In this document: piece by piece, positions 1 through 63,252 of the stretch
How the letters are laid out: every line of letters starts with the position of its first letter
Numbering within the stretch: position 1 is the first letter of the stretch
Source: Candidatus Nomurabacteria bacterium
GTDB taxonomy: Bacteria; Patescibacteriota; Minisyncoccia; Phycocordibacterales; UBA9973
DNA length: 63,252 nt
Direction: 5' to 3'
NCBI GenBank assembly: GCA_037139835.1
Contig: JBAXFQ010000003.1
Span: 1 to 63,252 of the forward strand
Program-made: the position numbers and the translations under genes
The notes under the pieces: generated by a model
What the model was told of the DNA's origin: nothing
Database searches by the model: none
What the model saw: the letters and a program-made list of their open reading frames with translations, nothing else

Positions 1-3000
1 TGTTGGTGTCGTCGTATCAACCTCAGGAGTAGTAGTTGCCGAAGACTGCGAAGTCGTAGTTGTCGTAGGCGATGCAGCCGGAGATACTGAGTCAGAAGAC
101 GAAGTGCTGATCGTAGTTCCAATTGAAGTTCCTCCTGTGAGAGAATTTATTATTGTATCAAGAATTCCCGAACCTGAACCCCCTGCACTTGCTGTCTGTG
201 TCGTAGGCGATGTAGCCGGAGACACTGAGTCAGTAGACGAAGTGTTGATAGTTGTTGCCGTAGTCTGAGAAGACGAAGGTACTGAACCAACAGGTGAAGT
301 ATTAGTTTGCTGTACTAGATTTGTCGGAGTAGAAGTAGGATCAATTACCAATCCTGTTATCACACTTTCAAATATTTTTGGATTCTTGACTGCAAGTGCA
401 ACCCATGAGAAGCGAACATCTTGAGGAGCAACTTTATTCAAAACTATAGTGAATCCTTTTTCATCTTTATCAGCAACTACAGACTTGATATCATTATCGA
501 AGAATGTCTTCGCATCAAATACAGCTGTCGTTCCATCTGCATTTTTTACTTTTTCGAATGATACTGTTGTATTCACTATCGGTGTAGCGATGTATGCATT
601 ATCGAAAGTCACATCAACTTTATTGGCACCTGCTTTCACTATTGCAAATCCAGCTGTATCACTATTGAACAGTGGAGGTACTGCAAACTCTGCTACATCT
701 TCAAACTTTACAGACTTAGCAAAGTCTACATTTGCATTGAAGAATGTGAGACCATTAAACGTCGACTCCCCTGCGAACTGGTGAGCGGATTCACTTTCAT
801 AATATCCTTGCTCTACGAATACCATCACCATATTCTGCCCTGAAGATGGAGTCCAATCTTCGAGGGCTTTACCTATTACAAATCCTGACCTTAGTGCTCT
901 TGTAGCCATACCTGGATCTATCTGTGAAGTTGTTAGATAATCCCCCGCTTTGATAGGAGAAGATGTTTGGGATATCTTTACAGGAACACGTCCGTTAAGA
1001 GCGACAGGCATAGGATTGTCAGTGTCTTTTATATTGTAACCAGTAGATGAGAAATCATTCTTGTTGTTTGATACGATACCTACGACATTTTGCTGATAAC
1101 CGTCTGTAGATTTTACCAATTTAGTTACATTTCCTTTTACTTTATTCCAATCTATATTGCCATCAGTACCTATATCATAAGTAGTTATTTTTTCTGTACC
1201 TGTAGCCACTATATCTCCGTATTCTAATCCACTTGTGACTGGGTACATTTCGGCATAGTCAGCAGCAGGTGCTCCACTACAATCACGAAGTTCATAAGCA
1301 GTTCCAGCTGTAGGTGCTGTACCGTTGGCTAGACTCGAACAGACAGCAGTAGTTGAAGCTGTTCCTGAAAGTCCTAGACTAGTGATTCCGGCATTGGTGA
1401 CCTTAAAGAGTGAGACATTGTTCTTCTGTAAGTCTATGAAGTTACCAGTGAAAGATCCAGATCCTGTGGCAAACTTCATGAGCAAACCTGTGCCTGTAAA
1501 TGTAGAAGTGCTATGGAAGAAGTTTGCGTAAGAAGTAGCAGAAGTTACAGATGTGGAATAAAGTCTCAATATATCTCCTTGTGTCGTTCCTGTACTTTCA
1601 CCATACAGAGCGGCAGGTACTGACACTCCTCCACCGAGACCTGAGATAACACCTTGAACTCCGAATGTTGCCCCAGAGGCACGGAGACCTGTATTTGTTC
1701 CTGCTGTATTACTTCCTCCATTTGCTGTGATATCAAGACCACGAACTGTGTTTGATAAAGATGTATTATCAACTACACGTACTAATTGTGCTACTGCAGT
1801 ATTGGCATTTGTCGTCGGACTATTTGTTACCACATAACGATCCCCCACTTGAGTACCACCGGCAGTTGGATTGAAAGTATATCCTCCGAGTATTCCAGCG
1901 ATAGCACTCGATGGTCCGTTCGCTGCAGTAGTACCTGTGACATAAAGTTTTGAAGAAGATGTTCCCTCTGAGGCTGCTCCGATATATACTCTATTATTTG
2001 TCGCATCTCCGACTATCAGATTTGTATCAACGGTTAACCCTGTTGACACATTGACTGAACCCGTAAAGTTCGCTGAACTTGAAATAGTTTGAGAATTAAT
2101 TAAACCTGAAGAAATAGTTCCTATATTTGTAAGATTTCCAGATGCATCAATTCTCACTGTTCCTGCTCCTGCACCTGTAGCTATACTTGTCACAGCATTA
2201 AGTGTTCCAGGTGCACGGAAGTCAGATGGTATAGAAAGTGTAACTGCTCCAGTAGAAGATGAAGCACTTATTTGATTTGCAGTTCCTGATATAGAAGAAA
2301 CTCCACTTGAAGATGTTAAGAATGTAGATGATAGAACCTTTTCAATTACACCAGTAGATGTATTTCTCGTCATGATGTCGTAACCACCAGCAGATGTTGT
2401 AGGTGCGGTAGTGAGGGTTAGAGTACTACCGATATTTGCTGTACCGTTTACGTCGAGTTTGTATGTCGGGTTGGTGGTGCCGATGCCGACGTTGCCATTA
2501 CTATCTATTTTTACTTTATCTACAGAACCTACTTGAAAGTTATAACCCGAACCAGAATTAAAATAATTTAAACCAGATTCTCTATTGTTGAAGTATGCAT
2601 TTCCACTAGTATCCATTGCTAAATCAAGACCATCGGTTCCTAATATTCCGACTGTGGAATTTGTAACCTTCAAATATGAAGTTGCAGCGGTTGCATTTAC
2701 TACTAAGTTTGCACTAGGATTCGTCGTCCCGATGCCGACGTTGCCGTTGCTTAATATTCTTATGCCCTCTTTTAAAATACCGTAATTACCCGCTGATGAT
2801 AATACTAAAGAAGCCTGTCCTGTAGAATTTTCAGTTATCGTAGATATTCTTCCAGTATTATAATATGGAGTCCCCGGTATTCCATTCCAGAAAGCAATAC
2901 CAGAACTATCGCCACTATTAACTCTGGTATTAAATATACTTAATAAATCTTCATTGGCTGAACCGGCTGCATTAGCCACCATCAGTTTCGCCCCCGGTGC

Positions 3001-6000
3001 CGTCGTCCCGATGCCGACGTTGCCGGTGTTGTCGATGCTTAATCGTTCAGTTGCACCGGTAAACACTCCTAATCTCGTTGCAGATGGTGCCTGTATATAA
3101 TAACCTGCGGGACCAAATTGGAACGAGTAACCCTGATTAAGCTTTATTTCTCCGCCGGTTGCAAGAATGTTGCCTGACACTTCAAGCTTTTGACTCGGAC
3201 TCGTCGTCCCGATGCCGACGTTGCCTGCATTTATATAACTGTTCCCAGTGTTTGCAAAAAGACGAACAGTTTTTACATTTGCTGAATTATAAAGGTTTAA
3301 CTCACCGTCCCAGTTATTTGATACTATTTCTCCCCTTGGATAAATACCGGCACCAGTATCAACCCAAAGACCAATGCCATCGGAACTACTATTACCTGCC
3401 GCCTGAACGACTAATTTTTTAGTTGGTCCCGTCGTCCCGATGCCGACGTTGCCGTTTGTTAATTGAACCATTTTTGCCGTAGTTCCACCGCCAGGCGTGA
3501 AATAAATAGGACCAGCAGAAGTATAAAAGTTCAAACCACCAGTACCACCAACACTTGTAAATACTGCTTGTCGTGCCAAAATATCTGTGCCACTTATTGC
3601 CCCAGTAGAACCTGTCATCAAAAACTGTCCCAAATCTCCAGTGTCGTTATTCCAAATAGCATTAGCATATCCACCAGCATTAGTGTTAGTAATTGACAGA
3701 CCCGAAACGCTAGAGTTTGCTTGAGTAGCGTTTGCCGACAATGTTAATTGACTTCCTGGTCCCGTCGTCCCGATGCCGACGTTGCCGTTTATTATTAAAC
3801 CATTTGCCGGAGCCGTTTGCCCTGATGCGTACCCAACACTGGCATTACCTACTACAGAAAGTTTTGTACCCGGCGAAGCATCACCGATGCCGACGTTGCC
3901 GGATGATTTTACAATTAACACTGGGTTCGTTTTATCATAAGCAGCGCTATTGCCTCGATACAAAGCCAATAAATTACCCGTGACAGAAGGACCATAGGTA
4001 AATCCTTGAATTACATCACCGGCGAAGGTGCCATCGTTAGGATAGAATCTACTCACATATCCAGTTCCAACCCCGGAATTAGTTTTAACATCTATTCCAG
4101 AACTTCCAGTTCCACTATTTGCATTATAAAAATAAGCTAATTTATCATTAATATCTCCGGTAACTTCAAGCTTCGCTCCCGGATTCGTCGTCCCGATGCC
4201 GACGTTGCCGTTTATTGCTAATTTCGCCGTCCCTGGGTCTGCATAACCAATTGCAACATTTCCACCTAATGGATTAATAGCAAGATTCCATCCAATTCCA
4301 GAGGTGCGGGATTGGATATAATTTGGATAAGGTGAAACTCCTGAACCACCCATCGAAATTTCCTGACCAGCATTATTAATTAATAGTCCAGAAGCAGCTC
4401 CAGTAACAAGAGATGGATTGTATGTATTACTATTATAAATTTCCAATTTACTTCCCGGTCCCGTCGTCCCGATGCCAATATTTCCATTATTCAATATTGT
4501 TAATCTTTCTGTATTAGAACTTGTTGTACGAAAATGTATAATGGCTGTTCCTTGAGCATCAAAATACATACCACTCTGTGGTGTTCTAAAAACCATATTC
4601 CCTGCATAATCGAGTTGGAACAATCCTGTTCCTCCAATTGTTTGAAATCCAATATTTGAACTTGTAGTCGCTCCTGTTCCAGTTACTTTTAAAATCCCAT
4701 TGTCACCATTAGAAGATGCAGTAGAAAGTTCCAGAGATGCACCCGGATTCGTCGTCCCGATGCCGACGTTGCCGTTTGGTAAAATTCTCATTGCTTCATT
4801 GTTTCCTGTTCCAAAAGCCAAAGGACCGGCGGAGTTTCCGCTGGAAGTTAGTGAGGATAATGTTGGCTCTGATGCTCCTGCCAAGTTAAATGCATTTTTT
4901 ATAAATAAACCTTGTGTAGTAGAACCTCTGAAAGCCGCAACTAATCCTGACGTATCTAACACATCTAATTTCACTGCTGGCGTCGTCGTGCCGATGCCGA
5001 CGTTGCCACCAACTAGAACATTAAATAATTTAGTACTTCCATTACTAACATCAAATATTCCTACTGGTGCAGCTGTTGCTGCTGCATTTGTAATATGAAG
5101 AGAACTAGTTATAAATGCCATTCTGTTTGCTGCCCCTCCAGCAGTTGCTGAGAATGCTACATTATCTGTTGTGGTATTACCAACTTGGAACCATTGAGTA
5201 TCTTGTGCATCTGACCAAGCAGTCGTCGATCTTACACCTCTGAAAACTCTATTTGTGGATTGATATAACATTATATCCCCTCCTGAGTTTCCAAGATTTC
5301 CAGATGAATTAATAAAAGCTTTTGCACTTCCATTCACTTGCCATTGTTGTAGGTCTGCAGTCTGGCCAGTGAATCCATTTGCTACTATAGGAGTTATGCC
5401 TATAGCAGAAGAATTTACTTGCAGTGGATATCCAGGAGTAGTAGTTCCAACACCAAGGTTACCATTTGTATCAATACGCATACGTTCTACAGGAGTAGAT
5501 CCATGAGCTGTTGCAAATCCTAAATATGAATATGTATCAGCTGAATCAATTCCAAAGCGAACTTGAGATCCGTTGTTTGTATTTCCTGAAGCATATTGAA
5601 CTCCGATTGGAACATAACTCCCCGGTACATTTTGTGCACTATAAATTCCTATTCCAGAACCACTTGTTCCGCTTACTGCCAATGTAAGTTTTTGAGTAAT
5701 ACTATTTAAATCTGAAGCAGTAGTATTTATTCCTACGCTTGTTCCATTATCAAATATCTGTGAATCACCAACGGTTGTCCCGGAGCCTGTAAATTTAGCT
5801 ACTTTATTTAGAGTCCCCGAAGGAGTAGCCATATAAGAAACATTCGAAGCAGCAGTAACCAAACCTTTTCCATTTACGGTGACATTATTAAATGTACCTA
5901 CATTCGAATTCACTGTTGCTAATGTTAATGCTCCACTTGCAACTATTCCTGCATCTCCGGTCATTGATACAAATGTAGGAACACCTGATCCATTTGCTAC

Positions 6001-9000
6001 TAGGAGTTGTCCTGTTGTTCCTGCTGCTGTAGCTAGTATAGAAGTAGTACTGTTACCATATAGAACTCCATTAGTTGTGAATGTTCCTACTCCTGTTCCT
6101 CCTCTTGATACAGCTGTGTACTGTTCTGATCCTAGAGTAGTAGCACTATTCCAATATGTATTGTATCCATTTGTTCCTGATAGTGCAGATGCAAATGAAG
6201 ATGATGAAACTTTTTCAATTACTCCTGTTCCTGTATTTCTTGTGACTATGTCGTAACCACCAGCAGAAGTTGTAGGTGCGGTGGTTAGGGTTAGGGTGCT
6301 ACCGATGTTTGCTGTACCGTTTACGTCGAGTTTGTATCCGGGTGAGGTGGTGCCGATGCCAACACTCCCTGTCGTTGTAAAAAAATTACTAGGCTTATTA
6401 TAAATAATACTACCATTATTTAAATTCCAATTATCACGGGCAGGAACTCCTCCTCCATAGACATAAACAGAACTAACTGTCATTGCTTCAAAACCCGGCA
6501 ACGCAGCTGCACCAGCGCTTATTCCAATAGCTTGCAAATAATATTGGTTGCCTTGAGATACTCGATGTTTCAAAGTGAAATACCATCGACTATTAGTTGA
6601 ATCCCAAAATGGACCAGTCATTTGTACTCTATCTGCAGTGTAGCCCTGATCAGCCTGAACTTCCCATTGGGAATCATATAAAGCACCAGCTGGATTCATA
6701 CCACCAGACCAACGAGGACTATATAAGCCAGTACCATTAATATAATTATATGTACCAGTAATATTAAATTGAATAGAACCCCAAAAATAAGTACCTGCGG
6801 GTAATATAATGTCAACTGCTTGTTGAGCTACACCATTCGGAAAATCAACGAATAATACTTTTTCAGAACGAATACTTCCGATACGTGTACCCTGAGTTCT
6901 AATATAACCAGAAGTATTAATATCCCCCGAAACATCCAACTTGTACACCGGAGCAGTCATACCAATTCCGACGTTGCCGTTTGGTAATATTCTCATTGCT
7001 TCTGATGTGTTAGGAGAGAAAATTAAACCTGTAGTTGAATACATATTTAATCCTGAACTTTCAACATTTAAAGCACCGGCTTGTGTTCCATTACCCATAG
7101 TAAGACCAGCTGAAGCTGTATAACCACTACTTCCTACAGAACCTATTTGTAACTTAGCATTAGGAATCGTCGTCCCGATTCCTACGTTTCCGTTTTGTAA
7201 GATTGTCATAGCTGTAGGGTAAGCACCTGCGTTATACATATCGAAATTGATACTGTGGCTGGTCGCCTGTCGCAAACCCCAATAGTTATTCGATCCCGTA
7301 AGCAGGTAGTGTGTTGCAACTGATGCGGACGACGTCAAATCTCCTACCGAGTCATTTTCAGAACCGCCCAATCTGACCGTACCTGCTACATCTAATTTGG
7401 TTCCAGGATTAGTTATACCTATCCCTAGATTGCCAGTAGCTTGCAATGTCATCAATTGATCATTTGAATAAAATCCCCAAGTTAAAGCATTACTTGTTGA
7501 ACCAGAACTTGCATATTTAAACCCCATATATCCAGATTGATTTGTTCCAGTACCTACTCCTAAGAAAGGAGAAATTAAAAGATGTCCCGTTGTTAGATTT
7601 GGGGCTTTAACAAAACTACCCCATACATAAGTACCATCATCTGTAGCAGTTACATCCAACACTGCTGGACCTCCACTTCCTGTACCCCCATTACCTGAAA
7701 TAGTTAAACGAGATCCAGGTGATGTAGCATTAATCCCCACATTACCATTCCCCAATATCGTCATCTTTTCTGTAGGAGTATTGTCAGCTACACCAGTCAC
7801 TCCTGCCGTCGAAGTAAAGAAATGCATTGCTGAAGTTCCTGTACCAGTACTGATTCCTGATTTAAAATTTAAATCCCCTCCTGCAAGATCAGCTGTTCCT
7901 GCTATTGATCCACCAGAAGAAAGTGTGAGACCTTGTCCGGCTGTAGCTGCAGTTGTGTTTCTTTCCATCCAGATAGTATGTGCAGTTGTGCCATCGAAAG
8001 ATAAAGCTTGAGTTGGTGATGATGTTCCGATACCAACTGCTCCACTGCCATTAATTGTCAAAACTCTACCACTTGTGCCGTTATTAAAATAAAATCCTCC
8101 ACCGCTAACATTATTCAACCACATTGGTCCATTTGAAGAATCTATACCTAGTCCCGCATCATTATTCGTTCCTCCATAATCTTGAATTTTTAATCTAAAA
8201 CCATTTTCTCCAGTTGGATCAGAATAAACAGATTTATTTGATAACATAGTTCCGTCAACTTGCAATGAATACCCAGGTACCGTCGTCCCTATTCCCACAT
8301 TCGTTCCATTATCAAAAATCTGAGAATCACCAATAGCTGAACCAGTAGATGTAAATTTCGCTATTTTATTTTGTGTACCTGTCCCTGTGACTGGATTTGT
8401 AAGAGCTGTTTGATATGTAGTTGTATCTACACTCAATGTTCCATCAGCGGAATTTGTTTTCAAGAATCCATTTGTTGTAAATTTTGAAAGCTTGATAGTA
8501 TCTAGTGCCGAGCCAATAAGTATCGTATCTGCAGTTGTATTATTCGTTCCGATATTTATCGTCTTGCCTCCTGTTCCTGTTCCGATATTTATTATACCTG
8601 TCGTTCCAGAGTCGAGAGTGAGAGCTCCTGTTGTGCCTGTTGTAATATTGAGTGCGGAAGCTGCATTTGAATTTATATTTACTACTGCTCCGTTGATAGT
8701 AGTGTTGGCTCCAACTCTACCGAGTGTCAAAGCATTTTGATTAACTGCTCCTATATTTAATGCGACAGCTGAAGGTGCATCAACATTTGGAGTATAGACA
8801 TATCCAGAAATAGTAAGTGCTCCTGTTGAAGGGATAAATGAAAGTTGAGCTGAAGAAGTTTTGATAGCCATTCCTCCAGAGTTAGTCGTAACCCAAGTCG
8901 GATATACAGATGTCGCAGTCGCCGCATCATTCGTAATATTTGAGGTTATAGAAGTTTGAGCAGTTTCAGAAATGACAGCTGCAGGTACTGTTCCCAACTT

Positions 9001-9384
9001 TTTTCTTGGAGTCATTTCTCCATCCCATCCTGGTGTTCCCGTCCCCCCGATATTTACACCCAAGTAAAGTGTCTGGTTGAAGTCTACTCCAGTCAGAGCA
9101 TTTATTTCTCCGAGCATAGCAGAGAAGAGTCCATTTGTGACTTGAACTTTATTTGTTGTTGTTCTCGTCTCTGTCCAAAGAGTAGTTCCTGCTGTTGGTG
9201 CATCGTAAAGTTTGAATTCCATATTGTAAGTTCCGTTCGCTACTGCTACCCCTGCTGAAGTCGTAAGCTTACCTTGATAGTTTATCTGCTTGTTGAAAAG
9301 AGCTTCTGCTTTTCCTACAAGTGGAGAGAAAGGAGCAAGAATCAAAGATAAGAAAATAAATGAAGAAGCCAAGATGTTCGCCAT
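1..9384 (-). CDS. giant secreted repeat surface protein, tail-fibre-like (at least 3,128 aa; C-terminal part continues beyond the left window edge)
   Basis: Not in the ORF track because no stop lies inside the window. ATG = complement of cat 9382-9384. I read plus-strand triplets in register 1 mod 3 over 1-960, 5041-5100 and the start region and found no TTA/CTA/TCA. The only other minus ORF listed here (1566-1772) is in a different frame. The N-terminus MANILASSFIFLSLILAPFSPLVGKAEA looks like a signal peptide. The body carries about 20 copies (by eye) of G-N-[VIL]-G-I-G-T-T-x-P. The visible C-terminal end (1-400) is Thr/Ser-rich. Confidence 0.85.
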   Translation of the reverse strand, partial: MANILASSFIFLSLILAPFSPLVGKAEALFNKQINYQGKLTTSAGVAVANGTYNMEFKLYDAPTAGTTLWTETRTTTNKVQVTNGLFSAMLGEINALTGVDFNQTLYLGVNIGGTGTPGWDGEMTPRKKLGTVPAAVISETAQTSITSNITNDAATATSVYPTWVTTNSGGMAIKTSSAQLSFIPSTGALTISGYVYTPNVDAPSAVALNIGAVNQNALTLGRVGANTTINGAVVNINSNAASALNITTGTTGALTLDSGTTGIINIGTGTGGKTINIGTNNTTADTILIGSALDTIKLSKFTTNGFLKTNSADGTLSVDTTTYQTALTNPVTGTGTQNKIAKFTSTGSAIGDSQIFDNGTNVGIGTTVPGYSLQVDGTMLSNKSVYSDPTGENGFRLKIQDYGGTNNDAGLGIDSSNGPMWLNNVSGGGFYFNNGTSGRVLTINGSGAVGIGTSSPTQALSFDGTTAHTIWMERNTTAATAGQGLTLSSGGSIAGTADLAGGDLNFKSGISTGTGTSAMHFFTSTAGVTGVADNTPTEKMTILGNGNVGINATSPGSRLTISGNGGTGSGGPAVLDVTATDDGTYVWGSFVKAPNLTTGHLLISPFLGVGTGTNQSGYMGFKYASSGSTSNALTWGFYSNDQLMTLQATGNLGIGITNPGTKLDVAGTVRLGGSENDSVGDLTSSASVATHYLLTGSNNYWGLRQATSHSINFDMYNAGAYPTAMTILQNGNVGIGTTIPNAKLQIGSVGSSGYTASAGLTMGNGTQAGALNVESSGLNMYSTTGLIFSPNTSEAMRILPNGNVGIGMTAPVYKLDVSGDINTSGYIRTQGTRIGSIRSEKVLFVDFPNGVAQQAVDIILPAGTYFWGSIQFNITGTYNYINGTGLYSPRWSGGMNPAGALYDSQWEVQADQGYTADRVQMTGPFWDSTNSRWYFTLKHRVSQGNQYYLQAIGISAGAAALPGFEAMTVSSVYVYGGGVPARDNWNLNNGSIIYNKPSNFFTTTGSVGIGTTSPGYKLDVNGTANIGSTLTLTTAPTTSAGGYDIVTRNTGTGVIEKVSSSSFASALSGTNGYNTYWNSATTLGSEQYTAVSRGGTGVGTFTTNGVLYGNSTTSILATAAGTTGQLLVANGSGVPTFVSMTGDAGIVASGALTLATVNSNVGTFNNVTVNGKGLVTAASNVSYMATPSGTLNKVAKFTGSGTTVGDSQIFDNGTSVGINTTASDLNSITQKLTLAVSGTSGSGIGIYSAQNVPGSYVPIGVQYASGNTNNGSQVRFGIDSADTYSYLGFATAHGSTPVERMRIDTNGNLGVGTTTPGYPLQVNSSAIGITPIVANGFTGQTADLQQWQVNGSAKAFINSSGNLGNSGGDIMLYQSTNRVFRGVRSTTAWSDAQDTQWFQVGNTTTDNVAFSATAGGAANRMAFITSSLHITNAAATAAPVGIFDVSNGSTKLFNVLVGGNVGIGTTTPAVKLDVLDTSGLVAAFRGSTTQGLFIKNAFNLAGASEPTLSSLTSSGNSAGPLAFGTGNNEAMRILPNGNVGIGTTNPGASLELSTASSNGDNGILKVTGTGATTSSNIGFQTIGGTGLFQLDYAGNMVFRTPQSGMYFDAQGTAIIHFRTTSSNTERLTILNNGNIGIGTTGPGSKLEIYNSNTYNPSLVTGAASGLLINNAGQEISMGGSGVSPYPNYIQSRTSGIGWNLAINPLGGNVAIGYADPGTAKLAINGNVGIGTTNPGAKLEVTGDINDKLAYFYNANSGTGSSGIDVKTNSGVGTGYVSRFYPNDGTFAGDVIQGFTYGPSVTGNLLALYRGNSAAYDKTNPVLIVKSSGNVGIGDASPGTKLSVVGNASVGYASGQTAPANGLIINGNVGIGTTGPGSQLTLSANATQANSSVSGLSITNTNAGGYANAIWNNDTGDLGQFLMTGSTGAISGTDILARQAVFTSVGGTGGLNFYTSAGPIYFTPGGGTTAKMVQLTNGNVGIGTTGPTKKLVVQAAGNSSSDGIGLWVDTGAGIYPRGEIVSNNWDGELNLYNSANVKTVRLFANTGNSYINAGNVGIGTTSPSQKLEVSGNILATGGEIKLNQGYSFQFGPAGYYIQAPSATRLGVFTGATERLSIDNTGNVGIGTTAPGAKLMVANAAGSANEDLLSIFNTRVNSGDSSGIAFWNGIPGTPYYNTGRISTITENSTGQASLVLSSAGNYGILKEGIRILSNGNVGIGTTNPSANLVVNATAATSYLKVTNSTVGILGTDGLDLAMDTSGNAYFNNRESGLNYFNSGSGYNFQVGSVDKVKIDSNGNVGIGTTNPTYKLDVNGTANIGSTLTLTTAPTTSAGGYDIMTRNTSTGVIEKVLSSTFLTSSSGVSSISGTANQISASSSTGAVTLSIPSDFRAPGTLNAVTSIATGAGAGTVRIDASGNLTNIGTISSGLINSQTISSSANFTGSVNVSTGLTVDTNLIVGDATNNRVYIGAASEGTSSSKLYVTGTTAANGPSSAIAGILGGYTFNPTAGGTQVGDRYVVTNSPTTNANTAVAQLVRVVDNTSLSNTVRGLDITANGGSNTAGTNTGLRASGATFGVQGVISGLGGGVSVPAALYGESTGTTQGDILRLYSTSVTSATSYANFFHSTSTFTGTGLLMKFATGSGSFTGNFIDLQKNNVSLFKVTNAGITSLGLSGTASTTAVCSSLANGTAPTAGTAYELRDCSGAPAADYAEMYPVTSGLEYGDIVATGTEKITTYDIGTDGNIDWNKVKGNVTKLVKSTDGYQQNVVGIVSNNKNDFSSTGYNIKDTDNPMPVALNGRVPVKISQTSSPIKAGDYLTTSQIDPGMATRALRSGFVIGKALEDWTPSSGQNMVMVFVEQGYYESESAHQFAGESTFNGLTFFNANVDFAKSVKFEDVAEFAVPPLFNSDTAGFAIVKAGANKVDVTFDNAYIATPIVNTTVSFEKVKNADGTTAVFDAKTFFDNDIKSVVADKDEKGFTIVLNKVAPQDVRFSWVALAVKNPKIFESVITGLVIDPTSTPTNLVQQTNTSPVGSVPSSSQTTATTINTSSTDSVSPATSPTTQTASAGGSGSGILDTIINSLTGGTSIGTTISTSSSDSVSPAASPTTTTTSQSSATTTPEVDTTTPT
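2341..2490 (-). repeat. internal duplication inside the giant gene, copy 1 (module junction ...KLDVNGTANIGSTLTLTTAPTTSAGGYDI.TRNT.TGVIEK)
   Basis: Aligns with 6214-6363 at an in-frame offset of 3,873 nt. Over the central ~110 nt roughly nine in ten positions are identical by eye. Confidence 0.8.
2482..5007 (-). repeat. array of 10 perfect copies of the GC-rich 15-mer GATGCCGACGTTGCC (plus strand), encoding G-N-V-G-I on the minus strand; 7 copies extend to the 24-mer CGTCGTCCCGATGCCGACGTTGCC
   Basis: Copies start at 2482, 2731, 3010, 3211, 3439, 3772, 3886, 4195, 4759 and 4993. All spacings are multiples of 3 (249, 279, 201, 228, 333, 114, 309, 564, 234). Degenerate copies occur near 4466, 5450, 6355, 6965, 7175, 7420, 7730, 8030 and 8290. 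Confidence 0.9.
6214..6363 (-). repeat. internal duplication inside the giant gene, copy 2
   Basis: See copy 1 (2341-2490). The shared string is atgtcgtaaccaccagcaga...gctgtaccgtttacgtcgagtttgtat. Confidence 0.8.
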
Positions 9385-9475
9385 CTCTTTGGTCTTTCTA
9401 TTTATTTTTATAAATTTTATTTTCATTTTTTCTTTCTTCTTTCTTCTTTCTTACCTAATCACTAACTACTATTCA

Positions 9476-9841
9476 CTAATCACTAATCCTTATACTTCCC
9501 CCATCCGACTTCACAGCGGACTGTGTTTCAACAGTAGGGGTCGGCTTACTTTTGGTAAATGATGACAACAGCAAAAATCCACCAATAAAAATAATAATGG
9601 TGGCTATGATTATGTTCTTTGTACGAGTAGGCGAAAAGAAATCTTTTATTGCGAATTCTTGGTGACGGACCTTCTTCTTGAAAATATAGTTATTGACCTC
9701 TTCTTCAGTAGTGAACCAAGCTCTTCCTTTCTTCATTCCTTTTATCTCTCCCTTACGTACCAAAAATCCAAGGTAGTCTTGTGAGTACCCTGATAGCTGT
9801 GCCGCTTGGTTTAAAGAAATGACTTTTTTAAATGATTCCAT
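9476..9841 (-). CDS. HTH (excisionase/MerR-like HTH_17-type) DNA-binding protein with a C-terminal TM helix
   Basis: LNQAAQLSGYSQDYLGFLVRKGEIKGMKKGRAWFTTEEEVNNYI resembles the HTH_17 pattern. A hydrophobic stretch IIIATIIIFIGGFLLLSSF follows. The gene lies immediately upstream of the giant gene on the same strand. Confidence 0.7.
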   Translation of the reverse strand: MESFKKVISLNQAAQLSGYSQDYLGFLVRKGEIKGMKKGRAWFTTEEEVNNYIFKKKVRHQEFAIKDFFSPTRTKNIIIATIIIFIGGFLLLSSFTKSKPTPTVETQSAVKSDGGSIRISD

Positions 9842-10116
9842 CCCGTTAGAGATAGGAAGCGCCTAATCTATTTTTTAGATAACGCTTACCCATCCCTGTT
9901 TTTAAATATAACTCTCTCGACATTGCTTTCTCTTTTAACAAACACGCCTCGTAATAAATAACAAAGAACGGTCCTCTACCTTTAGTATAAATAGACTTAC
10001 CACTATTATGTTCAGAAAGGCGCTTCCGTAGATCATTTGTAAATCCGGTGTATAGCTTGCCATCTTTCTTACTTTTTAATACGTAAGTGTAGTAATACAT
10101 AACTATCTCTAACGGG
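9842..10116 (-). mobile_element. candidate compact selfish element: GIY-YIG ORF bracketed exactly by perfect 14-nt terminal inverted repeats CCCGTTAGAGATAG / CTATCTCTAACGGG
   Basis: The left arm 9842-9855 overlaps the ORF stop. The right arm 10103-10116 ends 2 nt before the ATG at 10100. Related termini (CCCGTTAGA / TCTAACGGG) occur at 32517-32634 and 21530-21567. Confidence 0.45.
9846..10100 (-). CDS. small GIY-YIG nuclease superfamily protein (about 84 aa)
   Basis: MYYYTYVLKSKKDGKLYTGFTNDLRKRLSEHNSG matches the GIY-x-YIG ... R ... H-N core pattern. The ORF-track start at 10121 is a GTG, so I prefer the ATG at 10100. Confidence 0.8.
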   Translation of the reverse strand: MYYYTYVLKSKKDGKLYTGFTNDLRKRLSEHNSGKSIYTKGRGPFFVIYYEACLLKEKAMSRELYLKTGMGKRYLKNRLGASYL

Positions 10117-10154
10117 ACCACTCAATTTCTATTTAGCCTTAATTTATAATGTTA

Positions 10155-10264
10155 TCTCGGATAGACGATTATAATTATCTTAGTAATATCGGACTGACGA
10201 GAATATTTTTTTAAATATAACGTCTATCCGATAAAATTATTTTTAAAATCTCGTTTATCCGATA
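10155..10264. promoter_or_regulatory. four-site operator-like array (consensus TATCGGATAGACG): two direct sites followed by two inverted sites
   Basis: Sites: 10155-10167 tctcggatagacg; 10187-10199 tatcggactgacg; 10221-10233 cgtctatccgata (perfect reverse complement of the consensus); 10252-10264 cgtttatccgata. Spacing is 32 and 31 nt. The array sits 40-160 nt upstream of the GIY-YIG/HTH/giant-gene string. Confidence 0.45.
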
Positions 10265-10654
10265 TATGAAAGGAACTCATTTATTATAACAAATGTGAAA
10301 AGTTATTCAATAATAATACACATAGTTATGCACAGTTTTCAAATCAACCCAAAAAATCAACTCTGTAAAGCATTTTTGCAAATATTTATATCCTCTATGA
10401 ATTAATAAATAAGATACATCTATTAGATCAAAATACAGACCCTAAGCTTTGCTTTGGGGCTGTGTTTATTAATACTCGTGATCCCTTTATAAACCTATGT
10501 ACATGAATAATAAGAATAGATACCAGCCTTCTCCTACCTGCAAATAGATATATATTACTCTATATCAATCAATGCCCTTCTTATCATCTTAAGCCTATAA
10601 TTAATAGCTATAAGTAAGGCATAATTTGCCATTCATCAAACCTTACAATAAATT

Positions 10655-10686
10655 AAAAACGCCCATACTAAAGTATGGGCGTTTTT
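10655..10686. terminator. bidirectional intrinsic terminator hairpin
   Basis: AAAAACGCCCATAC-taaa-GTATGGGCGTTTTT, immediately downstream of the 10699-11349 gene. Confidence 0.8.
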
Positions 10687-10698
10687 AACTATTTTATT

Positions 10699-11349
10699 TT
10701 AGACAGCAGTTGCAGTAGCGGTGATCGTAGCAGTATAAGTACCAGCTGCGGCAAAGATACCATTCTGTCCAGCAGCAAAACAAACATTGGTTGCTTGACC
10801 AGCAAGAGGTGTTGGTGTAGCAAAAGTAGCTATATTTATAGGTGTTACTCCATTAAATCCACTATATTTTAGAGTTGCATTTGGAGTACCAGCAGTACCA
10901 CAATCAGCACCTGTTCCCCATGTAGTGGTATTAACCCATCCTGTTGATGCTTGTCTAACAGAAAAACCAAATTGAGTTGATGAAGCAGGTACACTCCAAA
11001 GTGCAGTAGTTAAAGGAGCATCGGTAAACTGATTTGCTCCACTCTTAAGTGCAGCAGTAGTAGAAGCTTGAACTGTAAGACCATACCCTGTTGCTGAGTT
11101 TGTTACTACTGTCCAAGTTGCACCAGTTGCAGAGATAGATGAGTTTGATCCAGTACCTATGTTTGGGGCCATGGTTATATCAGCAGGAGCAGTGATGGTT
11201 ACACCTGAAGTAACGTTTAGGGTAACAACTACAGCATCAGTTACTGCTGTTGCATTTGCAATCAGAGGTTCAAACGCTAAATAAAACATAGGCATTAACA
11301 GTAATGAAATTACTGAACTTGCTATAACTTTCTTAATATTATTTTTCAT
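10699..11349 (-). CDS. secreted beta-rich surface/fibre subunit candidate (WxL-like or SCPU-like by composition), paralogue B
   Basis: Signal peptide ending ...LIANA/TAV. Ser/Thr/Gly-rich body with ATWTVVTNSATGYGLTVQAS and LWSVPASS motifs. C-terminal strand GTYTATITATATAV. Near-identical to 14599-15252. Confidence 0.6.
   Translation of the reverse strand: MKNNIKKVIASSVISLLLMPMFYLAFEPLIANATAVTDAVVVTLNVTSGVTITAPADITMAPNIGTGSNSSISATGATWTVVTNSATGYGLTVQASTTAALKSGANQFTDAPLTTALWSVPASSTQFGFSVRQASTGWVNTTTWGTGADCGTAGTPNATLKYSGFNGVTPINIATFATPTPLAGQATNVCFAAGQNGIFAAAGTYTATITATATAV
10743..11330 (-). repeat. long direct repeat, copy B (pairs with 14643-15230; offset exactly 3,900 nt)
   Basis: Line-by-line comparison shows 10769-11208 is 100% identical to 14669-15108 (440 nt). 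Differences cluster at both gene ends. Confidence 0.95.
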
Positions 11350-11446
11350 ATAATATGAATATAGAGAATTATATATTATATTATATCATAATAATTTAAA
11401 TTAAAGAAATAATTTATTGAAATTATAATTCATCTAGGGATAATCA

Positions 11447-12787
11447 TTATTTGTTATTTTTAGATAAATTAAACCTTCTTGAAAAGAAGAAAATCAGAAA
11501 CAACAATAGAAGAATTAAAAACACTATTATTAGTATCCACCAAAATATATACCAATAATTATTATTACTATCTATCAAAACTTTTGATATTTTGAATGCC
11601 CCCTGATTTACTACCTGAGTCACTCCATTACTATATCTATATATTGAAATCTTGTAATATCCTCCCTCACTAAAGGTTGGTATCGTGACTGACGTAAAAC
11701 CATCCTTGTCTTTATTTCTAAAGAAAAAATACTGACCAATTATCGACATATTTTTATCTCTTATCTCTACCCACATATCATCATTTTTTGTCTTTGGTGA
11801 ATAGTTTGTCTTAACATCAATGGGAACATCTCCAGAAAGAGATATCACACTACCTATTGTAAAATCATAAATAAATGAATCTTGTAATACTTTATAAATA
11901 TTTTCGAGTGGAGGTATTTCTTTTGGTACTACATTTATATTCGTTTCAAAAAAACCAGATGAATTATATATTGCACTTATAAGTGCCCCACTCGAGTAGT
12001 TGCCTGCCCTATCACGACTAAAAAGCGAGTAATAATATATATTATCTTTTAAAACATTATTATCTGTAAAATACATTCCCTTACCTTCATAAACAAGATG
12101 ACCAATATTTGGACTACCGTAGAATCTATCAGTACTTCTCATCACACGGATATAATCAAAATCTAAATCTGTGGGATTAAGCCATGATACAGTAATACCA
12201 GATGCTGCAGATTTAGCTTTTATATTTGTAGGGTTTCCTGGTGGGGTTGTATCAGGAAGTGAAAGAGTTCTGAAAACTTGATTCTCAAGAGTATTTGTCT
12301 TACCCAAGAGGTTCCCAGCCTGTATACTAAAATAATAAACTGTGCCATCATGGAGATTTACTATATCAACTTTGTGATTTATTAAAAAATTAATATTACT
12401 TATAATTCCATCTTTATAATCAGGGCTTGTCCCCCATTTCAAATTTGACATAGTAGGTATGACACTCTGCCATTTGATAGTGGCAGTATTATAACTAACT
12501 TCTACTGTTAGATTCTTAAAAACATTATTTATATCCATTGGTAAAGTACTCCCTCCACTATTACTTCCTCCTGTTCTTGGGGGCTCTGGTGGTATTATGA
12601 TAGGTGTACAATCAGCAGGACATACGTACATATCCTCACTACCCACATCACAGACACCATCATTATTACAACTACCGACATGCAAATTTATATCTATGCC
12701 GTCAGTCGAAGCAAAAGCAAAATGCAAACCTGTATTGATAATAAAAATAAAAGTGAATATAAATAATATTAAAATAATTTTCTTCAT
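11447..12787 (-). CDS. secreted protein with a Cys-rich N-terminal motif, two fibronectin-III-like segments and a C-terminal TM anchor
   Basis: Signal peptide ...HFAFA/STDG. Cys motif CNNDGVCDVGSEDMYVCPADC. FN3-like strings (ATIKWQSV...YYFSIQA; ITVSWLNP...YYYSLFSRDRAGN). C-terminal WYIFWWILIIVFLILLLLFLIFFF followed by basic residues. Confidence 0.65.
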   Translation of the reverse strand: MKKIILILFIFTFIFIINTGLHFAFASTDGIDINLHVGSCNNDGVCDVGSEDMYVCPADCTPIIIPPEPPRTGGSNSGGSTLPMDINNVFKNLTVEVSYNTATIKWQSVIPTMSNLKWGTSPDYKDGIISNINFLINHKVDIVNLHDGTVYYFSIQAGNLLGKTNTLENQVFRTLSLPDTTPPGNPTNIKAKSAASGITVSWLNPTDLDFDYIRVMRSTDRFYGSPNIGHLVYEGKGMYFTDNNVLKDNIYYYSLFSRDRAGNYSSGALISAIYNSSGFFETNINVVPKEIPPLENIYKVLQDSFIYDFTIGSVISLSGDVPIDVKTNYSPKTKNDDMWVEIRDKNMSIIGQYFFFRNKDKDGFTSVTIPTFSEGGYYKISIYRYSNGVTQVVNQGAFKISKVLIDSNNNYWYIFWWILIIVFLILLLLFLIFFFSRRFNLSKNNK

Positions 12788-12788
12788 A

Positions 12789-13562
12789 TTATAAAGCAGT
12801 AGCAGTAGCTATTAAAGTTATATTGTATACTCCTGAAGTTTGAACATGATTTGCTCCAGATTCAGCTCGAAGTCGAGCCGTAACAACTGAACCAGATGGA
12901 TGATTTGATACACTAGAGACTGCTATTATCTTTGGAGTAGTAGAAAGACCATCCCAACATTTAGCAGATGTTTCCGATGTCCCTGTATTACATATAGATC
13001 CATTGTCTTTAAAGCGAGTAGCTACGTCTGTACCTTCAGGAGAAAATCCAAAAGAAGAATTTGCAGGTAGATTTGTAAAATTATAGTCTGGATCAGACCC
13101 TGCAGGTACATAATCAGAAAGAGAGTCTACCGCAGACTTAAGAGCAGGTGTTGTAGTCGATGCTATAGACATAGAATATCCTGCGGGATTATCTGTCACA
13201 ACTGTCCAAGACATCGTACCTTCACTTGAAGCACCAGAAAGTCCTGACATAGATGCCATCACTAGATCAGATGGCGCTGATATGGAGATAGAACTCTCTT
13301 GCATCTGCCAATATCCAGCATGCATATAATAGTTTGTACTATTAGAATCTCCCGTGCCTAATTCTCCAAGTGAATCTCCAACCTTATAGGAAGTACTACC
13401 AGAATCTGCACCACCAAAATTCAAACTATCAGTTTGGATACGGTAAGTAGAACTCTGCATAGCAGCAGAAAAAACACTGGAAGGTATTATAAACGATACC
13501 ACAATAAGTAACGCTAAATAAAAAGTATGATTACTTTTCGTAAAAAAGTATAAAAATTTCAT
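12789..13562 (-). CDS. secreted beta-rich surface/fibre subunit candidate, larger relative of the flanking paralogues
   Basis: Signal peptide ...SVFSA/A. MSWTVVTDNPAGYSMSIAS parallels ATWTVVTNSATGYGLTVQAS. C-terminal GVYNITLIATATAL parallels GTYTATITATATAV. There is a 1-nt gap to the next gene. Confidence 0.6.
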   Translation of the reverse strand: MKFLYFFTKSNHTFYLALLIVVSFIIPSSVFSAAMQSSTYRIQTDSLNFGGADSGSTSYKVGDSLGELGTGDSNSTNYYMHAGYWQMQESSISISAPSDLVMASMSGLSGASSEGTMSWTVVTDNPAGYSMSIASTTTPALKSAVDSLSDYVPAGSDPDYNFTNLPANSSFGFSPEGTDVATRFKDNGSICNTGTSETSAKCWDGLSTTPKIIAVSSVSNHPSGSVVTARLRAESGANHVQTSGVYNITLIATATAL

Positions 13563-13574
13563 ACTAAGTAAATA

Positions 13575-14552
13575 TTATTTTTTCTTCTTAAGTTCAAATC
13601 GCGTGAGTATGTAATAGATGAATGATATAAATATAACAAGACCAGCAAATATAGCTAGAAGTATCTTCCAAGGTATTATCCAAAATACAATTGATGCAGT
13701 TGCATTATCATTCTCACTTCCATACCCTTTATATAGAGAAAGATTAGCTGTATAACGCCCTAATCCAGAACCTTCACTCCAAAGTACTTCACGATAACGA
13801 GTAGAATCAGGTAAGGCAAAATAAGCATCTACTGGTATTTCTCCAACACTTCCACCTAAAATATTTTTAATTATTACCTTACCATGAGGAACAAGATGAA
13901 CATTACCATCGTTTTTAAATGCTATTTCAAAACCCTTTGGTCGATTTTCATAAAAAACTTTCTTTGGTCCTATTATTTTAAAATCTGTGAGAGATCCGGA
14001 TTCTTTTCCTTCGCCATTTATACGTAAAAGGAAAAGTGCCCCTATTCGTGATACAAGACGAGCTTTACCTTCGGCTTCTTGAGCCTTTCCATCTTCCAAA
14101 ACTGTTGGTTCATTTGATACGATAAGTGCCCCATAGAAACCTCTTGGCTCTGAATCAATAGGAATAGAAACTGTAACAGGTATAGTGATTTTCTCTCCTG
14201 GTTCAAGTGAAAACTCACTTATTTCTGGGATTATAAAATTCTTTAGTGAATATGGGCTTTTTTCATCACCCATCAATTTAACGGTGGTTGTCGGATCACT
14301 AGTTCCAACCATATCTTCAGTTGTTAATTTAAACTTTGTAGTTTTGTCTATTCTATTTGTTATAGAAATAGCCTTTATGCTTGTCTCTCCTGGGTTAACA
14401 TATATTTCTGTTTTACCTGGTTCTACTACAAAATCCCCTACTAAATCTTTAGTTACAATAGACTTTTCAAAAGCAAGAACATTTTTTGATACTAATAAAG
14501 ATAGAACAATAAATGTTCCAATGGCAATTTTTTTGTAAGATTCTGATTTCAT
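13575..14552 (-). CDS. secreted Ig-fold-like protein with a C-terminal TM anchor and a KKKK tail (DUF916/DUF3324-like architecture; possible assembly or anchor component)
   Basis: Signal peptide ...KNVLA/FEK. FVVEPGKTEIYVNPGETSIKAISITN and FEIAFKNDGNVHLVPHGKVIIKN beta-sandwich-like strings. C-terminal WKILLAIFAGLVIFISFIYYIL + RFELKKKK. The length and topology resemble the TM protein of Firmicute WxL (csc) loci. Confidence 0.5.
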   Translation of the reverse strand: MKSESYKKIAIGTFIVLSLLVSKNVLAFEKSIVTKDLVGDFVVEPGKTEIYVNPGETSIKAISITNRIDKTTKFKLTTEDMVGTSDPTTTVKLMGDEKSPYSLKNFIIPEISEFSLEPGEKITIPVTVSIPIDSEPRGFYGALIVSNEPTVLEDGKAQEAEGKARLVSRIGALFLLRINGEGKESGSLTDFKIIGPKKVFYENRPKGFEIAFKNDGNVHLVPHGKVIIKNILGGSVGEIPVDAYFALPDSTRYREVLWSEGSGLGRYTANLSLYKGYGSENDNATASIVFWIIPWKILLAIFAGLVIFISFIYYILTRFELKKKK

Positions 14553-14598
14553 GAATTTTATATCTTGTTGCTATATAAAATAATACAGCAAGAAAATT

Positions 14599-15252
14599 TT
14601 AAGCAGCTGTTGCTGTTGCTGTTATTGTAGCGGTATAAACTCCAGCTGCGGCAAAGATACCATTCTGCCCAGCAGCAAAACAAACATTGGTTGCTTGACC
14701 AGCAAGAGGTGTTGGTGTAGCAAAAGTAGCTATATTTATAGGTGTTACTCCATTAAATCCACTATATTTTAGAGTTGCATTTGGAGTACCAGCAGTACCA
14801 CAATCAGCACCTGTTCCCCATGTAGTGGTATTAACCCATCCTGTTGATGCTTGTCTAACAGAAAAACCAAATTGAGTTGATGAAGCAGGTACACTCCAAA
14901 GTGCAGTAGTTAAAGGAGCATCGGTAAACTGATTTGCTCCACTCTTAAGTGCAGCAGTAGTAGAAGCTTGAACTGTAAGACCATACCCTGTTGCTGAGTT
15001 TGTTACTACTGTCCAAGTTGCACCAGTTGCAGAGATAGATGAGTTTGATCCAGTACCTATGTTTGGGGCCATGGTTATATCAGCAGGAGCAGTGATGGTT
15101 ACACCTGAGTCGACATTGAGTGTCACGATCATAGTATCAGTTACTGCTGTTGCGTTTGCAATCAGAGGTTCAAACGCTAGATAAAACATAGGCATTAACA
15201 GTAACGAAATTACTGAGCTTGCTATAACTTTTTTTATAGAGATTTTTTTCAT
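14599..15252 (-). CDS. secreted beta-rich surface/fibre subunit candidate, paralogue A
   Basis: 217 aa. Differs from the 10699-11349 product only near the start of the signal peptide, just after the predicted cleavage site (TDTMIVTLNVDSG versus TDAVVVTLNVTSG) and at the C-terminal strand. Confidence 0.6.
   Translation of the reverse strand: MKKISIKKVIASSVISLLLMPMFYLAFEPLIANATAVTDTMIVTLNVDSGVTITAPADITMAPNIGTGSNSSISATGATWTVVTNSATGYGLTVQASTTAALKSGANQFTDAPLTTALWSVPASSTQFGFSVRQASTGWVNTTTWGTGADCGTAGTPNATLKYSGFNGVTPINIATFATPTPLAGQATNVCFAAGQNGIFAAAGVYTATITATATAA
14643..15230 (-). repeat. long direct repeat, copy A (pairs with 10743-11330)
   Basis: See copy B. Confidence 0.95.
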
Positions 15253-15303
15253 TTAGTTTAATTAGTAATTTATTAATAATTTATACATTTAACTGTTATA
15301 GTT

Positions 15304-15332
15304 ATTCTAATATACAACATGTTTTATTGCAA
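15304..15332 (-). promoter_or_regulatory. candidate sigma-70-type promoter for the surface cluster (-35 TTGCAA, 17-nt spacer, -10 TAGAAT)
   Basis: Minus strand reads TTGCAA-taaaacatgttgtatat-TAGAAT, about 50 nt upstream of the ATG at 15252. Confidence 0.4.
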
Positions 15333-15373
15333 ATGATGAGGGGTATAAATATGTGTATAAGTTGTGAATAAAA

Positions 15374-15410
15374 AAAGGAGAATTTTGTTACGAAAACAAA
15401 ATTCTCCTTT
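15374..15410. terminator. intrinsic terminator hairpin downstream of the sigma-region-4 gene
   Basis: AAAGGAGAATTTTGTT-acgaa-AACAAAATTCTCCTTT. Confidence 0.75.
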
Positions 15411-15419
15411 TAAAATTAG

Positions 15420-15836
15420 TTAACACAGATGTGCTCTCAGAATATTTAAAGCAACAGAATCACTTTTAATTTTATCAATTGCTTTTTGTTTAATTAAAAG
15501 AACTTTGTCTTTCGTTCTACCAATAGCATTAGCAATCTGCTGTTCTGTTTTTCTCTCGCAATGATCAATACCAAATAGGTGCACCAATACATAGCGTTGT
15601 TTGCTTTTTAATTTATCAAGGATTAGTTCCAGATCTACTTCCAGAGACTCTTCTTTGATTAAATAATCATCTGCACAATCTTTGCATGCAATGTTATTAC
15701 ACGCACACCTCCCCTCTTTCTCATCAAGGGAAATAATTTTATCAGAGCTTAATAATAAGACTTCTTCTTCTCTGATTTCTGAAAAGACCATGGGATTGTA
15801 CATTGTACTTCCCGACAAAAAATTTTGTTTTTCCAT
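15420..15836 (-). CDS. standalone sigma-70 region-4-like HTH protein with an N-terminal four-Cys cluster
   Basis: LKSKQRYVLVHLFGIDHCERKTEQQIANAIGRTKDKVLLIKQKAIDKIKS fits the region 4.2 pattern (L..R..V....FG.D.....T...IA...G.S...V..I...A..K). Cys cluster CACNNIACKDC. No region 2 is recognisable. The gene is flanked by terminators on both sides. Confidence 0.65.
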   Translation of the reverse strand: MEKQNFLSGSTMYNPMVFSEIREEEVLLLSSDKIISLDEKEGRCACNNIACKDCADDYLIKEESLEVDLELILDKLKSKQRYVLVHLFGIDHCERKTEQQIANAIGRTKDKVLLIKQKAIDKIKSDSVALNILRAHLC

Positions 15837-15895
15837 TTTAATAAAATTTAATTTAAGTTTTATATTATCACTAAGAAAAAAAATTACAAGTATAC

Positions 15896-15927
15896 AAAAT
15901 GCCCCGCCGTAAACGGCGGGGCATTTT
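15896..15927. terminator. GC-rich bidirectional terminator after fusA
   Basis: aaaatGCCCCGCCG-taaa-CGGCGGGGCatttt. Confidence 0.85.
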
Positions 15928-15958
15928 ATATTTAGAATTTTTAATTTATTTTTAAAAA

Positions 15959-18103
15959 TTATTTTCTTGATTCAATGATCGATGTTGCGACACTCTGTGG
16001 AACAATATCGTATCTGATGAATTCCATAGTGAATCCTGCACGTCCTTCAGTCATAGAACGAAGTGATGTCATGTATCCAAACATTTCAGATAGAGGTACG
16101 ACTGCTTTGACAGCTTGGTTCATACCACGAGCTTCCATACCTTCGATTATTCCTCTCTTAGAAGAAAGTGATCCTGTCACATCACCCATGAATTTATCTG
16201 GAGTGACAACTTCGACTTTCATCATAGGTTCAAGGATAACTGGACGAGCCATCTTGCAAGCATCTTGTACGGCCATAGAAGCGGCAATCTTGAAAGCCAT
16301 TTCGTTTGAGTCAACATCGTGGAATGATCCATCATAAAGCTCTACGGAAACATTTTCAAGTTTGAAACCAGCAAGTACTCCCCTGTCTAAGCCTTCTTTA
16401 AATCCTTTTTCACAAGCAGGAATATATTCTTGTGGAATAGCTCCTCCTTTAATAGTATTTATGAATTCAAATCCTTTTTCTCTCTTTGTATTCTTTGGAA
16501 GATCTTCTGGGTCGATAGTCTGGTCCATAGGCTTGATACGAATCTTGACGTGACCATAGTTACCACGGCCTCCTGACTGCTTGATGTATTTACCTTCTAC
16601 TTCAGCTGTGCCTGTGATAGTCTCACGGTAAGCAACTTGAGGCTTACCAACATTTGTCTCAACTGAGAATTCACGCTTCATACGATCAACAATAATTTCA
16701 AGATGAAGTTCTCCCATACCTGCGATGATTGTCTCATTGGTCTCGGCATCTGTGGTAACTCGGAATGTTGGATCTTCTTGTGCTAGACGAGATAGGGCCA
16801 TACCCATTTTCTCTTGGTCTGCTTTTGTCTTTGGTTCAACACGTAGTTGAATAACTGGCTCTGGGAAAATAATACGGTAAAGTTCGATTGGGTGTTCTTC
16901 ATCACAAAGTGTATCTGAAGTGATAGTGTCTTTGAGTCCTACTGCTGCGGCTATCTCCCCTGCGTAAACTTTCTTCACTTCTTCACGATCGTTGGCATGC
17001 ATACGAAGTATACGTCCGATTCTTTCTTTGTTTCTTGTGCGAGGATTGTAAACATAACTTCCTGCAGAGAGAGATCCAGAATAAACTCGGAAGAAAATGA
17101 TCTGTCCTACGAATGGGTCGGTCGCAACTTTGAAAGCCAAAGCTGAGAAAGGTTCTGCATCTGAGGCTTTACGATCCATAACTTCTTCTGTTTCAGGATT
17201 TACTCCTTGAATAGCTGGAATATCAAGAGGACTTGGAAGATAGTCGACAACAGCGTCGAGAACTAACTGTACTCCTTTATTCTTTAATGCTGATCCTGCA
17301 AATACTGGGAAAATTTCGTTGGCTATAACTCCCTTTCTCATCAATCTTTTTAGAGTATCGAGGTCAGGAATTTTTCCTTCGAGGTAGTCATTCATTATTG
17401 TGTCGTCTTGCTCAACTATCTTTTCCAATAATTCATTGTGATACTTTTCTGCATCAGCTTTCATATTTTCAGGAATTTCTTTTTCTATAACTTTATTACC
17501 CATTTCCCCTTCAAAGTAGTATGCCTTCATTTTTAGAAGATCGACAACTCCCTCGTGATGATCTTCGAGACCAATAGGAAGTTGCATTCTTATTGCTTTC
17601 TTTGTAAGACGATCAAGAATAGTAGCAAATGAGTGTTCAAAAGATGCCCCTGTTCTATCCAATTTATTTATAAAACAAATTCGAGGAACACTTGCTTCGT
17701 CAGCATAACGCCAGTTAGTTTCAGACTGAGGTTCTACTCCAGCAACACCATCAAATACAACTACCGCTCCATCGAGAACACGAAGAGAACGCTTTACTTC
17801 CACAGTGAAATCAATGTGACCTGGTGTGTCAATAATATTGAAACGGTGCTTTTTACTTTTGTCAGTAATGTTTGCATAAGTTGGAGTCCAGAAACAAGTA
17901 ACAGCAGCAGAAGTAATAGTGATACCTCTCTCGCGCTCTTGCTCCATCCAGTCTGTGGTTGTCTCCCCATCGTGAACTTCACCTATCTTATGCGATACTC
18001 CTGTATAAAACAGAACACGCTCTGTAGTAGTAGTCTTACCCGCATCAATGTGGGCAATAATACCAATATTTCTAACTTTCTCTAGTGGATAATCTCTTTC
18101 CAT
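15959..18103 (-). CDS. fusA: translation elongation factor G
   Basis: [37 protein letters not shown]; 714 aa, full-length EF-G architecture. Confidence 0.97.
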
Positions 18104-18175
18104 ATATATTAATTATGTTGCTAAAAATAAAATACCTGATTTTCGCAGGTAGACGTCTCCGTCTTTTGTCCCCCA

Positions 18176-18204
18176 AATATACAATAAATCCCTCTTTTTT
18201 GCAA
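18176..18204 (-). promoter_or_regulatory. candidate fusA-specific promoter (-35 TTGCAA, 17-nt spacer, -10 TATATT)
   Basis: Minus strand reads TTGCAA-aaaagagggatttattg-TATATT, about 70 nt upstream of the fusA ATG. The leader contains the small hairpins AGACG-gaga-CGTCT and TACCTG-cgaaaat-CAGGTA followed by a U-run. Confidence 0.4.
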
Positions 18205-18250
18205 CAAAAAAATTGATCCTATCGTGAGATAAGACCAATTTAAATAAATA

Positions 18251-18394
18251 CTACGAGTACCAAAAACATGCCCATCTATCGAAGAAACACCCAGGAACAG
18301 GAACAACCCAAGCTGTAGCTCCTCTAGACCTTAATCTGCTAGCTTTTTTATAAGCGCTAGATTTAAAAAAGAAATACTTTTCTTTAGGATCCAT
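18251..18394 (-). CDS. possible 47-aa small ORF in the rpsG-fusA spacer (MDPKEKYFFFKSSAYKKASRLRSRGATAWVVPVPGCFFDRWACFWYS)
   Basis: ATG-to-TAG ORF that I read by hand; below the ORF-track size cut-off. I recognise no homology and see no clear SD. Confidence 0.2.
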   Translation of the reverse strand: MDPKEKYFFFKSSAYKKASRLRSRGATAWVVPVPGCFFDRWACFWYS

Positions 18395-18430
18395 AATAAA
18401 ATTATTGTTTAAATTCTTTTATGTTATAAC

Positions 18431-18457
18431 ACAAAAATCCCCTGTTGGGGAGTTTTG
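18431..18457 (-). terminator. intrinsic terminator directly after rpsG
   Basis: Minus strand AAAACTCCCC-aaca-GGGGATTTTTG. Confidence 0.7.
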
Positions 18458-18474
18458 ATTTTGTTTTATTTATA

Positions 18475-18945
18475 TTACCAAGCAAAATGGGCAAATGCTT
18501 TATTGGCTTCTGCCATTCTGTGAGTATCATCACGTTTCTTAATGGCTGAACCTTCATTCTTTGAAGCGAGTATCAATTCTTCTGCAAGCTTTTCATGTAT
18601 AGGTGCTCCTTTCTTTGAGCGAGCTGCATCTATCATCCAACGCATTGCTAGGGCTAGACGTCTTTCAGGACGGACTTCACGAGGAACCTGATAGTTTGCA
18701 CCACCGATACGACGAGAACGAACTTCAACTGTAGGACCTGCATTCTTTAAAGCTGTATCAAAAACTTCTAGAGGGTTTGGGTTGCCAGTCTTTTCTTTTA
18801 TAATTTCAAAAGCTTTATAAACTGACTTTCTTGCTGTCTCCTTCTTTCCATGAAGCATGATGTTGTTTATGAACTTTGCTAACTTTTGAGAGTTATACAT
18901 TATATCTGGTTCAACTATATTTCTGTTTTTTATTTTTCTTCTCAT
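18475..18945 (-). CDS. rpsG: 30S ribosomal protein S7
   Basis: 156 aa; ...KFINNIMLHGKKETARKSVY...RVGGANYQVP... is typical S7. Confidence 0.97.
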   Translation of the reverse strand: MRRKIKNRNIVEPDIMYNSQKLAKFINNIMLHGKKETARKSVYKAFEIIKEKTGNPNPLEVFDTALKNAGPTVEVRSRRIGGANYQVPREVRPERRLALAMRWMIDAARSKKGAPIHEKLAEELILASKNEGSAIKKRDDTHRMAEANKAFAHFAW

Positions 18946-18957
18946 ATTGTTTTAAAA

Positions 18958-19386
18958 TTATTTTTTAGCAGCTGTCTTCTTTGGTGTCTTTGTACCATAG
19001 AGACTTCTTGACTGACGACGCTTCTCTACTCCTGTAGTATCGAGACGTCCACGAACTATGTGATAACGAACTCCGATAAGGTCTTTAACACGTCCTCCAC
19101 GGATCATAACAACTGAGTGCTCTTGTAGATTGTGCCCTTCTCCTGGAATATAAGCTGTTACTTCCATACCATTTGTAAGCCTTACACGGGCAATCTTTCG
19201 GAGAGCTGAGTTAGGCTTCTTAGGTGTAGTAGTAGAAACTTTAGTACAAACTCCACGTTTAAAAGGAGCTGGATAATATACAGGCTTATTTTTAATTGAA
19301 TTGAAACCACGAGCCAAAGCAACTGCTTTAGACTTTCTCTTGATTATTTTACGGTTCTTACGAACCAATTGATTGATTGTAGGCAT
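18958..19386 (-). CDS. rpsL: 30S ribosomal protein S12
   Basis: [10 protein letters not shown]..., [10 protein letters not shown], typical S12. Confidence 0.97.
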
Positions 19387-19538
19387 GTTTTTAAAAAAAT
19401 AGTCGAAACGACTAGTCCAGACACTTTACTATAAAGTATTAAATAAAGCAAGTCCCCACACCTATATTTTCTAAAATAAAAATATAGGTGTGGGGGCAAG
19501 CCCTTTATATCATCTATATATAAAAATAAGAATTTTTA

Positions 19539-20159
19539 TTATATACCAGTTATGAGATGAAAGGCTATCAATATAATAGGTGAAACTTTAGTCCAAAGAA
19601 AAATTATAAAAAACAAAAGTAAGAACATTCCCCACTTTTCTAAAAAGTTTTCTATATATCTATATTTATAAGGTAGGAACGAAAACATAATTTTAGAACC
19701 ATCAAGAGGTGGAATAGGTATTAAATTAAATAAAGCGAGAACTAAATTTAAAATAACTATAATAGAAGTAATCTTAAAGAATGGAGCTGACATTGGAATT
19801 CCTAACAAAGGTGCAAATCGGATAAGTAAACCGAAGAAAATCACCAAAACAAGATTGGCCAATATACCAGCAATAGCTACGAGGAAAGTTCCTTTCTTCT
19901 CATCTCTTAAATTTGCAGGATTATAAGGAACAGGCTTTGCCCATCCGATAACAAAACCAGCACTCATCAATACAAGAAGCAATGGAAGTATAACTGAACC
20001 AAAAGGATCAAGATGCTTTAGAGGATTTAGTGTGAGACGTCCACTATTGCGAGCTGTATTGTCGCCGAGAAGATAGGCTGAGTATCCATGAGCTACTTCA
20101 TGAACGACTACAGACATTATCAATACAATTATATAGAATATTCCATCAATCATTTGCAT
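19539..20159 (-). CDS. site-2 protease family (peptidase M50) membrane metalloprotease
   Basis: HEVAHG zinc motif in TM1, NLIPIPPLDGSK motif; polytopic. Confidence 0.85.
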   Translation of the reverse strand: MQMIDGIFYIIVLIMSVVVHEVAHGYSAYLLGDNTARNSGRLTLNPLKHLDPFGSVILPLLLVLMSAGFVIGWAKPVPYNPANLRDEKKGTFLVAIAGILANLVLVIFFGLLIRFAPLLGIPMSAPFFKITSIIVILNLVLALFNLIPIPPLDGSKIMFSFLPYKYRYIENFLEKWGMFLLLFFIIFLWTKVSPIILIAFHLITGI

Positions 20160-20234
20160 ATATTTTAATATAAAAGATTCCCTTACTTATGAGTTTGCAT
20201 TTATATGAACTATATGATAGCATGGAACTCACAT

Positions 20235-20480
20235 ATGGCAAAAGTCTGTGATATAACAAAAAAGGGCTCAATAATGGGTGGAGGATACTCCAACGTTGTT
20301 CGTGCTACCAAGTTCAATCCTACAGGCATGGTTCGTAAATATGCCAACCTTCAAAAGAAGCGTATCTACGTCCCTGAGCTTAAAAAGTACTTCCCTCTAA
20401 CTATTTCTACCAAGGCAATCAAAACAATCAACAAACACGGAGCCTATGCAGTATTAAAGAAAGCTGGAATCATAAAATAA
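20235..20480 (+). CDS. rpmB: 50S ribosomal protein L28
   Basis: MAKVCDITKKG... is an L28-type N-terminus. The ORF-track start at 20205 is probably too far upstream. Confidence 0.85.
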   Translation: MAKVCDITKKGSIMGGGYSNVVRATKFNPTGMVRKYANLQKKRIYVPELKKYFPLTISTKAIKTINKHGAYAVLKKAGIIK

Positions 20481-20510
20481 AAATCCTCACAATCGTGAGG
20501 ATTTTTATTT
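20480..20510 (+). terminator. intrinsic terminator after rpmB
   Basis: AAAATCCTCAC-aatc-GTGAGGATTTTTATTTT. Confidence 0.85.
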
Positions 20511-20517
20511 TGTATTT

Positions 20518-20636
20518 AGGTCGTATTTGAAATAGTTCTTAAGAAGGAACTTGCGCAGGCTGTCGAGCCGAGCAGAGCAATTTCCTAGTAAGGAAATATG
20601 CGTGTCCTTCGAAGGAATCTATTTCAAAGAAGACCT
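20518..20636 (+). ncRNA. structured repeat element, copy 1 (long imperfect hairpin with a conserved 56-nt branched core at 20549-20604); candidate small RNA or structured DNA site; strand tentative
   Basis: The core ACTTGCGCAG-[hairpin 1]-CGAGCAGAGCA-[hairpin 2]-ATGCGTG is shared with 23619-23674. Hairpin 1 is GGCT-gtcg-AGCC and hairpin 2 is ATTTCCT-agta-AGGAAAT. Outer stems: TTGAAATAG/CTATTTCAA and AGGTC/GACCT. Confidence 0.45.
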
Positions 20637-21507
20637 ATTTTGTATATACAAGTTTTATTCCATCTGACTCAAAAATAATATTGCCTAAGTCTGAAGTTTT
20701 TAAAAATGGAATATGAAGTGAGGTTAGTCTATCTAGGATATCTTTATGCGGATGACCATACTTATTCCCTTTATCTACTGAGATGATAGCAACTCTCGGA
20801 TTCACCTTCTCAAGCCAAGAAACACCCGATGAAGTATGTGACCCATGATGTCCAAGCTTCAGGACATCAGATTTTAAAGTACTATCTTTTTCATTCCAGC
20901 CAATCAGATTCTCAGTATAAGTTGTTGCATCCCCTGTGAACATAAATGAGTCTTTACCATACGTTAGCTTCCCTACTATCGAGCCATCATTACTATCAAA
21001 ATTCGACACATCTCTATCAGGAAAAATAATATCGAAATAAATATTTTTCTTATTATCAAGTATGATATGCATTCCTCTCTTTGCGATTATTTTCTTTATT
21101 TTATTTTTTACAATTTTGTTTTCTAAACTTTCATATACTTTCGAATCAGATGTTGCCCCATTTTCTAATATACTTCCCACTTTATAATTATCTATCAGAA
21201 GTGGAAACCCTCCGATATGATCCATATCTGGATGCGTAGCCACTATCATATCTATCGAGCGATCAGCAAAAGGCATAACCTTCGACAAACTAGATAAAAG
21301 TTTAGCATCTGGCCCTCCGTCTATAAGCATTTGCTTGCCATTAGGGGCTTCTATATAGATAGCATCCCCTTGCCCAACATCTAGAAATACAACTTTTAAA
21401 TATGGGCTGTTCTTATGTTGAAAAACGAAAAACCAGATACCAGCCGTCAAAATAACCAATAAAATCAATAGAATATATGGTAGATATTTTCTTCTTCTTT
21501 CCATCAC
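20635..21507 (-). CDS. membrane-anchored metallo-beta-lactamase-fold protein equivalent to the ComEC/Rec2 C-terminal domain
   Basis: N-terminal TM helix. VVFLDVGQGDAIYIE, HPDMDHIGG, GDA, LKLGHHGS motifs as in the ComEC MBL domain. Confidence 0.8.
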   Translation of the reverse strand: MMERRRKYLPYILLILLVILTAGIWFFVFQHKNSPYLKVVFLDVGQGDAIYIEAPNGKQMLIDGGPDAKLLSSLSKVMPFADRSIDMIVATHPDMDHIGGFPLLIDNYKVGSILENGATSDSKVYESLENKIVKNKIKKIIAKRGMHIILDNKKNIYFDIIFPDRDVSNFDSNDGSIVGKLTYGKDSFMFTGDATTYTENLIGWNEKDSTLKSDVLKLGHHGSHTSSGVSWLEKVNPRVAIISVDKGNKYGHPHKDILDRLTSLHIPFLKTSDLGNIIFESDGIKLVYTK

Positions 21508-21529
21508 AGTTAGATATTATAAATAATTT

Positions 21530-21567
21530 GTGTTCCGTTTAAGAATAATGCATATCTAACGGGACAC
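21530..21567. repeat. solo imperfect hairpin carrying the TCTAACGGG terminus motif
   Basis: GTGTTCCGTTTAAGA-ataatgcata-TCTAACGGGACAC, in the divergent spacer between the MBL gene and the SOD-like gene. Confidence 0.5.
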
Positions 21568-21608
21568 GTGTTATACTTCATATATTAACATTAAATAACA
21601 ATAAAAAC

Positions 21609-22217
21609 ATGGAAACATTTACACCGAAAACATTTGATATACCAAAATTAACAGGTATAAGCGAGAAAGCAATAGAAGAGCATCTAAAATTATATAAAGC
21701 TTACGTAGCTAATTCAAACTTGGTTTTAAATAAAATAAAAGAATACGAGAAAGATTTAGTTGCCAATGCTTATATTCTAAGCGAGCTTCATCGCCGTTTC
21801 GCTTTTGAATTCGGAGGCGTTCGTAATCACGAATATTATTTTACATCTCTTTCAAGTGGATCAAAATCACTTCCGGCTGATTCTAAATTAAAAGTAGAAA
21901 TAGAGAAAAGTGGTATTACTTTTGAAGTATGGCTAGCAAACTTCAAAGCATTAGCTATGACTCGCGGTATCGGATGGGCAATGCTTTACTATGACAAAGA
22001 AACCAATAGTCTTCTAACACAGTGGGTAGATGAGCAACACTTAGGTCATCTAGTTAGTGCTTCTCCTATCCTCGCTTTAGATATGTGGGAGCATTCATAT
22101 CTCTTCGATTATATTCCATCTGAAAAGAAAAATTATATAGAAGCCTTTTTTGCAAACTTGAACTGGGAAGTAATAGAAAGTAATTACGAAAATCAGGTTC
22201 TAGTTTCTAGTAATTAG
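21609..22217 (+). CDS. Fe/Mn superoxide dismutase family protein (divergent N-terminal motif)
   Basis: GGVRNHEYYF (compare GGH.NH..FW) and LDMWEHSYLFDY (compare D.WEHAYY). Confidence 0.75.
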   Translation: METFTPKTFDIPKLTGISEKAIEEHLKLYKAYVANSNLVLNKIKEYEKDLVANAYILSELHRRFAFEFGGVRNHEYYFTSLSSGSKSLPADSKLKVEIEKSGITFEVWLANFKALAMTRGIGWAMLYYDKETNSLLTQWVDEQHLGHLVSASPILALDMWEHSYLFDYIPSEKKNYIEAFFANLNWEVIESNYENQVLVSSN

Positions 22218-22225
22218 TGGCTAGT

Positions 22226-22256
22226 AAAAATACATCGACATAATCGATGTATTTTT
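22226..22256. terminator. bidirectional terminator between the convergent SOD-like and ComEC genes
   Basis: AAAAATACATCGA-cataa-TCGATGTATTTTT. Confidence 0.85.
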
Positions 22257-22290
22257 ACTTACTAGAAACTAATCACTAGCTTACTAACTA

Positions 22291-23577
22291 CTAATCTTTA
22301 AATATCCACCAAGATAAAAAACTATAAATTAAGATTGTAAATACTAGTGGAAATGATTGAATTGAGATACTAGCGAAAGATAAAGATCCGAAAAAATGAA
22401 TCACACTTAATATATATAATAGTATCAAGTATGTTATATACCCTGCTGCTATAGACAATAGAGGTAAGATAAATCCTAACATACCAGTTATAAATATAAA
22501 TAACATAGCAGTAGGAATAAGAAGTAATATTAGAAAATTAGCAGGTAAAGAGACTAAAGATAAAACTCCAGTTAAATACAAAAGTATAGGCAAGACAGAA
22601 ATGGTAGCAGCGACAGTGCTGGCTACCATTTCTCGTATTCCAAAACGGAGAGGTAAAAATTTAAACCACCTTAAAACTTTCGGTGTTAAAAATAAAACCC
22701 CGCCAGTCGCAATGAAAGATAGTTGGAAAGACATGTCGACTAGAACTCTCGGATCATAAGCTACCATAAGTAGTCCTGCTACTATGAGAGCTCGCCCTGC
22801 GACGTATCGCCTATCTGTAATCCTACCCAAGAGCATAATGGTGGCCATAATACCCGCACGAATAGCAGTCGAAGATGCTCCTGTCATAATGATAAATAAA
22901 AGTATGACGACTATTCCTATGACTATTGAAAGGGTTTTTGAGAGTATTGTGCCGAAAGTTTTCATCACTCCGTCGGCCACGATAGATACGTTGTAGCCAG
23001 AGAGTGCGATCATATGGATAGTCCCTGTATCTATGAATTCCTTATTTGTCTCTTCATCAAAGCCACCTCGCACTCCAAGGATCAAGCCATTGGCCAGGTC
23101 GCTCTCAGGCATTGGAATAACATTATTTATATTTCTAATAAATGAGTTGCGAAGTTTAAATAATAAAGTTTTTATTTTATTACCATTGCCACTAGAAATA
23201 ATTTCCATGTCTGCATTTTTAATTAAATAATAAATATCTTTATTAGCTAGATATCTTTTATAATTAAATTCTTTCCCCACACTAGTTGTAAAGTTTTCTG
23301 GCTCTTCTAATACACCTTTGACTTTCACTTCATCTCCATAAGAAACTTCTACATCCCTTCCGACAAAAACTAAAATATTTACATCGTTGTCTTTCAATTT
23401 AATATTTAAATGTTTATTCTTTAGTCGGATATCTGGATCCTCACTAACCTGCCCCTCCAGAGATACACTCTTCCCTACAACACTACTATAGTCCGGAGCC
23501 TTCGGTAGATAAAAGAAAAATCGCACGATGGCGACTGCTATCAAAATCAAAACTATTAAAATTTCTTTTTTAGACAT
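22291..23577 (-). CDS. comEC: ComEC/Rec2 DNA-uptake channel, N-terminal OB (DUF4131-like) plus competence domain only (no MBL domain)
   Basis: N-terminal TM plus an OB-like segment (VSLEGQVSEDP...YGDEVKVKGVLEEP). TGTIHMIALSGYNVSIVA is the competence-domain signature. Polytopic C-terminal part. The ATG at 23577 is preferred over the TTG at 23601 used by the ORF track. Confidence 0.85.
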   Translation of the reverse strand: MSKKEILIVLILIAVAIVRFFFYLPKAPDYSSVVGKSVSLEGQVSEDPDIRLKNKHLNIKLKDNDVNILVFVGRDVEVSYGDEVKVKGVLEEPENFTTSVGKEFNYKRYLANKDIYYLIKNADMEIISSGNGNKIKTLLFKLRNSFIRNINNVIPMPESDLANGLILGVRGGFDEETNKEFIDTGTIHMIALSGYNVSIVADGVMKTFGTILSKTLSIVIGIVVILLFIIMTGASSTAIRAGIMATIMLLGRITDRRYVAGRALIVAGLLMVAYDPRVLVDMSFQLSFIATGGVLFLTPKVLRWFKFLPLRFGIREMVASTVAATISVLPILLYLTGVLSLVSLPANFLILLLIPTAMLFIFITGMLGFILPLLSIAAGYITYLILLYILSVIHFFGSLSFASISIQSFPLVFTILIYSFLSWWIFKD

Positions 23578-23596
23578 ACGATTTAACAAGCCTGAA

Positions 23597-23696
23597 ATCA
23601 AAAGTATGTTTTAGAATGACTTGCGCAGCACGACGGTGCGAGCAGAGCAAAATCTCAGCAGAGATTTATGCGTGCATTATAAAATATACTTTTGAT
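23597..23696 (+). ncRNA. structured repeat element, copy 2 (core 23619-23674); fills the rnhA-comEC spacer; strand tentative
   Basis: Same 56-nt core. Hairpin 1 is GCAC-gacg-GTGC and hairpin 2 is AAATCTC-agca-GAGATTT. The ~23-nt outer arm ATCAAAAGTATGTTTTAGAATGAC pairs with GCATTATAAAATATACTTTTGAT. The 3' arm overlaps the last rnhA codons. Confidence 0.45.
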
Positions 23697-24141
23697 GTAA
23701 GGCGCTTAATGTTGCTATCTCATCTGCACGATCATTATAAATGTGCCCCGAATGTCCTTTCACTTTCTGCCAAATTATTTTACCTTTAAACTCACGCACA
23801 AGCCCGATAAGTTCTTGCCATAAATCTTGATTCAAAACTGGTTCCTTTTTAGAAGTTCGCCATCCATTCTTCTCCCATCCGAAAATCCAATTAGTAACTC
23901 CCCCTAGGACATAGGCCGAGTCAGCATGGATAGTCACTGTATATTCATGATGATGCTTATTCATATATTTAAGTGCTTCTATGGCAGCCTGAAGCTCCAT
24001 ACGATTGTTTGTCGTATCTTTATGATAACCTCCCAACTCTTCTATTATTTTACCTCCATCGACAATAACAGTCCCCCACCCACCAGGCCCAGGATTCCCC
24101 AATGACGACCCGTCTGTATATATTTGTATTTCTTTATTCAT
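23677..24141 (-). CDS. rnhA: ribonuclease HI
   Basis: IYTDGSSLGNPGPGGWG, ...NNRMELQAAIEAL..., 154 aa. Confidence 0.93.
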   Translation of the reverse strand: MNKEIQIYTDGSSLGNPGPGGWGTVIVDGGKIIEELGGYHKDTTNNRMELQAAIEALKYMNKHHHEYTVTIHADSAYVLGGVTNWIFGWEKNGWRTSKKEPVLNQDLWQELIGLVREFKGKIIWQKVKGHSGHIYNDRADEIATLSALHQKYIL

Positions 24142-24262
24142 ATGATTTGAGTAAGAATTTTTTTAAAGTCTCATGAAAAATGGTCTGGCACCGGCTCCCG
24201 TCCCCCTCGTCCGAGGACCTTTTGAATGAGAGCTTTGAAAAAATTCTGACTTTTACATTATA

Positions 24263-25921
24263 TCAAATAATATCAACAATTCTTAATCTTAATTCTGTTC
24301 TGCCTGCAAAAGTACTTTTCTCAAATGTAGCTACGAGATTAATCCTCTCTCCTTCCGATATTTTACTTTTAAAACTATCTCTGGTTTTAAAGAAAGCAAT
24401 AGCTTTTATTTGCTTACCATTACTATTTAAAAAACTTAATTCTAAATGATTTTTTTCTTTTCCAAATTCTTTTAATGTATGTATCGGTAATTCTTTAAAA
24501 AGAAATTTTGGTTTTGGATTCCCTGCTCCATAAGGAGCGAGCTTATCTATTACATTAAAGTTTCCGGTATTAACATCATCTATACTTATAAACGCCTCTG
24601 CTTCAGTCCCAACTATATCTTCTTCTACTTCTCTATCTTCACCATATACTTTTAATATTCTTTCTTCTAAAAAATGTATTTCTTCATGAGACACAGCAAA
24701 CCCTCCAGCACCCGCATGCCCACCAAAAGACGTCATTGTATTTTCTGGTAAAGAATTCATTATATCTACCAAGTTTATATTCCCCCATGAACGACAAGAG
24801 CCCTTCAACATTTCACTTCCATCAGAGCCCCATACAAAAACTGGCCTTTTATATTCTTCTACTATTTTTGAAGCGATAATTCCCAGCACTCCTATCCTCC
24901 AGCTTGGATTCCCTATGACTATTACTTTCTTATCTTCTCTTTTACTTAAGGTTTTATTTACCTCTTTCATAATGTTCGCCACCATATATTTACGGTCGTC
25001 ATTTATCTTTGCCAAATTATCAGCTGATGCTTTTGCTATTACCGAGTCCATAGCAGAAAGTGCTTCAAAGGCCATCATTGGATCTGCCATACGAGAGGCT
25101 GCGTTTATACGAGGAGCTAAAGTAAAAGTTACATCTTCTTCATTAAGTTTTGTAATATCGACAGATGCTTTACGAAAAATTTCTACAAGGCCAGGTCTTC
25201 GTCCTTTTTGTAAAACTTTTAAACCATAAGTAGCTAAAACTCTATTCTCGTCCAAGAGTGGAACTTGATCTGCAAGAGTTGCAATACCTACCATGTCGAG
25301 AAGCCATTTCTCCCAGCCTTTACTTATACCCCAATACTCTCCGTACTTTGATATCATCGCTTGGATAAGTTTAAAAGCAATCCCTGCTCCACAGAGCATT
25401 TTATCAGGATAGATACATCCAACTTGTTTTGGATTGAGTATTGCATAAGCATTTGGCAATCCATCAATACTCGGTAAGTGGTGGTCAGTAATAATCACAT
25501 CGATACCTCCAGCAGTTGCTTCTATGACTTCTGATATAGCAGTAATTCCTAAATCAAAAGTTATTAAAAGTTTTATTTCTTGATCTATAAAATTCTTAAT
25601 TGCATCCATATGTAGTCCATATCCTTCATCGTGCCTGTCTGGAATATATATCGAGAAATTTTCATAACCAATCTTTTTAAAGAAGTCATTCATTATTACA
25701 GCAGCGGGAATACCATCGCAGTCATAGTCAGTATAGATAACTATTTTCTCTTTTGCTTCTGTAGCTTCAAAAATACGCACACAAACTTTTTCCATATCTT
25801 TCATCAAAAAGGGGTCATATAAATGATTCTCGTAAGAAGGATATAGAAATTTATCTTTATCTTCATCTTTTATTCCCCTATTCTTCAAAAGTAGATCTAA
25901 AAATTCAATTTCATTCGGCAT
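24263..25921 (-). CDS. recJ: single-stranded-DNA-specific exonuclease RecJ (DHH/DHHA1)
   Basis: DYDCDG, DRHDEGYG, ITDHH and GGHAGAGG motifs. Confidence 0.92.
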   Translation of the reverse strand: MPNEIEFLDLLLKNRGIKDEDKDKFLYPSYENHLYDPFLMKDMEKVCVRIFEATEAKEKIVIYTDYDCDGIPAAVIMNDFFKKIGYENFSIYIPDRHDEGYGLHMDAIKNFIDQEIKLLITFDLGITAISEVIEATAGGIDVIITDHHLPSIDGLPNAYAILNPKQVGCIYPDKMLCGAGIAFKLIQAMISKYGEYWGISKGWEKWLLDMVGIATLADQVPLLDENRVLATYGLKVLQKGRRPGLVEIFRKASVDITKLNEEDVTFTLAPRINAASRMADPMMAFEALSAMDSVIAKASADNLAKINDDRKYMVANIMKEVNKTLSKREDKKVIVIGNPSWRIGVLGIIASKIVEEYKRPVFVWGSDGSEMLKGSCRSWGNINLVDIMNSLPENTMTSFGGHAGAGGFAVSHEEIHFLEERILKVYGEDREVEEDIVGTEAEAFISIDDVNTGNFNVIDKLAPYGAGNPKPKFLFKELPIHTLKEFGKEKNHLELSFLNSNGKQIKAIAFFKTRDSFKSKISEGERINLVATFEKSTFAGRTELRLRIVDII

Positions 25922-25983
25922 AATAATGATTGTAACATAAATATAAAACTCCCATACATGTATGAGAGTTTTATATTTTATCT

Positions 25984-27105
25984 TTATTTTAAAGCTTTTA
26001 TTCCAGGAAGAGTCCCCTTAGCTAGAAAGTCGAGAGTAGCACCACCTCCAGTAGAGACAAATCCTATCTTATCTCCAATCTTAAGTTTAGTTATAAGGGC
26101 GACTGTATCACCTCCTCCGACTATACTATTGGCTTTGCTCTTAGCGATTGATTTTAAAACTTTCTCTGTAGCACAACCGAATCCACTTTCGTATTTACCA
26201 AGTGGTCCATTCCAAAGAATAAATGATGCTTTTTGTATCAATCCGTCTAGAAGTTCTACTGTTCCTTTTCCGATATCAAGTATACTCTCATCACTCTGTA
26301 CTTCATCTGGCTTTATATTTCTAGATACACTTCCTTTTACTGCAACTACGTCTATAGGTAAAATCAAATTTTTATTCTTAAAGAAAGATTTAACTGGAAC
26401 GATGCCATCACTCACAAGCGAAGTACCTACTTCATATCCCTTACCTTTGAAGAAATCATTGGCGATTGCTCCTCCGATAAATACTTCATCTGCATCGCGT
26501 AGAAACTTTTTTATTAAAGGAATTTTTGTTTCAAATTTTGAACCACCTAAAATAAAAAGGAATGGATGTTTTGGACTGAAAGCTTTAGAAAGCTCACTGA
26601 CTTCATCGAGTAATTGTAGTCCAGCATATGAAGGTAGACATTTTGTGATACCAACAACAGAAGCATGAGCTCTATGAGAAACAGAGAAAGCATCATTTAC
26701 ATAAATATCTCCATATCTTGATATTCCTCTGGCAAAAGAAGGTGAATTTTTCTTCTCTCCTATCTCACGACGAAGATTCTCGAGCATTGATACATCTCCA
26801 TTTTTCAGACTAAAAATAGTTTTTTTAGTCTCATCCGAGAAAATAGAAGACTCTATAAAATGAAGCTCTGGTAAATACTTTTTAAGCCTTATAGCTACAG
26901 GTTTTAAACTAGAAACAGCATCATCTCCGATGTGTGCCATGAGTATAATTATCGCTCCTTTTTTCTTTAAATACTCTATTGTTGGTAAAGCTGCTTTAAT
27001 CCTAAAATCATCCAAGATTTTTCCGTCCTTCATGGGGACATTAAAGTCTACACGGACGAGAACTCGCTTGCCTTTCAAAACTTCAATGTCTTTAATAGAT
27101 TTCAT
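25984..27105 (-). CDS. pgk: phosphoglycerate kinase
   Basis: VRVDFNVP..., ...GGGDT... motifs; 373 aa. Confidence 0.93.
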   Translation of the reverse strand: MKSIKDIEVLKGKRVLVRVDFNVPMKDGKILDDFRIKAALPTIEYLKKKGAIIILMAHIGDDAVSSLKPVAIRLKKYLPELHFIESSIFSDETKKTIFSLKNGDVSMLENLRREIGEKKNSPSFARGISRYGDIYVNDAFSVSHRAHASVVGITKCLPSYAGLQLLDEVSELSKAFSPKHPFLFILGGSKFETKIPLIKKFLRDADEVFIGGAIANDFFKGKGYEVGTSLVSDGIVPVKSFFKNKNLILPIDVVAVKGSVSRNIKPDEVQSDESILDIGKGTVELLDGLIQKASFILWNGPLGKYESGFGCATEKVLKSIAKSKANSIVGGGDTVALITKLKIGDKIGFVSTGGGATLDFLAKGTLPGIKALK

Positions 27106-27114
27106 ATTTATATT

Positions 27115-27876
27115 TTATTTTGCCAAATTAATAATAGCACTAAATTTCTTTGGACTTAGACTATCTCGTCCAACAAGCAATCCCAAGGCTCCCCCTTCTT
27201 TTACAAATGGTTCTGCATTAAAAGGATTGACCGAACCACCGTAAATAATTCGAATCTCATTTGCGGTTTTAATATCATACATATCTGAAATTATTTTTTT
27301 AATAAAAATTCTTATTTCTGTAAATTCAGAAGGTGTAGCTTCTCTTACGGCATGGCTTCCGATAGCCCATATCGGCTCGTAAGCAATAACTATATTTTTG
27401 ACTTGTGATTTAGTGACTTCTGCAAGGCCTTCTATTAATTGTTCTTTTATAAAAGAAAGATAAAAACCATTTGTATCTCTCTTGCTTTCTCCTATACAAA
27501 AAATTGGGGTAATCTTTGATTTAATTGCCATCAAAATTTTCTTATTAACTACTGCATTGGTGTCTCCCAGTGTTCTCCTCTCTGAGTGCCCTACTATCAC
27601 ATACTCTACTCCCATATTTTTAAGCATAGAAGCTGAAACTTCGCCGGTAAAGGAACCTTCTTTTTCATAGAAAATATCTTGACTACCTAACTTAATACTT
27701 TTATTTTTAATTTTTTCTTTAATAAAGAGAAATGGAAATGGAAGACAGACAACTATATCTATATTTTTTAAATTCTTTATTGATGTAGATATACCTCTAA
27801 AAATAATTTCCGCCTCTTTCTTTGATTGCGGATTCATCTTCCAATTGGCAACTATTACCTTGTTTATATCTTTCAT
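27115..27876 (-). CDS. tpiA: triosephosphate isomerase
   Basis: VANWKMN, VGHSERR, AYEPIWAIG, GGS motifs. Confidence 0.95.
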   Translation of the reverse strand: MKDINKVIVANWKMNPQSKKEAEIIFRGISTSIKNLKNIDIVVCLPFPFLFIKEKIKNKSIKLGSQDIFYEKEGSFTGEVSASMLKNMGVEYVIVGHSERRTLGDTNAVVNKKILMAIKSKITPIFCIGESKRDTNGFYLSFIKEQLIEGLAEVTKSQVKNIVIAYEPIWAIGSHAVREATPSEFTEIRIFIKKIISDMYDIKTANEIRIIYGGSVNPFNAEPFVKEGGALGLLVGRDSLSPKKFSAIINLAK

Positions 27877-27908
27877 TCCCCTATTTTAACACAAAATGGC
27901 CAAAATCG

Positions 27909-29639
27909 TTATTCGACTTCTTTCCAACTCTCGATGTTCCAGGTCCCGGAAGGCCCACTTACAAAATTTGCATTTGCTAAACCATTATCATAAGTAATAA
28001 CTGCATTATTATTCAAGTGAATATTATATCCTGTTAGAGAGATAGCTGTACCATTATTGTCTATATTGATCGTGCCGTTTGATGCATATAATGCAACAGC
28101 TCCACCATTGTTCGATAAGTTTATAGCAGAAGTTGAGGAAGAAGTACTTAATGCCATCATATAACTACCCGGACTTCCTGATCCCTGAAATGTTGCATTA
28201 TTACTTATATTTATAGTCCCATCTACAACAATAACTCCCTCAGAAGTTCCATATCCGGGACTTAGTTTCATAGATGAATTATTCTCTATAACTAGATTAC
28301 CTTGCACCCATATATTTCCACTCATTGTAAGAGTGCGTCCATTATTAACAGTCAGATTTCCTGTTATCTTTTTAGGACCAAGTGTCATACTAGATGGAAT
28401 AGTATAATTCCCTGTTATGGCTCCACCCAAGGCTGCAGCATCTTTCCAATCTTGTATATTTTGCTCTGATATAGGCATCGCAACTTGAACTGGATCACTT
28501 TTAGACAAATCACAACTCTTATTATTACCAGAACCAGTTTGACAGTAATTTATTCCTTTTACTGTGGTATTTGTAACAGTATGAGAATATGTGTTACCAA
28601 TAGAACCATTCCCAACAGTTATACCATCTATCAATCCGGTAAGGCCTCCTAAATAAATATTAAAGAAAGCATCAAGTGTCGATGGTGAATTACTACTCCA
28701 TATAGTATTGTATGTGCCGATCTTACTTGCACCATTTGAGTAACCATCATTATTTGCTCCAATCTTGAAATATTTTGAAGGCGAAGTCGAAGAGTCAATA
28801 ACTATCCAGTACTTTATACCCGATGCGAGTTGTATATAACTAGGAAAAGGGATATCTACCCATCCGTAATTTGTTGAAATTAACGAGGCATCAAGAATAG
28901 CGGAAGTCAAAGTTGTATTACTAGGATTATTGTTCGAATCAGTTACTATTCGGACAGTTATACTAGAAGGAGCTCCAACTTTTTTAATATTTAATTGTAT
29001 TTTATTTAATGTTCCCGTCTCATTCATTTGAAAACTTTGAGCAAAATCTTGAGTGGAATTTGTATTTCCAAAAGCTATATCATAAGGAGGAACTCCTGTA
29101 CCATTTGATTGACTAGATTCTAAGGCTGGAGAATTTGCAGAAGTTGCACTACCGGTTATAGACCCAGACCCTGTTATATGACCATTTGCATACACACTTC
29201 CTATAATCTTTGAGCCATTCGCCATAGTGAAGCCACCTGCTCCAACTTGAACTCCATAACTGAAAGCAACTCCAACTCCCGTATCTAGAACAATACCCAA
29301 TTTTCTCTCGATGTTACCAGTATATCCCAGTGAAGTAATTTCTTTTTGATTATTTGCCAAGCTAGCTATTGTGGTAGTAGTCTCAGAGTTACCCAAGGTA
29401 AGAGTTTGACTGCTACTTGTCTTCTTACTATTTCTAAGTCTATATATCACATCTTCTACACCTGATTCTGCTAAAAAGTAAGTTTGTTTTGATTTAAAAT
29501 TATCGCTAGAAATTTTATACTCACGAACTGTTGGACTAACTACCCCTATCAATATAGTTACACTTATAAATACGAAAAATAATACCAATACCATCATAGC
29601 AGCACCCCCATTGTATTTAATTCTATTATTATAATTCAT
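27909..29639 (-). CDS. large PilX-N-like pilus-associated protein (tip or adhesin candidate)
   Basis: N-terminal hydrophobic helix AAMMVLVLFFVFISVTILIG followed by KQTYFLAESGVEDVIYRL (PilX_N-like). Long Asn/Gly/Ser/Thr-rich body. Last gene of the pilus string. Confidence 0.55.
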   Translation of the reverse strand: MNYNNRIKYNGGAAMMVLVLFFVFISVTILIGVVSPTVREYKISSDNFKSKQTYFLAESGVEDVIYRLRNSKKTSSSQTLTLGNSETTTTIASLANNQKEITSLGYTGNIERKLGIVLDTGVGVAFSYGVQVGAGGFTMANGSKIIGSVYANGHITGSGSITGSATSANSPALESSQSNGTGVPPYDIAFGNTNSTQDFAQSFQMNETGTLNKIQLNIKKVGAPSSITVRIVTDSNNNPSNTTLTSAILDASLISTNYGWVDIPFPSYIQLASGIKYWIVIDSSTSPSKYFKIGANNDGYSNGASKIGTYNTIWSSNSPSTLDAFFNIYLGGLTGLIDGITVGNGSIGNTYSHTVTNTTVKGINYCQTGSGNNKSCDLSKSDPVQVAMPISEQNIQDWKDAAALGGAITGNYTIPSSMTLGPKKITGNLTVNNGRTLTMSGNIWVQGNLVIENNSSMKLSPGYGTSEGVIVVDGTINISNNATFQGSGSPGSYMMALSTSSSTSAINLSNNGGAVALYASNGTINIDNNGTAISLTGYNIHLNNNAVITYDNGLANANFVSGPSGTWNIESWKEVE

Positions 29640-29641
29640 TA

Positions 29642-30211
29642 TTAATTTTTAATACTTCCTCTTAAAAAGACTGTATCATAAAAAGATTCAGACTTTTCAG
29701 ACTTACTCTTAATGTCCCTTAATACTATCTTTATTTTTAATCCTTCACTCCGTACAGTAGAAATACGATCAAAAGAAAGTGCCGTAATAACTACATTTTG
29801 AGTTAATAAATTGCCAACTAGAGATCCATTATTATAAATATTAAAATCGTCGCCCTCTTTGATAAATTTAAAAACTACAGAATTCCCAGAACTATCTGTG
29901 CTATTTAGTTGTAAAATATTTCCTCCATTAACCTGACTATTAATTACATCTATATTTTTAGATTGTCTGATTTCTCTAGAAATTCTTTCCATAGAAAAAG
30001 TTCCAGAATTCAATAAATCATGGTTTGATCTTATCTCTCTAAAAGAATAAATCACAATAATAAATGAATTAATGACCAAAATAGATATTGCTGTAAAAAT
30101 AGCAAGATAGACCACTATCTCTATCAAACTAAACCCCCACATCAAATTAACCTTTTTTCTTAAATTTGGTGCGGGGGTAAATCCTCTTTTAATTTTAAAT
30201 TTAAAATTCAT
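29642..30211 (-). CDS. prepilin-type N-terminal cleavage/methylation domain protein (minor pilin)
   Basis: ...MWG/FSLIEIVVYLAIFTAISIL class III signal. Confidence 0.8.
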   Translation of the reverse strand: MNFKFKIKRGFTPAPNLRKKVNLMWGFSLIEIVVYLAIFTAISILVINSFIIVIYSFREIRSNHDLLNSGTFSMERISREIRQSKNIDVINSQVNGGNILQLNSTDSSGNSVVFKFIKEGDDFNIYNNGSLVGNLLTQNVVITALSFDRISTVRSEGLKIKIVLRDIKSKSEKSESFYDTVFLRGSIKN

Positions 30212-30221
30212 TTAATAATTA

Positions 30222-30794
30222 TTAATTAAAAATATCCGCTATATAAAAAGATAAACTTTTAGAATTAGTAATCCCACCATTGCTCCAAATAGCCATTATT
30301 GTAATTTTCTTTGTTCGAGGGTCAATCGTTCCACCAGTGGATACTATATCATCGTTTATATCTCTATTCACAGAAGAAATAGTAACAACACGCCTGAAAA
30401 CTCCATCTATGGGATAACTTGGAATAGATCCTGATAGTGTCGTAGTTGTTATATTATTTAATGACCACACTTTAGATGTTGTATCGAAAAATAAATAATA
30501 TGGAGTATTGAGTGCTAATCCATTGATAGTCTCCCAATTATTATCCCTTATTGATTTAACAGCCTCAGCTCCTTCTTCGAGTAGAAAACTTGCTTGTGAT
30601 TTAGTCAGGGCGTATTCTGATAAGCTTATCCCCTTTTGAGCAGTTTGCATCAAAGCAAACATAGAAATAGTTATTATAGAGCAAGCTACAAGAACCTCAA
30701 TGATCGTAAACCCACACCCACACTTTTTTTTACTCTTAAAAGTAGGTGCCAAGGTAAACATTTGTATTAATTTTTTATTTTTTAAAAAAATCAT
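30222..30794 (-). CDS. prepilin-type N-terminal domain protein (minor pilin)
   Basis: ...CGCG/FTIIEVLVACSIITISMFAL. Confidence 0.8.
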   Translation of the reverse strand: MIFLKNKKLIQMFTLAPTFKSKKKCGCGFTIIEVLVACSIITISMFALMQTAQKGISLSEYALTKSQASFLLEEGAEAVKSIRDNNWETINGLALNTPYYLFFDTTSKVWSLNNITTTTLSGSIPSYPIDGVFRRVVTISSVNRDINDDIVSTGGTIDPRTKKITIMAIWSNGGITNSKSLSFYIADIFN

Positions 30795-30795
30795 T

Positions 30796-31293
30796 TTAAT
30801 TTGAACTTATAAGACCGGTTTTATTTATTGTAATTGTCTTTTGTTTTGAAGCATCAGATTTTAATCTTAAAATAAGAGTACCTCCCATTGTCTCACCAGT
30901 TAATCTTTCAAAAGTCACATCATTCCCTCCTCCTCCTAAATTTATTCCATCTATTGCGGGGATGGAAACATTTGCATTAAAATTAATCTTTTCATTACTT
31001 GAATCTAAAGCAGAATAAATACTTCCTGAAAATAAAACCGCCTTATCTACTTCGAAATGAACACTATAATTATTGGAATTAACTGAAGATAGAGTATTTT
31101 GCCTGGCTTTATCTAAAAGACTTACAATTTCCATCTCTGCATTCTTCAAATCTTGTTCATTTCTAAAATTAGATAAGTTAAATAATACTATCGATGAAAT
31201 TACCGTAACTATTGCTATTATTATGAGAATTTCCATAAGAGTAAATCCAGAAGATTTATATTTGTTATTATTTATTTTAAGAAAATTAAACAT
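30796..31293 (-). CDS. prepilin-type N-terminal domain protein (minor pilin, GspH/FimT-like size)
   Basis: ...KSSG/FTLMEILIIIAIVTVISSIV. Confidence 0.8.
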   Translation of the reverse strand: MFNFLKINNNKYKSSGFTLMEILIIIAIVTVISSIVLFNLSNFRNEQDLKNAEMEIVSLLDKARQNTLSSVNSNNYSVHFEVDKAVLFSGSIYSALDSSNEKINFNANVSIPAIDGINLGGGGNDVTFERLTGETMGGTLILRLKSDASKQKTITINKTGLISSN

Positions 31294-31301
31294 ATTATAT
31301 A

Positions 31302-32516
31302 TTATTTTATATTATCCATAACTGAATACATGGGTTTGATCATGGCAATAGCAAAGAATCCGACGGCTACTCCTATAAATATCATTAATACTGGTTCTAT
31401 TATAGTCGAAAGATTTTTAGTTTTATTGTCTATTTCATTTTCATAAAAAGCGGCTATATCTATAAGCATCTGAGACAGTTTTCCAGTTTCTTCTCCCACT
31501 TCTATCATTTCTCCTACCATTATAGGATAAAGATCCGTATGCTCTTTAAAAGAGATAGATAGAACGATTCCTTTTTCTATTGAATTTATCGAATTATGAA
31601 TCAATTCTTTATAGTGAACATTTTGTAAAACTTCTTCCGTTATACTTAAAGCTTTAGACAGGTCTACTCCTGATGATAGCAGTGAAGATAAAGTCCTAGC
31701 AGTACGTGCTGTATTCATCTCCTTTATCAAAGTTCCTAATATTGGTAGCTTCAAAATAATTAAATCAAAATATCTTCTCGTGATTGAGAACTTAGATATC
31801 AAAATACCTATAGCAATTAAAGCTCCTATAAATAATACAAAAATTGGAAAATGCTGACTTAAAGTATCAGATATAAATATAATAAATTGAGTTGAAGCTG
31901 GTAGTGGCACTCCTATATCAACAAAAGTCTTAGTGAGTGTCGGCACTACATATATCATCATTAATACTCCAATAGCAAAAATAGCTATGATGATAACACT
32001 TGGGTATATCATCGCTCCTTTTATTTTCTTATTTAAATCATAAGTTTTTTTAAGGGTGACACCTATTTCCTTTAGAGTATTTGGTAAGCCTCCTGACTCT
32101 TCTCCCGAATGAACCATCGAAATAAATACTCCAGAAAATACTTTTGGGAATTTTTTCATACCAGTCGATAGAGTGTCCCCTTTGTCTATTCCATCTATAA
32201 GACTCTTCAAAATACTTTTAAAATATTTATTTGTAGTTTGCTTCTCTAAAACTGATAAAGCTCTAGTCAACGATAGCCCTGCTGAAAGCATTCCACTTAG
32301 ATTATTTGTAAACATTATTTTTTCAGATAAAGACACTCTATTAAATATTTTTATATCCATAGAGAAACCAGTTTCTTTTACTCCTAACTCTTTTATAGAC
32401 AGAGGAGTACCCCCTCTTTCTCTTATCTCTCTAGCTAGGGAGAATTTATCTAAAGACTCAGCAAGTCCTTCTACTAATTTACCTTCTTTATTTTGTTCTT
32501 TAAATTTAAATTTCAT
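31302..32516 (-). CDS. pilC: type IV pilus / type II secretion platform protein (GspF/PilC family)
   Basis: 404 aa with two repeats of the GspF domain and three TM segments; adjacent to pilB. Confidence 0.9.
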   Translation of the reverse strand: MKFKFKEQNKEGKLVEGLAESLDKFSLAREIRERGGTPLSIKELGVKETGFSMDIKIFNRVSLSEKIMFTNNLSGMLSAGLSLTRALSVLEKQTTNKYFKSILKSLIDGIDKGDTLSTGMKKFPKVFSGVFISMVHSGEESGGLPNTLKEIGVTLKKTYDLNKKIKGAMIYPSVIIIAIFAIGVLMMIYVVPTLTKTFVDIGVPLPASTQFIIFISDTLSQHFPIFVLFIGALIAIGILISKFSITRRYFDLIILKLPILGTLIKEMNTARTARTLSSLLSSGVDLSKALSITEEVLQNVHYKELIHNSINSIEKGIVLSISFKEHTDLYPIMVGEMIEVGEETGKLSQMLIDIAAFYENEIDNKTKNLSTIIEPVLMIFIGVAVGFFAIAMIKPMYSVMDNIK

Positions 32517-32634
32517 CCCGTTAGAAGCAGGTCGCGGTCGTTATGTTTTAATAACTAATACAACTTACTATTTTTTATTTAAAATGATTATTATTTATTT
32601 ACTTTTTTATCCCGTGACCGCGGCTTCTAACGGG
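32517..32634. mobile_element. ORF-less inverted-repeat (MITE-like) element sharing its termini with the GIY-YIG unit
   Basis: Left arm CCCGTTAGAAGC[aggt]CGCGGTC (32517-32539). Right arm GACCGCGGCTTCTAACGGG (32616-32634). This gives 19 potential bp with a 4-nt bulge around a 76-nt AT-rich interior. It abuts the pilC ATG. Confidence 0.45.
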
Positions 32635-32644
32635 ATTCATTCCT

Positions 32645-34408
32645 TTACTCAGAAACTACACGTAAGACCTCTTCAGTAGAAGTAATACCTGAAGCAACTA
32701 AGAATATACCATCCTCAAGCATTGTCATCATTCCCTCTCTTCTTGCTACTTTTTCTATATCATCAGTTGAAGAATTTTTCAAAATCATTTCTTTTATTGT
32801 AGTACTAACTTCTAAAACTTCATGAATTCCAACACGACCCTTATACCCATCAGGCGTTTCTTTGTTAGGCTTTGGTTTATAAAAAGGAATATCTTTCCAC
32901 ACAGCAGTCGAAGGAACTATATTTTCCTTTTTCAGATTTTCAAGAACTACTTCTAAGTTGACAACTTTACTTAAAGCATTTAATTCTACATCACTCAAAT
33001 AATATTGTTCTTTTTCTTCTGAAAGTTTACGAACTAAACGTTGTGCAATGACCGTCTTAACAGTTGAGACGATAAGGAAGGGTTCAACCCCCATATCAAC
33101 CATACGTGGTATTGCCCCTGCCGCTGAATTCGTATGTATAGTAGATAAAACTAAATGACCAGTTAAAGATGCATTCACTGCCAAAGAAGCAGTCTCTCCG
33201 TCACGAATCTCTCCTACCATTATTATGTCTGGATCTTGACGAAGAAGAGTTCTCAAACCATTAGCAAAAGTTAATCCGATTTCGGCTTTAGTTTGAGTTT
33301 GGTTTATTCTTGCCATCTGATATTCTATAGGATCTTCAACTGTTGAAATATTTACATCGGGAGTATTTAAAATATCGAGCATAGTATATAGAGTCGTTGT
33401 CTTTCCAGATCCGGTTGGGCCAGCGGTAAGAAGCATTCCATTTCTTTTCTTCATCCCTCTGTGGATTCTCTCTAGCGCTTCACCATGAAAACCAAGACCT
33501 TCTAAAGAAAAACCTTTTGCATTTTCTCTTAAAATACGGATGACTATCTTTTCTCCAAAATAAGTTGGTAGAGTAGAAACACGAAAAGATACCCTTCCAG
33601 AATCATTTACGATTTTAAATCTTCCATCTTGAGGAAGACGCTTTTCATCAAGTTTTAAGTTCGAAAGAACTTTAATGCGAGCTACTATACCCGGAGCTGT
33701 ATCTTTTGATAATATCATCGCATCATGTAGCATTCCATCTATCCGATACCTAACCACCAAAGAATCTTCACATGGTTCTATATGAATATCAGAAGATCCC
33801 TGCGATATAGCATGAGATATCAAGGTATCTACAATTTTTACTATTGGTAAATCTTCAGCTAGTTCCTTCTCTGTCTTATCTTTTGTATCAATTTTTTCTC
33901 CTAATAAAGGATTTTCTAGTGTAGATTTTATGGAGTTACTCTCTTTTTTGATAATATCTTCGAAGTCTGCTTGTAAACTTTTTTTATATAACAACAATGC
34001 TTCCTTAATTGAATCTGAGGAGGTCATACGTGGTAAGATTTTTATCCCTACTTTCTTTTTTATAAAATCGATAACGGGCAAATTGTCCACGTCTAACATA
34101 GCTACTTCAAGACCGCCAGATGATTTCTTATAAGAAATAATATTATTACTTCTAGCGATTGGTTCTGGAATTAAGTTCAAAACTTCTTTTGGTATACGTT
34201 CTCCTTTTAAACTGACAAAAGGAATTCCGAGTGATACAGCTTGCATACTATTCCAATCTTTTTCTGTTAACATACCTTCACTCATCAAAATAGAACCTAG
34301 TGATTGATTTGTTTCTTTTGCTTTTTTCAAAGCCATAGATACATCATTTTTACTAACTAACCCAGATGTATTTAATAGTTTTACAATTGTACCTTCATCG
34401 ATATGCAT
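32645..34408 (-). CDS. pilB: type IV pilus assembly ATPase (GspE/PilB family)
   Basis: GPTGSGKTTT Walker A, DPDIIMVGEIRD Walker B region, N-terminal GSPII_E-like domain. Confidence 0.93.
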   Translation of the reverse strand: MHIDEGTIVKLLNTSGLVSKNDVSMALKKAKETNQSLGSILMSEGMLTEKDWNSMQAVSLGIPFVSLKGERIPKEVLNLIPEPIARSNNIISYKKSSGGLEVAMLDVDNLPVIDFIKKKVGIKILPRMTSSDSIKEALLLYKKSLQADFEDIIKKESNSIKSTLENPLLGEKIDTKDKTEKELAEDLPIVKIVDTLISHAISQGSSDIHIEPCEDSLVVRYRIDGMLHDAMILSKDTAPGIVARIKVLSNLKLDEKRLPQDGRFKIVNDSGRVSFRVSTLPTYFGEKIVIRILRENAKGFSLEGLGFHGEALERIHRGMKKRNGMLLTAGPTGSGKTTTLYTMLDILNTPDVNISTVEDPIEYQMARINQTQTKAEIGLTFANGLRTLLRQDPDIIMVGEIRDGETASLAVNASLTGHLVLSTIHTNSAAGAIPRMVDMGVEPFLIVSTVKTVIAQRLVRKLSEEKEQYYLSDVELNALSKVVNLEVVLENLKKENIVPSTAVWKDIPFYKPKPNKETPDGYKGRVGIHEVLEVSTTIKEMILKNSSTDDIEKVARREGMMTMLEDGIFLVASGITSTEEVLRVVSE

Positions 34409-34426
34409 ATCTATAGTATATCAAAT

Positions 34427-34459
34427 TAAAAGCTCCTCCACTATAATGGAAGAGCTTTT
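34427..34459 (-). terminator. intrinsic terminator after the DsbB-like gene, upstream of pilB
   Basis: AAAAGCTCCTCC-actataat-GGAAGAGCTTTT (imperfect). Confidence 0.65.
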
Positions 34460-34473
34460 GATTTTAAAAATAA

Positions 34474-35031
34474 TTATTTTATCTTAGAAATATATTTATA
34501 ATTAATTAAAATAATAATTATAAATAATGATAAAGTTAAAGACATTATCGGCATTGTGATATATCCAAATTCATATATATATCTAGTCGCGCAAGAAATT
34601 TGAGTTGCACTAGTGGTTGATATGTTTGCACAAGCAAGACCTTTCGTTCCCCCATTCTCAACATATATATGGTACATAGAAACAATAGATCCAATTGAAG
34701 CAAATACAATAGAGAAGTCGACAATAGATCTATCCCTCTTATATAACTCCATACCGAAAAGAATTAATTGTGGATACAAGAAAATTCTCTGGATCCAGCA
34801 AAGTTCACAAGGGGGAAAACCGACTATATTCGAATAAAATAATGATAAAGTGAATGCTCCGAGTGCTGCAAAAAATCCCATTATAAATGTGTACTTTTTT
34901 ACTAAAATTAAATAAGAGTTATCTCTTTTTCTAAAAAATATCAAGGCCACTAAAATAGATACAATAAATAACTGCAAAAAAATTGTTCCAATAGATAAAA
35001 TTTTATTCACGATGTCTACGTATGCTGGCAT
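34474..35031 (-). CDS. disulfide bond formation protein B family (BdbC/DsbB-like)
   Basis: PPCELCWIQRIFLYP motif; four TM segments; 185 aa. Confidence 0.85.
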   Translation of the reverse strand: MPAYVDIVNKILSIGTIFLQLFIVSILVALIFFRKRDNSYLILVKKYTFIMGFFAALGAFTLSLFYSNIVGFPPCELCWIQRIFLYPQLILFGMELYKRDRSIVDFSIVFASIGSIVSMYHIYVENGGTKGLACANISTTSATQISCATRYIYEFGYITMPIMSLTLSLFIIIILINYKYISKIK

Positions 35032-35036
35032 ATTTA

Positions 35037-35603
35037 TTATAGTGGGAGAGTAAATTGTATTTGTTCGGCCAAGAAAGAAGTTGGTACTTCTCCGACTGTT
35101 TGAACACCTGATGGAAATTGCCAGATATTACCTGTTTTAATTGGATCAGTCGGACTCTTTATAGAAAACTTATATTCAGGAAAAATCCAAACATGATAAT
35201 ATTCCGAAGCAGCATTTGCACAAACACCTTCCTGCTTTACATCTTTTACTGCAATAGGACAAATCGTTGGTTCACTACTTGAAGTTATCTTTATGCCATC
35301 TTTAAAAGCCCAAGTTGGATATGCCTCGACTTTATTATCAAGACAAATTTGTTTTGGAGTATTATCAGCATTAGAACATTCAACATAAGGAAGATATTTT
35401 TTAGCAGATCCAAATTCTGCTTTTTGAGCCTGACAATGTGGACACCAAAAAGCTCCATAGAACTTTAGCCCTTTTGCTGTTAAAGCCTGAGCAAATGCAT
35501 CTAATTTTGAAGGAGCATTGATTGTTCTATTCATAAAATAACCAACACCTCCAACAATTATAACAATACTAATGATAAATATAATAAAAAATTTAGTTTT
35601 CAT
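35037..35603 (-). CDS. membrane-anchored thioredoxin-fold oxidoreductase (CPHC active site)
   Basis: FYGAFWCPHCQAQKAEFG ... YVEC ... YPTW, as in Trx domains partnered with VKOR/DsbB. Confidence 0.8.
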   Translation of the reverse strand: MKTKFFIIFIISIVIIVGGVGYFMNRTINAPSKLDAFAQALTAKGLKFYGAFWCPHCQAQKAEFGSAKKYLPYVECSNADNTPKQICLDNKVEAYPTWAFKDGIKITSSSEPTICPIAVKDVKQEGVCANAASEYYHVWIFPEYKFSIKSPTDPIKTGNIWQFPSGVQTVGEVPTSFLAEQIQFTLPL

Positions 35604-35615
35604 ATTAGTATTATA

Positions 35616-37817
35616 TCAGAATCCTAGATTAAATAGAAACGAGGAAAAAGGAGTTTTAATGACCTGCCAAATACGGCCAATTAAAGATATTTTTTTGTTT
35701 TGTATGTCTGGATTTTTTATATTAATCTTATCTTTTAATTCTAGACTATCTATTATAGATTGTTGTTTTTTGTGTATAATAATTGATTTTTTAATTTTTG
35801 TTATTTTTTCTTTTTTAAGGATATTTGTGATTTCTTTTGATTTTTCTTTAGAAATATCAACTGCTATTTCTTTTTTAATTTTATTATCTATTTCGACTGT
35901 CTTAATTGGTATTTCTTTTTCAGCATTTTCACTCTGAACTAAATTGGGGGTTGAGCCTTGTTGTTTAGAAAAATTATTTAATATTTCACTCCATGGTTTA
36001 TGTAAAATAGCAGGAATAGCATAAGATGTTGACCAAACTCTAGTGTCAACATCATCAGTATTTGTATCTGATAATCCTCCATCAACTTGCTGCCTTGAAG
36101 TTAAAAAGTCTTCTGCTTTTAAAATTTGATTATTACTAAACATAGATTGCAAGACCCAAGAAGTTGAAAAAGTATTACCAAATCCACCATCTGTTCCTTG
36201 GCTTGAAATAATATACAATTTTCCCTTTGTAATTGAACCTATTACACCATTTATATTTTCAAATCCAGATAATGCCTGTATCGCAGCTGCTGTTATGTCT
36301 ATACTCCCCCATGAACCATTTGAAGTCTGCTGAGAAATTATATAATTAATATCTTTTTGAATAATTTCATCAGCAGAATTATAACCAGAATTTTTAAGAA
36401 TAATTAATGCAAAAATGTCATCATTATCAAGTGCCTTATCTCCAAACTGTACACCATCAAAACTATCAGTAATCTTTTTTATATAATCTGTGCTTGTTCC
36501 TGTATATGGATTAATATCTAAAGACATTAATGCCATAGCATGTCTTTCGTTGTCGGTTAATACAGGTGAAGTAAAAGAATTATTTTTTAAATAATTTGAT
36601 ATATTATTTTTTAAATCAAAACTGCCTCCCGCTGCTGCACTAATTGCAACCCAGTCTGTATACATATCATTACTAAATGAACCATCACTTTTTTCATTTT
36701 TAGATAAAAATTCTAGAGCTTTCGAAATTGAAAAAGCTTTCTTGGTAATATCAGGAATAGAAGTGACGCTTCTTCCACTCCCCTGAGAGACCACTGAAGA
36801 TTCAGACACAATTAGATTTTCTGTTGGCCAATAATAATCTTCTTTTATTCCAACATTGTAAGATCCTACTGGTATAGATGAAAATTTAGCTTCTCCAGTG
36901 ACTCCATCAACTAATGATTTAATATCATCTTTTGGAGACCAAGGATTATTAGGATCTGGCGAAGTCACTCCTACTGTAACCCCTGTTCGTATTGCCCAAA
37001 TATTATTCACATAATCATATTTTTCTGCAGTTACTATTAAGTCATCTTTATTTGTAATAGATTTATTATTTAAAACAACTTTATTCTGTGGACCAAAATA
37101 TATGTATATCTTTTCATTACCAACTAAAATATCTTTATCCATACCGACTTGAGGATATGAATCATTTACAACATACTGCCAGTTTTCACAAAGTTCACTT
37201 AACCCATCGGGAATTAAGCACTTCATATAGAGAGAACCGAATCCATTATTGTAATCCAAATTAGAAATTGAGAAACTGTCTGTATTTTGATCTATACCAT
37301 AAAGAACTGCTAAGACACTTCTTTTATCTATACTGTGTTTTATATTACTTTTATCAGGAATATCAATATTCCCAACATCGGGCAAGTCGTAATATCCGTT
37401 ATAAATAATAGTATCTCCATTTCTAATAATAACCTTTTCTTTTAATTTTTCTGGAACAACAATATCTTTTACTATTACTTTTCTTACAACCTCCATAGCG
37501 CTATTTAACGCTTTATCTTTAACATCATAAGTAACAGTATAATCACCCGCTTTTGTAGTATCAACATTATTTACAATTACAATACTAGAAGTAATGCCTC
37601 CATCTGTCTCATCAATAGCTGTAGCTCCAGCATCTTTATAAGTATCGCCAACATTTATTGAAATGCTTACATCCCCTACTAGACTAATAACAGGAGGTAT
37701 AGTGTCAACTACTACAGCAGGAATATTAACATCTTCAGCTGAAACAAAATTAATATTAAATATAATAAGACTTAAACTGAATAAAACTATAATTTTCTTT
37801 AAAATATTTTTTTTCAT
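35616..37817 (-). CDS. secreted protein: Ig-like (DUF5011-type) domain plus prenyltransferase/squalene-oxidase-repeat (alpha/alpha toroid) domain plus Lys-rich tail
   Basis: Signal peptide. PVISLVGDVSISINVGDTYKDAGATAIDETDGGIT...GDYTVTYDVKD. Repeats SDGSF, SNGSWGS, TDGGFG, VDGGL with trailing W/Y, as in terpene-cyclase-fold repeats. Confidence 0.6.
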   Translation of the reverse strand: MKKNILKKIIVLFSLSLIIFNINFVSAEDVNIPAVVVDTIPPVISLVGDVSISINVGDTYKDAGATAIDETDGGITSSIVIVNNVDTTKAGDYTVTYDVKDKALNSAMEVVRKVIVKDIVVPEKLKEKVIIRNGDTIIYNGYYDLPDVGNIDIPDKSNIKHSIDKRSVLAVLYGIDQNTDSFSISNLDYNNGFGSLYMKCLIPDGLSELCENWQYVVNDSYPQVGMDKDILVGNEKIYIYFGPQNKVVLNNKSITNKDDLIVTAEKYDYVNNIWAIRTGVTVGVTSPDPNNPWSPKDDIKSLVDGVTGEAKFSSIPVGSYNVGIKEDYYWPTENLIVSESSVVSQGSGRSVTSIPDITKKAFSISKALEFLSKNEKSDGSFSNDMYTDWVAISAAAGGSFDLKNNISNYLKNNSFTSPVLTDNERHAMALMSLDINPYTGTSTDYIKKITDSFDGVQFGDKALDNDDIFALIILKNSGYNSADEIIQKDINYIISQQTSNGSWGSIDITAAAIQALSGFENINGVIGSITKGKLYIISSQGTDGGFGNTFSTSWVLQSMFSNNQILKAEDFLTSRQQVDGGLSDTNTDDVDTRVWSTSYAIPAILHKPWSEILNNFSKQQGSTPNLVQSENAEKEIPIKTVEIDNKIKKEIAVDISKEKSKEITNILKKEKITKIKKSIIIHKKQQSIIDSLELKDKINIKNPDIQNKKISLIGRIWQVIKTPFSSFLFNLGF

Positions 37818-37820
37818 AAC

Positions 37821-38348
37821 TTAAAATGATTCTTGCTTCCAACTAATAATATCTCCAGCTTTTAAAATATAATTTGAAACTCCGACTGAAGCTTTCTTAT
37901 TATCAACATAGTAAATCCAATAATTTCCTGGAACTCCTTTTACTCCATTTATCTCATTAATAAAAGCTCCTAATCCTAAATGCTTCGTATACTTAAAGCT
38001 AAATGTGTCATCCTTTAAATTTTCTTCTTCTAATATTTTCATTGCATCAAACACAGAAGAATTTTTCTTAATTTCTGTATTATATGTTTTACCTAAAACT
38101 TCCAATGAAACTTTTATCTTGTTTAGATCTGAATTATCTGCAACTTGTTTAACTTCATATTTTATTTCTATTTTATTTTTAGTTTCTAAATTATTGTTTT
38201 CTACACCATTAACGACTATAGGACTAATCTCTTTTTTAAATTCTTTTGCTTCTTTCTTTCTTAATAAACTAAAATAAGATAATAAGATAATGGCAAATAA
38301 TACTAAAAATATAATGACGATAAAAATTTTCTTTCTGTTTTTTTTCAT
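37821..38348 (-). CDS. membrane-anchored DUF4430 (transcobalamin-C-terminal-like) domain protein
   Basis: C-terminal GAFINEINGVKGVPGNYWIYYVDNKKASVGVSNYILKAGDIISWK fits the DUF4430 pattern. First gene after the cobalamin riboswitch. Confidence 0.65.
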   Translation of the reverse strand: MKKNRKKIFIVIIFLVLFAIILLSYFSLLRKKEAKEFKKEISPIVVNGVENNNLETKNKIEIKYEVKQVADNSDLNKIKVSLEVLGKTYNTEIKKNSSVFDAMKILEEENLKDDTFSFKYTKHLGLGAFINEINGVKGVPGNYWIYYVDNKKASVGVSNYILKAGDIISWKQESF

Positions 38349-38370
38349 ATGACTTCAATAAAAATTAACA

Positions 38371-38535
38371 ATAAAAGCCCCTCAGACTAGGGCCGGAGGG
38401 GCTTTTAACCAAATATAAAAATATATTCTCCTGCTCGGGAAACACCTTTATATTAAGACCGGACTTGTCCCATTTAGGGCATTACCGTTGCGGCACAGTA
38501 GAGGAATCAAACCTCATTTCCAAATATAATGGTTT
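38371..38535 (-). promoter_or_regulatory. cobalamin (B12) riboswitch with a terminator expression platform
   Basis: Minus strand GGAAATGAGGTTTGATTCCTCTACTGTGCCGCAACGGTAATGCC...GGGACAAGTCCGGTC resembles the conserved core (GGGAA..GGTG.AA.TCC...CCGC.AC.GTAA) and the B12 box (AGTC.GG..C). It is followed by GCCCCTC-cggccctagtct-GAGGGGCTTTTAT. Confidence 0.7.
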
Positions 38536-38552
38536 AAATTTTAAAAATACAA

Positions 38553-39074
38553 CTAACTTATCAACACAACCTTTCTAACTTCTGTAACCATACTCTCTGA
38601 TTTCATAGCCCATCTCTCTATCATTGGTGATAGTACTATAGCAAATGATACATTACCAAGCAAATGAAGTACGGTGAAAGGTATTTGACCCAACAAAGAG
38701 ATCATAAAGGATTGATGAAAAAATAACGGTCCAATAGTGAGACCTGTAACAGCATCATAGAGAATAGTAGCAACAAATGCATAAGCTGCGTAATTCTTCC
38801 ACCCAGAACGTTTCTTGAAATATAAATTTGCTCCTAATCCAAGAGTTCCATAAGCCAAAGCCGTTATTAAAGTCCAAATACCAAACCCTGATGTTACCGA
38901 ATCAAATAATACAATACTCAAAAAACCAAAAATGAAAGCCATAAAAGCACCATATACTTTTCCGAAAGGCATTATGACTGCCATCACAGGTTCTATATTC
39001 GGCGCTCTAAATGGCATAAGTCTAAATAAAAAGACAGACAAAAAGGCAATTATATATTTAAACTTATTTTTCAT
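38553..39074 (-). CDS. small polytopic membrane protein, possible vitamin/ECF S-component-like transporter
   Basis: 173 aa, 5-6 TM segments, N-terminal FRLMPFRAPNIEPV motif. Lies 25 nt downstream of nrdJ and just upstream of the B12 riboswitch. The function is a guess from context. Confidence 0.35.
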   Translation of the reverse strand: MKNKFKYIIAFLSVFLFRLMPFRAPNIEPVMAVIMPFGKVYGAFMAFIFGFLSIVLFDSVTSGFGIWTLITALAYGTLGLGANLYFKKRSGWKNYAAYAFVATILYDAVTGLTIGPLFFHQSFMISLLGQIPFTVLHLLGNVSFAIVLSPMIERWAMKSESMVTEVRKVVLIS

Positions 39075-39099
39075 AATTAATTATTAATTCTTAGTTATT

Positions 39100-41454
39100 T
39101 TAGACTATATCACAAACTCCAGCGACGCAAGCAAGCTCTCTCTTTACCTCTGTCTCATCACGCATTTCGTAAGTTACTATTTTAGAGAAATCAAAGTCGG
39201 GCATCTTGCTTGTAAGTTCTTTGTAAGTCTTTTCATCTATAGCTTCATAAGGAGCAAGTTGATAAACGTGGTTACTTCTTGGAAGGAAAGAAAGACCTCC
39301 TACTATATCCCAATTCTGATAGAGCCAATGAGCAACTTGTATCCATTCATTATCTCCCACAGAAATAGTTACTGAAGGATTGTGTTCTGTATAATTAACT
39401 TTTACAACTTTCCAATGTTCGAGTTGTTCAATAGCAGTGATGTCATCTTTACATATTGCATCTTCTGGTGCTTTCATTGGGAATTCTAATACGAAAGTAT
39501 TTGCATCATCATGATTCTGTCCTACTTCTGGATGATAAGGAACTCCTTGATCTTTCATCATTTTAAATAGTGAATCTGTAGCAGAAATACGAATACGACG
39601 TATATAGTAAGGAGCATGACGAGGATGCATTCCAGAAGCACAGTCTACAGTCTGAGAAACAGTACCAGAAGGCTTCACTGCTGTGATACAAGTAGACTCA
39701 CTTATACCAAACCTCTTTGCATATATTTTATTTACACGGATAGATTCAAGGCGAAGCTTCGCTAGCATCTTGGGATCACGTGAAAGTTTTGAATCCCATT
39801 GACCTGTTACTGACACACCGAGAAGTCTTTCTTCATCACAGTTCTCTTTCCATTCTTTAGATAGATAACCAAATTTTGTAAGAGTTGATTGATATGTTCC
39901 TAGTATCGTTGCAATACGAATCTTTCTCATTAGGTCTTCTTCTGTATCTTCGGCTCGAGCAACTACTTCTGAAAGATTACAGAATTGTCTTGATCTTAGA
40001 ATAATTTCTCCACAAGGATTTGTACCCATTTCTCCTATATAATTTGCTGACTTTTCAAGTCTTCTCTTTGGTAAAGTTTTATATAGAGATTCACGATTGA
40101 ATATACCTCTCTCTCCTGATCCTGATTCCATAAGAGCAATCCATTCTTTCAAAAACTCTGTTTCTGTTGGTTTTACATTATAAACAGCGGAATTATTAGA
40201 AAGCATGCGTTGTCCTTCATTTAACCAGAATTGCCCATTCTTTGCATCTCGCATATCCTGATCATCTAAATCAGATAGAGATATAAGTGCACTACGGCGA
40301 ACTCCGCCTGAGACTACACATTCCCCTATTTTACATATAATATCGTGAGCATCTATATTGCGAAGGTGTCTTCCTTGTCTTCTGAGAATACGCTCTCTAG
40401 TAAAACCGAGTAAATCCATCAATGGCTTAGGACCAGAGCTCTTACCACCCATTATTTTAAGTCTTGCTCCAGCTGGGCGAAGTAAGGAAAAGTCAAAATT
40501 CACATCATCTCCATTGAACCAAGTATTCATTCCAAAAGTGAAAGCATCTGCCCACCCCTCTTTTGAATCAGGCACAACATATGTCGGCAACTTCTTTCCT
40601 GATTGATTCTTTATTTGTGGTAATGACTGGATATTCTTACTTTCAACAGAAAAGCCCACTCCTGTACCACACATAGATATATAAATTATTTCTCCGAAGT
40701 CTTCAAATCTAGATGGGGCCACAAAGGAACAGTTGTAAGCGCATACGTTAGTCTTCTCAGCGGCAGGTCCAGCGAACTGTAGAAGTCTCATTGATGGCAT
40801 TGCTTCTTGCTTAAGGATTGCTTCTCGGATTTCTTTGTACTCACTTTCTTTAAGATCACTCCCTATCTTGCTTTTCATAAAGCTCATATATCTGTCGATA
40901 GTCTCAACCCAAGTCTCTCTCCTTCCTTCTTCTTCTATCCACTTCGCATAAGAACGATAGTAAACAAATTCTGAAAGTGGATTCCTAAAATACTTCTTAC
41001 TTTCATCAGCAAGTTTTTTTACATGGGGAGGAACGATGACACTATGGGATCTTAGACGAGCTCTTTCTTCACGGTAAAGAATATAATTCTTAGATGTTTT
41101 GACGAAATCTGAGAGCATTAATTCTTGTTCAACTGTATCCTGAACGCCTTCAACTGTCGGGATAAAGTTCTTGTATTTCTTGGCTATTTTGACGATTTCC
41201 ATCATTACCCTATTAGCCACCATCTCTGCTTCTTTCATCGAGCCTTCCCCTGAGGCAAGCATAGCTTTATTAATAGCATTCGCAATTTTATCAATATCAA
41301 AAGGGACAGATACTCCATCTCTTTTTATAACGCCTTTAATAAAAATATTCTTACTTACTTTTTTTTCTACCACCTCTTCTTTCTTCTCGACGACTTTTGC
41401 CACGACTTTTTTTATTTCTTTTTTAACTTTTAGCACTTTCTTTTTTGAAGGCAT
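39100..41454 (-). CDS. nrdJ: adenosylcobalamin-dependent (class II) ribonucleotide reductase with an N-terminal ATP-cone
   Basis: ATP-cone VIKRDGVSVPFDIDKIANAINKA; TNPCGEI active-site loop; 784 aa, single chain. Confidence 0.85.
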   Translation of the reverse strand: MPSKKKVLKVKKEIKKVVAKVVEKKEEVVEKKVSKNIFIKGVIKRDGVSVPFDIDKIANAINKAMLASGEGSMKEAEMVANRVMMEIVKIAKKYKNFIPTVEGVQDTVEQELMLSDFVKTSKNYILYREERARLRSHSVIVPPHVKKLADESKKYFRNPLSEFVYYRSYAKWIEEEGRRETWVETIDRYMSFMKSKIGSDLKESEYKEIREAILKQEAMPSMRLLQFAGPAAEKTNVCAYNCSFVAPSRFEDFGEIIYISMCGTGVGFSVESKNIQSLPQIKNQSGKKLPTYVVPDSKEGWADAFTFGMNTWFNGDDVNFDFSLLRPAGARLKIMGGKSSGPKPLMDLLGFTRERILRRQGRHLRNIDAHDIICKIGECVVSGGVRRSALISLSDLDDQDMRDAKNGQFWLNEGQRMLSNNSAVYNVKPTETEFLKEWIALMESGSGERGIFNRESLYKTLPKRRLEKSANYIGEMGTNPCGEIILRSRQFCNLSEVVARAEDTEEDLMRKIRIATILGTYQSTLTKFGYLSKEWKENCDEERLLGVSVTGQWDSKLSRDPKMLAKLRLESIRVNKIYAKRFGISESTCITAVKPSGTVSQTVDCASGMHPRHAPYYIRRIRISATDSLFKMMKDQGVPYHPEVGQNHDDANTFVLEFPMKAPEDAICKDDITAIEQLEHWKVVKVNYTEHNPSVTISVGDNEWIQVAHWLYQNWDIVGGLSFLPRSNHVYQLAPYEAIDEKTYKELTSKMPDFDFSKIVTYEMRDETEVKRELACVAGVCDIV

Positions 41455-41669
41455 ATTTTTTAATTTTAGTTAATAATGTCCCCTAAAACTTTATGGGCTT
41501 ATATTATACCTCCACTAGAACCCATTGGGAAGTGAAAATATGGAAAATTACTACTATGTTAAAATATTGGCTGGGCGTCAATAGATTTTCAAAACTCTCT
41601 GAATAACACCGTGAAAGCACTATCATTAAAGGGTATTTTTATTTGAAAAATAACTCACTTTGTAAAATA

Positions 41670-41706
41670 GAAATACCCTCAAAAATTACATTTTTGAGGG
41701 TATTTC
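41670..41706. terminator. perfect 16-bp palindromic terminator after the MFS gene
   Basis: GAAATACCCTCAAAAA-ttaca-TTTTTGAGGGTATTTC. Confidence 0.85.
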
Positions 41707-41729
41707 TAGAAAAAAATAAAAAATTATAA

Positions 41730-42962
41730 TCAACTCAATATCTTTTTGTATAAACGGATGAAAGTTAATGCTGCAAAGAGCATAAATATCGATGCGATAA
41801 TTATAGGAGACTCAGGGGTTAAGATAGCGGCAATAAATCCAGAGATTATAGCAGGTATTAGCTGAGCTAATGCTTGAACAGATGAATTAATACCAAAAAT
41901 CTTTCCTTGTGTCTTTGGATCAGTAGATTTAGACAGTAAACTTCCTAGATTTGCCATCGTTAGGCCTGTGGCTAGTCCGAAAAATGGAGGGACTAAATAT
42001 ATTTCCCAAGCATGTTGAGGCAGAAAATAAGCCAGAACTATTATCCCCGTAAATATTAGACTTAGTTTAAGTACTTTTTCTTCAGAAAATCTTTTTGCCA
42101 CATATTTAGTCACAAAACCTTGAGTAATGACAGACCAAAGTCCTATATAAGCAAAAAAATCACCTATATTACCCTGATCAAAACCAAATTTTTTAATTAA
42201 ATAAACAGAGAAAAAAGTTGTGAAAAATGTAAAACCAGCATTAAAGAAAAAACTGGTTAAAAAGATAGCTTTCAATTCTTGCATTTTTAAAGCTTCGATT
42301 ATATTCCTTATTGATTTATTCCAAGTTAGTTTATGTGCATGCATATGTTTATTTGTCTCCTTGAGAACAAACAATACTGAGAGCATATTTATAAATGCTA
42401 AAATGGCTGCAAAGTAAAATGGTGTCGTTGCACTAAACCAAGAGAGAGTATGTGGGTCAGAAAGTTTTCCGCCAATAAACGGACCAAAGATAAACCCAAG
42501 TCCGAAAGCTGCACCTATCATTCCAAAATTACGGGCTCTATTTTCTTTTGTACTTACATCCCCTATCATCGCTTGGGCAACTGATATATTACCACCAGTT
42601 AAACCATCAAAAAATCTAGATATAAAAAGAAGTGGAATATTGTGAGTTACTATTCCGATTGCAAAAAGAAAATAAGAAACCGATGTACCAGCAAGAGAAA
42701 TAGCCAGAATTTTTTTTCTACCATATATATCTGAAAGTTGCCCCAAAATTGGAGTCGCCAAGAATTGACCAATAGGATAGACAGCAATAAGTAATCCTAG
42801 TAGTAGATATCCTGTCTTAATACTTACTCCTGCTGGTAATACATAAAATTCTGAAAGTGGACTTGCAAAAAGAAGTGGTATGACAGGAATAAGAATACCT
42901 ACCCCAAGAAGGTCAATGAAAATTGTAAAGAAAATTGTCATGATTGTTTTATTTTTGAACAT
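41730..42962 (-). CDS. MFS transporter (drug:H+ antiporter/TCR-like)
   Basis: FIDLLGVGILIPVIP, GQLSDIYGRKK motifs. I prefer the ATG at 42962 (MFKNK...) because the ORF-track start at 43109 overlaps the divergent gene by 100 nt. Confidence 0.85.
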   Translation of the reverse strand: MFKNKTIMTIFFTIFIDLLGVGILIPVIPLLFASPLSEFYVLPAGVSIKTGYLLLGLLIAVYPIGQFLATPILGQLSDIYGRKKILAISLAGTSVSYFLFAIGIVTHNIPLLFISRFFDGLTGGNISVAQAMIGDVSTKENRARNFGMIGAAFGLGFIFGPFIGGKLSDPHTLSWFSATTPFYFAAILAFINMLSVLFVLKETNKHMHAHKLTWNKSIRNIIEALKMQELKAIFLTSFFFNAGFTFFTTFFSVYLIKKFGFDQGNIGDFFAYIGLWSVITQGFVTKYVAKRFSEEKVLKLSLIFTGIIVLAYFLPQHAWEIYLVPPFFGLATGLTMANLGSLLSKSTDPKTQGKIFGINSSVQALAQLIPAIISGFIAAILTPESPIIIASIFMLFAALTFIRLYKKILS

Positions 42963-43008
42963 GTATTTAATGTACCATACTGAAGAAAAAAATGTATAAT
43001 AGTTAAAT

Positions 43009-43926
43009 ATGACAATAGGAACAATCATCATAACAGTTTTAGGGCTATGTCTTTTTGAAATTATTAGTAGCATAGATAATGCTGTTATTAATGCTGAAGT
43101 CTTAGGCACAATGGGTAAAAAAGGACGTAAATGGTTTCTACTTTATGGATTCTTTTTTGCTGTATTTGTAGTTAGGGGTCTTTTACCTTGGATTATCATA
43201 TGGGCAACAATGCCATCCTTAGGTCCAATTGGCTCTCTTACAGCAGCATTTTCAAATAATCCTAGCGTCCATAGTGCAGTAGAAAGTTCTGCACCCATAC
43301 TACTTTTAGGAGGTGGAATATTTCTTATTTTTCTATTTTTCCATTGGTTATTTCTTGAAACAAAAAACTTTGGTCTTCGACATGAAAAGTTCTTTCAGGA
43401 CAATGGGGCTTGGTTCTTCGCTGTAGTTTCTATATTACTAGCTACTATAGTCTGGTATGCAATTAAAATAAATCCAATCCTTGCTTTCTCTGCAGTGGTT
43501 GGATCTACGGCTTTTTTTATAACTCATGGATTCAAAGAAAATGCAGAAAAAAGAGAGCAATCACTTCTATCTACTGAAAATAAAATATCAGATATAAGTA
43601 AAATAATTTATCTTGAAATAATAGACATGACTTTCTCTATCGATGGAGTTCTCGGGGCATTTGCTTTTACCCTTTCCGTTCCACTTATAATATTAGGCAA
43701 TGGATTAGGAGCTTTTGTTCTAAGAAAGCTAACAATCGGCAATATTGACCGTATAAAAAAATATGCATTCTTAAAAAATGGTGCCATGTATTCGATATTT
43801 GTCTTAGGTATTATTATGATGGCTGATTCTTTTGGTGTTAAAATCCCTTCTTACATCTCACCTATCATAACTTTTATCATCATCGGATTTTTTATTATAA
43901 AATCAGTTAAACATAACAAAAAATAA
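43009..43926 (+). CDS. DUF475/TerC-related integral membrane protein
   Basis: EIISSIDNAVINAEVL and a second FSIDGVLGAFA motif. Confidence 0.7.
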   Translation: MTIGTIIITVLGLCLFEIISSIDNAVINAEVLGTMGKKGRKWFLLYGFFFAVFVVRGLLPWIIIWATMPSLGPIGSLTAAFSNNPSVHSAVESSAPILLLGGGIFLIFLFFHWLFLETKNFGLRHEKFFQDNGAWFFAVVSILLATIVWYAIKINPILAFSAVVGSTAFFITHGFKENAEKREQSLLSTENKISDISKIIYLEIIDMTFSIDGVLGAFAFTLSVPLIILGNGLGAFVLRKLTIGNIDRIKKYAFLKNGAMYSIFVLGIIMMADSFGVKIPSYISPIITFIIIGFFIIKSVKHNKK

Positions 43927-43933
43927 TTATATT

Positions 43934-45037
43934 ATGCGCTACACTTTCATCTTCATCGTTTTTTTAATCGTAATAACAACTGGTGAATATTTAATATTTA
44001 TTACCTTAAACAGATTAGGATTATTAAAATATACTTATTTAAAAAACATAGTTTTAATGATGGGCATCATTCTTCCATTAATGTTTATCGGGGCAATGAT
44101 ATACGGAGGTAAACATTTTTCTTTATTAAATTCTTGGATTTATACAGTAGGTGGAGTATGGCTCGGACTACTTACATATTTAGTAATTACTACTATTATA
44201 GTATCTTTATTATTACTATTAAATACTTATTTAGATTTTAATATACCTATTAAAATAATAACCATTATCTTAATATTCTGTTCTATGGCAACAACAGCAA
44301 TAGGTATCATCAATGCAAATAATACCCGTATAGTTAGAATAGAAGTTAATTCCTCAGTTTTATCTCCACTATGGAAAGGAAAGAAAATAGTATTTTCTTC
44401 TGATACCCACTTAGGATTAATTCGACGCGAAAAATTCATGAAAAAGATTATTGATATCATAAATAATGAGAAGCCAGATATAACTTTCAATTTAGGAGAC
44501 TTAATAGATGGACCATCTTTCCCTTATACAAAAGGTTTTGCTCCTATAAGTGAACTAAAGTCTCCCATGGGAGATTATTATGTAGAAGGAAATCATGAAA
44601 GTTATAGTCAGGAATATAATGTATTTAAAGAAAACTTTCCTAAAAATCTAAATGATATTACTGGTAAAAAAGTTATGATAAATAATACCCAGATCATAGG
44701 AATACCTTATGGTGCAATGAAAGGAGCAAATGAAATCAATCAAGAACTGGAACAAGTTAAATACGACAAAAATATCCCTAGTATTATTTTAATGCATGAT
44801 CCCAAAGATACTTCTAAATTAGCAGACAATGGAGTATCACTTGTATTATCTGGACATACACACGCTGGACAATTTTTCCCTTTTACTCTTTTAGTAAAAA
44901 AGATAGCTGGTAAGTATTTCCACGGACTAACTTATACTAAAGACACAGCAGAAATAACAAGTTCAGGTGTTGGAACTGCGATGGTTCCAATACGAGTAGA
45001 CACTATACCAGAAATAATAGTGGTAACAATAAAATAA
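43934..45037 (+). CDS. membrane-anchored metallophosphoesterase (YkuE-like)
   Basis: DTHLG, GDLIDG, GNHE, GHTHAGQ motifs after four N-terminal TM helices. Confidence 0.85.
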   Translation: MRYTFIFIVFLIVITTGEYLIFITLNRLGLLKYTYLKNIVLMMGIILPLMFIGAMIYGGKHFSLLNSWIYTVGGVWLGLLTYLVITTIIVSLLLLLNTYLDFNIPIKIITIILIFCSMATTAIGIINANNTRIVRIEVNSSVLSPLWKGKKIVFSSDTHLGLIRREKFMKKIIDIINNEKPDITFNLGDLIDGPSFPYTKGFAPISELKSPMGDYYVEGNHESYSQEYNVFKENFPKNLNDITGKKVMINNTQIIGIPYGAMKGANEINQELEQVKYDKNIPSIILMHDPKDTSKLADNGVSLVLSGHTHAGQFFPFTLLVKKIAGKYFHGLTYTKDTAEITSSGVGTAMVPIRVDTIPEIIVVTIK

Positions 45038-45043
45038 TAAATT

Positions 45044-45077
45044 AAAAAAACCTGAGAATTAATTCTCAGGTTTTTTT
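45044..45077. terminator. bidirectional terminator between convergent genes
   Basis: AAAAAAACCTGAGAATT/AATTCTCAGGTTTTTTT. Confidence 0.85.
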
Positions 45078-46854
45078 AATTTATTTCAAATCCCCCAGCT
45101 TGAATATTCCAAAGCTTTTTATATATACCATCTTCAATTTTTATAAGTTCATTATGGGTACCATCTTCAATTATTTCACCCTGAGAAATAACTATTATAC
45201 GACTCATACCTTTAATAGTAGAGAGTCTATGAGCTATAACTATCACAGTCTTTCCTTTTATTAAATTATGAAGGGCATCTTGTATAAGCATTTCTGATTC
45301 TGAATCTAAGGCCGAAGTAGCTTCATCAAGGACAAGTATAGGTGCATTTTTTAATATTGCTCTAGCTATAGCTACGCGTTGACGTTCACCACCAGAGAGT
45401 TTTATACCTCGTTCTCCTACATATGTATCATAACCTTTTGGTAGATTTGAAATAAATTCATCGCAATGAGCAAGACCCGCTGCTTTTATTACTTCTTCAT
45501 CTGTAGCATCTCGTTTACCATAACGAATATTTTCCATCAAAGAACGATGAAAAAGAACTGGATCTTGAGGTACAAATCCAATCTGTTCACGTAAACTTTT
45601 CTGAGAAATTGTAGAAATATCAACTCCATCTATTAAGATTTTTCCTTGTTGAAGATTAAATAACCTCATAAGTAGTCTCACAAAAGTAGACTTACCTGCC
45701 CCCGATGAACCAACTAGAGCAATTTTATCTCCAGCTTTTATCTTTAATGAAAAATTATCAAATACTTTTTGATTATTATTTTCATATACATAAGTCACAT
45801 TATCGAAAACAACTTCTCCTTTAACATCTTTAATTTCATTTAACACATCGTCATCTACAGAATATGGGGTATTTAGAACTAAAGCCATCTCTTGAGCATC
45901 TGCAAAACCATCATAATAAGTACGAATAATGGCATGAAAAGACCAAAGACTATTAGTCAAACGACCTAAATATGTTTGTATCAATATCATTACAGGGACT
46001 CCAATAATTCCTAATTTCCAATCTCCAATAGCAAACCAAAAAATTATAAATTCAATTATAACTACATATGCACTCTGTATAGAAGACAAACCTCCCCATA
46101 AATACCAATTTAAAACTGTGGCCTTATTCTGCTCTTGTATGACTCCACCAACTCTATCCCTTTCGTATTCATGTCCGGCAAAAAGTTGAATTGAGGAGTG
46201 ATTACTTATCGAATCTGCTAATGCTCCTGTTGTTTTTGTATCAGATATTGCTGCTAAAATATCAAATTTAAGTTTTAATTTAACATAAATTAAAGCTGTT
46301 AGAATAAAAACAACACAGAAAATTAATAAAATATATGAATATTTTGGGACTAGAGTATAGATAGCTAAAACCGTACCAATTGCTCTAATAATAAGAGGCA
46401 AACCATTATCTATCATCATATCCATCAATCTTTCAAAAGATCTAGCATATTTACCAATTTTTTGAGTGAGAGAACCGCCAAAATTATTTGCAAAGAAAGT
46501 ATGTGAGTGCCCTATCATATATGAAAAGGCTTGCTCTCGAAGTCCTGCCATAATACTTGCTTGAAAATATGAATTTATAAAACTATAGCCTCTAGTTACA
46601 AATAAACGAATTAAACCCAATATAAAGATAAATATTAATATATGATAAGCCTGTGGAGCAAAATTATAATTAGTAGTACTTAATACACTCCAAAGTTTAA
46701 GAAACTGAAATGGTATATATATTTCAAGAAGTGATGCAATTATTACCCCAAAGATTACACAAAAAAACGATACCTTAAATCGTTTGATAACTTGCCAAAA
46801 ATATTTTAGAACAAGTCCTGTATGTAAATTTTTATAATCTTTTCCTTTATCCAT
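45076..46854 (-). CDS. ABC exporter, fused permease/ATPase (MsbA-like)
   Basis: GSSGAGKST, LSGGERQR, ILVLDEATSALD; six N-terminal TM segments. Confidence 0.92.
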   Translation of the reverse strand: MDKGKDYKNLHTGLVLKYFWQVIKRFKVSFFCVIFGVIIASLLEIYIPFQFLKLWSVLSTTNYNFAPQAYHILIFIFILGLIRLFVTRGYSFINSYFQASIMAGLREQAFSYMIGHSHTFFANNFGGSLTQKIGKYARSFERLMDMMIDNGLPLIIRAIGTVLAIYTLVPKYSYILLIFCVVFILTALIYVKLKLKFDILAAISDTKTTGALADSISNHSSIQLFAGHEYERDRVGGVIQEQNKATVLNWYLWGGLSSIQSAYVVIIEFIIFWFAIGDWKLGIIGVPVMILIQTYLGRLTNSLWSFHAIIRTYYDGFADAQEMALVLNTPYSVDDDVLNEIKDVKGEVVFDNVTYVYENNNQKVFDNFSLKIKAGDKIALVGSSGAGKSTFVRLLMRLFNLQQGKILIDGVDISTISQKSLREQIGFVPQDPVLFHRSLMENIRYGKRDATDEEVIKAAGLAHCDEFISNLPKGYDTYVGERGIKLSGGERQRVAIARAILKNAPILVLDEATSALDSESEMLIQDALHNLIKGKTVIVIAHRLSTIKGMSRIIVISQGEIIEDGTHNELIKIEDGIYKKLWNIQAGGFEIN

Positions 46855-46859
46855 ATACG

Positions 46860-46886
46860 AAACAAAGGGCTTTTGGCCCTTTGTTT
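46860..46886 (-). terminator. intrinsic terminator after the tandem GH130 gene
   Basis: AACAAAGGGC-ttttg-GCCCTTTGTT. Confidence 0.75.
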
Positions 46887-46917
46887 ATTTTAACACATTT
46901 TTGATAATTTTCAAATT

Positions 46918-48861
46918 CTATTTTTCACCAAGTTTTGATCCTTTTACAAGAGAATTTAATAAAGTAGAGAGTTTCATTGTGGCAACTCCTGTTACTTTAT
47001 CAGCCCCTCCGTAGTATATATAGAGCGTATCCCCTTTCAAGATCATACCACAAGGAAAGACTACATTATTTACAATACCAACTTTTTCATAATCTGTTTC
47101 CGGTTCAAAAATAGCATCTGAAGAACGAGCAAGTATTACCGCTGGATCTTTTGAATCCAGAAGTAACACCCCTACCCTGTATGTATTGTGACTCTTAGAC
47201 ACGCCATGATATAGCAAGACCCAGCCATATTTTGTCTTTATAGGAGGAGCAGAAATACCAACCTTAAGACCATCCCAAGAATTTAATCTCGGCCCAATAA
47301 TTCGAATACACTTTTTTATTACATCGTTTTCAAAATTTAAAGTTCTTAGATAGTCTCCACATATTTCATTACCGACTCTATGTAAGACAAAGTATCCTCC
47401 TTTAAGTTTTTCAGGGAAAATACAAGTATCCTTATCATCGAATCCTGGTGGAGTTATAAGTATAGGTTTACTCCAATTCCATTTATGATCAAGAAAATCT
47501 TTTACAGATATGGAAGTCACAGCAACACGAGGAGGTCCGATACTATCGTAAGCGGTATAACAAACATATAAGTTCTTCCCTATTTGAGTTATACGAGGAT
47601 CTTCACAACCAGAGTTACCGTTTGTAACTTTCTTCATTTCAAAATCTTCTCGAGGAGAATATATAGGAACATTCAATCTCTCATTTATATTCAATCCATC
47701 CTTACTCATTGCATAACCAAAGTATGAAGTATTATCGCTTGCTAAAGTACGATATAAAATATGAACTTTTTTATCTAAATAAACTGCAGCAGGATTAAAT
47801 GTTGCTGTCGCCTCCCAACTATTTTCACTCTTTGGACTTATTATCGGATTTGTAGGACTGCGCTTGAAACTCCATTCATCTGAAGTTCTGATATACATAC
47901 TCGATATAAGATCTGTAAGATTTACATATGCGACACAAGCAGTAGTGTCAGCTGCACCATAATAAATACTTAGAGTATCCTTTTCTACCAAAGCACCAGT
48001 AGGAAAAATAACATTTGAAATATATCCAGACAATTCATAAGCCTCTTCTGGGGCAAGTATTGGTCCTTTTGTTCTGCCTATGATTTTAGTTGGATCATTA
48101 CTATCAAGCAACAATGCTTCGATACCGAAAATTCGATCTAAATTGTCAGGATGAGGAAAATAATTTTGTATATGTGAATAAACTAAAAGCCACCCATATT
48201 TTGTTTTTATTGGTGGAGCTCCAACCTCTAAGTGATCATAAGAATTACGAGTAAAATCTACAACATGATTATCTATCTCTACTTCCCACTTTGTCCAATA
48301 GGACTCATCCCATAGTTGTTCTATAGTATCAAACTGGGCTATACAAACTTTTGCAGGAGGCATATCTGTGTGAGCAGAAAAAATAACTGTTATTTTTCCA
48401 TTTATTCTTTCAGGAAAAAGAGTCATGGCTTTTGAATTAAAATTAGTTACCAAATGACGCTCATCAACTTTTTTCAAATCTTTTGTAACTGCAACTGCCA
48501 CTTTTATATTATCAGCTTTAAAAGGAAAGCCAGAGAGTGCGGTATAGAAAATATAATATTTACCTTCAAAAAAAGTTACTCTGGGATCTTCACATCCATG
48601 TACTTCCCAAGGCTCCTCTGGAACTATAAAAGGTTCACGGTCGTCAAAATGAACTCCTTTCATATTACTCACTCCCTTACCTATAATAGAGACTTGTTGT
48701 TGTTTAAGTATCTTGTCTACTGCAGAAATAGCACGATAGAACCCATATATCTTATTACCCTTTTGAATAGGGCATAGATTAAATGTTGCAAACTCTTCCC
48801 AGTAATGATTTTTATTGGGAACTAATATCGGGTTATGATCTGATCTTTTGACTACATACAT
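46918..48861 (-). CDS. tandem-domain GH130-family glycosidase/phosphorylase-like protein (two GH130 modules in one chain)
   Basis: The string set occurs twice: FNP/FNL..., CEDPR, YTA..., PPIKTKYGW.L.Y(H/S), LLLDS.DP..., YYGGAD/YYGAAD. Confidence 0.75.
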   Translation of the reverse strand: MYVVKRSDHNPILVPNKNHYWEEFATFNLCPIQKGNKIYGFYRAISAVDKILKQQQVSIIGKGVSNMKGVHFDDREPFIVPEEPWEVHGCEDPRVTFFEGKYYIFYTALSGFPFKADNIKVAVAVTKDLKKVDERHLVTNFNSKAMTLFPERINGKITVIFSAHTDMPPAKVCIAQFDTIEQLWDESYWTKWEVEIDNHVVDFTRNSYDHLEVGAPPIKTKYGWLLVYSHIQNYFPHPDNLDRIFGIEALLLDSNDPTKIIGRTKGPILAPEEAYELSGYISNVIFPTGALVEKDTLSIYYGAADTTACVAYVNLTDLISSMYIRTSDEWSFKRSPTNPIISPKSENSWEATATFNPAAVYLDKKVHILYRTLASDNTSYFGYAMSKDGLNINERLNVPIYSPREDFEMKKVTNGNSGCEDPRITQIGKNLYVCYTAYDSIGPPRVAVTSISVKDFLDHKWNWSKPILITPPGFDDKDTCIFPEKLKGGYFVLHRVGNEICGDYLRTLNFENDVIKKCIRIIGPRLNSWDGLKVGISAPPIKTKYGWVLLYHGVSKSHNTYRVGVLLLDSKDPAVILARSSDAIFEPETDYEKVGIVNNVVFPCGMILKGDTLYIYYGGADKVTGVATMKLSTLLNSLVKGSKLGEK

Positions 48862-48866
48862 ATGAT

Positions 48867-50234
48867 TTATTGAGTATTTATTTTAATTTTATCTTTTAAT
48901 TTTATTTCTTTATCATTCTTTAAACCACTGAGTAATGTCTCGAGTCTTATATATGCTACTGCGATGTGCTTATCTCCTCCTCCATAGTAAACAAAAAGTT
49001 CTCCATTTTTTACTACAGCTCCACTTGCATATATTATTCCAGGTTTCCAATCATTCTCATACCATTCACCAGGCTCTAAGATAGGAGATTTTGCTCGATA
49101 AAGTACTTTTCTTGGGTCTTTAAGATCAAGAAGCATTGCGCCTAACTTGTAAAGATTATTACCATCTTTATCCATAGCATGATAAAGAAGAAGCCATCCA
49201 TCCTTTGTTTTTATAGGAGGGCAAGAAGCACTTCTTGTATGTTTATGCCAAGCGACGATATTATCTGGAAGTCTCTGAGGATCAGGTGCTTCACTTCCAG
49301 GATCACTACCTTGTGGAGACTCACTTGAGTCAAGATCACTAACAAAAGAAACTCCTACTCTTGTCGGATCACCTAAATCTAAATTATGAAAAATACCAAA
49401 TTTACCATTAAACTTCTCTGGGAATAAAACCCAATTCTTTTGTCTATCCCCTAGGCGAGTTATGTATGATAATTGACTCCATTTCCATTTTCTTTTTAAT
49501 AGATCCTCTTCTTTTATAGAGATAACTCCTACACGTAAAGAACTCCATCCGTTAAAAATATTTAAAGTGACATAAACAATACCATCTATAACCACGGCTC
49601 GAGGATCTTCACACCCTCCCCAACTTCCACCCGAAGGATATAATTCTCTGTCATACACCAATCTTGCTGGTGATGTAAAAGGCCAATGTTTTTTTGCTTC
49701 TGCTATATTCTGTGCCACGTAAACAGGGTAAGTTAATCTATTATCAAAATTTATTCCATCTTTACTTGAGGCATATCCTATTCTAGAAATACCGTCGTCA
49801 CCTACCGCTCTATAAAAAAGATGGAATAGTCCTCCTGTATGCAAAGCAGCGGGGTTAAAAACAGCTTGAGATTCCCAAGAATAATGTCCTGGGCCTAATA
49901 TTGGATTTTTCCCTGATTTATTTAATTTTAATTCATATTCTTCGTGATTTTTACTTACTACCTTCTTTTTATTTTTAGCTGATACAAATTTCTTCTTTTT
50001 TAAAATAAGCTTATTTTTAATGATTTTTTTATTTTTAACAATAGGTTTCTTAACTGTATTTTTCTTAACTAGAACTTTTTTAATTTTATCTGATTTGATA
50101 TCTGAAAGGACCTTCTTTTTTACAACTTTTTTATCTGGTTTTGAAGAAGAAACAACTTTCCTTAAAATTGTTTTAATTGAACTTTTAGTTTTTTTATTTG
50201 TATTCGTAACCATATTTTTATTAAACCCTACCAT
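48867..50234 (-). CDS. GH130-family glycosidase/phosphorylase-like protein with a Lys-rich N-terminal extension
   Basis: FNPAA, CEDPR, PPIKTKDGWLLLYH, MLLDLKDP, YYGGGD. The N-terminal ~100 aa are K-rich. The ATG at 50234 has GAGGA 5 nt upstream; 50246 and 50213 are alternatives. Confidence 0.75.
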   Translation of the reverse strand: MVGFNKNMVTNTNKKTKSSIKTILRKVVSSSKPDKKVVKKKVLSDIKSDKIKKVLVKKNTVKKPIVKNKKIIKNKLILKKKKFVSAKNKKKVVSKNHEEYELKLNKSGKNPILGPGHYSWESQAVFNPAALHTGGLFHLFYRAVGDDGISRIGYASSKDGINFDNRLTYPVYVAQNIAEAKKHWPFTSPARLVYDRELYPSGGSWGGCEDPRAVVIDGIVYVTLNIFNGWSSLRVGVISIKEEDLLKRKWKWSQLSYITRLGDRQKNWVLFPEKFNGKFGIFHNLDLGDPTRVGVSFVSDLDSSESPQGSDPGSEAPDPQRLPDNIVAWHKHTRSASCPPIKTKDGWLLLYHAMDKDGNNLYKLGAMLLDLKDPRKVLYRAKSPILEPGEWYENDWKPGIIYASGAVVKNGELFVYYGGGDKHIAVAYIRLETLLSGLKNDKEIKLKDKIKINTQ

Positions 50235-50574
50235 ATTTATCCTCATATCGGACTATATCATTCTCATCAAACTCACCAAGACCGATCTCTAAAACCTGCA
50301 TGCCTTGAGACCCTGCAGACATTTTGTGTTTTGCTAATATCGGAACAGTCTGTTCATCTCCCACTTCAACTTTATATGTATTACCATCAACAAAAAAAGA
50401 GCCACTTCCACTTACAACTCTCCAGAATTCACTTCTCTTATTATGACTTTGCAAACTTAATTCTTCATTTGGATTGACCGTTATTATTTTTACAGTAGAA
50501 AGAGTATTATTTATGAATCTTCTAAAACTTCCCCAAGGTCTTTCTTCCTGATAAATTTTTATTTCATTTTCCAT
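50221..50574 (-). CDS. cupin-domain protein (mannose-6-phosphate isomerase type II C-terminal-like)
   Basis: ERPWGSF...SLQSHNKRSEFWRVVSGSG. ATG at 50574 preferred. Confidence 0.7.
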   Translation of the reverse strand: MENEIKIYQEERPWGSFRRFINNTLSTVKIITVNPNEELSLQSHNKRSEFWRVVSGSGSFFVDGNTYKVEVGDEQTVPILAKHKMSAGSQGMQVLEIGLGEFDENDIVRYEDKYGRV

Positions 50575-50641
50575 ACAAAGATTATAACATAACAGATAAA
50601 ACAACACTATGAAATAGATATTGAATTTGTGTTTTACAGCC

Positions 50642-50670
50642 CTGAGGTTTTTTACGGAAAAAACCCTTAG
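50642..50670 (-). terminator. intrinsic terminator after the DUF1361 gene
   Basis: GGTTTTTT-acgg-AAAAAACC with partial flanking extension. Confidence 0.6.
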
Positions 50671-50684
50671 TATTTATAACTATT

Positions 50685-51335
50685 TCAAATTTTTATGTTC
50701 GAATTTTTAAATGAGAGAAAAGATATATATATGAAAACAAAGAATAATAGAGTATAACCATAAACATTTACGTAATTATTTGATTGAGAAAATATCTTCC
50801 AAACACTATTCATTAAAAAACTATGACTAGTAAATATATCCCAGCTATTAAAACGGAGGAATCTTCCTAAATATATACCAAAACTTGTAAATAAAATTAT
50901 TATTGCGATAAAAAGATTAGTGGCTTTCTTTGAAAATCTCAAAAGAAGTATTTTTTCCATATGGGAAAGAGAATAAAGACCCATAAGTAGAGATACACCA
51001 GCGGAACTAAACAAAACAAAAATATCAAACATAACTGGAACAGAATGAATTCTCCCAAGATGTATGAAGTCTGTTACTACGTAAGGTGCATTTGGTAAAA
51101 ATAATAGCCAAATGATAAATCCTGTAATGAAAAAAGGTTTTATTATATTTTCTTTTTTTGTATATATTAAAAGTATAGAGCTTGTGATGAAAGGTATAGT
51201 TGCTAGTAGTATATTCCATAATATATACAAAAAGGCCGTACTACCAAAAAGTAAAACACGTAATATATTCAAAACAATAGCAAATGAATATATGTAGATT
51301 ATTGATTTTGGAATTTTAATTTCCCTTATTTTCAT
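50685..51335 (-). CDS. DUF1361 family integral membrane protein
   Basis: LWNILLATIPF and PNAPYVVTDFIHL motifs. Confidence 0.7.
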   Translation of the reverse strand: MKIREIKIPKSIIYIYSFAIVLNILRVLLFGSTAFLYILWNILLATIPFITSSILLIYTKKENIIKPFFITGFIIWLLFLPNAPYVVTDFIHLGRIHSVPVMFDIFVLFSSAGVSLLMGLYSLSHMEKILLLRFSKKATNLFIAIIILFTSFGIYLGRFLRFNSWDIFTSHSFLMNSVWKIFSQSNNYVNVYGYTLLFFVFIYISFLSFKNSNIKI

Positions 51336-51795
51336 ATTTCTTTAAATGCTTAGAATATTTTTTTACAAGTTCAGATGAACTTCTGACCTTACCACCATGT
51401 CCTACGTTATAAATAATTTTAATTCCAAGTTCTTCACATAAAGCAACTTCAGGTACTGGATCTCCGTCTGGCTTTCTATCTCCCCCATTAGCAAAAATGT
51501 GTGGTTTGATTTTTTTTATTTCTTCACAAACACTTTTATCTTTTGTGTTTTTAACATGCCCAGAAATGACGACCTTGTCTACTCCATTAATAGACTCTAT
51601 TATTTCTTTTCTTTCATTCTCTTCCATAAATTCTTTACCTTTTTTCATTCGTAGCCAATTATCATTATTCAATACAACAACTAAATAATCCCCTAGCTTC
51701 TTGGCCTCTAAAATATAACGAACATGACCTATGTGTATAGGATCAAAACCACCACTTATCATAACTATTTTCTTATTTTTCTTTGTATTTTTCAT
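51316..51795 (-). CDS. cytidylyl/adenylyltransferase-fold protein (RfaE domain II / TagD-like)
   Basis: GGFDPIHIGHVRY (HxGH) motif; 159 aa. Confidence 0.8.
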   Translation of the reverse strand: MKNTKKNKKIVMISGGFDPIHIGHVRYILEAKKLGDYLVVVLNNDNWLRMKKGKEFMEENERKEIIESINGVDKVVISGHVKNTKDKSVCEEIKKIKPHIFANGGDRKPDGDPVPEVALCEELGIKIIYNVGHGGKVRSSSELVKKYSKHLKKYENKGN

Positions 51796-51861
51796 TATAC
51801 TTAATAATATTACTTAGTTTTGATTTAAGCAAATAAGCCAACATTTGGCTTTATATTAAAT

Positions 51862-52662
51862 TTACTTTAATTTTATATTTAAGCTGGCCATAAAAGGCTC
51901 ATTTATTTTCACTTCAAAGGGATCATTTACTAAACCATTGAGTCCCCTCATCATGGGTTCGATGCAAATAAAATCACTTTTTGGTATAGACCAAATCCAT
52001 ATTTTCTGATACTCAACAGAAATATCTAAAATCAAAGTTCCTAAATTTGGTATATCTATATTTGTAGTTGCATTAGGGTCTTTTACTTTCGGATTATCCA
52101 AATAAACAGTTCCACTATTTTCCCATATTTCTATTTGTTCTTCTGCAGATAATCCATCTTCGAAATTAAATCTTATATTTTTCTTTTCTTTATATGGGAC
52201 TTTAAAATACGGATGTAAACCCATAGATATTGGAAGATTTTTATCTTTTTCCATGTTTTTCACTTCTTGAGTAAGAGTAAAAGAACCATCCGATTCAAAA
52301 TTACCAACAACTGATAAATCAAAATTAAAAGGATAAACATTTCTAGTCTCATTGTTTGATTTAAAAACTTCTTTAAATCCAAATCCTTTAGATTCTACTT
52401 CACACTCCATATTCTTTACAAAACCATGACGCTTTAAATTTGGATATAAATGATTATTTTCAAGCTCCCCAGCATTTGGGAAAAGTATAGGTATACCTCC
52501 TCTGACTGACTTTTCAATATCCAAAAAAGTTTCTTGGTCAAAATACAAAACTTCTTTACCTTTCAATTTAAGAGAAGTAACGATTCCTCCTCGGAAGGGA
52601 CAGAAAGAGACTTCGTTATAACCACTTTTATCTTTGACTGTTTTAATGTTGAATTTTGTCAT
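51862..52662 (-). CDS. aldose 1-epimerase (mutarotase) family protein
   Basis: RGGIPILFPNAG, HPYF, EPM motifs. Confidence 0.75.
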   Translation of the reverse strand: MTKFNIKTVKDKSGYNEVSFCPFRGGIVTSLKLKGKEVLYFDQETFLDIEKSVRGGIPILFPNAGELENNHLYPNLKRHGFVKNMECEVESKGFGFKEVFKSNNETRNVYPFNFDLSVVGNFESDGSFTLTQEVKNMEKDKNLPISMGLHPYFKVPYKEKKNIRFNFEDGLSAEEQIEIWENSGTVYLDNPKVKDPNATTNIDIPNLGTLILDISVEYQKIWIWSIPKSDFICIEPMMRGLNGLVNDPFEVKINEPFMASLNIKLK

Positions 52663-52723
52663 TTATACATTATACCAGTCTTCTCTTTACTTAGATATTT
52701 TAGTACGAATATGTTAAAATAAC

Positions 52724-52981
52724 ATGATGGAAACAGGAATACAATCTTGGAAAAACTTAGTGGTTTACGCATTTAACGCATTTTCGACTCCTTTATTATT
52801 TAGAACACTTATATCCCCTTGGGAGAATGATACAGCCAAAGGCGACAAGCTTGGTTTTTTTGAAAAATTAATTTTTGGTATTTTTTCAAGATTCTTAGGT
52901 TTTATAGCAAGAGTCTTTTTTATTATTATAGGACTTATATTCACTTTAATAATTATTCTTACTTTTCCAATTTTTTTATAA
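52724..52981 (+). CDS. small membrane protein; possibly the detached N-terminal anchor of the downstream AAA+ protein
   Basis: 85 aa with C-terminal TM helices. Same reading frame as 53063-54616, separated from it only by a TAA at 52979-52981 and an open 81-nt linker. Confidence 0.5.
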   Translation: MMETGIQSWKNLVVYAFNAFSTPLLFRTLISPWENDTAKGDKLGFFEKLIFGIFSRFLGFIARVFFIIIGLIFTLIIILTFPIFL

Positions 52982-53062
52982 ATTCCTATAAAAATATCAA
53001 AAGAATATCTGGAAACTGTCGGCAGCTTTGTTCCTTCTCTTTCTTATGTTGAGACTTATTAT

Positions 53063-54616
53063 TTGAATAAGCATAGTCACGAGGTTGGTGCACCTTCTTC
53101 TTTTAAACTTTATGGCAAAGACAAAGTCCTTCGTATGATAGATCGAGGTCTATCAAAAGAAAATAGTCGAAATGTCCTACTAGTAGGAGAAACTGGTGTT
53201 GGTAAATCTGTAATAATTTCCCACTTAGGTAGATTAGGAAGATCTGGACTTTCTTTCTTTGGTATCCGCCATCATAGAGTAGTTGAATTATCTATTGAAG
53301 GTATTTCTCTAGAAGATTTTGATAAAGCAATGAACGAAGCAGCGGATGCTCATAATGTAATAGTAGTTATCGAGAATATACATGAATACCCTTCTGTCTA
53401 TGAGAGAATGATGAAATATTTAACGATGCCACATTTAGGTGTGATAACAACAACAGATTTTAGTAATTATGACCAGGTCTTAAAAAATTATCCAGATTTT
53501 CTTTCAAAGTTTGAAAAAGTAGATGTCTTAGCTACAAACGAAGAAGATACTTTATCAATAGTTAAGAATACGATAAACCTGAAAGATATCTCAATAAAAG
53601 AAGATGCTATTTTAGAAATAGTAAAACTTTCAGATAGATTCATTGGTAATCAACCTCAACCATTAAAATCCCTACTAATACTAGAAGAACTTCGCTCTCT
53701 ACATAAAAAGATTAAAATAGAAGATGTTCATCAAATAATTTCAGATAAAACAAACATACCAATGGGTGCTATGGGGGCAGAAGAAAAGAATGTTTTGATA
53801 AGTCTTGAAGCCAATATGAAAAGTAAAATTATCGGTCAAGATGAAGCAGTAAAAGATTTATCTGAATCACTAAGACGTCTTCGTACAGGTATAGCAAATC
53901 CATCAAAACCTGCAGGATCATTCCTTTTCTTAGGACCCACAGGAGTAGGTAAAACTTATACTGCCAAGGTACTAGCTGAAAGTTATTTTGGTCATAAAAA
54001 TGCAATGATTCGTTTCGACATGAGTGAATTTTCTCTTCCAAGCTCTGTAAACTTATTCACAGAAAGATTGGCGAGTGTCATAGAAGAGAATCCTCTTTCT
54101 CTCGTATTTTTTGACGAATTAGAAAAGTCTGATATGGCTATACATCATTTACTTTTACAAGTATTGGATGAAGGTAGAATAACTCGTAATAGTGGTAGAA
54201 TTGCTAGCTTTAAGGAAGCTATAATCATAGCTACTTCAAATGCAGGGAGTAAGGATATAATAAATAATCCTTTAATTAATAAAAAAGATTTAATGAGTGA
54301 TCTTATTAATAATGGAATTTTCGCACCAGAATTCTTAAATAGATGGAGTGCAGTAGTTTTATTTAAACCACTCGAAAAAGACAGTGTCAGAAAAGTAGCA
54401 GCGTTACTATTGAATGAATTTAGAGAAAGGCTTCTTGAAGATAAAAAAATCAATCTTATAATCACAGATAAACTTATAGATAAAATTGCTTCTGCAGGAT
54501 TCGACCCAGACTTTGGAGCTCGTCCTATAAATAGAGCTATAGAAGAAATAGTTGAAAATAAAGTAGCAGATTATATAATATCTGGAAATGGAAATGGAGA
54601 AATAAAAATTATGTAA
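53063..54616 (+). CDS. two-module AAA+ ATPase of the ClpA/ClpB/ClpC class (no recognisable Clp N-domain)
   Basis: D1 GETGVGKS; D2 GPTGVGKTYTAKVLAE, FFDELEKS, ATSNAG, GARPINRAIEE. D1 Walker B reads VVVIENIHE (expected hhhhDE). The ORF-track start is a TTG with no obvious SD. Confidence 0.8.
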   Translation: MNKHSHEVGAPSSFKLYGKDKVLRMIDRGLSKENSRNVLLVGETGVGKSVIISHLGRLGRSGLSFFGIRHHRVVELSIEGISLEDFDKAMNEAADAHNVIVVIENIHEYPSVYERMMKYLTMPHLGVITTTDFSNYDQVLKNYPDFLSKFEKVDVLATNEEDTLSIVKNTINLKDISIKEDAILEIVKLSDRFIGNQPQPLKSLLILEELRSLHKKIKIEDVHQIISDKTNIPMGAMGAEEKNVLISLEANMKSKIIGQDEAVKDLSESLRRLRTGIANPSKPAGSFLFLGPTGVGKTYTAKVLAESYFGHKNAMIRFDMSEFSLPSSVNLFTERLASVIEENPLSLVFFDELEKSDMAIHHLLLQVLDEGRITRNSGRIASFKEAIIIATSNAGSKDIINNPLINKKDLMSDLINNGIFAPEFLNRWSAVVLFKPLEKDSVRKVAALLLNEFRERLLEDKKINLIITDKLIDKIASAGFDPDFGARPINRAIEEIVENKVADYIISGNGNGEIKIM

Positions 54617-54618
54617 TT

Positions 54619-54653
54619 AAATAGCCCCGACAACTTCGTTGTCGGGGCTATTT
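54619..54653. terminator. strong bidirectional terminator
   Basis: AAATAGCCCCGACAA-cttcg-TTGTCGGGGCTATTT. Confidence 0.9.
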
Positions 54654-54661
54654 AATTAATT

Positions 54662-55195
54662 TTATTTTATTACCTCTGTGTTAGTTCTTTGTAAAATAAA
54701 TTCTCTTATACTGGTAGCCACATTAGAATCTATAACATCAAAAACACCTTCTGGGTCGCCTCCATTATTACCATCATTCCCTGCAGTCTCTATTATTAAC
54801 TTACTTACACCCATCATTTTAAAATTAAATGTTTGATCTATATTTATATTTTCTATCTGTCTATAAGGTATAAAAACTTCTTTTTTATTAAAAATTCCTC
54901 TTCTTATACTTATTGCATTTTCATCCAATGCATACTCACAACTAATATAATTGATCCAACTCATTAGAATGCCAAATATTATCAATAAAATAGAAATAAT
55001 AAATAACCCATTTACTAAAAAGTTAGCAATAGATAGAGATGTAGTTAGAGGGATTGCTAATGCCATCTTGGCTACCATTACCCCTTTTAAAGAAGAAATA
55101 ATAAATGAAACTACTAGTAAAAAAATACCAGAGACTACCCTCTTTGATAGATAATAATAGAATACTTTGATTCCTAACTTTTTATTTGTGAGCAT
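54662..55195 (-). CDS. membrane protein with a bacterial PH (bPH_2/YdbS-YdbT-like) domain
   Basis: Two TM helices, then ISIRRGIFNKKEVFIPYRQIENINIDQTFNFKMMGVSKLIIETAG. ATG at 55195 preferred over the GTG at 55243. Confidence 0.7.
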   Translation of the reverse strand: MLTNKKLGIKVFYYYLSKRVVSGIFLLVVSFIISSLKGVMVAKMALAIPLTTSLSIANFLVNGLFIISILLIIFGILMSWINYISCEYALDENAISIRRGIFNKKEVFIPYRQIENINIDQTFNFKMMGVSKLIIETAGNDGNNGGDPEGVFDVIDSNVATSIREFILQRTNTEVIK

Positions 55196-55253
55196 TTTAT
55201 TATTATAACAGTTATAAAAAATAAAAAAACACCAAACACTCACCTAGATAAAG

Positions 55254-56129
55254 TTACTTTATATTAAATGTTTTTCCTAGTTCATTTGAATAATAGAATT
55301 CAAACGCTAAACCACCAAATGTATAAGTCTTCTCCCCTACTTTTATATCTGACCCACCAACTTCTGGATTATCTTTGGGTTCTGAATGTTTAAATCCTAA
55401 ATTAAAAAGAGTAGCAGTTATCTCTGGTCTGTCTGATATTTGATACCCTGCGTCCTCCCATTGTTTCTCTATTTGTTTTATAAAAATTGCAGTATAAAGA
55501 TATGAATAATAATGATCCTTTTCATTGGTTAGGCGGTCCATCCTTTCTTTATCTGGATTATCTGTTTTAAAATCTAAAACATGTTCATATTTAGATCCTA
55601 AATAATAAGGACTGTTGGTATCTTTTAAGTTGGATTCAATTTGTTGTGCCGTCGCTATCTTGACGCCAGCTATACCATAAGAAAATTTAACACTGTTGCC
55701 AAGTGCTTGCAAAGGAAGAAAAACTTTTTTTAGAAGTTCTCTATTTGATCCAAAATAACGAAACTGCTCTACTACTATAGGTGCGATAATAGTACGAGCA
55801 GGAACTCCTGAGACAAGACTCGCTTTTTCTATGATATTCTTATCAGAAGTAAGTCCCCTTCTGACGACGGTCCATTCATCAGTTTTAGCCCAATCTGGAG
55901 TCTTGGCTACTTCTTTTTTACGAGCGAAAACGCTTTGTATTGAATTATATAAATCACTCTTGGAATCAACACTGCCCTCAACATTAGTAAGATTGAGTCT
56001 CATAGCCATAAAAACAGCAAAAAATACAAAAACAACAAAAGCTGCACCTTTTGTAAAAAAAATAAGCGCCTTTTGCGCCATTTCCTTTTTGCTAATTTTT
56101 TTGATTAAATTCAAAACAAAACCTTTCAT
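55254..56129 (-). CDS. membrane-anchored hypothetical protein (very weak lytic-transglycosylase-like E ... S-x-G ... motif spacing)
   Basis: N-terminal TM helix; VVEQFRYFG ... FSYGIAGVKIATAQQI ... LFNLGF. I cannot support the function beyond this. Confidence 0.3.
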   Translation of the reverse strand: MKGFVLNLIKKISKKEMAQKALIFFTKGAAFVVFVFFAVFMAMRLNLTNVEGSVDSKSDLYNSIQSVFARKKEVAKTPDWAKTDEWTVVRRGLTSDKNIIEKASLVSGVPARTIIAPIVVEQFRYFGSNRELLKKVFLPLQALGNSVKFSYGIAGVKIATAQQIESNLKDTNSPYYLGSKYEHVLDFKTDNPDKERMDRLTNEKDHYYSYLYTAIFIKQIEKQWEDAGYQISDRPEITATLFNLGFKHSEPKDNPEVGGSDIKVGEKTYTFGGLAFEFYYSNELGKTFNIK

Positions 56130-56214
56130 GACGATTCATCATATCACACAAAATAATCCTTTGTCAAATCAAGAATTTTAGACAATTCTGCTTTTAAAGT
56201 TTCATTAAAATCAA

Positions 56215-57036
56215 TCACATAATGCTAAATACATTGATAATCTTATCTCTCGCCTCAAAGGGATAGATTATTTTATCTTTCAATTCAGACATAGGTATCC
56301 ATACTAATTCATAAGTTCCATACTTCTCTATATCCCTACCACTCCATTCTGGGCCTGTGCCTGTTCCCACTTTACCACTTACAATATTACAGTTATAAAA
56401 GTATTGAACTTGACCTTGAAAGTTATCTAAAACATAAAATTTCTTCATAAATAAATCTACTATTTCAATAGTAGTACCAAGTTCTTCTAGACATTCTCTT
56501 TTTAATCCATCTTCTAGACTATTGTCCGTATCATCTACACCACCACCAGGAAATACAAAATATTCATCGCCTTGTTTAATACGATGTATAAGTAAAACTT
56601 TTTTATCTTTTATAATTATAGACCTGACTCGCTTTTCTGTTTTGTTATCTAAATATTCATTTATAAGTTCTATGTCTTTAGCATCTTTTTCTCTACCTAA
56701 TGCAGTTTTAAACTTTATTAATTCATATAAATTCATATATGGTGTATCTTCTATTATCAGAGCACTAGCTATAGCTTCTTCTGTAGTTGTATTATATTTT
56801 TCCCAATTTAATTGGGGAATAATCTCATATATATCTTTTTTTAGAAAAATCTTACCATATCTTTCATCTTCTTCCCATTCTCCAGACTCTCTTAATTTCT
56901 GGTGTAAATCTTTTGTTACTACTATATCTATGTCGGAAGCTTTCCTTATACCCAATATATCCAATACCCCACTACCAACGACAACATATTGGCCTTTGGG
57001 AAAATTTAATTCTTTTATTTTTTGGATGAGATCCAT
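56215..57036 (-). CDS. fusion of a minimal nucleotidyltransferase-fold domain with a Nudix hydrolase domain
   Basis: N-terminus VVVGSGVLDILGIRKASDIDIVV (G[SG]-x(9-13)-D-x-D pattern). C-terminus GGGVDDTDNSLEDGLKRECLEELG (Nudix box, one residue longer than the canonical spacing). Confidence 0.65.
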   Translation of the reverse strand: MDLIQKIKELNFPKGQYVVVGSGVLDILGIRKASDIDIVVTKDLHQKLRESGEWEEDERYGKIFLKKDIYEIIPQLNWEKYNTTTEEAIASALIIEDTPYMNLYELIKFKTALGREKDAKDIELINEYLDNKTEKRVRSIIIKDKKVLLIHRIKQGDEYFVFPGGGVDDTDNSLEDGLKRECLEELGTTIEIVDLFMKKFYVLDNFQGQVQYFYNCNIVSGKVGTGTGPEWSGRDIEKYGTYELVWIPMSELKDKIIYPFEARDKIINVFSIM

Positions 57037-57099
57037 AAGATTATTATATATTTATAATTGTCTTTGTTGTATATTATTTAAACTAAAATTATATGTTAT

Positions 57100-57993
57100 C
57101 TATTTATTTAAAGCATCACATAAAGAACCACTGCATTTACTATTATACATATTATTATCACTATAACTTTTAGAATTATCATAATTACAAGTCATACTTT
57201 TATTATTCCATTCTGGTCTTTGACTTGTTATATATGCTATTTTTACCAAACAGAATTTATCCCTTTTACCTAAAATTTCACTATATGCCTTATAGTAAGT
57301 TTTAGGGCCTTCTGCAAATGGACTTGTATTTGGATCAAGAATATTAATATTTTCTTTAGACAAAGAACAACTCTTAAACTGTTTCTCCATACAATCATTT
57401 GCTTTTTGATCTGATTCATTTGTTCCAGGTATGGTTGTTGTTCCACAGTCTATAATATTATTTTTTACGACTGGAATAACTTTGTTTTGAGCAACAGAAG
57501 AAACAGGAGAAGTTGTAGGTGTCTTTATTTCTTCAATTTTAGGTTGTAAATTCTGTGTTGTATTTGTTTCTACTACAGTTGTGGTTTCTTGTTTATTTAC
57601 CGTAGGTTCTACTTTTTGTATTTGAGGTTTAGTATTATTTTCTTGAGTTAATTCTTTTACAGGAATAACTTTACTTTTAAAAAAATTTTTAATTATAGGT
57701 AAGTCATTTCTATAATAAAAACCTGATACACCTCCAGCAGCTATTATAAATAAAACCACTATAATTAATAGTGCTTTTTTGTTTGAATGATTAACAACTT
57801 GGTTTAAATTTGAATTACTTATGACACTATTAGTGGCAAATGAATTCATATTGGAAGCATTCACTGTATTAAATCCCTCTTGGATATCTTGTTCATTCCA
57901 TCCACCTCCTAATAATTCTTTTGTGATTGTTTCCTTGTTTAGGCCCTTTAGTAATTGTTGTTTAATATAATCTAACAATTGTTGGTTAATCAT
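57100..57993 (-). CDS. single-pass membrane protein with a Cys-containing extracytoplasmic domain; hypothetical
   Basis: N-terminus MINQQLLDYIKQQLLKG...GWNEQDIQEGF, TM helix LLIIVVLFIIAAGGVSGFYY, and a C-terminal domain with 6 Cys. Confidence 0.5.
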   Translation of the reverse strand: MINQQLLDYIKQQLLKGLNKETITKELLGGGWNEQDIQEGFNTVNASNMNSFATNSVISNSNLNQVVNHSNKKALLIIVVLFIIAAGGVSGFYYRNDLPIIKNFFKSKVIPVKELTQENNTKPQIQKVEPTVNKQETTTVVETNTTQNLQPKIEEIKTPTTSPVSSVAQNKVIPVVKNNIIDCGTTTIPGTNESDQKANDCMEKQFKSCSLSKENINILDPNTSPFAEGPKTYYKAYSEILGKRDKFCLVKIAYITSQRPEWNNKSMTCNYDNSKSYSDNNMYNSKCSGSLCDALNK

Positions 57994-58024
57994 TATTAAA
58001 TTATATCATAATTAAAAATTCGAA

Positions 58025-58038
58025 GGTGCCTACTGTGA
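58025..58038 (-). repeat. copy of the tRNA-His 3' end (GGTGCCTACTGtGA), distal
   Basis: 13 of 14 positions match 61101-61114. Embedded in a hairpin CTACTG-tgaccgg-CAGTAG. Confidence 0.6.
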
Positions 58039-58166
58039 CCGGCAGTAGCCTTTTGGCATAGCAAGGACGGTCCTTGCTATATCTAAATTATTTTTTTGTA
58101 TAGATAATTTCTCTTACTTCATCTGCTTCTTCTATGTTTAAATAAAATGACATATCAGCCCTATTA

Positions 58167-58592
58167 TTACTTTCCCCCTCTTCTAATTTCAATTTGAGAA
58201 GGAGAAGATGTCCATATATTTATCTCAGAGATATTGAATATTCTAGAAATTACACCATTATTAGTTTCAACATTCTGAATTGTATTGAAAGATATTGTTT
58301 TAGTACTTTTTGATAAAATACCTCTATATGTAGTTATTTTATCATCATCAATTATGTAAAAGAAATTCTTATAGCTTAGATATAAATAAATTGTTATTGG
58401 GATCCCAAATAATATAAAGATGGATTTAAAAGCACTCATCCCTCCCCCAGCAATTGAAAAAGGCATTGATATTAAAATAATTATTAAAACTAACTTAGTA
58501 AAAGCATACCAAAAATAACTTAACGGTATTTTATTTTTTATCGATTTCTCAACCATATATAAATATAAATTATTAATAATAAAAAATACCAA
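58167..58592 (-). CDS. membrane protein with a bacterial PH (bPH_2) domain
   Basis: Two TM helices, then ITTYRGILSKSTKTISFNTIQNVETNNGVISRIFNISEINIWTSS. Confidence 0.65.
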   Translation of the reverse strand: MVFFIINNLYLYMVEKSIKNKIPLSYFWYAFTKLVLIIILISMPFSIAGGGMSAFKSIFILFGIPITIYLYLSYKNFFYIIDDDKITTYRGILSKSTKTISFNTIQNVETNNGVISRIFNISEINIWTSSPSQIEIRRGGK

Positions 58593-58649
58593 CCTAAATG
58601 ATTATAATGATGAAGATTTATAACGGCACCAGACTCTTTTATAATTTTT

Positions 58650-59510
58650 TTATCTCATCATTGCTTTTGTCTTTGGTCCTATAAGTCCATCAGGAACAAG
58701 TCCTTTACTTATCTGCCATTTTTTGATTATAGCTATTGTCTTAGGCCCAAGCTTACCATCAATTACTAATCCTAAATTCATAGTGTCATTCAAGTATCTT
58801 TGTAATTCTTTAACAGCATCACCAGTACTTCCATTTTTCAATGTTTTAGTACCGAGATTATATTTAATAGGAGTTGAATTTGAAAGATAATTTGTTGGAT
58901 TATAAACTGGAGTTGTATTTTTAGTAACTAAATTTTTTATACAAGATTGACCATTAATATAACTAAATCCAGTTGTTCTATCACCGCATCCTGGTATAGA
59001 TGAATCAACGACAGGAGCAATAATAGGAATAATAGGATTAACAACAGTTACAGGTTTTGCTATTATTATCGGAGAAGGACTACTACCCCCTCCTCCACCC
59101 CCACCTCCACCTCCTCCGACAGGAGCAACATAATAAGTGAAAGCTAAATCTTTAGTAATAGTCGATCCTTCTGTAAAAGATGAATAAGACATCAATGTAG
59201 TCCCCTTACTTTCAGCTCCTGATAATATTGAAGAAGATTTGAAAGTAAAAGTAATTGCTCCAGAACCTTCACTAACAAGTAATTTATTCGCTGTTGAAGC
59301 AATACTACCGTAAGCACCAGAACTATCGACAGTCGATTGTCCTGCTAATGTAGTTCCATAGTAAGCACTAATTATTGTCCCCTCTGGAGCTTTTGTTCCA
59401 TTTATAGTTACGTTTCCATAGAAAGCCATTGGGAATTTAGGAATTGATGAAGCAGAAGAAATTGAAGGAAATATTATTAAAGCTATAAAAATAAATAAGT
59501 ATTTTTTCAT
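58650..59510 (-). CDS. secreted protein with a poly-Gly linker and a C-terminal peptidoglycan-binding (PG_binding_1-like) domain
   Basis: Signal peptide; G(13) run; GSTGDAVKELQRYLN...IDGKLGPKTIAIIKKWQ...GLVPDGLIGPKT. Confidence 0.7.
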   Translation of the reverse strand: MKKYLFIFIALIIFPSISSASSIPKFPMAFYGNVTINGTKAPEGTIISAYYGTTLAGQSTVDSSGAYGSIASTANKLLVSEGSGAITFTFKSSSILSGAESKGTTLMSYSSFTEGSTITKDLAFTYYVAPVGGGGGGGGGGGSSPSPIIIAKPVTVVNPIIPIIAPVVDSSIPGCGDRTTGFSYINGQSCIKNLVTKNTTPVYNPTNYLSNSTPIKYNLGTKTLKNGSTGDAVKELQRYLNDTMNLGLVIDGKLGPKTIAIIKKWQISKGLVPDGLIGPKTKAMMR

Positions 59511-59516
59511 AAATTA

Positions 59517-60809
59517 TTAGTTAGCGTATACAGAGTTAGTGTAGAAGTTGGTAAGTCCTGATGTTACTGCTGTTGTACTTGTTAAATCAGAATTTTCAAA
59601 TGTAAGACCTGTAATTTCAAATTTTACAAACCCAGCTGTCTCTGTTATTTTAGAGGCTGTCAAAGTTATAGTAGCTTGATTACCATCAGATATAGTTGTA
59701 TTAGGATTTATAGTGTAGTTAACATTACTACCCATATTAGTACCAGTTATTCCTATATAACTAAGATTATCTGTTAATTTAGCTAAGCTAATTCCAGTTG
59801 GTTTTACTGTAAAGACGAATGTACCTGTAGCATAACCAGAAACACCTTGAGTAGATGGAATTGCTGTAGCCGTAGCACTAACTAGACTTACTTCAACACC
59901 AGGAATTGGTACTACATTAACTGTTCTAGAAATTTGAATAGCATTATTACCATAAGCATCTGAAACATTATATGTCACAGTATAAGTACCAGCTACACTT
60001 GTATTCACTGGATTTACTGTAACTATATTTGCTGTTATATTTCCATCTACATTATCACTGGCTGTTGCTCCAGCATCAGTATAGGAATCCCCGACTGTAA
60101 GATTAATAGTTGAATCACCAACTAAAGTTATAACTGGTTTAGTAATATCTGGAACTAATAAACTTTGTGAACCAAGATAATTATTTGTTGGATTTGTAAC
60201 AAATACTCCATAACCTTTTAATTCACGTAAATCATTTAAAATATTAACATCTGATACTGTTTTAGAAAGCCAATTATTACTTATAGATGGTGAATCTAAA
60301 TTAGCGTTAGTATTTGTAAAATCAATAACTTCACTAATAGAATCAGAAATTGAATTTATTATATTACTTGGATTATTAGTATCTACACTAGTTAATCCTT
60401 GAGGTATAGCATAACTAGGAGAAGCTACTCCTATAGCATTCCATCCTGTCTGTAAAGTTCTTTGAAATAATCTTTGAGATGGAGATATACTAAAATTGTA
60501 ATTAAATTGTAATGTTTGATCGGAACCTGTTTTGTTGTTTATGAAATAAGCATACAAAGGTTGAAATTCTGTTTGTCCTGCCCCAGACATTGTCTGCCAT
60601 CCTGAAATAGAAGTTGGATTCAACAGATATATATCAAAATTAGTAGAGACTTCCGAAGCAGAAAAATGATGGCTCAATAATACTTTTGGAGTTGAAACAA
60701 TATTCCAACCAGGAGAAAGTGTTATAGATTGGTTATCAATGACAGAAGCTCTGGTTAACGACGGCATAACCAAAAAAGCTAAAAACAGAAATCCAATGTA
60801 TTTTTTCAT
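59517..60809 (-). CDS. secreted surface protein with an Ig-like (DUF5011-type) domain
   Basis: Signal peptide. PVITLVGDSTINLTVGDSYTDAGATASDNVDGNIT...GTYTVTYNVSD parallels the domain in 35616-37817. Confidence 0.65.
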   Translation of the reverse strand: MKKYIGFLFLAFLVMPSLTRASVIDNQSITLSPGWNIVSTPKVLLSHHFSASEVSTNFDIYLLNPTSISGWQTMSGAGQTEFQPLYAYFINNKTGSDQTLQFNYNFSISPSQRLFQRTLQTGWNAIGVASPSYAIPQGLTSVDTNNPSNIINSISDSISEVIDFTNTNANLDSPSISNNWLSKTVSDVNILNDLRELKGYGVFVTNPTNNYLGSQSLLVPDITKPVITLVGDSTINLTVGDSYTDAGATASDNVDGNITANIVTVNPVNTSVAGTYTVTYNVSDAYGNNAIQISRTVNVVPIPGVEVSLVSATATAIPSTQGVSGYATGTFVFTVKPTGISLAKLTDNLSYIGITGTNMGSNVNYTINPNTTISDGNQATITLTASKITETAGFVKFEITGLTFENSDLTSTTAVTSGLTNFYTNSVYAN

Positions 60810-60926
60810 ATATTTTTTATTAGATGCTAATGTTCTAATAATACAACTGTTATAGAAGAAAGCAAGAATATCACTATTGGAACCATGAGTAAATTTTTGG
60901 TCACGAGTTACTAAGTCAAAAATGCT

Positions 60927-60941
60927 GGTTGCCTACTGGGA
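60927..60941 (-). repeat. copy of the tRNA-His 3' end (GGtTGCCTACTGGGA), proximal
   Basis: TGCCTACTGGGA (60930-60941) is identical to 61103-61114. Confidence 0.6.
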
Positions 60942-61056
60942 CCGCGAGTACGCTTTTTGACTATTACATAGTCAGGTACTTTTCGCTCTGGTTAACACCA
61001 GAGAACGAAAAGTCTTTCAAATCCCAGACGCAAGCCAAGTAGTTGGCTTGCTTAGT

Positions 61057-61104
61057 CACCCCAAAATAAAAACAGCCCCTTTCGGGGGTTTTTATTTTGG
61101 GGTG
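61057..61104. terminator. long palindrome/terminator overlapping the tRNA-His acceptor 3' end
   Basis: CACCCCAAAATAAAAAC-agCCCC-tttc-GGGGg-GTTTTTATTTTGGGGTG. The right arm includes the CCA and discriminator positions of the tRNA. Confidence 0.7.
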
Positions 61105-61173
61105 CCTACTGGGATTTGAACCCAGACTGAGAGTTCCACAAACTCTAGTGCTAACCATTACACTATAGGCACC
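61098..61173 (-). tRNA. tRNA-His (anticodon GTG) with encoded G-1 and encoded CCA
   Basis: Minus strand G-GTGCCTA-TA-GTGT-AATGGTTA-GCAC-T-AGAGT-TTGTGGA-ACTCT-CAGT-CTGGG-TTCAAAT-CCCAG-TAGGCAC-C-CCA. The cloverleaf was folded by hand. G-1:C73 is the His identity feature. Confidence 0.9.
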
Positions 61174-61261
61174 ATATCTAAATTACTATTAGTAAATAAC
61201 AGCAACTAACCATTTATACCAGAAAATACCTAAAAAATCTAGGCATAATCTTTTTTATAAA

Positions 61262-63252
61262 TTATTTACAGGCTGGACCTGTTATAGCAGCAGAAAGTGT
61301 TGTCACTACACCACTACTATCAGTACAATAGAAAGCTGGTGTACTTTGGATATTTGTTGGTGAATTATTAGTCTTTAGTGTGAAGAGAGGTGCAGAGAGA
61401 GCCCAGGCACCAGATGTGGAATAGCAAGATCCGGCTCCGTTTGTCGCTGTAAGTAGAGATATCATAGAATTAGATATTGCACTTATCGCTGTATCAGCTC
61501 CTTTAGCATGTCCCTGAGGAGAGAAGAGAGATCCAGGATTTGGATTTGTACAACTCCCCATCGGATTGGACCTAAGTCCGTATGATCCAATAGCATTTTT
61601 AAATAGAGTTGCTTCTGGTTTGAAAACAGAGATTATATTTTTTATTTTTGTGTCTTTAATATTTTTTACAAAATCTTCTACTTTTATACTATCGGTAGGC
61701 ATTGATATATTATTATCAACATCGATATCATAGAAAGTCGTCATCCAATTTAGATTAACTTCATTTCCTGCTATTCCACTATCGTTTAACCCCAAGACTT
61801 TAGACAGAGGAACATTCAAAATAAATTTAAATTGATATATATTTTGATCGTTTTTACCAATCCATACTTCAAAAGAATTTATATCTGATGCACCAATAGC
61901 CGCATCCATATTTGTTTTCTGATCAGGGGACAGTTGTGCAATTAGAAGTTCAGCAAGGTCTCCGAGCATCTTCTTTGTCACAGGACGACTAGCAGTCATC
62001 TCATAATGATAAGTATCTACTCCATGAATAAATTCACTTTCCATCTCTCTATATTCCAAAGCCCCAACAAATTCTTTAGAAATAGAAGCTAATTCATTCT
62101 TTACATATAAAGGAACATCACTGGAAAGGATGTTATAAATATCTATTTTTTTAATTATATCTTGAGTTGGAGCTCCTAATTCGTTTGTTATCATCCCCAA
62201 TTGATTTGGTTCCATTGAGACCACAGCAGGAGCTGGGGCATCTTTATCAAAAATCTGTTTCAGATCAGGTATTGATACGTAAAGATTAGACCCATCATAT
62301 TTCCAATCAGTTGTAATATCATTCTTTAAGAGAGAACTCTTTAAGTTAAAAATATAATCTGTTTTTATTTTACCGTTATTATTATCACTTGAACCTTTAA
62401 TATTTACTGAGACGGAATCCTTTTCTTTTGAAGTTACTACTTCCCCACTGGATAAGCCTGTCGTTATATTTGAAAGAGAAGGAGAAGTTATGGAAATGTT
62501 AGTTTCTGATTTATAAGATTTAAAATTAGACAAAGCCAAAGGGGTGTTAAGTATAATAGTCTTAGGGTCTTTTTTTACAACAGACAAACTAAAATCTGAG
62601 CCAGGAAGCTTTAAATATCCTTCAACAAAAGCAAAAATCATTCCACTAATTATACTGATAATCAAAATAGCAATCCCTAGCTTTAAAAATATATTTGTCT
62701 TTTTAGGAGCAACTACTTCACTCTCTTTACTAGAAGATAATATCGCTTGAGAGTATGATGATATCATCGCATTTTTAGGAGAATTATCTGCCATATTAAA
62801 CATAGAAACTAATGGTTTTATGGGAACAGCTTGTTGTGTTGGTTGTGTTGGTTTTACAGGAATAGATATTTGTTGAATAGGTTGGATCTTCTGAACTGGA
62901 ACAATCGAATCCATTACAGGTTTAGACGATATTTCTTTATTAATATATGGAACTATAGGAGCATTTTCTCCTATTTTATTTATTTTAATTTCTGGAGAAG
63001 AAACGTTAAGATTATTATTTATATTTAAAACACTTGAGACACTTGTCTCTGGAACAAACATACTACTGGTTTCTGTATTTGTTTTTATTTCTGGAGTAGA
63101 AAAATTAGGTGACTTATTGATCACAGGAATTAAATCTTCATTTCTATTTTCTGGCCTAGATAATTCTAACTTATTTAATTCTATAAAAGAAGGGCGAATT
63201 TCTGGTGTTTGTACTATTTCTGGTGTTTGTACTATTTCTGGTGTTTGTACTA
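61262..63252 (-). CDS. membrane-anchored protein with a repeat/Pro-rich N-terminal region and a Cys-containing C-terminal domain; 5' end probably outside the window
   Basis: The ORF-track start at 63124 is a GTG. The same frame stays open to the right window edge (…VQTPEIVQTPEIVQTPEIRPSFIELNKLELSRPENRNEDLIPVINK…). TM helix IFLKLGIAILIISIISGMIFAFV. Confidence 0.7.
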   Translation of the reverse strand, partial: VQTPEIVQTPEIVQTPEIRPSFIELNKLELSRPENRNEDLIPVINKSPNFSTPEIKTNTETSSMFVPETSVSSVLNINNNLNVSSPEIKINKIGENAPIVPYINKEISSKPVMDSIVPVQKIQPIQQISIPVKPTQPTQQAVPIKPLVSMFNMADNSPKNAMISSYSQAILSSSKESEVVAPKKTNIFLKLGIAILIISIISGMIFAFVEGYLKLPGSDFSLSVVKKDPKTIILNTPLALSNFKSYKSETNISITSPSLSNITTGLSSGEVVTSKEKDSVSVNIKGSSDNNNGKIKTDYIFNLKSSLLKNDITTDWKYDGSNLYVSIPDLKQIFDKDAPAPAVVSMEPNQLGMITNELGAPTQDIIKKIDIYNILSSDVPLYVKNELASISKEFVGALEYREMESEFIHGVDTYHYEMTASRPVTKKMLGDLAELLIAQLSPDQKTNMDAAIGASDINSFEVWIGKNDQNIYQFKFILNVPLSKVLGLNDSGIAGNEVNLNWMTTFYDIDVDNNISMPTDSIKVEDFVKNIKDTKIKNIISVFKPEATLFKNAIGSYGLRSNPMGSCTNPNPGSLFSPQGHAKGADTAISAISNSMISLLTATNGAGSCYSTSGAWALSAPLFTLKTNNSPTNIQSTPAFYCTDSSGVVTTLSAAITGPACK
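63199..63252 (-). repeat. perfect 18-nt tandem repeat x3 (TTTCTGGTGTTTGTACTA), in frame, encoding PEIVQT repeats; it may continue beyond the window
   Basis: 63199-63216, 63217-63234 and 63235-63252 are identical. Confidence 0.95.

Follow-up and report, generated by a model that had tools for sequence, protein, structure and literature searches.

The 84-codon GIY-YIG gene that is framed by inverted repeats in the 63,252-nt stretch of Candidatus Nomurabacteria DNA analyzed here (the window) probably belongs, as one copy, to a widespread family of very small mobile elements, a reading in which the coupling to the host gene and the nuclease-driven mobility are inferred. Insertion polymorphism, terminal repeats, flanking duplications, the distribution of the family, purifying selection on the nuclease, covarying helices and the geometry of stop and start codons were observed directly. 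We class the unit as a transposable element bounded by repeats; its only protein is without precedent for such an element, and its location at start codons is unusual.

The GIY-YIG unit and related elements in the window

The unit is encoded on the minus strand, where the left arm (10116-10103) is followed by TT, the open reading frame (ORF), the right arm (9855-9842) with the stop codon inside it, and the ATG of a gene for an HTH protein (Table 1). A preliminary description of this DNA had reported perfect 14-nt inverted repeats around an 84-codon GIY-YIG frame, with one arm containing the stop and the other ending 2 nt before the ATG, and each of these points was confirmed. The frame runs from the ATG at 10100 to the TAA at 9848-9846 (84 codons) and is also open from the old GTG of the host gene (10121-10119), which gives 91 codons. 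Only ~20 nt of the 275-nt unit are non-coding. The HTH ATG (9841-9839) stands directly after ...TCTAACGGG without a spacer, as had been described. The same junction, TCTAACGGG followed by ATG, is present at the start of pilC together with an ORF-less element (32517-32634), which was likewise borne out and measures 118 nt.

Exact matches to CCCGTTAGAGATAG in the window were restricted to 9842-9855 (+) and 10103-10116 (-). The 9-mer core of the repeat, CCCGTTAGA, occurred five times against 0.20 expected; none of 100 shuffles gave five copies, and all five fell within three elements. A chance origin of the repeat was ruled out by these core-motif statistics and by the lack of other start-codon-ending repeats in the window. 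The description of the arms as GC-rich in an AT-rich genome also held (50% G+C in the arms, 34% in the window).

A third hairpin had been placed at 21530-21567. An element is present there, but its limits had been drawn incorrectly; the real element is a degenerate ORF-less copy of 59 nt at 21505-21563 with the arms CACAGTTAGATAT and ATATCTAACGGG, and a 57-nt orthologue lies in a syntenic related fragment (L008:1622-1678). The 118-nt element at the pilC start gave an RNA fold with z=-5.7, and the second helix of this ORF-less family covaries (CGCGGTC/GACCGCG versus CGCGATC/GATCGCG).

Table 1 Features of the GIY-YIG unit, the ORF-less elements and the empty target sites in the window.
Feature	Coordinates	Strand	Remarks
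Complete GIY-YIG-bearing element	9842..10116	-	275-nt core; clean indel relative to HTH loci without the unit
Element including paired terminal bases	9841-10117		T at 10117; A at 9841, the A of the HTH ATG
Left (5') terminal inverted repeat, CCCGTTAGAGATAG	10103..10116	-	5' strand of helix P1; conserved in 64 units
Right (3') terminal inverted repeat, CTATCTCTAACGGG	9842..9855	-	3' strand of P1; holds the stop TAA (9848-9846)
84-codon stand-alone GIY-YIG (UPF0213/Slx1-like) nuclease gene	9846..10100	-	Pfam, PDB, AlphaFold/Foldseek, pN/pS
P2 5' strand, GGAAGCGCCT, R-K-R-L codons	10018..10027	-	Pairs with 9855-9864
P2 3' strand, AGGCGCTTCC, G-A-S codons	9855..9864	-	Covariation and RNAalifold
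Upstream host-start copy GTGG, left of the element	10118..10121	-	Downstream twin (A)TGG at 9841-9838
Host gene, 121-aa HTH protein	9476..9841	-	ATG = last base of the element plus duplicated TG
ORF-less 118-nt element between pilB stop and pilC start	32517..32634	-	P1 of 12 bp plus a 7-bp helix (CGCGGTC/GACCGCG)
Duplicated target ATGAA, upstream copy	32636..32640	-	Downstream copy 32512-32516 = pilC start
Degenerate ORF-less 59-nt element	21505..21563	-	Adjoins the ATG (21504-21502) of a metallo-beta-lactamase-fold gene
Empty target ATGGA, superoxide dismutase gene start	21609..21613	+	118-nt ORF-less element here in L008
Empty target ATGCA, M50 peptidase gene start	20155..20159	-	GIY-YIG unit here in L008

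Distribution of the family and polymorphism at target sites

Homologs of the nuclease formed 1286 protein clusters in the protein collection, and the best 120 of these were mostly 80-95% identical and exactly 84 aa long. When one genome per species was scanned, at least 558 loci were confirmed, with two or three copies in several genomes. Copies were present in Patescibacteria and in contigs labelled Nitrospirota, Omnitrophota, Planctomycetota, Desulfobacteraceae and Schekmanbacteria. Eighty loci were fetched and 3-10 kb around each copy, that is, genome fragments only, was examined; the census covered these ~700 kb and the window. It contained 88 distinct elements, 69 with a GIY-YIG gene (271-285 nt) and 19 without an ORF (45-125 nt). 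In nearly all 80 fetched loci the gene lay between a left end Y-CCCGTTAGAG(AT) and a right end (AT)CTCTAACGGG-R, and inverted ends of 12-14 bp were conserved among the 88 elements. None of the elements with these ends exceeded 450 nt in the ~700 kb of loci and the window, fragments that do not exclude a separate transposase elsewhere.

Forms with and without the gene both occur with CCCGTTAGAG ends. A variant type of end, CCCGTACGA, was carried by a GIY-bearing element in L065 and by ORF-less elements in L053, L110, L120 and L167. One locus (L076) holds a GIY unit and two short elements with identical 14- and 18-nt termini, and the interior of these short elements had no recognizable derivation from the resident unit. 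Arrays of short copies were seen in a Nitrospirota locus (L078). The proposal that the GIY-bearing and ORF-less forms are an autonomous/non-autonomous pair with the nuclease as sole cargo is supported by the shared termini and by the lack of any other ORF that fits, with self-movement remaining an inference. Copies inside one genome were 86-92% identical, and there was thus no sign of a very recent burst. A phage origin was considered and rejected, as scans of viral contigs gave no true copy: the four pattern matches lay in contigs of 47-62% G+C and were without extended arms or duplications.

The bases that flank the element at -1 and +1 were complementary in 61 of 64 units (T/A in 50, C/G in 10). 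Direct duplications of at least 4 bp were found at 43 of the 88 elements, compared to ~9 expected from shuffled flank pairing, and a test of four-base duplications gave a mean of 2.54 matches versus 1.91 +/- 0.07. The duplications were 3-6 bp long, most commonly ATGAA and ATGGA, with a modal form of 5 bp, ATGNA; in about half of the copies the duplication was missing or decayed. In copies outside Patescibacteria the first base of the upstream copy varied, and the base after the right end was always G. From comparison of these flanks, the best model of insertion would be an element with ends Y...R and a duplicated T-N-N-A, which is equivalent to ATGNA with a flanking purine.

The relatives of the window are Patescibacteria labelled Nomurabacteria or Paceibacteria. 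Clean insertion polymorphism was identified at four orthologous sites, the starts of the HTH, pilC (at the pilB-pilC junction), superoxide dismutase (SOD) and M50 peptidase genes. HTH loci without the unit were found in L088/L089 and L090-L094, with HTH proteins that were 75-88% identical, and the alignment of the HTH loci has a single 275-nt indel at the start codon within an otherwise conserved promoter region. The empty site of the closest relative (L089) reads ...TTTA GTGGAATCATTT, and the filled site of the window reads ...TTGA GTGG[T CCCG...CGGG A]TGGAATCATTT, the host base being G in the empty relative and A in the filled window site. Judged from these relatives that lack it, the 275-nt unit is an insertion, a mobile element.

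At the pilC start, L095 and about ten other loci lacked an element; the pilB-pilC junction, the identity of whose two genes was confirmed, was TAA-N-ATGAAATTT in the closest relative (pilC 90% identical) and in about ten others. The same 118-nt ORF-less element occupies this site in the window, L127 and L128, and other ORF-less elements, with ends that are variant yet complementary, occupy it in L110, L120/L123 and L116. All filled pilB-pilC sites are flanked by ATGAAT on one side and ATGAAA on the other. Conversely, L008 carries a 118-nt ORF-less element at the SOD start and a GIY unit at the M50 peptidase start, both of which are empty in the window. The checks suggested by the preliminary description thus gave empty sites at the HTH and pilC starts, extra copies in many genomes with several per genome, and short target-site duplications. 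The findings that would have refuted that description were not obtained: the unit is multi-copy with polymorphic sites rather than single-copy and syntenic, and its core motif is not at chance frequency.

Start-codon geometry, conserved helices and the nuclease

An ATG directly followed the right end in 49 of 69 GIY units, and an ORF of at least 60 aa followed 46 of the 69. Among 64 units, the nuclease stop was a TAA 4 nt upstream of the host ATG or GTG in 35, a TGA overlapping the host ATG (ATGA) in 14, and a stop built from target bases in 5. The stop-start spacing in 49 of 64 units, either 4 nt or an overlap, fits translational coupling. Host genes included secA, ftsH, pgk, rsmE, 6-phosphogluconate dehydrogenase, a Na/H exchanger and type IV secretion genes, as well as a topoisomerase-like gene that was assigned from its N-terminal sequence only. 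A PrgI-like host gene (MQFKVPQF) carries the unit in five genomes. Expression of host genes such as secA, ftsH and pgk must survive the insertion.

The upstream start is still ATG in 25 cases, and in 6 of these it shares the frame of the nuclease; in the remainder it begins a short ORF whose end lies ~25 nt inside the nuclease gene. In ORF-less copies a short leader ORF ends ~70 nt upstream of the host ATG. Outside Patescibacteria the elements lie mostly away from gene starts, and the apparent targeting of start codons may for this reason reflect the target motif plus selection rather than the mechanism of insertion. Two further ideas were rejected. The idea that open promoter complexes or leaderless starts are targeted was not supported, as a TATAAT-like box, scored 4-8 nt upstream of the ATG, was present at 10 of 30 element starts versus 22% of all ORF starts, which is no enrichment. 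Translational bypass of the T4 gene 60 or yeast byps type was dismissed because the upstream copy is not followed by a stop codon and the frames are not constant.

An alignment of 64 units supported two helices, P1, formed by the terminal repeat, and P2, in which GGAAGCGCCT (the R-K-R-L/F codons) pairs with AGGCGCTTCC in the tail codons. P1 was 99% paired, with compensatory changes present. For P1 and P2 together, 98.1% of cells were paired, with changes on both sides at 9 pairs and in 81 cells; none of 500 shuffles matched these figures, and pairing in slid controls was at most 49%. Compensatory changes occurred at five P2 pairs, among them 112:285 (GC 45/AU 14), 115:282 (CG 54/UA 7), 116:281 (CG 36/UA 26) and 118:279 (UA 10/CG 9). 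RNAalifold, run independently, returned only P1 and P2. The non-Watson-Crick exceptions in the helices were ten G-U and six A-C, which do not tell RNA from single-stranded DNA.

Synonymous divergence was 0.60 in the gene core, 0.29 in codons 24-28 (the P2 5' strand) and 0.11 in the last eight codons, and the pN/pS of the core was 0.17, a value of purifying selection. The low core pN/pS and the low synonymous divergence at the helix codons indicated that the protein and both helices are under selection. Two C-terminal classes of the protein were found, ...NRLGASYL, with the stop inside TCTCTAACGGG, and ...KRFLSLTG, with a TGA that overlaps the next ATG. The GASYL and KRFLSLTG tails represent identical right-repeat nucleotides read in two frames, and because the two classes read it differently, the right end is conserved as nucleotides and not as protein.

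Rfam gave no match above threshold at the unit. A known RNA family or a group I intron was discarded on this basis, with no ribozyme core and only ~20 of 275 nt non-coding. Likeness to an integron attC site (GTTAGAG / CTCTAAC resembling GTTRRRY / RYYYAAC) was also considered and set aside, since the motif order in the element is the reverse of that in attC.

The HMM classification that had been proposed for the protein gave a Pfam GIY-YIG match with E=1.9e-16. Sequence matches in the PDB were two UPF0213 proteins, 1zg2 (E=5.7e-11) and 1ywl (E=1.2e-5). The AlphaFold model of the 84-aa protein had a pLDDT of 90.5, and Foldseek placed 1zg2 first, followed by entries for the Slx1 nuclease domain, including a 5'-flap complex, at TM 0.61-0.69; the catalytic domain of I-TevI was matched at E ~0.3 only. 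Tyr4/6, Tyr17, Arg25/27, His31, Asn32 and Glu63 were invariant among 28 sequences and, by analogy, would be catalytic. The 84 aa amount to one domain with no accessory domain. The NCBIfam model for group I intron endonucleases scored 19.9 against a cut-off of 56, and a PHROG 'homing endonuclease' profile matched with E=9e-6. No recognized transposase (DDE, HUH, serine or tyrosine recombinase) was detected in the unit by Pfam, NCBIfam or PDB comparison, and the GIY-YIG gene was the sole ORF. A defence system was ruled out, as PADLOC gave no match.

Proposed mechanism, alternatives and significance

In the mechanism that we propose, the putatively autonomous form would be the ~275-nt unit, with 12-14-bp inverted repeats set tightly around one 84-aa GIY-YIG gene, and the non-autonomous forms (45-125 nt) would keep the GIY ends without the gene. 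P1 and P2 would form a covarying stacked stem of ~24 bp in single-stranded nucleic acid, and this stem may be the substrate or recognition feature of a structure-specific nuclease during mobility; the action of the P1/P2 structure, as DNA or as RNA, is an inferred part of the model. The nuclease would make a staggered cut in the target, host repair would complete the insertion, and a few target bases, T-N-N-A (ATGNA with a flanking purine), would be duplicated. That the nuclease catalyzes mobility is likewise inferred, without enzymology or a transposition intermediate. A hydrolytic GIY-YIG nuclease alone cannot join DNA, and the joining step is left unexplained by such an enzyme on its own.

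In Patescibacteria, where the element lies exactly at the start codons of genes, its last base, A, and the duplicated TG would rebuild the host ATG. The host promoter and the old start codon, now to the left of the element, would drive translation into it; the nuclease ORF would be translated, and termination beside the rebuilt ATG would allow re-initiation on the host gene. Such re-initiation would explain why insertions are tolerated before secA, ftsH, pgk and the topoisomerase-like gene. That the coupling operates is inferred from the geometry only, and the model leaves re-initiation behind ORF-less copies unexplained.

It is quite possible, and too uncertain to be called probable, that the family represents a class of transposable element not recognized before in prokaryotes, and perhaps the smallest that is autonomous (~275 bp), in which a Slx1-like nuclease recognizes the folded P1/P2 ends and cuts T-N-N-A, the ATG is rebuilt and translation of the host gene is coupled. 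Full-text literature searches, with the end sequences included, returned no description of such an element, in keeping with the initial impression that the arrangement was undescribed.

DDE transposons are also marked by terminal inverted repeats with a short duplication, and a GIY-YIG nuclease is unable to ligate. The elements could be ordinary MITEs that are moved by a conventional transposase encoded elsewhere, with the GIY-YIG gene as a passenger in one MITE lineage, and the examination of only 3-10 kb around each copy leaves room for this. We consider it unlikely, as the ~700 kb held no element above 450 nt with these ends, and gene and ends are fused, the right repeat serving as the last codons of the nuclease in two frames. 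The gene is also under purifying selection, keeps its association with the ends across phyla and is present in a copy with the variant ends (L065), and the variable length of the duplication is atypical of DDE enzymes. A free-standing homing endonuclease gene that spreads only from one allele to its homologue, through repair of double-strand breaks, with the repeats and duplicated ATG as expression signals, would agree with the classical homing-endonuclease fold of GIY-YIG proteins and the PHROG match, and with repeated occupation of the pilC start and of the PrgI-like gene in its five genomes. This is improbable in our judgement: 84 aa leave no room for a DNA-binding domain, the fold is closer to Slx1 than to I-TevI, and the targets are dozens of unrelated genes with only ~ATGNA in common. 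Furthermore, ORF-less copies have identical ends, the flanking duplications change with the host sequence, and one pilC site has received independent variant elements.

The preliminary description had itself raised a long-range mRNA stem regulating the small ORF as the alternative. In a fuller form of this reading, the repeat is merely a local stem that controls translation of the small ORF or the HTH gene, in a unit that is immobile. The structure is real, in that an RNA stem is predicted (z=-3.0 and -5.7) and the helices covary, but it is a property of a mobile element and not a local regulator of one gene. The clean presence and absence at four orthologous sites, and copies at unrelated genes in several phyla, make an immobile regulatory stem scarcely tenable.

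Among known systems, pairs of insertion sequences and MITEs (e.g. the Correia elements of Neisseria) share with the family terminal inverted repeats, a short target duplication, many copies, ORF-less derivatives with the ends of the coding copy, co-transcription with neighboring genes and a stem in the transcript. The family differs in its sole protein, an 84-aa GIY-YIG nuclease rather than an enzyme of the DDE, HUH, serine or tyrosine type, in its exact insertion at start codons, where stop and start are placed as for translational coupling, and in a second covarying helix inside the coding region. To our knowledge, the ~275-nt coding copy is far smaller than any known autonomous insertion sequence. 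The REP/REPIN-RAYT systems also place a gene of a nuclease family between inverted short palindromic repeats that occur alone in many copies. RAYTs, however, are HUH Y1 transposases similar to those of IS200/IS605, are usually single-copy and are not mobile as a unit, and REPs have neither a target duplication nor an association with start codons; the gene in our family is GIY-YIG. Free-standing GIY-YIG homing endonucleases (T4 Seg and the I-TevI family) have the same domain in a selfish insertion between or at host genes. Homing enzymes possess long DNA-binding domains, recognize long sites at one cognate locus and are without inverted repeats, duplications or ORF-less derivatives, whereas the element has no DNA-binding domain, many targets and all three of these features.

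The closest sequence match and fold, also a minimal domain, is that of the UPF0213/Slx1 proteins (YhbQ, YazA and BH0048). The literature treats these as housekeeping proteins or proteins of unknown function, and none was found described as cargo of a repeat-bounded mobile element. Prokaryotic Slx1-like proteins represent the fold in its minimal form without accessory domains (PMC1564403), and YhbQ and YazA have been assigned to the Slx1 family (PMC7017083). In rRNA genes of the candidate phyla radiation (CPR), all GIY-YIG ORFs were found in insertions that are unlike both group I and group II introns and were noted as not homing-like (PMC11270868). Those insertions share the bacterial group with the elements described here and differ in lying in rRNA genes and not at start codons. 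The two may be the same element. Transfer from Patescibacteria to other bacteria has also been listed for GIY-YIG genes (PMC12455944).

Should the nuclease move the element, the few enzymes that drive DNA transposition in prokaryotes would include a GIY-YIG nuclease acting alone, and the lower size limit for an autonomous element would be reset. The short conserved ends and small nuclease could also offer an experimental tool. The element may account for the GIY-YIG insertions in CPR rRNA genes that are not introns and have had no explanation. In CPR genomes, hundreds of 'GIY-YIG nuclease family' genes, and the start calls adjacent to them, are probably mis-read, and if the family is indeed a new transposable-element class, a large part of the Patescibacteria genes annotated as 'UPF0213 / GIY-YIG nuclease family protein' would be selfish elements and not repair genes. 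A rebuilt ATG with hand-on of the ribosome would let such a parasite precede essential genes (secA, ftsH and pgk) in very compact genomes.

Orientation and tandem arrangement of the elements

The ORF-less elements whose second helix is CGCGGTC/GACCGCG (the CGCGGTC family) occupied six independent sites, in the window and in loci fetched from related or other genomes (L-numbers). Orientation relative to the host gene was identical at all of these sites despite the symmetric ends of the element, a hint that some constraint specific to the strand or to the transcript is at work. Tandem or nested element copies were found from position 3259 of L026 onward and in L086, L087, L074 and L078, and in these the right end of one element was followed by a few target bases and then by the left end of the next. 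In L078, which is labelled Nitrospirota, ORF-less copies of 95-107 nt were arranged as an array. The tandem and nested copies fit an insertion that regenerates its own target.

Locations of element copies and of other features
Feature	Location	Strand	Remark
CGCGGTC-family copies	window 32517-32634	-
	L127; L128; L008
	L031:3687-3804
	L055:3266-3384
	L063:3286-3400
	L021:6140-6246
Four operator-like boxes, TATCGGATA(A/G)ACG	window 10155-10264	2 per strand	just upstream of element and HTH gene
Giant ORF	window 1-9475	-	directly 3' of HTH gene
	L001:10675-20100		directly 3' of HTH gene
AdoCbl (B12) riboswitch	window 38417-38548	-	64 bits, above gathering score
tRNA gene	window 61101-61172	-

Surroundings of the HTH gene and the pilB-pilC junction

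The operator-like boxes upstream of the HTH gene probably reflect autoregulation by the HTH protein. The four boxes are still kept in relatives without the element. The giant ORF behind the HTH gene exceeds 3142 aa in a related contig (L001) and is truncated by the start of the window. A PemK-family toxin gene comes after the HTH gene in L088/L089, the closest relative without the unit, and is absent from that position in the window.

At the pilB-pilC junction, other relatives carry small, unrelated G+C-rich hairpins (L096/L098, L121, L149, L111, L133, L107 and L100), often positioned right behind an additional ATG. The hairpins could represent further families of miniature elements that use this hot spot, or footprints left there. 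In one distant relative (L147), the pilB-pilC spacer holds a run of CTCTACC tandem repeats.

Gene starts and type IV secretion hosts

Across L008-L087 and the window, 22% of ORF starts had a TATAAT-like box 4-8 nt before their ATG, compared to 5% of all ATG trinucleotides, a difference that points to many leaderless genes in these genomes. The unit was found repeatedly at the start codon of type IV secretion genes (L022, L031, L035, L037 and L040; L020 and L021), with hosts that encode a PrgI-like protein (in five genomes), a VirD4-like coupling protein and a TraG-like ATPase. The unit may spread horizontally by way of its residence in type IV secretion genes.

Follow-up and report, generated by a model that had tools for sequence, protein, structure and literature searches.

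Five tightly packed genes on the minus strand raise the question of whether they specify a single cell-surface assembly system and, if so, of what kind. They lie in the 63,252-nucleotide stretch of DNA that was analysed as a whole and is hereafter called the window. The genes are referred to as S1, C, T, R and S2, and their coordinates are collected with those of associated features in Table 1.

Gene content and conservation of the cluster

All five open reading frames were confirmed as real, together with the signal peptides, C-terminal anchors and shared motifs that an earlier note on this DNA had ascribed to them, and their tight packing was reproduced upon recomputation of the intergenic gaps (46, 12, 1 and 97 nt in the order S1-C-T-R-S2). 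Each of the five proteins starts with a hydrophobic, signal-peptide-like segment, and C-terminal hydrophobic helices are present in C (~residues 295-319, followed by KKKK) and in R (~residues 411-435, inside a hydrophobic segment spanning residues 409-442). None of the five reached a curated Pfam or NCBIfam threshold.

Table 1 Features of the cluster and its surroundings
Feature	Coordinates	Strand	Description
S1	14599..15252	minus	ORF, 217 aa; secreted single-domain pilin, presumed shaft subunit
S1 residues 37-50 (VTDTMIVTLNVDSG)	15103..15144	minus	N-terminal extension, presumed donor strand
C	13575..14552	minus	325 aa; signal peptide, two Ig-like domains, C-terminal TM helix, KKKK tail; presumed membrane-anchored assembly chaperone
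T	12789..13562	minus	257 aa; PamT-like, with conserved 55-aa N-terminal module and pilin domain; presumed fibre tip
R	11447..12787	minus	446 aa; from N to C terminus: signal peptide, N-terminal strand, 4-Cys knot, Pro-rich linker, two FN3 domains, third beta domain, TM helix, basic tail; presumed terminator and membrane anchor
R residues 27-39 (STDGIDINLHVGS)	12671..12709	minus	amphipathic strand at mature N-terminus; presumed donor strand capping last pilin
S2	10699..11349	minus	216 aa; second pilin copy
H	9476..9841	minus	121-aa membrane-anchored HTH_17 protein; presumed regulator
Promoter-like TTGCAA-17-TAGAAT	15304..15332	minus	upstream of S1; weak candidate
S1-C intergenic stem-loop	14553..14598	minus	RNA fold -16.4 kcal/mol, z -2.07; weak
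Terminator-like hairpin	10653..10688	none	G+C-rich palindrome, 16-bp stem, A/T runs on both sides, directly after S2 stop

The families S (pilin, one to three copies), C, T and R were found in conserved order in 47 Paceibacteria/Nomurabacteria-type species genomes, strictly so in both order and strand wherever the flank suffices. Chance does not account for the arrangement: these four families recur in identical order in 47 other species-level genomes. The earlier proposal that Patescibacteria carry here a conserved cell-surface assembly cluster, with secreted and anchored products, is borne out. Within the window clade, S, frequently present as two or three copies, lies directly upstream of C in 30 of the 40 loci whose upstream sequence is long enough; other genomes carry one to three tandem S copies upstream of C instead of a copy in the position after R that S2 occupies in the window. 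A Lloydbacteria-like clade harbors C-T-R with an R protein of ~1000 aa, and no S gene was found within 8 kb of its C-T-R genes. Given that a whole clade thus has C-T-R in an S-less neighbourhood, the C-T-R core may be a non-polymeric complex. The chaperone C and the tip T are conserved (median identity 62 % and 60 %, respectively), the shaft pilin S (46 %) and the stalk R (37 %) more variable.

A further conserved family, the fifth, lay outside the limits originally drawn around the cluster: the membrane-anchored HTH_17 protein H (9476-9841), which belongs to the module. H matches Pfam HTH_17 at E 2.3e-5 (25 bits, GA 27) and has a hydrophobic helix at ~residues 76-96, as judged from its sequence. 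In 26 of 46 non-redundant loci an orthologue follows R on the same strand, 64-310 nt downstream, and 9 more have, immediately upstream of C, a gene for a 520-640-aa protein that begins with an HTH_17 domain; 8 of the remaining 11 loci have no flanking sequence. The sigma-region-4 gene formerly presented as a neighbour of the cluster does not belong to the module: besides the same-organism contig L004, it was found at one other locus only, weakly (L008).

Strong terminator-like hairpins lie on both sides of the cluster (15411..15373 and 10688..10653), the region containing 10 terminator-like sites versus 2.5 expected. The promoter-like match upstream of S1 is a candidate at most, such matches in the region being no better than chance (22 versus 27 expected from shuffled sequence). 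The weak stem-loop between S1 and C is a possible attenuator favouring the pilin over the downstream genes.

Predicted folds and conserved strands of the subunits

The S family comprises 171 homologues, none with a name or a Pfam domain. The AF2 model of S1 (pLDDT 90.7) retrieved as its best PDB folds almost exclusively chaperone-usher pilins, including CfaE, the FimH pilin domain, CsuA/B, FimA and PapE, these matches being weak (E 0.04-0.1, TM 0.3-0.57). As had been noted, the small proteins are mutually related: S is homologous to the pilin domain of T (hhalign 99.7 %, E 6e-27) at 31 % identity, and S1 and S2 are near-identical (96 %). All three share the terminal Y-x-x-T-[IL]-x-A-T-A-T-A, and the motif W-T-V-V-T-[ND]-x3-G-Y-x-[LM]-x-[IV] also holds, except that its proposed closing A-S is off by one in T. 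Among S paralogues, conservation peaks in the C-terminal strand. One S-family member matched CPR_Pam_pilin_C (E 3e-6); S1 and S2 themselves gave no match to the Pam pilin model of NCBIfam. At the DNA level, S1 and S2 are 100 % identical over 439 nt (15107..14669 in S1), and their differences, many of them synonymous, all cluster at the two gene ends, a distribution indicative of gene conversion in the core.

Residues 37-50 of S1 immediately follow the AxA site at which cleavage is predicted. Across 55 homologues, D39, V43, L45, V47 and G50 are invariant or nearly so, the motif xTDxVxVTLxV[DT]SG is found throughout the S family, and residues 27-50 are devoid of regular secondary structure in the model. 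A strand of the same register, TDxhxhxLxVxS, is common to S1 residues 38-49 and the N-terminus of R, where among 21 orthologues L35 never varies and I31 and V37 hardly do; in R proteins of the Lloydbacteria-like clade, NQFT[IV]G[VL]xV takes its place at the same position. No S-type amphipathic N-terminal strand was found in T. The idea of donor-strand fibres fits this evidence, in that the conserved amphipathic N-terminal strands are present in S and R and absent from T.

C belongs to a family of 361 homologues (59-88 % identity), and its AF2 model (pLDDT 80.4) consists of two beta domains and a helix at residues 295-324. Its best PDB match by Foldseek is the WxLIP of E. faecium (9i25_C and 9i1y, E 6e-12 to 3e-11), followed by the chaperones CfaA, CsuC, Caf1M, CupB2, EcpB and PapD (E 1e-8 to 1e-5). 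Weak Pfam matches within the family are to WxLIP_PGBD (10 of 40 members) and Motile_Sperm (9 of 40). The likeness to DUF916/WxLIP suggested for this 325-aa protein thus holds on structure and on those weak WxLIP_PGBD matches; comparison of the C profile with WxLIP sequence was at noise level (E 0.58), and no sequence-level link of C or R to any named family was found.

T matches the NCBIfam model NF058579 (CPR_pilus_PamT) at E 7.6e-12 over residues 13-149, with a score of 45 bits, far below the 240-bit cut-off, and an alignment confined to the N-terminal half of the model. The same model was matched by 119 of 134 diverse T relatives, in some almost over its full length, and the TafC model by 8 of the 134. 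Natural and independent C-T fusions make up 15 sequence clusters, with a topologically consistent junction (TM - loop - signal peptide). Apart from these, 31 long relatives have extra N-terminal sequence before the T module, which in relatives is found at the C-terminus of proteins bearing LamG, DUF2341 or FN3 domains; 4 of 9 sampled had Pfam matches (LamG, DUF2341, FN3 or MG2), as in tip adhesins.

In R, the Cys motif, FN3 domains and C-terminal hydrophobic helix previously reported for the 446-aa protein were all recovered. The four cysteines C40, C46, C56 and C60 are invariant in the family; Pfam fn3 is matched by R at E 1.7e-4 and by 18 of 21 family members (best 1.3e-8), and comparison of the family profile with the PDB gave titin and neogenin FN3 (E 5e-10).

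Comparison with known surface systems

The cluster was earlier regarded as an undescribed system. This no longer applies, since a 2026 preprint describes pili of the same logic, the Pam pili of CPR bacteria, in Ca. Mycosynbacter amalyticus (Troman et al., bioRxiv 10.64898/2026.03.03.709456), and T matches the PamT model. The parts of Pam pili are pilins of the donor-strand type, PapD-like chaperones carrying a TM helix at the C-terminus, PamT at the tip, and PamR, an FN3 protein with a TM anchor and an extra N-terminal strand (10.64898/2026.03.03.709456); NCBIfam holds models for PamT (NF058579) and the Pam pilin C-terminal domain (NF058581). Both systems are restricted to CPR, free of usher and sortase and, presumably so in the window, Sec-exported. 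They share a chaperone-usher-type pilin domain, a PapD-like two-domain chaperone with a C-terminal TM helix (C being likened to PamC/PamD by description), a ~25-kDa PamT-type subunit (T being a significant HMM match), and a C-terminally anchored FN3 protein with an extra N-terminal strand, the proposed fibre terminator and tether (R being likened to PamR by description). The shaft pilin of the window, however, is a single domain of ~180 mature residues with an N-terminal donor strand as in classical chaperone-usher pilins, whereas the pilins PamA and PamB (39-55 kDa) have two domains and donate the linker between them. The window further differs in having one chaperone gene rather than two, a larger R (446 aa versus 32.8 kDa) with a 4-Cys knot and a third beta domain, HMM scores all far below family cut-offs, and an HTH_17 membrane protein as conserved neighbour, where ATP synthase, CorB and MFS genes are described in the preprint. 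Its module occurs in Paceibacteria (Nomurabacteria, Lloydbacteria); Saccharimonadia and Microgenomatia are the only groups named in the preprint text.

Gram-negative chaperone-usher pili (Fim, Pap, Csu, CFA/I, Caf1) resemble the window system in the models of S (pilins) and C (chaperones), in the alternating hydrophobics of the N-terminal extension of S, in a conserved C-terminal strand with G-x-Y, and in the tip-shaft-terminator logic proposed here. In contrast, the window system has no outer membrane or usher, its chaperone is membrane-anchored, its terminator is a TM-anchored FN3 protein, and sequence similarity is undetectable. Haloarchaeal Tat-fimbriae are built from a TafC tip with LamG, the TafE adapter, the TafA shaft and the membrane terminator TafF (PMC11821415). 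They likewise form linear donor-strand fibres on a cell without outer membrane (as proposed for the window cluster), in which the tip subunit may bear a lectin domain of the LamG type and the terminator is anchored in the membrane, but they are exported by Tat, have a signal peptidase of their own (TafD) and lack a PapD-like chaperone. The proteins of the window cluster had no match to the Taf models of NCBIfam.

A probable donor-strand fibre and its rivals

The reading that we consider probable is that of a thin donor-strand surface fibre, a compact relative of the CPR Pam pilus, which an ultra-small, monoderm Patescibacterium (Paceibacteria, Nomurabacteria-like) would assemble with a chaperone but no usher. 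The analysis establishes gene content, homology between S, T and PamT, predicted folds, hydropathy topology, synteny, the conserved N-terminal strands and the C-T fusions. From these we infer strand exchange, subunit order, polymer length, an adhesion function and the regulatory role of H.

The locus had also been likened to the WxL/csc loci of Firmicutes, in which WxLIP comprises DUF916, DUF3324 and a TM helix (PMC10599100; PDB 9i25, 9i1y) and, according to prediction, complements its WxL partner with an inserted beta-hairpin strand, much as a chaperone would. C would then bind S and T and display each one-to-one without polymer, as proposed for WxLIP-WxL in enterococci and lactobacilli. In keeping with this, C has the architecture of WxLIP (signal peptide, two Ig domains, TM helix; PMC10599100), finds its best structural match in a WxLIP solved bound to a WxL protein (9i25_C) and its weak Pfam matches in WxLIP_PGBD, and is an anchored protein encoded in a single cluster with several small secreted partners. 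Yet the cluster contains no WxL domain (PF13731), DUF3324/WxLIP_HBD match or LPXTG protein, so that its identification as a WxL/csc locus fails; the similarity of C to WxLIP sequence is at noise level; the partners are pilin-like, no WxL chain being among the top 50 matches of the S model; T is related to PamT; and the donor-type strands conserved in S and R would be needless for plain display. We hold such a non-filamentous complex to be improbable. Unlikely, too, is a short anchored adhesin, in which R would be a membrane-anchored FN3 stalk whose N-terminal strand captures T with a few S spacers at most, C acting as loader and S as an optional accessory. The invariant core is indeed C-T-R, as in the S-less clade with the long R, C-T fusions occur without S, and lectin-like domains are often fused to T; against this stand the frequent, often multiple S genes directly upstream of C in the window clade, and the fact that S has both a donor strand and the acceptor C-terminal strand of T, as a polymerising subunit needs. 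That S comes first in the operon and is followed by a stem-loop, as is often the case with major pilin genes, argues weakly in the same direction. Least credible, and indeed very improbable, are unrelated secreted beta-sandwich proteins (cell-wall, S-layer-associated or enzymes) merely located together: the lack of any match above curated thresholds would suit them, but not the strict order and strand of four families across 47 species genomes, the S-T homology, the C-T fusions, or fold matches that are consistently to pilins and pilus chaperones.

In the donor-strand fibre, all subunits would be exported by Sec, and C would be kept in the membrane by its C-terminal helix, its two Ig-like domains holding fresh S and T by occupying the groove that the incomplete Ig-like pilin domain of each leaves open. 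T, which would offer an acceptor groove while lacking the S-type donor strand, would for that reason start the fibre and end up at its tip. S would then be added singly, each inserting its N-terminal strand (VTDxVxVTLxVDSG) beside the C-terminal strand conserved as GxYTATITATAT in the subunit before it, until growth is stopped by R, whose look-alike N-terminal strand (TDGIxVNLxVGS) would enter the last S. The fibre would thereby be tied to the membrane via the FN3 stalk and C-terminal TM helix of R, and the adjacent membrane-anchored HTH_17 protein is the probable regulator of the operon. The cluster is thus most likely a single-domain-pilin variant of the Pam system, with T as tip, S as shaft and R as anchor.

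Gene layout and limits of the cluster

The five minus-strand ORFs that the earlier note had placed at 10699-15252 are borne out by the ORF coordinates, and the intergenic gaps measure 46, 12, 1 and 97 nt, exactly as it had claimed. The genes encode S1 and S2 (presumed shaft pilins), C (presumed membrane-anchored chaperone), T (PamT-like presumed tip) and R (FN3 protein, presumed terminator/anchor). A hydrophobic segment resembling a signal peptide stands at the start of each of the five proteins, and C and R also carry a hydrophobic C-terminal helix followed by basic residues. Of the regulatory signals that the earlier note had assigned to the cluster, the terminator stands, strong hairpins being present at both flanks, while the promoter is a weak candidate, the matches in the promoter scan, including the promoter-like one upstream of S1, being no better than chance.

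Coordinates of the S-C-T-R cluster and its flanking features in the window
Feature	Coordinates	Strand	Description
Giant ORF	1-9426	-	>3142 aa, cut by window start
H	9476..9841	-	121 aa, HTH_17 excisionase-type, one TM helix, short tail
GIY-YIG nuclease	9846-10121	-	small, stand-alone; PF01541, E 2e-16; between S2 and H
Terminator hairpin	10688..10653		strong; directly after S2
S2	11349..10699	-	ORF, 216 aa
R	12787..11447	-	ORF, 446 aa
T	13562..12789	-	ORF, 257 aa
C	14552..13575	-	ORF, 325 aa
S1	15252..14599	-	ORF, 217 aa
Terminator hairpin	15411..15373		strong; upstream of cluster, ends sigma-like gene
Sigma-region-4 protein	15420-15836	-	138 aa; Cys-rich N-terminus (CxCx5CxxC) and sigma-70 region 4 only

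The limits set by the earlier note nevertheless miss a conserved gene, that of the membrane-anchored protein H, the helix-turn-helix domain of which matches HTH_17 just under GA (E 2.3e-5). In 26 of the 46 non-redundant loci of our genome scan, an orthologue of H is found 64-310 nt downstream of R, and an H-type domain heads a 520-640-aa protein just upstream of C in nine more, such that H homologues adjoin the S-C-T-R module in 35 of the 46 loci overall; eight of the remaining 11 are without flanking sequence. H belongs to the module as its fifth family and is probably its membrane-tethered regulator. In the window, R and H are separated by S2, its terminator and the GIY-YIG gene; since the latter and S2 break an otherwise conserved adjacency, the GIY-YIG gene may mark a mobile insertion.

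On the other flank lies the sigma-like protein that the earlier note had mentioned as a neighbour, with RpoS/RpoD C-terminal matches in NCBIfam (E 2e-9) and a terminator of its own. Beyond the window, its gene adjoins the module only in contig L004 of the same organism and weakly in a single further species (L008), and we rejected it as a component. The product of the giant ORF at the start of the window, a secreted protein rich in Gly/Thr/Ser/Asn, had no match in Pfam; the region has a G+C of 0.40-0.43 versus about 0.30-0.35 in the rest of the window. Giant proteins lie near the module in relatives too (1422 aa in locus L003; >1026 aa, with a beta-helix, in locus L001), and a protein resembling tail fibres co-localises with the operons of Pam pili, the donor-strand pili of CPR bacteria (10.64898/2026.03.03.709456).

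Folds and homologies of the encoded proteins

None of the five proteins scored above a curated Pfam or NCBIfam threshold; their sub-threshold signals are mutually consistent. S1 and S2 are 96 % identical, and S and T, at 31 % identity, have in common the motifs WTVVT[ND]x3GY and terminal YxxT[IL]xATATA, in line with what the earlier note had reported of the small proteins. Profile comparison revealed one pilin domain common to S and T (hhalign 99.7 %, E 6e-27; S 49-217 on T 90-257). The AlphaFold model of S1 (pLDDT 90.7) is a single domain in which residues 27-50 are without regular structure, and chaperone-usher pilins (CfaE, FimH pilin domain, CsuA/B, FimA, PapE and PapG pilin domain) make up nearly all of its best PDB matches, although these are weak (E 0.04-0.1, probability up to 0.97). 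TasA appeared only at rank 25 (E 0.24), and no WxL chain was found among the top 50 fold matches. The NCBIfam Pam pilin model NF058581 matched one of 55 S-family members (E 3e-6), and neither S1 nor S2 at E <= 1.

At the DNA level, a 439-nt core is 100 % identical between S1 (14669-15107) and S2 (10769-11207), and all differences, many of them synonymous, fall at the two gene ends, which argues for gene conversion rather than recent duplication. That these terminal differences might reflect a general specificity code found no support, since 13 paralogue pairs of other genomes differ at sites scattered along the protein; the pattern in the window is better explained by gene conversion of the core. 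In metagenome assemblies of the same organism, short contigs are broken within the S copies (L005-L007).

The model of C (pLDDT 80.4) shows two beta domains followed by a helix (295-324). Its best PDB matches in Foldseek were the WxL-interacting proteins (WxLIP) of E. faecium (9i25_C and 9i1y, E 6e-12 to 3e-11), followed by V. cholerae RbmA and the pilus chaperones CfaA, CsuC, Caf1M, CupB2, EcpB and PapD (chaperones, E 1e-8 to 1e-5). The DUF916/WxLIP comparison made in the earlier note holds for the modelled fold of C and only weakly at the sequence level, where the C profile reached PDB WxLIP only at noise level (E 0.58). C itself scored 15.5 bits against PF06030 (GA 27.3), to which 10 of 40 relatives gave weak matches (best E 1.3e-3); Motile_Sperm (MSP domain) matched nine of the 40. 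No match was obtained between C and PF11797 (DUF3324), or between C-family members and the NCBIfam Pam models.

T matched NF058579, 'CPR-type pilus protein PamT', with 45 bits (E 7.6e-12; aa 13-149 on model positions 5-141 of 241), as did 119 of 134 T relatives (best E 1e-14), and two long relatives span model positions 7-235 and 26-238. These matches in T and its family indicate that T is homologous to PamT, though far below the naming threshold, the equivalog cut-off being 240 bits. The best PamT-matching part is a strongly conserved N-terminal module of 55 residues with three S-x-x-Y hairpin-like repeats. Eight of the 134 relatives also matched the model of the haloarchaeal tip subunit TafC (PMC11821415). 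PDB sequence searches with S1 and T, and with the S, T and C family profiles, returned noise only, with no Pam structure detected. In R, finally, a signal peptide is followed towards the C-terminus by a conserved strand and an invariant four-Cys knot; a Pro-rich linker then leads to two FN3 domains and a third beta domain, and the protein ends in a TM helix with a basic tail.

Candidate donor strands and C-T fusions

Directly after the predicted AxA cleavage site, S proteins carry the segment VTDxVxVTLxV[DT]SG, in which D39, V43, L45, V47 and G50 are invariant or nearly so. R proteins carry [ST]xDGIx[VIL]NLxVGxC at the same position after their own cleavage site, with L35 invariant and I31 and V37 nearly so. 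The corresponding strands in the window, TDTMIVTLNVDS (S1) and TDGIDINLHVGS (R), follow the common register TDxhxhxLxVxS; no N-terminal strand of this type was found in T. The most conserved block among S paralogues is the C-terminal strand GxYTATITATAT, the edge strand with which a donor strand would pair. In Pam pilins, conservation is likewise reported to be highest in the donated strand and the site that binds it (10.64898/2026.03.03.709456).

Among the best 150 T-like representatives, 15 separate clusters (P0369, P0377, P0477 and 12 others) are C-T fusions; in each, the full C profile with its TM helix is joined through a short basic loop to a signal-peptide-like segment, an AxA site and mature T. 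The resulting topology works, with C outside, one span, the loop inside, a second span and T outside. Genetic-code or gene-calling artefacts were judged an unlikely source of these proteins, the junctions being clean and free of read-through residues; in the window, T starts 12 nt after the C stop and in the same frame as C. Natural fusions argue for a direct C-T partnership, and a protein fused to its own chaperone and presumably cut free by signal peptidase is an unusual arrangement. Another 31 long representatives harbor extra N-terminal sequence ahead of the T module, and four of the nine scanned against Pfam yielded matches, to Laminin_G_3, DUF2341, FN3 or MG2; this is the layout of two-domain tip adhesins.

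The members of the three families searched were all annotated as 'hypothetical', and the organism, where named, was Ca. Nomurabacteria, Paceibacterota or Patescibacteria group; the T profile retrieved 1470 clusters at 50 % identity among 1.84 billion representatives. A synteny scan of one genome per GTDB species, in which genes were called by HMMs built from these families, returned 47 loci, with mostly Paceibacteria, Nomurabacteria, Lloydbacteria or Minisyncoccia as record titles, and only loci of the Paceibacteria type. In the neighbourhood check proposed in the earlier note, the S(1-3 copies)-C-T-R order and strand were kept in every locus with enough flank. Several loci (L013, L029, L052, L014, L016 and others) were deposited as Saccharofermentanales, Burkholderiales, 'uncultured archaeon' or 'uncultured Candidatus Saccharibacteria'; mis-binning or generic labelling of MAG contigs is the probable cause. 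Relative to the window proteins, median identity was 62 % for C, 60 % for T, 46 % for S and 37 % for R: machinery and tip are conserved, shaft and stalk variable. A Lloydbacteria-like clade (L041-L053) has C-T-R with no S nearby and a long R (about 1000 aa) in which FN3 or Ig repeats are numerous and which begins with another alternating strand, NQFT[IV]G[VL]xV (NQFTIGVTV in L041-L053). This variant may be a non-polymeric stalk-plus-tip adhesin.

Comparison with known systems and proposed assembly

The possibility raised by the earlier note, a WxL/DUF916-type complex, has on its side the WxLIP-like predicted fold and architecture of C (PMC10599100), but the WxL proteins that define such clusters are missing: no WxL domain (PF13731; at least two expected in a csc cluster) was found in the five proteins at E <= 1, and none of their sequences holds the LPXTG motif of a CscD-type, sortase-anchored partner, the nearest being LPDTT in R. 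Together with the lack of a DUF3324 match, this led us to reject membership in the WxL/csc group. Chaperone-usher pili resemble the cluster in the predicted folds of pilin and chaperone and in a putative donor strand at the N-terminus, the fold matches of S1 being weak and the conserved alternating-hydrophobic strand present; the cluster, however, is without usher and without outer membrane. An usher domain was found neither in the cluster proteins nor in the conserved S-C-T-R-H module, in agreement with the earlier note, which had seen no usher. Tafi/TasA fibres need a signal peptidase of their own (TafD or SipW) and do without a PapD-like chaperone, whereas the module has a chaperone-like gene and no peptidase gene.

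The closest likeness is to Pam pili, known as cryo-EM filaments from Ca. Mycosynbacter amalyticus, in which the two-domain pilins PamA and PamB, each with a nine-strand NTD, a donated linker strand and a truncated Ig CTD, are joined by donor-strand exchange (10.64898/2026.03.03.709456). Their PapD/FimC-like chaperones PamC and PamD keep a C-terminal TM helix, PamT is a single-domain tip subunit, and PamR, an RbmA-like FN3 protein that has one more strand at its N-terminus and carries a C-terminal TM helix, is the proposed terminator/anchor; Paceibacteria, WxL and DUF916 are not mentioned in that preprint (10.64898/2026.03.03.709456). The relation of our cluster, which is known from genes and predicted models, to Pam runs through T, with scores far below the NCBI family cut-offs. 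C resembles PamC/PamD as a two-domain PapD/FimC-like protein with a C-terminal TM helix, and R resembles PamR in its FN3 domains, extra N-terminal strand and TM helix, both likenesses being of architecture only. S1 and S2, in contrast to PamA/PamB, are single-domain proteins of 216-217 aa with the donor-like strand at the N-terminus and not in an inter-domain linker, and two-domain pilins are a defining feature of Pam pili. The S-C-T-R module is a real, conserved system and a new, simpler variant of the Pam kind, but not categorically new, and the 'undescribed' assembly system of the earlier note is to be amended in this sense.

On the basis of the genes present, their homologies, predicted folds and topology, and the conserved strands, synteny and fusions observed, the best reading of the S-C-T-R cluster is an usher-free donor-strand fibre, for which we infer strand exchange, subunit order, polymer length and a function in attachment. 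C would act as the membrane-anchored chaperone and T as initiator and tip; S would be the polymerising shaft subunit that donates its N-terminal strand; R would terminate the fibre by donating its look-alike strand and anchor it through the FN3 stalk and TM helix; and H would serve as membrane-tethered regulator.

A broader and rather doubtful possibility is that C, PamC/PamD of Saccharimonadia and WxLIP of Firmicutes, as membrane-anchored two-Ig proteins, represent one ancient usher-free donor-strand pathway of single-membrane bacteria, with S-C-T-R as its most basic version, the single-domain pilins of which would bear N-terminal donor strands of the classical type, and that WxL/csc systems work by the same strand complementation, C-T-R-only loci and C-T fusions being ancestral and shaft pilins arising later by duplication of T. 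If so, chaperone-type strand complementation would be how the WxL/csc clusters of lactobacilli and enterococci, which are poorly understood, operate, and in the ancestral state a chaperone would have loaded a tip subunit onto a stalk anchored in the membrane, as in the C-T-R-only loci and C-T fusions.

Patescibacteria, which live attached to other cells, may contribute a considerable part of bacterial diversity; to our knowledge, little is known of their means of attachment. Pam pili were recognised only in 2026, in Saccharimonadia, and a related, simpler four-gene module, accompanied by a linked regulator-like gene, is widespread in Paceibacteria, a different and very large class. Its parts form a tractable set, comprising a small pilin of one domain, a single chaperone, a tip subunit and an anchor, and, on the predicted models, the module ties CPR chaperones structurally to the enigmatic WxL-interacting proteins of Firmicutes. 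It also provides a handle for annotating CPR surface proteins, hundreds of which are labelled 'hypothetical'; among these are tip adhesins with lectin domains, which may set host range.

Follow-up and report, generated by a model that had tools for sequence, protein, structure and literature searches.

Two copies of an apparently undescribed palindromic repeat with a branched core in a Nomurabacteria contig: probably selfish DNA of Parcubacteria

The DNA that was analysed, referred to here as the window, is a stretch of 63,252 nucleotides from a contig of Candidatus Nomurabacteria bacterium. Two copies of a palindromic element of approximately 110-120 bp were annotated in it, each consisting of a 56-nt core and arms of about 30 nt per side (Table 1). 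They are surrounded by genes for EF-G, the ribosomal proteins S7, S12 and L28, an M50 protease, a split ComEC, Fe/Mn SOD, RNase H, RecJ, PGK and TIM. Copy 1 is found between the L28 gene, which has an intact canonical terminator of its own (20483-20508), and the stop codon of a gene for a metallo-beta-lactamase-fold (MBL) protein. Copy 2 fills the spacer between the genes for RNase H and ComEC (the "Competence" part), both of which are encoded on the minus strand; the tblastn match of this ComEC begins at residue 9. One arm of copy 2 reaches into the RNase H gene, and a homologous arm occurs at the same locus in the related genome L032 (matched loci are given here by such numbers), where it is located outside the RNase H reading frame.

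Table 1 Coordinates of the two element copies and of adjoining features in the window
Feature	Position	Strand	Remarks
Left 10-bp direct repeat TATTTTGTAT	20506..20515	+	flanks copy 1; possible target-site duplication, suggestive only
Copy 1, 5' outer arm AGGTCGTATTTGAAATAGTTCTTAAGAAGGA	20518..20548	+	pairs with 20605-20636; arm of ~33 nt
Copy 1, core (56 nt)	20549..20604	+	covariance model 85 bits, E = 6e-23
Copy 1, helix b1	20551-20554 with 20572-20575	+	
Copy 1, hairpin 1	20558-20569	+	loop GTCG
Copy 1, helix b2	20577-20579 with 20599-20601	+	
Copy 1, hairpin 2	20580-20597	+	loop AGTA
Copy 1, 3' outer arm TCCTTCGAAGGAATCTATTTCAAAGAAGACCT	20605..20636	+	end overlaps stop codon of MBL gene
MBL gene	20635-21507	-	stop codon overlapped by 3' arm of copy 1
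Right 10-bp direct repeat TATTTTGTAT	20636..20645	+	flanks copy 1
Copy 2, 5' outer arm GCCTGAAATCAAAAGTATGTTTTAGAATG	23590..23618	+	13 nt upstream of ComEC ATG at 23577 (- strand)
Copy 2, core (56 nt)	23619..23674	+	covariance model 91.6 bits, E = 7e-25
Copy 2, helix b1	23621-23624 with 23642-23645	+	
Copy 2, hairpin 1	23628-23639	+	loop GACG
Copy 2, helix b2	23647-23649 with 23669-23671	+	
Copy 2, hairpin 2	23650-23667	+	loop AGCA
Copy 2, 3' outer arm CATTATAAAATATACTTTTGATGTAAGGC	23675..23703	+	carries RNase H stop codon and about the last 8 codons (ALHQKYIL*)
RNase H gene	23677-24141	-	Pfam RNase_H match ends at residue 144 of 154

The two cores form a direct repeat that aligns without gaps over 56 nt at 71% identity. 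The blocks ACTTGCGCAG, CGAGCAGAGCAA and TATGCGTG are the same in both, and the block pattern has these two matches in the window while none was obtained in 100 shuffles. In both hairpins the stem letters differ between the copies but pairing is kept, and each copy is closed by a long outer stem. The plus strands of the 119-nt segments have minimum free energies (MFE) of -50.5 kcal/mol (copy 1) and -48.4 kcal/mol (copy 2), with z-scores of -6.9 and -7.2, while the minus strand folds are about 9 kcal/mol less stable. The gapless alignment, the compensated hairpins and the pairing of the outer stems had all been described in the initial annotation and were reproduced here, the hairpins also in at least 107 homologues.

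The same annotation had anticipated that homologues should exist, and these proved to be numerous. One genome per GTDB species was scanned with the pattern CTTGCGCAG-N8-14-GAGCAGAGCAA, written as CTTGCGCAGN{8,14}GAGCAGAGCAA, and at least 118 stretches of genome contigs matched, seven of which are chance matches in other phyla. At least 111 full copies, which also have hairpin 2 and the 3' block UAUGYGUG (both outside the search pattern), were found in at least 77 species-level assemblies. Among the matches listed, every lineage-level name belongs to the Parcubacteria/Paceibacteria (Giovannoni-, Nomura-, Zambryski-, Kaiser-, Yonath-, Taylor- and Vogelbacteria, RAAC4_OD1_1, Paceibacterota, Minisyncoccia). 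Many of the matched records are labelled "uncultured Candidatus Saccharibacteria". We do not trust these labels because at least L032, which is among them, is a close relative of the window, with amino-acid identities of 88% for L28 and 79% for EF-G. Two sets of loci that had been considered as orthologous (L066/L109/L110 and L013/L048/L084/L111) are in fact paralogous copies, each set within a single MAG.

With the covariance model R1, about 20 more copies were detected in the same loci; they are divergent and often adjoin a canonical copy. A full-model search of the window with filters off retrieved only the two known copies. Elsewhere, the covariance model finds up to three copies per 8 kb as compared to two in the 63 kb of the window, and we roughly estimate the copy number at 20-30 per megabase. 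The exact pattern had no match in viral contigs, and BLAST of the 119-nt element had none in phage and plasmid collections. At gathering thresholds, the Rfam 15 families reported for the window are limited to AdoCbl and a tRNA, neither of them over the element. At E <= 10, applied to positions 20000-24500, weak hairpin-driven leader and miRNA models cover the element, the best with 30 bits versus a cut-off of 50. This is in line with the initial annotation, which had matched the element to no RNA family. A profile of the encoded peptide (LAQRDGASRA...) recovered five short reading frames from a large protein database but not the host proteins. As no description of the element was found in the literature on its sequence and on palindromic repeats and motifs of the CPR, the palindromic repeat family is new and apparently undescribed.

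An alignment of 126 copies has 93% paired cells and a covariation score of 0.65, where shuffles score 0.18 and slid registers 0.06-0.13, so that conservation of structure over sequence, as originally noted, applies to the family at large. Among 107 copies, hairpin 1 is paired in 96.5% of the cells with double changes in three of its four pairs, hairpin 2 is paired in 99.2% with double changes in six of seven pairs, and all 14 pairs of the outer stem covary. The options for the inner region were compared on the 126 copies, aligned only to the two hairpins and the outer stem. The inner stem GCGCA/UGCGU of the initial annotation was abandoned, since only 2 double changes stand against 21 broken cells. 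The MFE alternative to this stem consists of two helices. In helix b1 (UUGC/GCAG, around hairpin 1) three pairs vary, with 7 double changes versus 8 broken cells; in helix b2 (GCA/UGC, around hairpin 2) there are 12 double changes versus 6 broken cells, with compensated forms such as GGA/UCC, GCG/CGC and ACA/UGU. Because b1 and b2 are supported over GCGCA/UGCGU, the plus strand, when single-stranded, is predicted to fold into a three-way junction, composed of the arm stem, stem-loop 1 (b1 and hairpin 1) and stem-loop 2 (b2 and hairpin 2).

The unpaired blocks and both loops (GACG in stem-loop 1 and AGCA in stem-loop 2 of the family) are near-invariant across copies. Part of the core invariance is due to how the copies were found, since 20 of the bases were already set by the search pattern. 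This does not apply to the 3' block or to the two loops, GACG and AGCA, which are still at least 90% conserved. The loop sequences were never seen inverted. The plus strand is the more stable one in 101 of 107 copies with RNA parameters and in 105 of 107 with DNA parameters, and it folds better because of the G-U pairs U3-G27 and G29-U53. The stems of hairpins 1 and 2 are almost devoid of such pairs: 1151 of their cells are Watson-Crick, 5 are G-U and 4 are A-C, which corresponds to 99% Watson-Crick and 0.4% G-U. Differences in hairpin 2 between copies within one genome are all fully compensated.

For the 72 intergenic copies listed, the plus strand of the element was compared to the flanking reading frames. 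It is sense to them in 17 cases and antisense in 28, while 20 copies lie between convergent and 7 between divergent frames. Copies often fill the whole spacer, leaving no more than 20-40 nt to the reading frame on either side. An association of orientation with replication or transcription was considered but dropped, since the bias is only weak (43:66 relative to GC skew, 46:63 relative to the local gene strand). Outer arms with an A-run followed by a T-run, which resemble a bidirectional terminator, occur in 20 of 111 copies, versus 4 with the opposite arrangement. Terminator calling in the window reported neither copy. A search for promoters inside the element gave nothing convincing, and none is conserved in the variable arms.

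Among the matches listed, about 20 copies are located in frame, free of stop codons and in either orientation inside housekeeping genes. The host genes, confirmed by Pfam, code for LeuRS, GatB, MiaA, TsaD, an IscS-like protein, TruB, Dus, MPG, PGM/PMM and UvrD. Clean in-frame indels of approximately 27-35 residues relative to homologues were seen in ComEC, the IscS-like protein, TruB, Dus and MiaA. Within LeuRS or GatB, an example of the encoded peptide is LAQRDGASRAIPQQRDMR. About 14 copies in plus orientation were judged to reside in real genes, and all of them are in the same phase, though all three plus frames are open. Because the intragenic copies are in frame and stop-free in both orientations, they are most plausibly translated rather than spliced out. 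It is evident that intragenic copies later decay into ordinary protein sequence; TruB of L062 and of L044 contain decayed versions of the element.

At one and the same site, close relatives may carry the element, lack it or have another copy in its place. The spacer between the L28 and MBL genes is filled in the window and empty in L016 and L032. In L106, which has 98.5% (EF-G) and 94% (MBL) amino-acid identity to the window, this spacer carries a copy in opposite orientation, with hairpins and arms other than those of the window. Between the MBL and SOD genes, where the window has no copy, one is present in L016. The RNase H-ComEC spacer is occupied in the window, in L016, in L005 and in L032. 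Either orientation occurs at the same site: the L032 copy in this spacer has homologous arms but is inverted relative to copy 2, and the same is seen inside genes, for MiaA (minus in L053, plus in L090) and for Dus (plus in L080, minus in L116).

The outer arms fall into sub-families which are common to several genomes. The arm of copy 1 resembles a sub-family present in L005, L016, L037, L081, L085, L100, L101 and L106, with the part AAATAGTTCTT of its 5' arm being common to sub-family A arms of other genomes, and the arm of copy 2 resembles those of L032 and L008. The outer arms are thus not unique sequences; their pairing stands as originally described. In some genomes the cores are identical and yet the outer 15-20 nt of each arm form locus-specific perfect palindromes. 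There are also genome-specific core variants, for example TATGTCGTG, that are the same in the copies of that genome. Copies of sub-family D are flanked on either side by GAGCGAG in direct orientation, and this motif resembles the core block GAGCAGAGC.

Conserved terminal inverted repeats were not found among the 111 copies listed, the termini being specific for the locus or the sub-family. The 10-mer TATTTTGTAT occurs three times in the window (0.84 expected), and two of these occurrences flank copy 1 exactly. The empty site of L016, which has the form TTTTATTTT joined to CTATAC, fits a duplication at copy 1. A fixed target-site duplication is not general, however, as a direct-repeat scan of the 111 copies gave only this 10-mer and a 9-mer at L097. 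The search for a mobilising gene covered 873 reading frames from the 8 kb around each copy: phmmer with an approximate query sequence for the IS608 TnpA had no match among them, and clustering yielded housekeeping families only. Housekeeping genes are also all that is encoded between closely spaced copies. Pfam analysis of 26 proteins from the window detected no transposase or integrase. No related autonomous insertion sequence was found in the window or the loci by a partial search, and weak or partial tests identified no HUH protein or Rep-like protein near copies or in the window.

We consider it probable (about 0.6) that both copies are selfish palindromic DNA repeats of Parcubacteria (CPR) which are mobile or were so recently, of the same kind as MITEs, REPINs or the Rickettsia palindromic elements (RPEs), and that they are neither an RNA gene nor a cis-regulatory RNA. 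We favour DNA over a functional RNA because of the mixed orientation, the flips at one site, the empty or replaced sites, the in-frame copies and the near absence of G-U pairs. Where the initial annotation had offered the choice between a functional RNA and a structured DNA site, the latter fits better and is the more likely of the two. It seems that the folded single plus strand is read by something, since loops and unpaired blocks are near-invariant, the loops are never inverted and the plus strand folds better. The invariant unpaired bases and loops may be what a trans-acting enzyme recognises or cleaves; such an enzyme would be structure-specific, would act on single-stranded DNA in its folded form and is conceivably of the HUH (Y1) or the recombinase type. 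The wobbles U3-G27 and G29-U53 are compatible with single-stranded DNA as well as with RNA. Complementarity of the stems would be maintained by hairpin-templated correction (template switching at quasi-palindromes) and not by selection on RNA, and through the same process the arms would diverge locus by locus. Such correction of DNA quasi-palindromes predicts fully compensated Watson-Crick stems, while RNA helices under selection normally show wobble intermediates. Core flips might result from recombination or template switching between the inverted arms. Many intergenic copies may be situated at the apex of terminator-like hairpins, and insertion at hairpin apexes, extension of palindromes and gene conversion of cores may all contribute.

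Several observations speak against a mobile element. No transposase, integrase or HUH protein was found by the weak or partial tests that were applied, and there is neither a consistent target-site duplication nor a conserved terminal inverted repeat. Identical cores with locus-specific arms are not predicted by simple cut-or-copy transposition. Selfish repeats are normally species-specific; unpaired blocks that are near-invariant across at least 77 species are unusual for them and could point to a function for the host.

Such a function is the basis of a different explanation, in which the element is a module that the host has domesticated, situated at the apex of hairpins between genes and with its core under host selection. 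It might serve as a bidirectional terminator, as a protector of mRNA 3' ends or RNase III site, or as a site for nucleoid or topology proteins, as has been proposed for REP/BIME and SPRITE. The excess of convergent over divergent copies (20 versus 7), the preferred A-run/T-run order of the outer arms (20 versus 4), the copies that span whole spacers and the conservation of the core across many species would all agree with this. However, the same spacer lacks the element in the close relatives L016 and L032, copy 1 adjoins the intact L28 terminator and does not replace it, intragenic copies cannot be terminators, and a hairpin that acts symmetrically has no need for a core that is asymmetric and invariant in sequence. 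We thus regard domestication by the host as unlikely. Even less so can we support a functional structured RNA on the plus strand, as put forward in the initial annotation. This might be a small RNA, a ribozyme that cleaves itself, or a signal for processing or stability, and the covariation would then reflect RNA selection. Strong covariation in all helices, strand-specific near-invariance of junction bases and loops, better folding of the plus strand in 101 of 107 copies and the two wobbles are what such an RNA would show, and multi-copy dispersal is typical of some bacterial ribozymes. Nevertheless, no Rfam family was found over the element even at E <= 10, the variable arms show no conserved promoter, and in 28 of the 72 intergenic cases the plus strand is antisense to both neighbours. 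Flips and replacement at one locus, in-frame intragenic copies in both orientations that appear to be translated rather than excised, and a G-U content of 0.4% in hairpins 1 and 2 (5 G-U versus 1151 Watson-Crick cells) argue in the same direction, so that an RNA function seems quite unlikely to us.

The core might also spread passively and without any enzyme, being copied between AT-rich hairpins by replication template switching or gene conversion, with the inner arms (about 8-10 nt) acting as microhomology. Cores that are identical within a genome, including variants such as TATGTCGTG, but are combined with locus-specific outer arms would follow directly, as would the lack of a general target-site duplication and of a neighbouring transposase; both orientations are expected when homology arms are palindromic. 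We nonetheless rate passive spread as very unlikely, for it explains neither the invariance of unpaired bases and loops across at least 77 species, nor insertions into coding sequence without an earlier hairpin, nor the 10-bp direct repeat around copy 1. A more speculative version of the mobile reading, which is rather unlikely, is that the three-way-junction core is the active module of an undescribed kind of mobile element. This would be a single-stranded DNA element that is placed at hairpin apexes by a possibly HUH-like enzyme, or else a small catalytic nucleic acid that cuts and joins itself. It would jointly explain a core that is ultra-conserved throughout a class of CPR bacteria, the locus-specific palindromic arms, the direct repeats of the GAGCGAG type at both hairpin feet and the absence of a neighbouring transposase.

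Genomes of CPR bacteria, including Parcubacteria, are among the smallest and most streamlined known. Some 20-30 copies per megabase, even within genes for aminoacyl-tRNA synthetases, tRNA modification and repair, are unexpected in such genomes. The element affects annotation and assembly, as reading frames are extended or interrupted and repeats can break contigs, and strain-level dynamics could be followed with it. That the interior is invariant while stems and arms are free suggests recognition of a folded single strand, and the element could therefore be used as bait for the responsible enzyme. For the discovery of RNA motifs it is a case for caution, because textbook compensatory changes can arise in DNA palindromes that have no RNA function.

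Judged by behaviour, RPEs appear to be the closest known system, followed by REPIN/RAYT systems and MITEs, while other systems are similar in single aspects. In the attC sites of integrons, conservation lies in the folded single strand and in a few unpaired bases rather than in the stem sequence, and long attC sites can have branched tips. Our element resembles them in that the folded strand and unpaired bases rather than the stem sequence are conserved. However, the alignment contains no R or L boxes (RYYYAAC / GTTRRRY), there are no arrays of cassettes in the same orientation and no intI nearby, and copies are dispersed and also occur inside housekeeping genes. The AAV ITR has a T- or Y-shaped fold with a long stem and two small hairpins, exists in flip and flop orientations and carries GAGC-type repeats beside the stem. 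The likeness is one of architecture only (a branched fold, both orientations, the core block GAGCAGAGC and GAGCGAG on both flanks of sub-family D). Our element is chromosomal, interspersed and bacterial, no Rep-like protein was found with it, and there is no sign of relatedness.

Bacterial MITEs (Correia, ERIC, BOX, RUP, SPRITE) are small non-autonomous repeats that form long hairpins and are usually intergenic but sometimes intragenic or terminator-like (PMC10969869). Patescibacteria receive no mention in a 2024 review of MITEs in prokaryotes (PMC10969869). Our element shares with MITEs the small size and the folding into long hairpins. The defining features of a MITE are conserved terminal inverted repeats, target-site duplications and a parent insertion sequence to which it is related. 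The pattern of our element is the reverse, with an interior that is invariant, termini that vary, and neither conserved terminal inverted repeats nor a fixed target-site duplication.

REP and REPIN sequences, which are mobilised by RAYTs (HUH Y1 transposases), are short hairpin repeats with tens to hundreds of copies that are recognised as folded single-stranded DNA. They have genome-specific sequence variants and lack a classical target-site duplication and terminal inverted repeats. The element likewise is a short multi-copy hairpin repeat with genome-specific variants and without such duplications or terminal repeats, and it too may be recognised as folded single-stranded DNA. REPs are extragenic only, have a 5' GTAG beside a simple hairpin, and their hallmark is a RAYT gene flanked by REPs. 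In our case about 20 copies are intragenic, and no RAYT gene was seen near copies in a weak test with an approximate query.

RPEs are palindromic repeats of approximately 100-150 bp which frequently occur in frame in unrelated housekeeping genes and are translated (PMC10969869). Our element is equally a palindrome in this size range, is dispersed in the reduced genome of a host-dependent bacterium, and is inserted in frame and without stop codons in housekeeping genes, here from LeuRS to UvrD and including ComEC. We know of no mobilising enzyme for RPEs, and the same applies here. With the element, "protein-coding palindromes" would be known from two independent cases, the first being Rickettsia, and both from host-dependent bacteria with reduced genomes. 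The likeness is one of behaviour, and the phylum is another one; every lineage-level name among the matches listed is Parcubacteria/Paceibacteria. RPE families are confined to one genus, while the core of our element is common to at least 77 species-level assemblies from many named lineages of Parcubacteria. In addition, and unlike RPEs, it joins an invariant asymmetric core with two hairpins to fast-evolving arms, and it occurs in both orientations. The family thus stands out by its unusually broad range and by an inverted pattern of conservation, in which the branched core is invariant and the arms are free to change.

A second type of element was found in five of the homologous loci (regions of about 8 kb around element matches in other assemblies), which has the canonical architecture but is built from other blocks (CUUGCGAG / GAGCnCGAGGAA / UAUCCGUG). 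In L014, L066 and L109 it is arranged head-to-head with a canonical copy at a distance of about 50-90 nt, while in L036 the two occur in tandem. This suggests that the second-type elements and the canonical element belong to a wider superfamily. At another locus, L064, a leucyl-tRNA synthetase gene (L064 3-2294) is the host of an element copy; its product has a NUDIX domain match at residues 164-277, between the editing and the catalytic domains.

Positions of second-type elements and of features in the window (L loci are numbered in their own coordinates; the hairpins are examples among others)
Feature	Sequence	Position	Strand
Second-type element	L014	6785-6867	
Second-type element	L066	6942-7023	
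Second-type element	L109	4875-4956	
Second-type element	L096	6086-6168	
Second-type element	L036	3085-3167	
Metallo-beta-lactamase-fold (MBL) gene, ComEC part	window	20635-21507	-
Fe/Mn superoxide dismutase (SOD) gene	window	21609-22217	+
Competence/DUF4131 gene, ComEC part	window	22291-23577	-
AdoCbl (B12) riboswitch, 64 bits	window	38417-38548	-
AT-rich perfect hairpins, intergenic	window	19457-19492, 41673-41703, 45038-45083, 54620-54652	

The two element copies of the window flank a three-gene block on either side. Within this block (20635-23577) ComEC is divided over two minus-strand genes with the SOD gene between them, and the same gene order is found in the relative L016. In the stretch that separates the start of the MBL gene from the SOD gene, the window carries a 9-bp inverted repeat (GTTAGATAT...ATATCTAAC; 21508-21570) whose arms are about 36 nt apart. 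A divergent element copy of L016 (L016 3382-3466) is located at this very site, and the inverted repeat may be what is left of a copy that the window once had.

Other repeats occur elsewhere in the window. A sequence unit some 47-63 nt long (...GTCGTCCCGATGCCGACGTTGCC) is present 15 times between 2300 and 8400, at spacings of 114-1362 nt (mostly 200-335), and 2321-2490 is duplicated at 6194-6363 (170 nt, 85% identical). This region, with a GC content of about 0.40-0.43, above that of the remainder, looks like a very large gene for a repetitive protein, probably a surface protein. A 300-nt direct duplicate (10696-10995 and 14596-14895, 96% identity) spans the ends of two reading frames, 10699-11349 and 14599-15252, which are paralogues of about 216 aa each and have no Pfam match. 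The riboswitch is located upstream of the minus-strand genes 37821-38348 and 35616-37817.

The intergenic spacers of the window contain numerous long, perfect AT-rich hairpins, which are matched weakly, on both strands, by the covariance model built from element copies. They are probably bidirectional terminators, and are of the kind whose apex could receive an element insertion.
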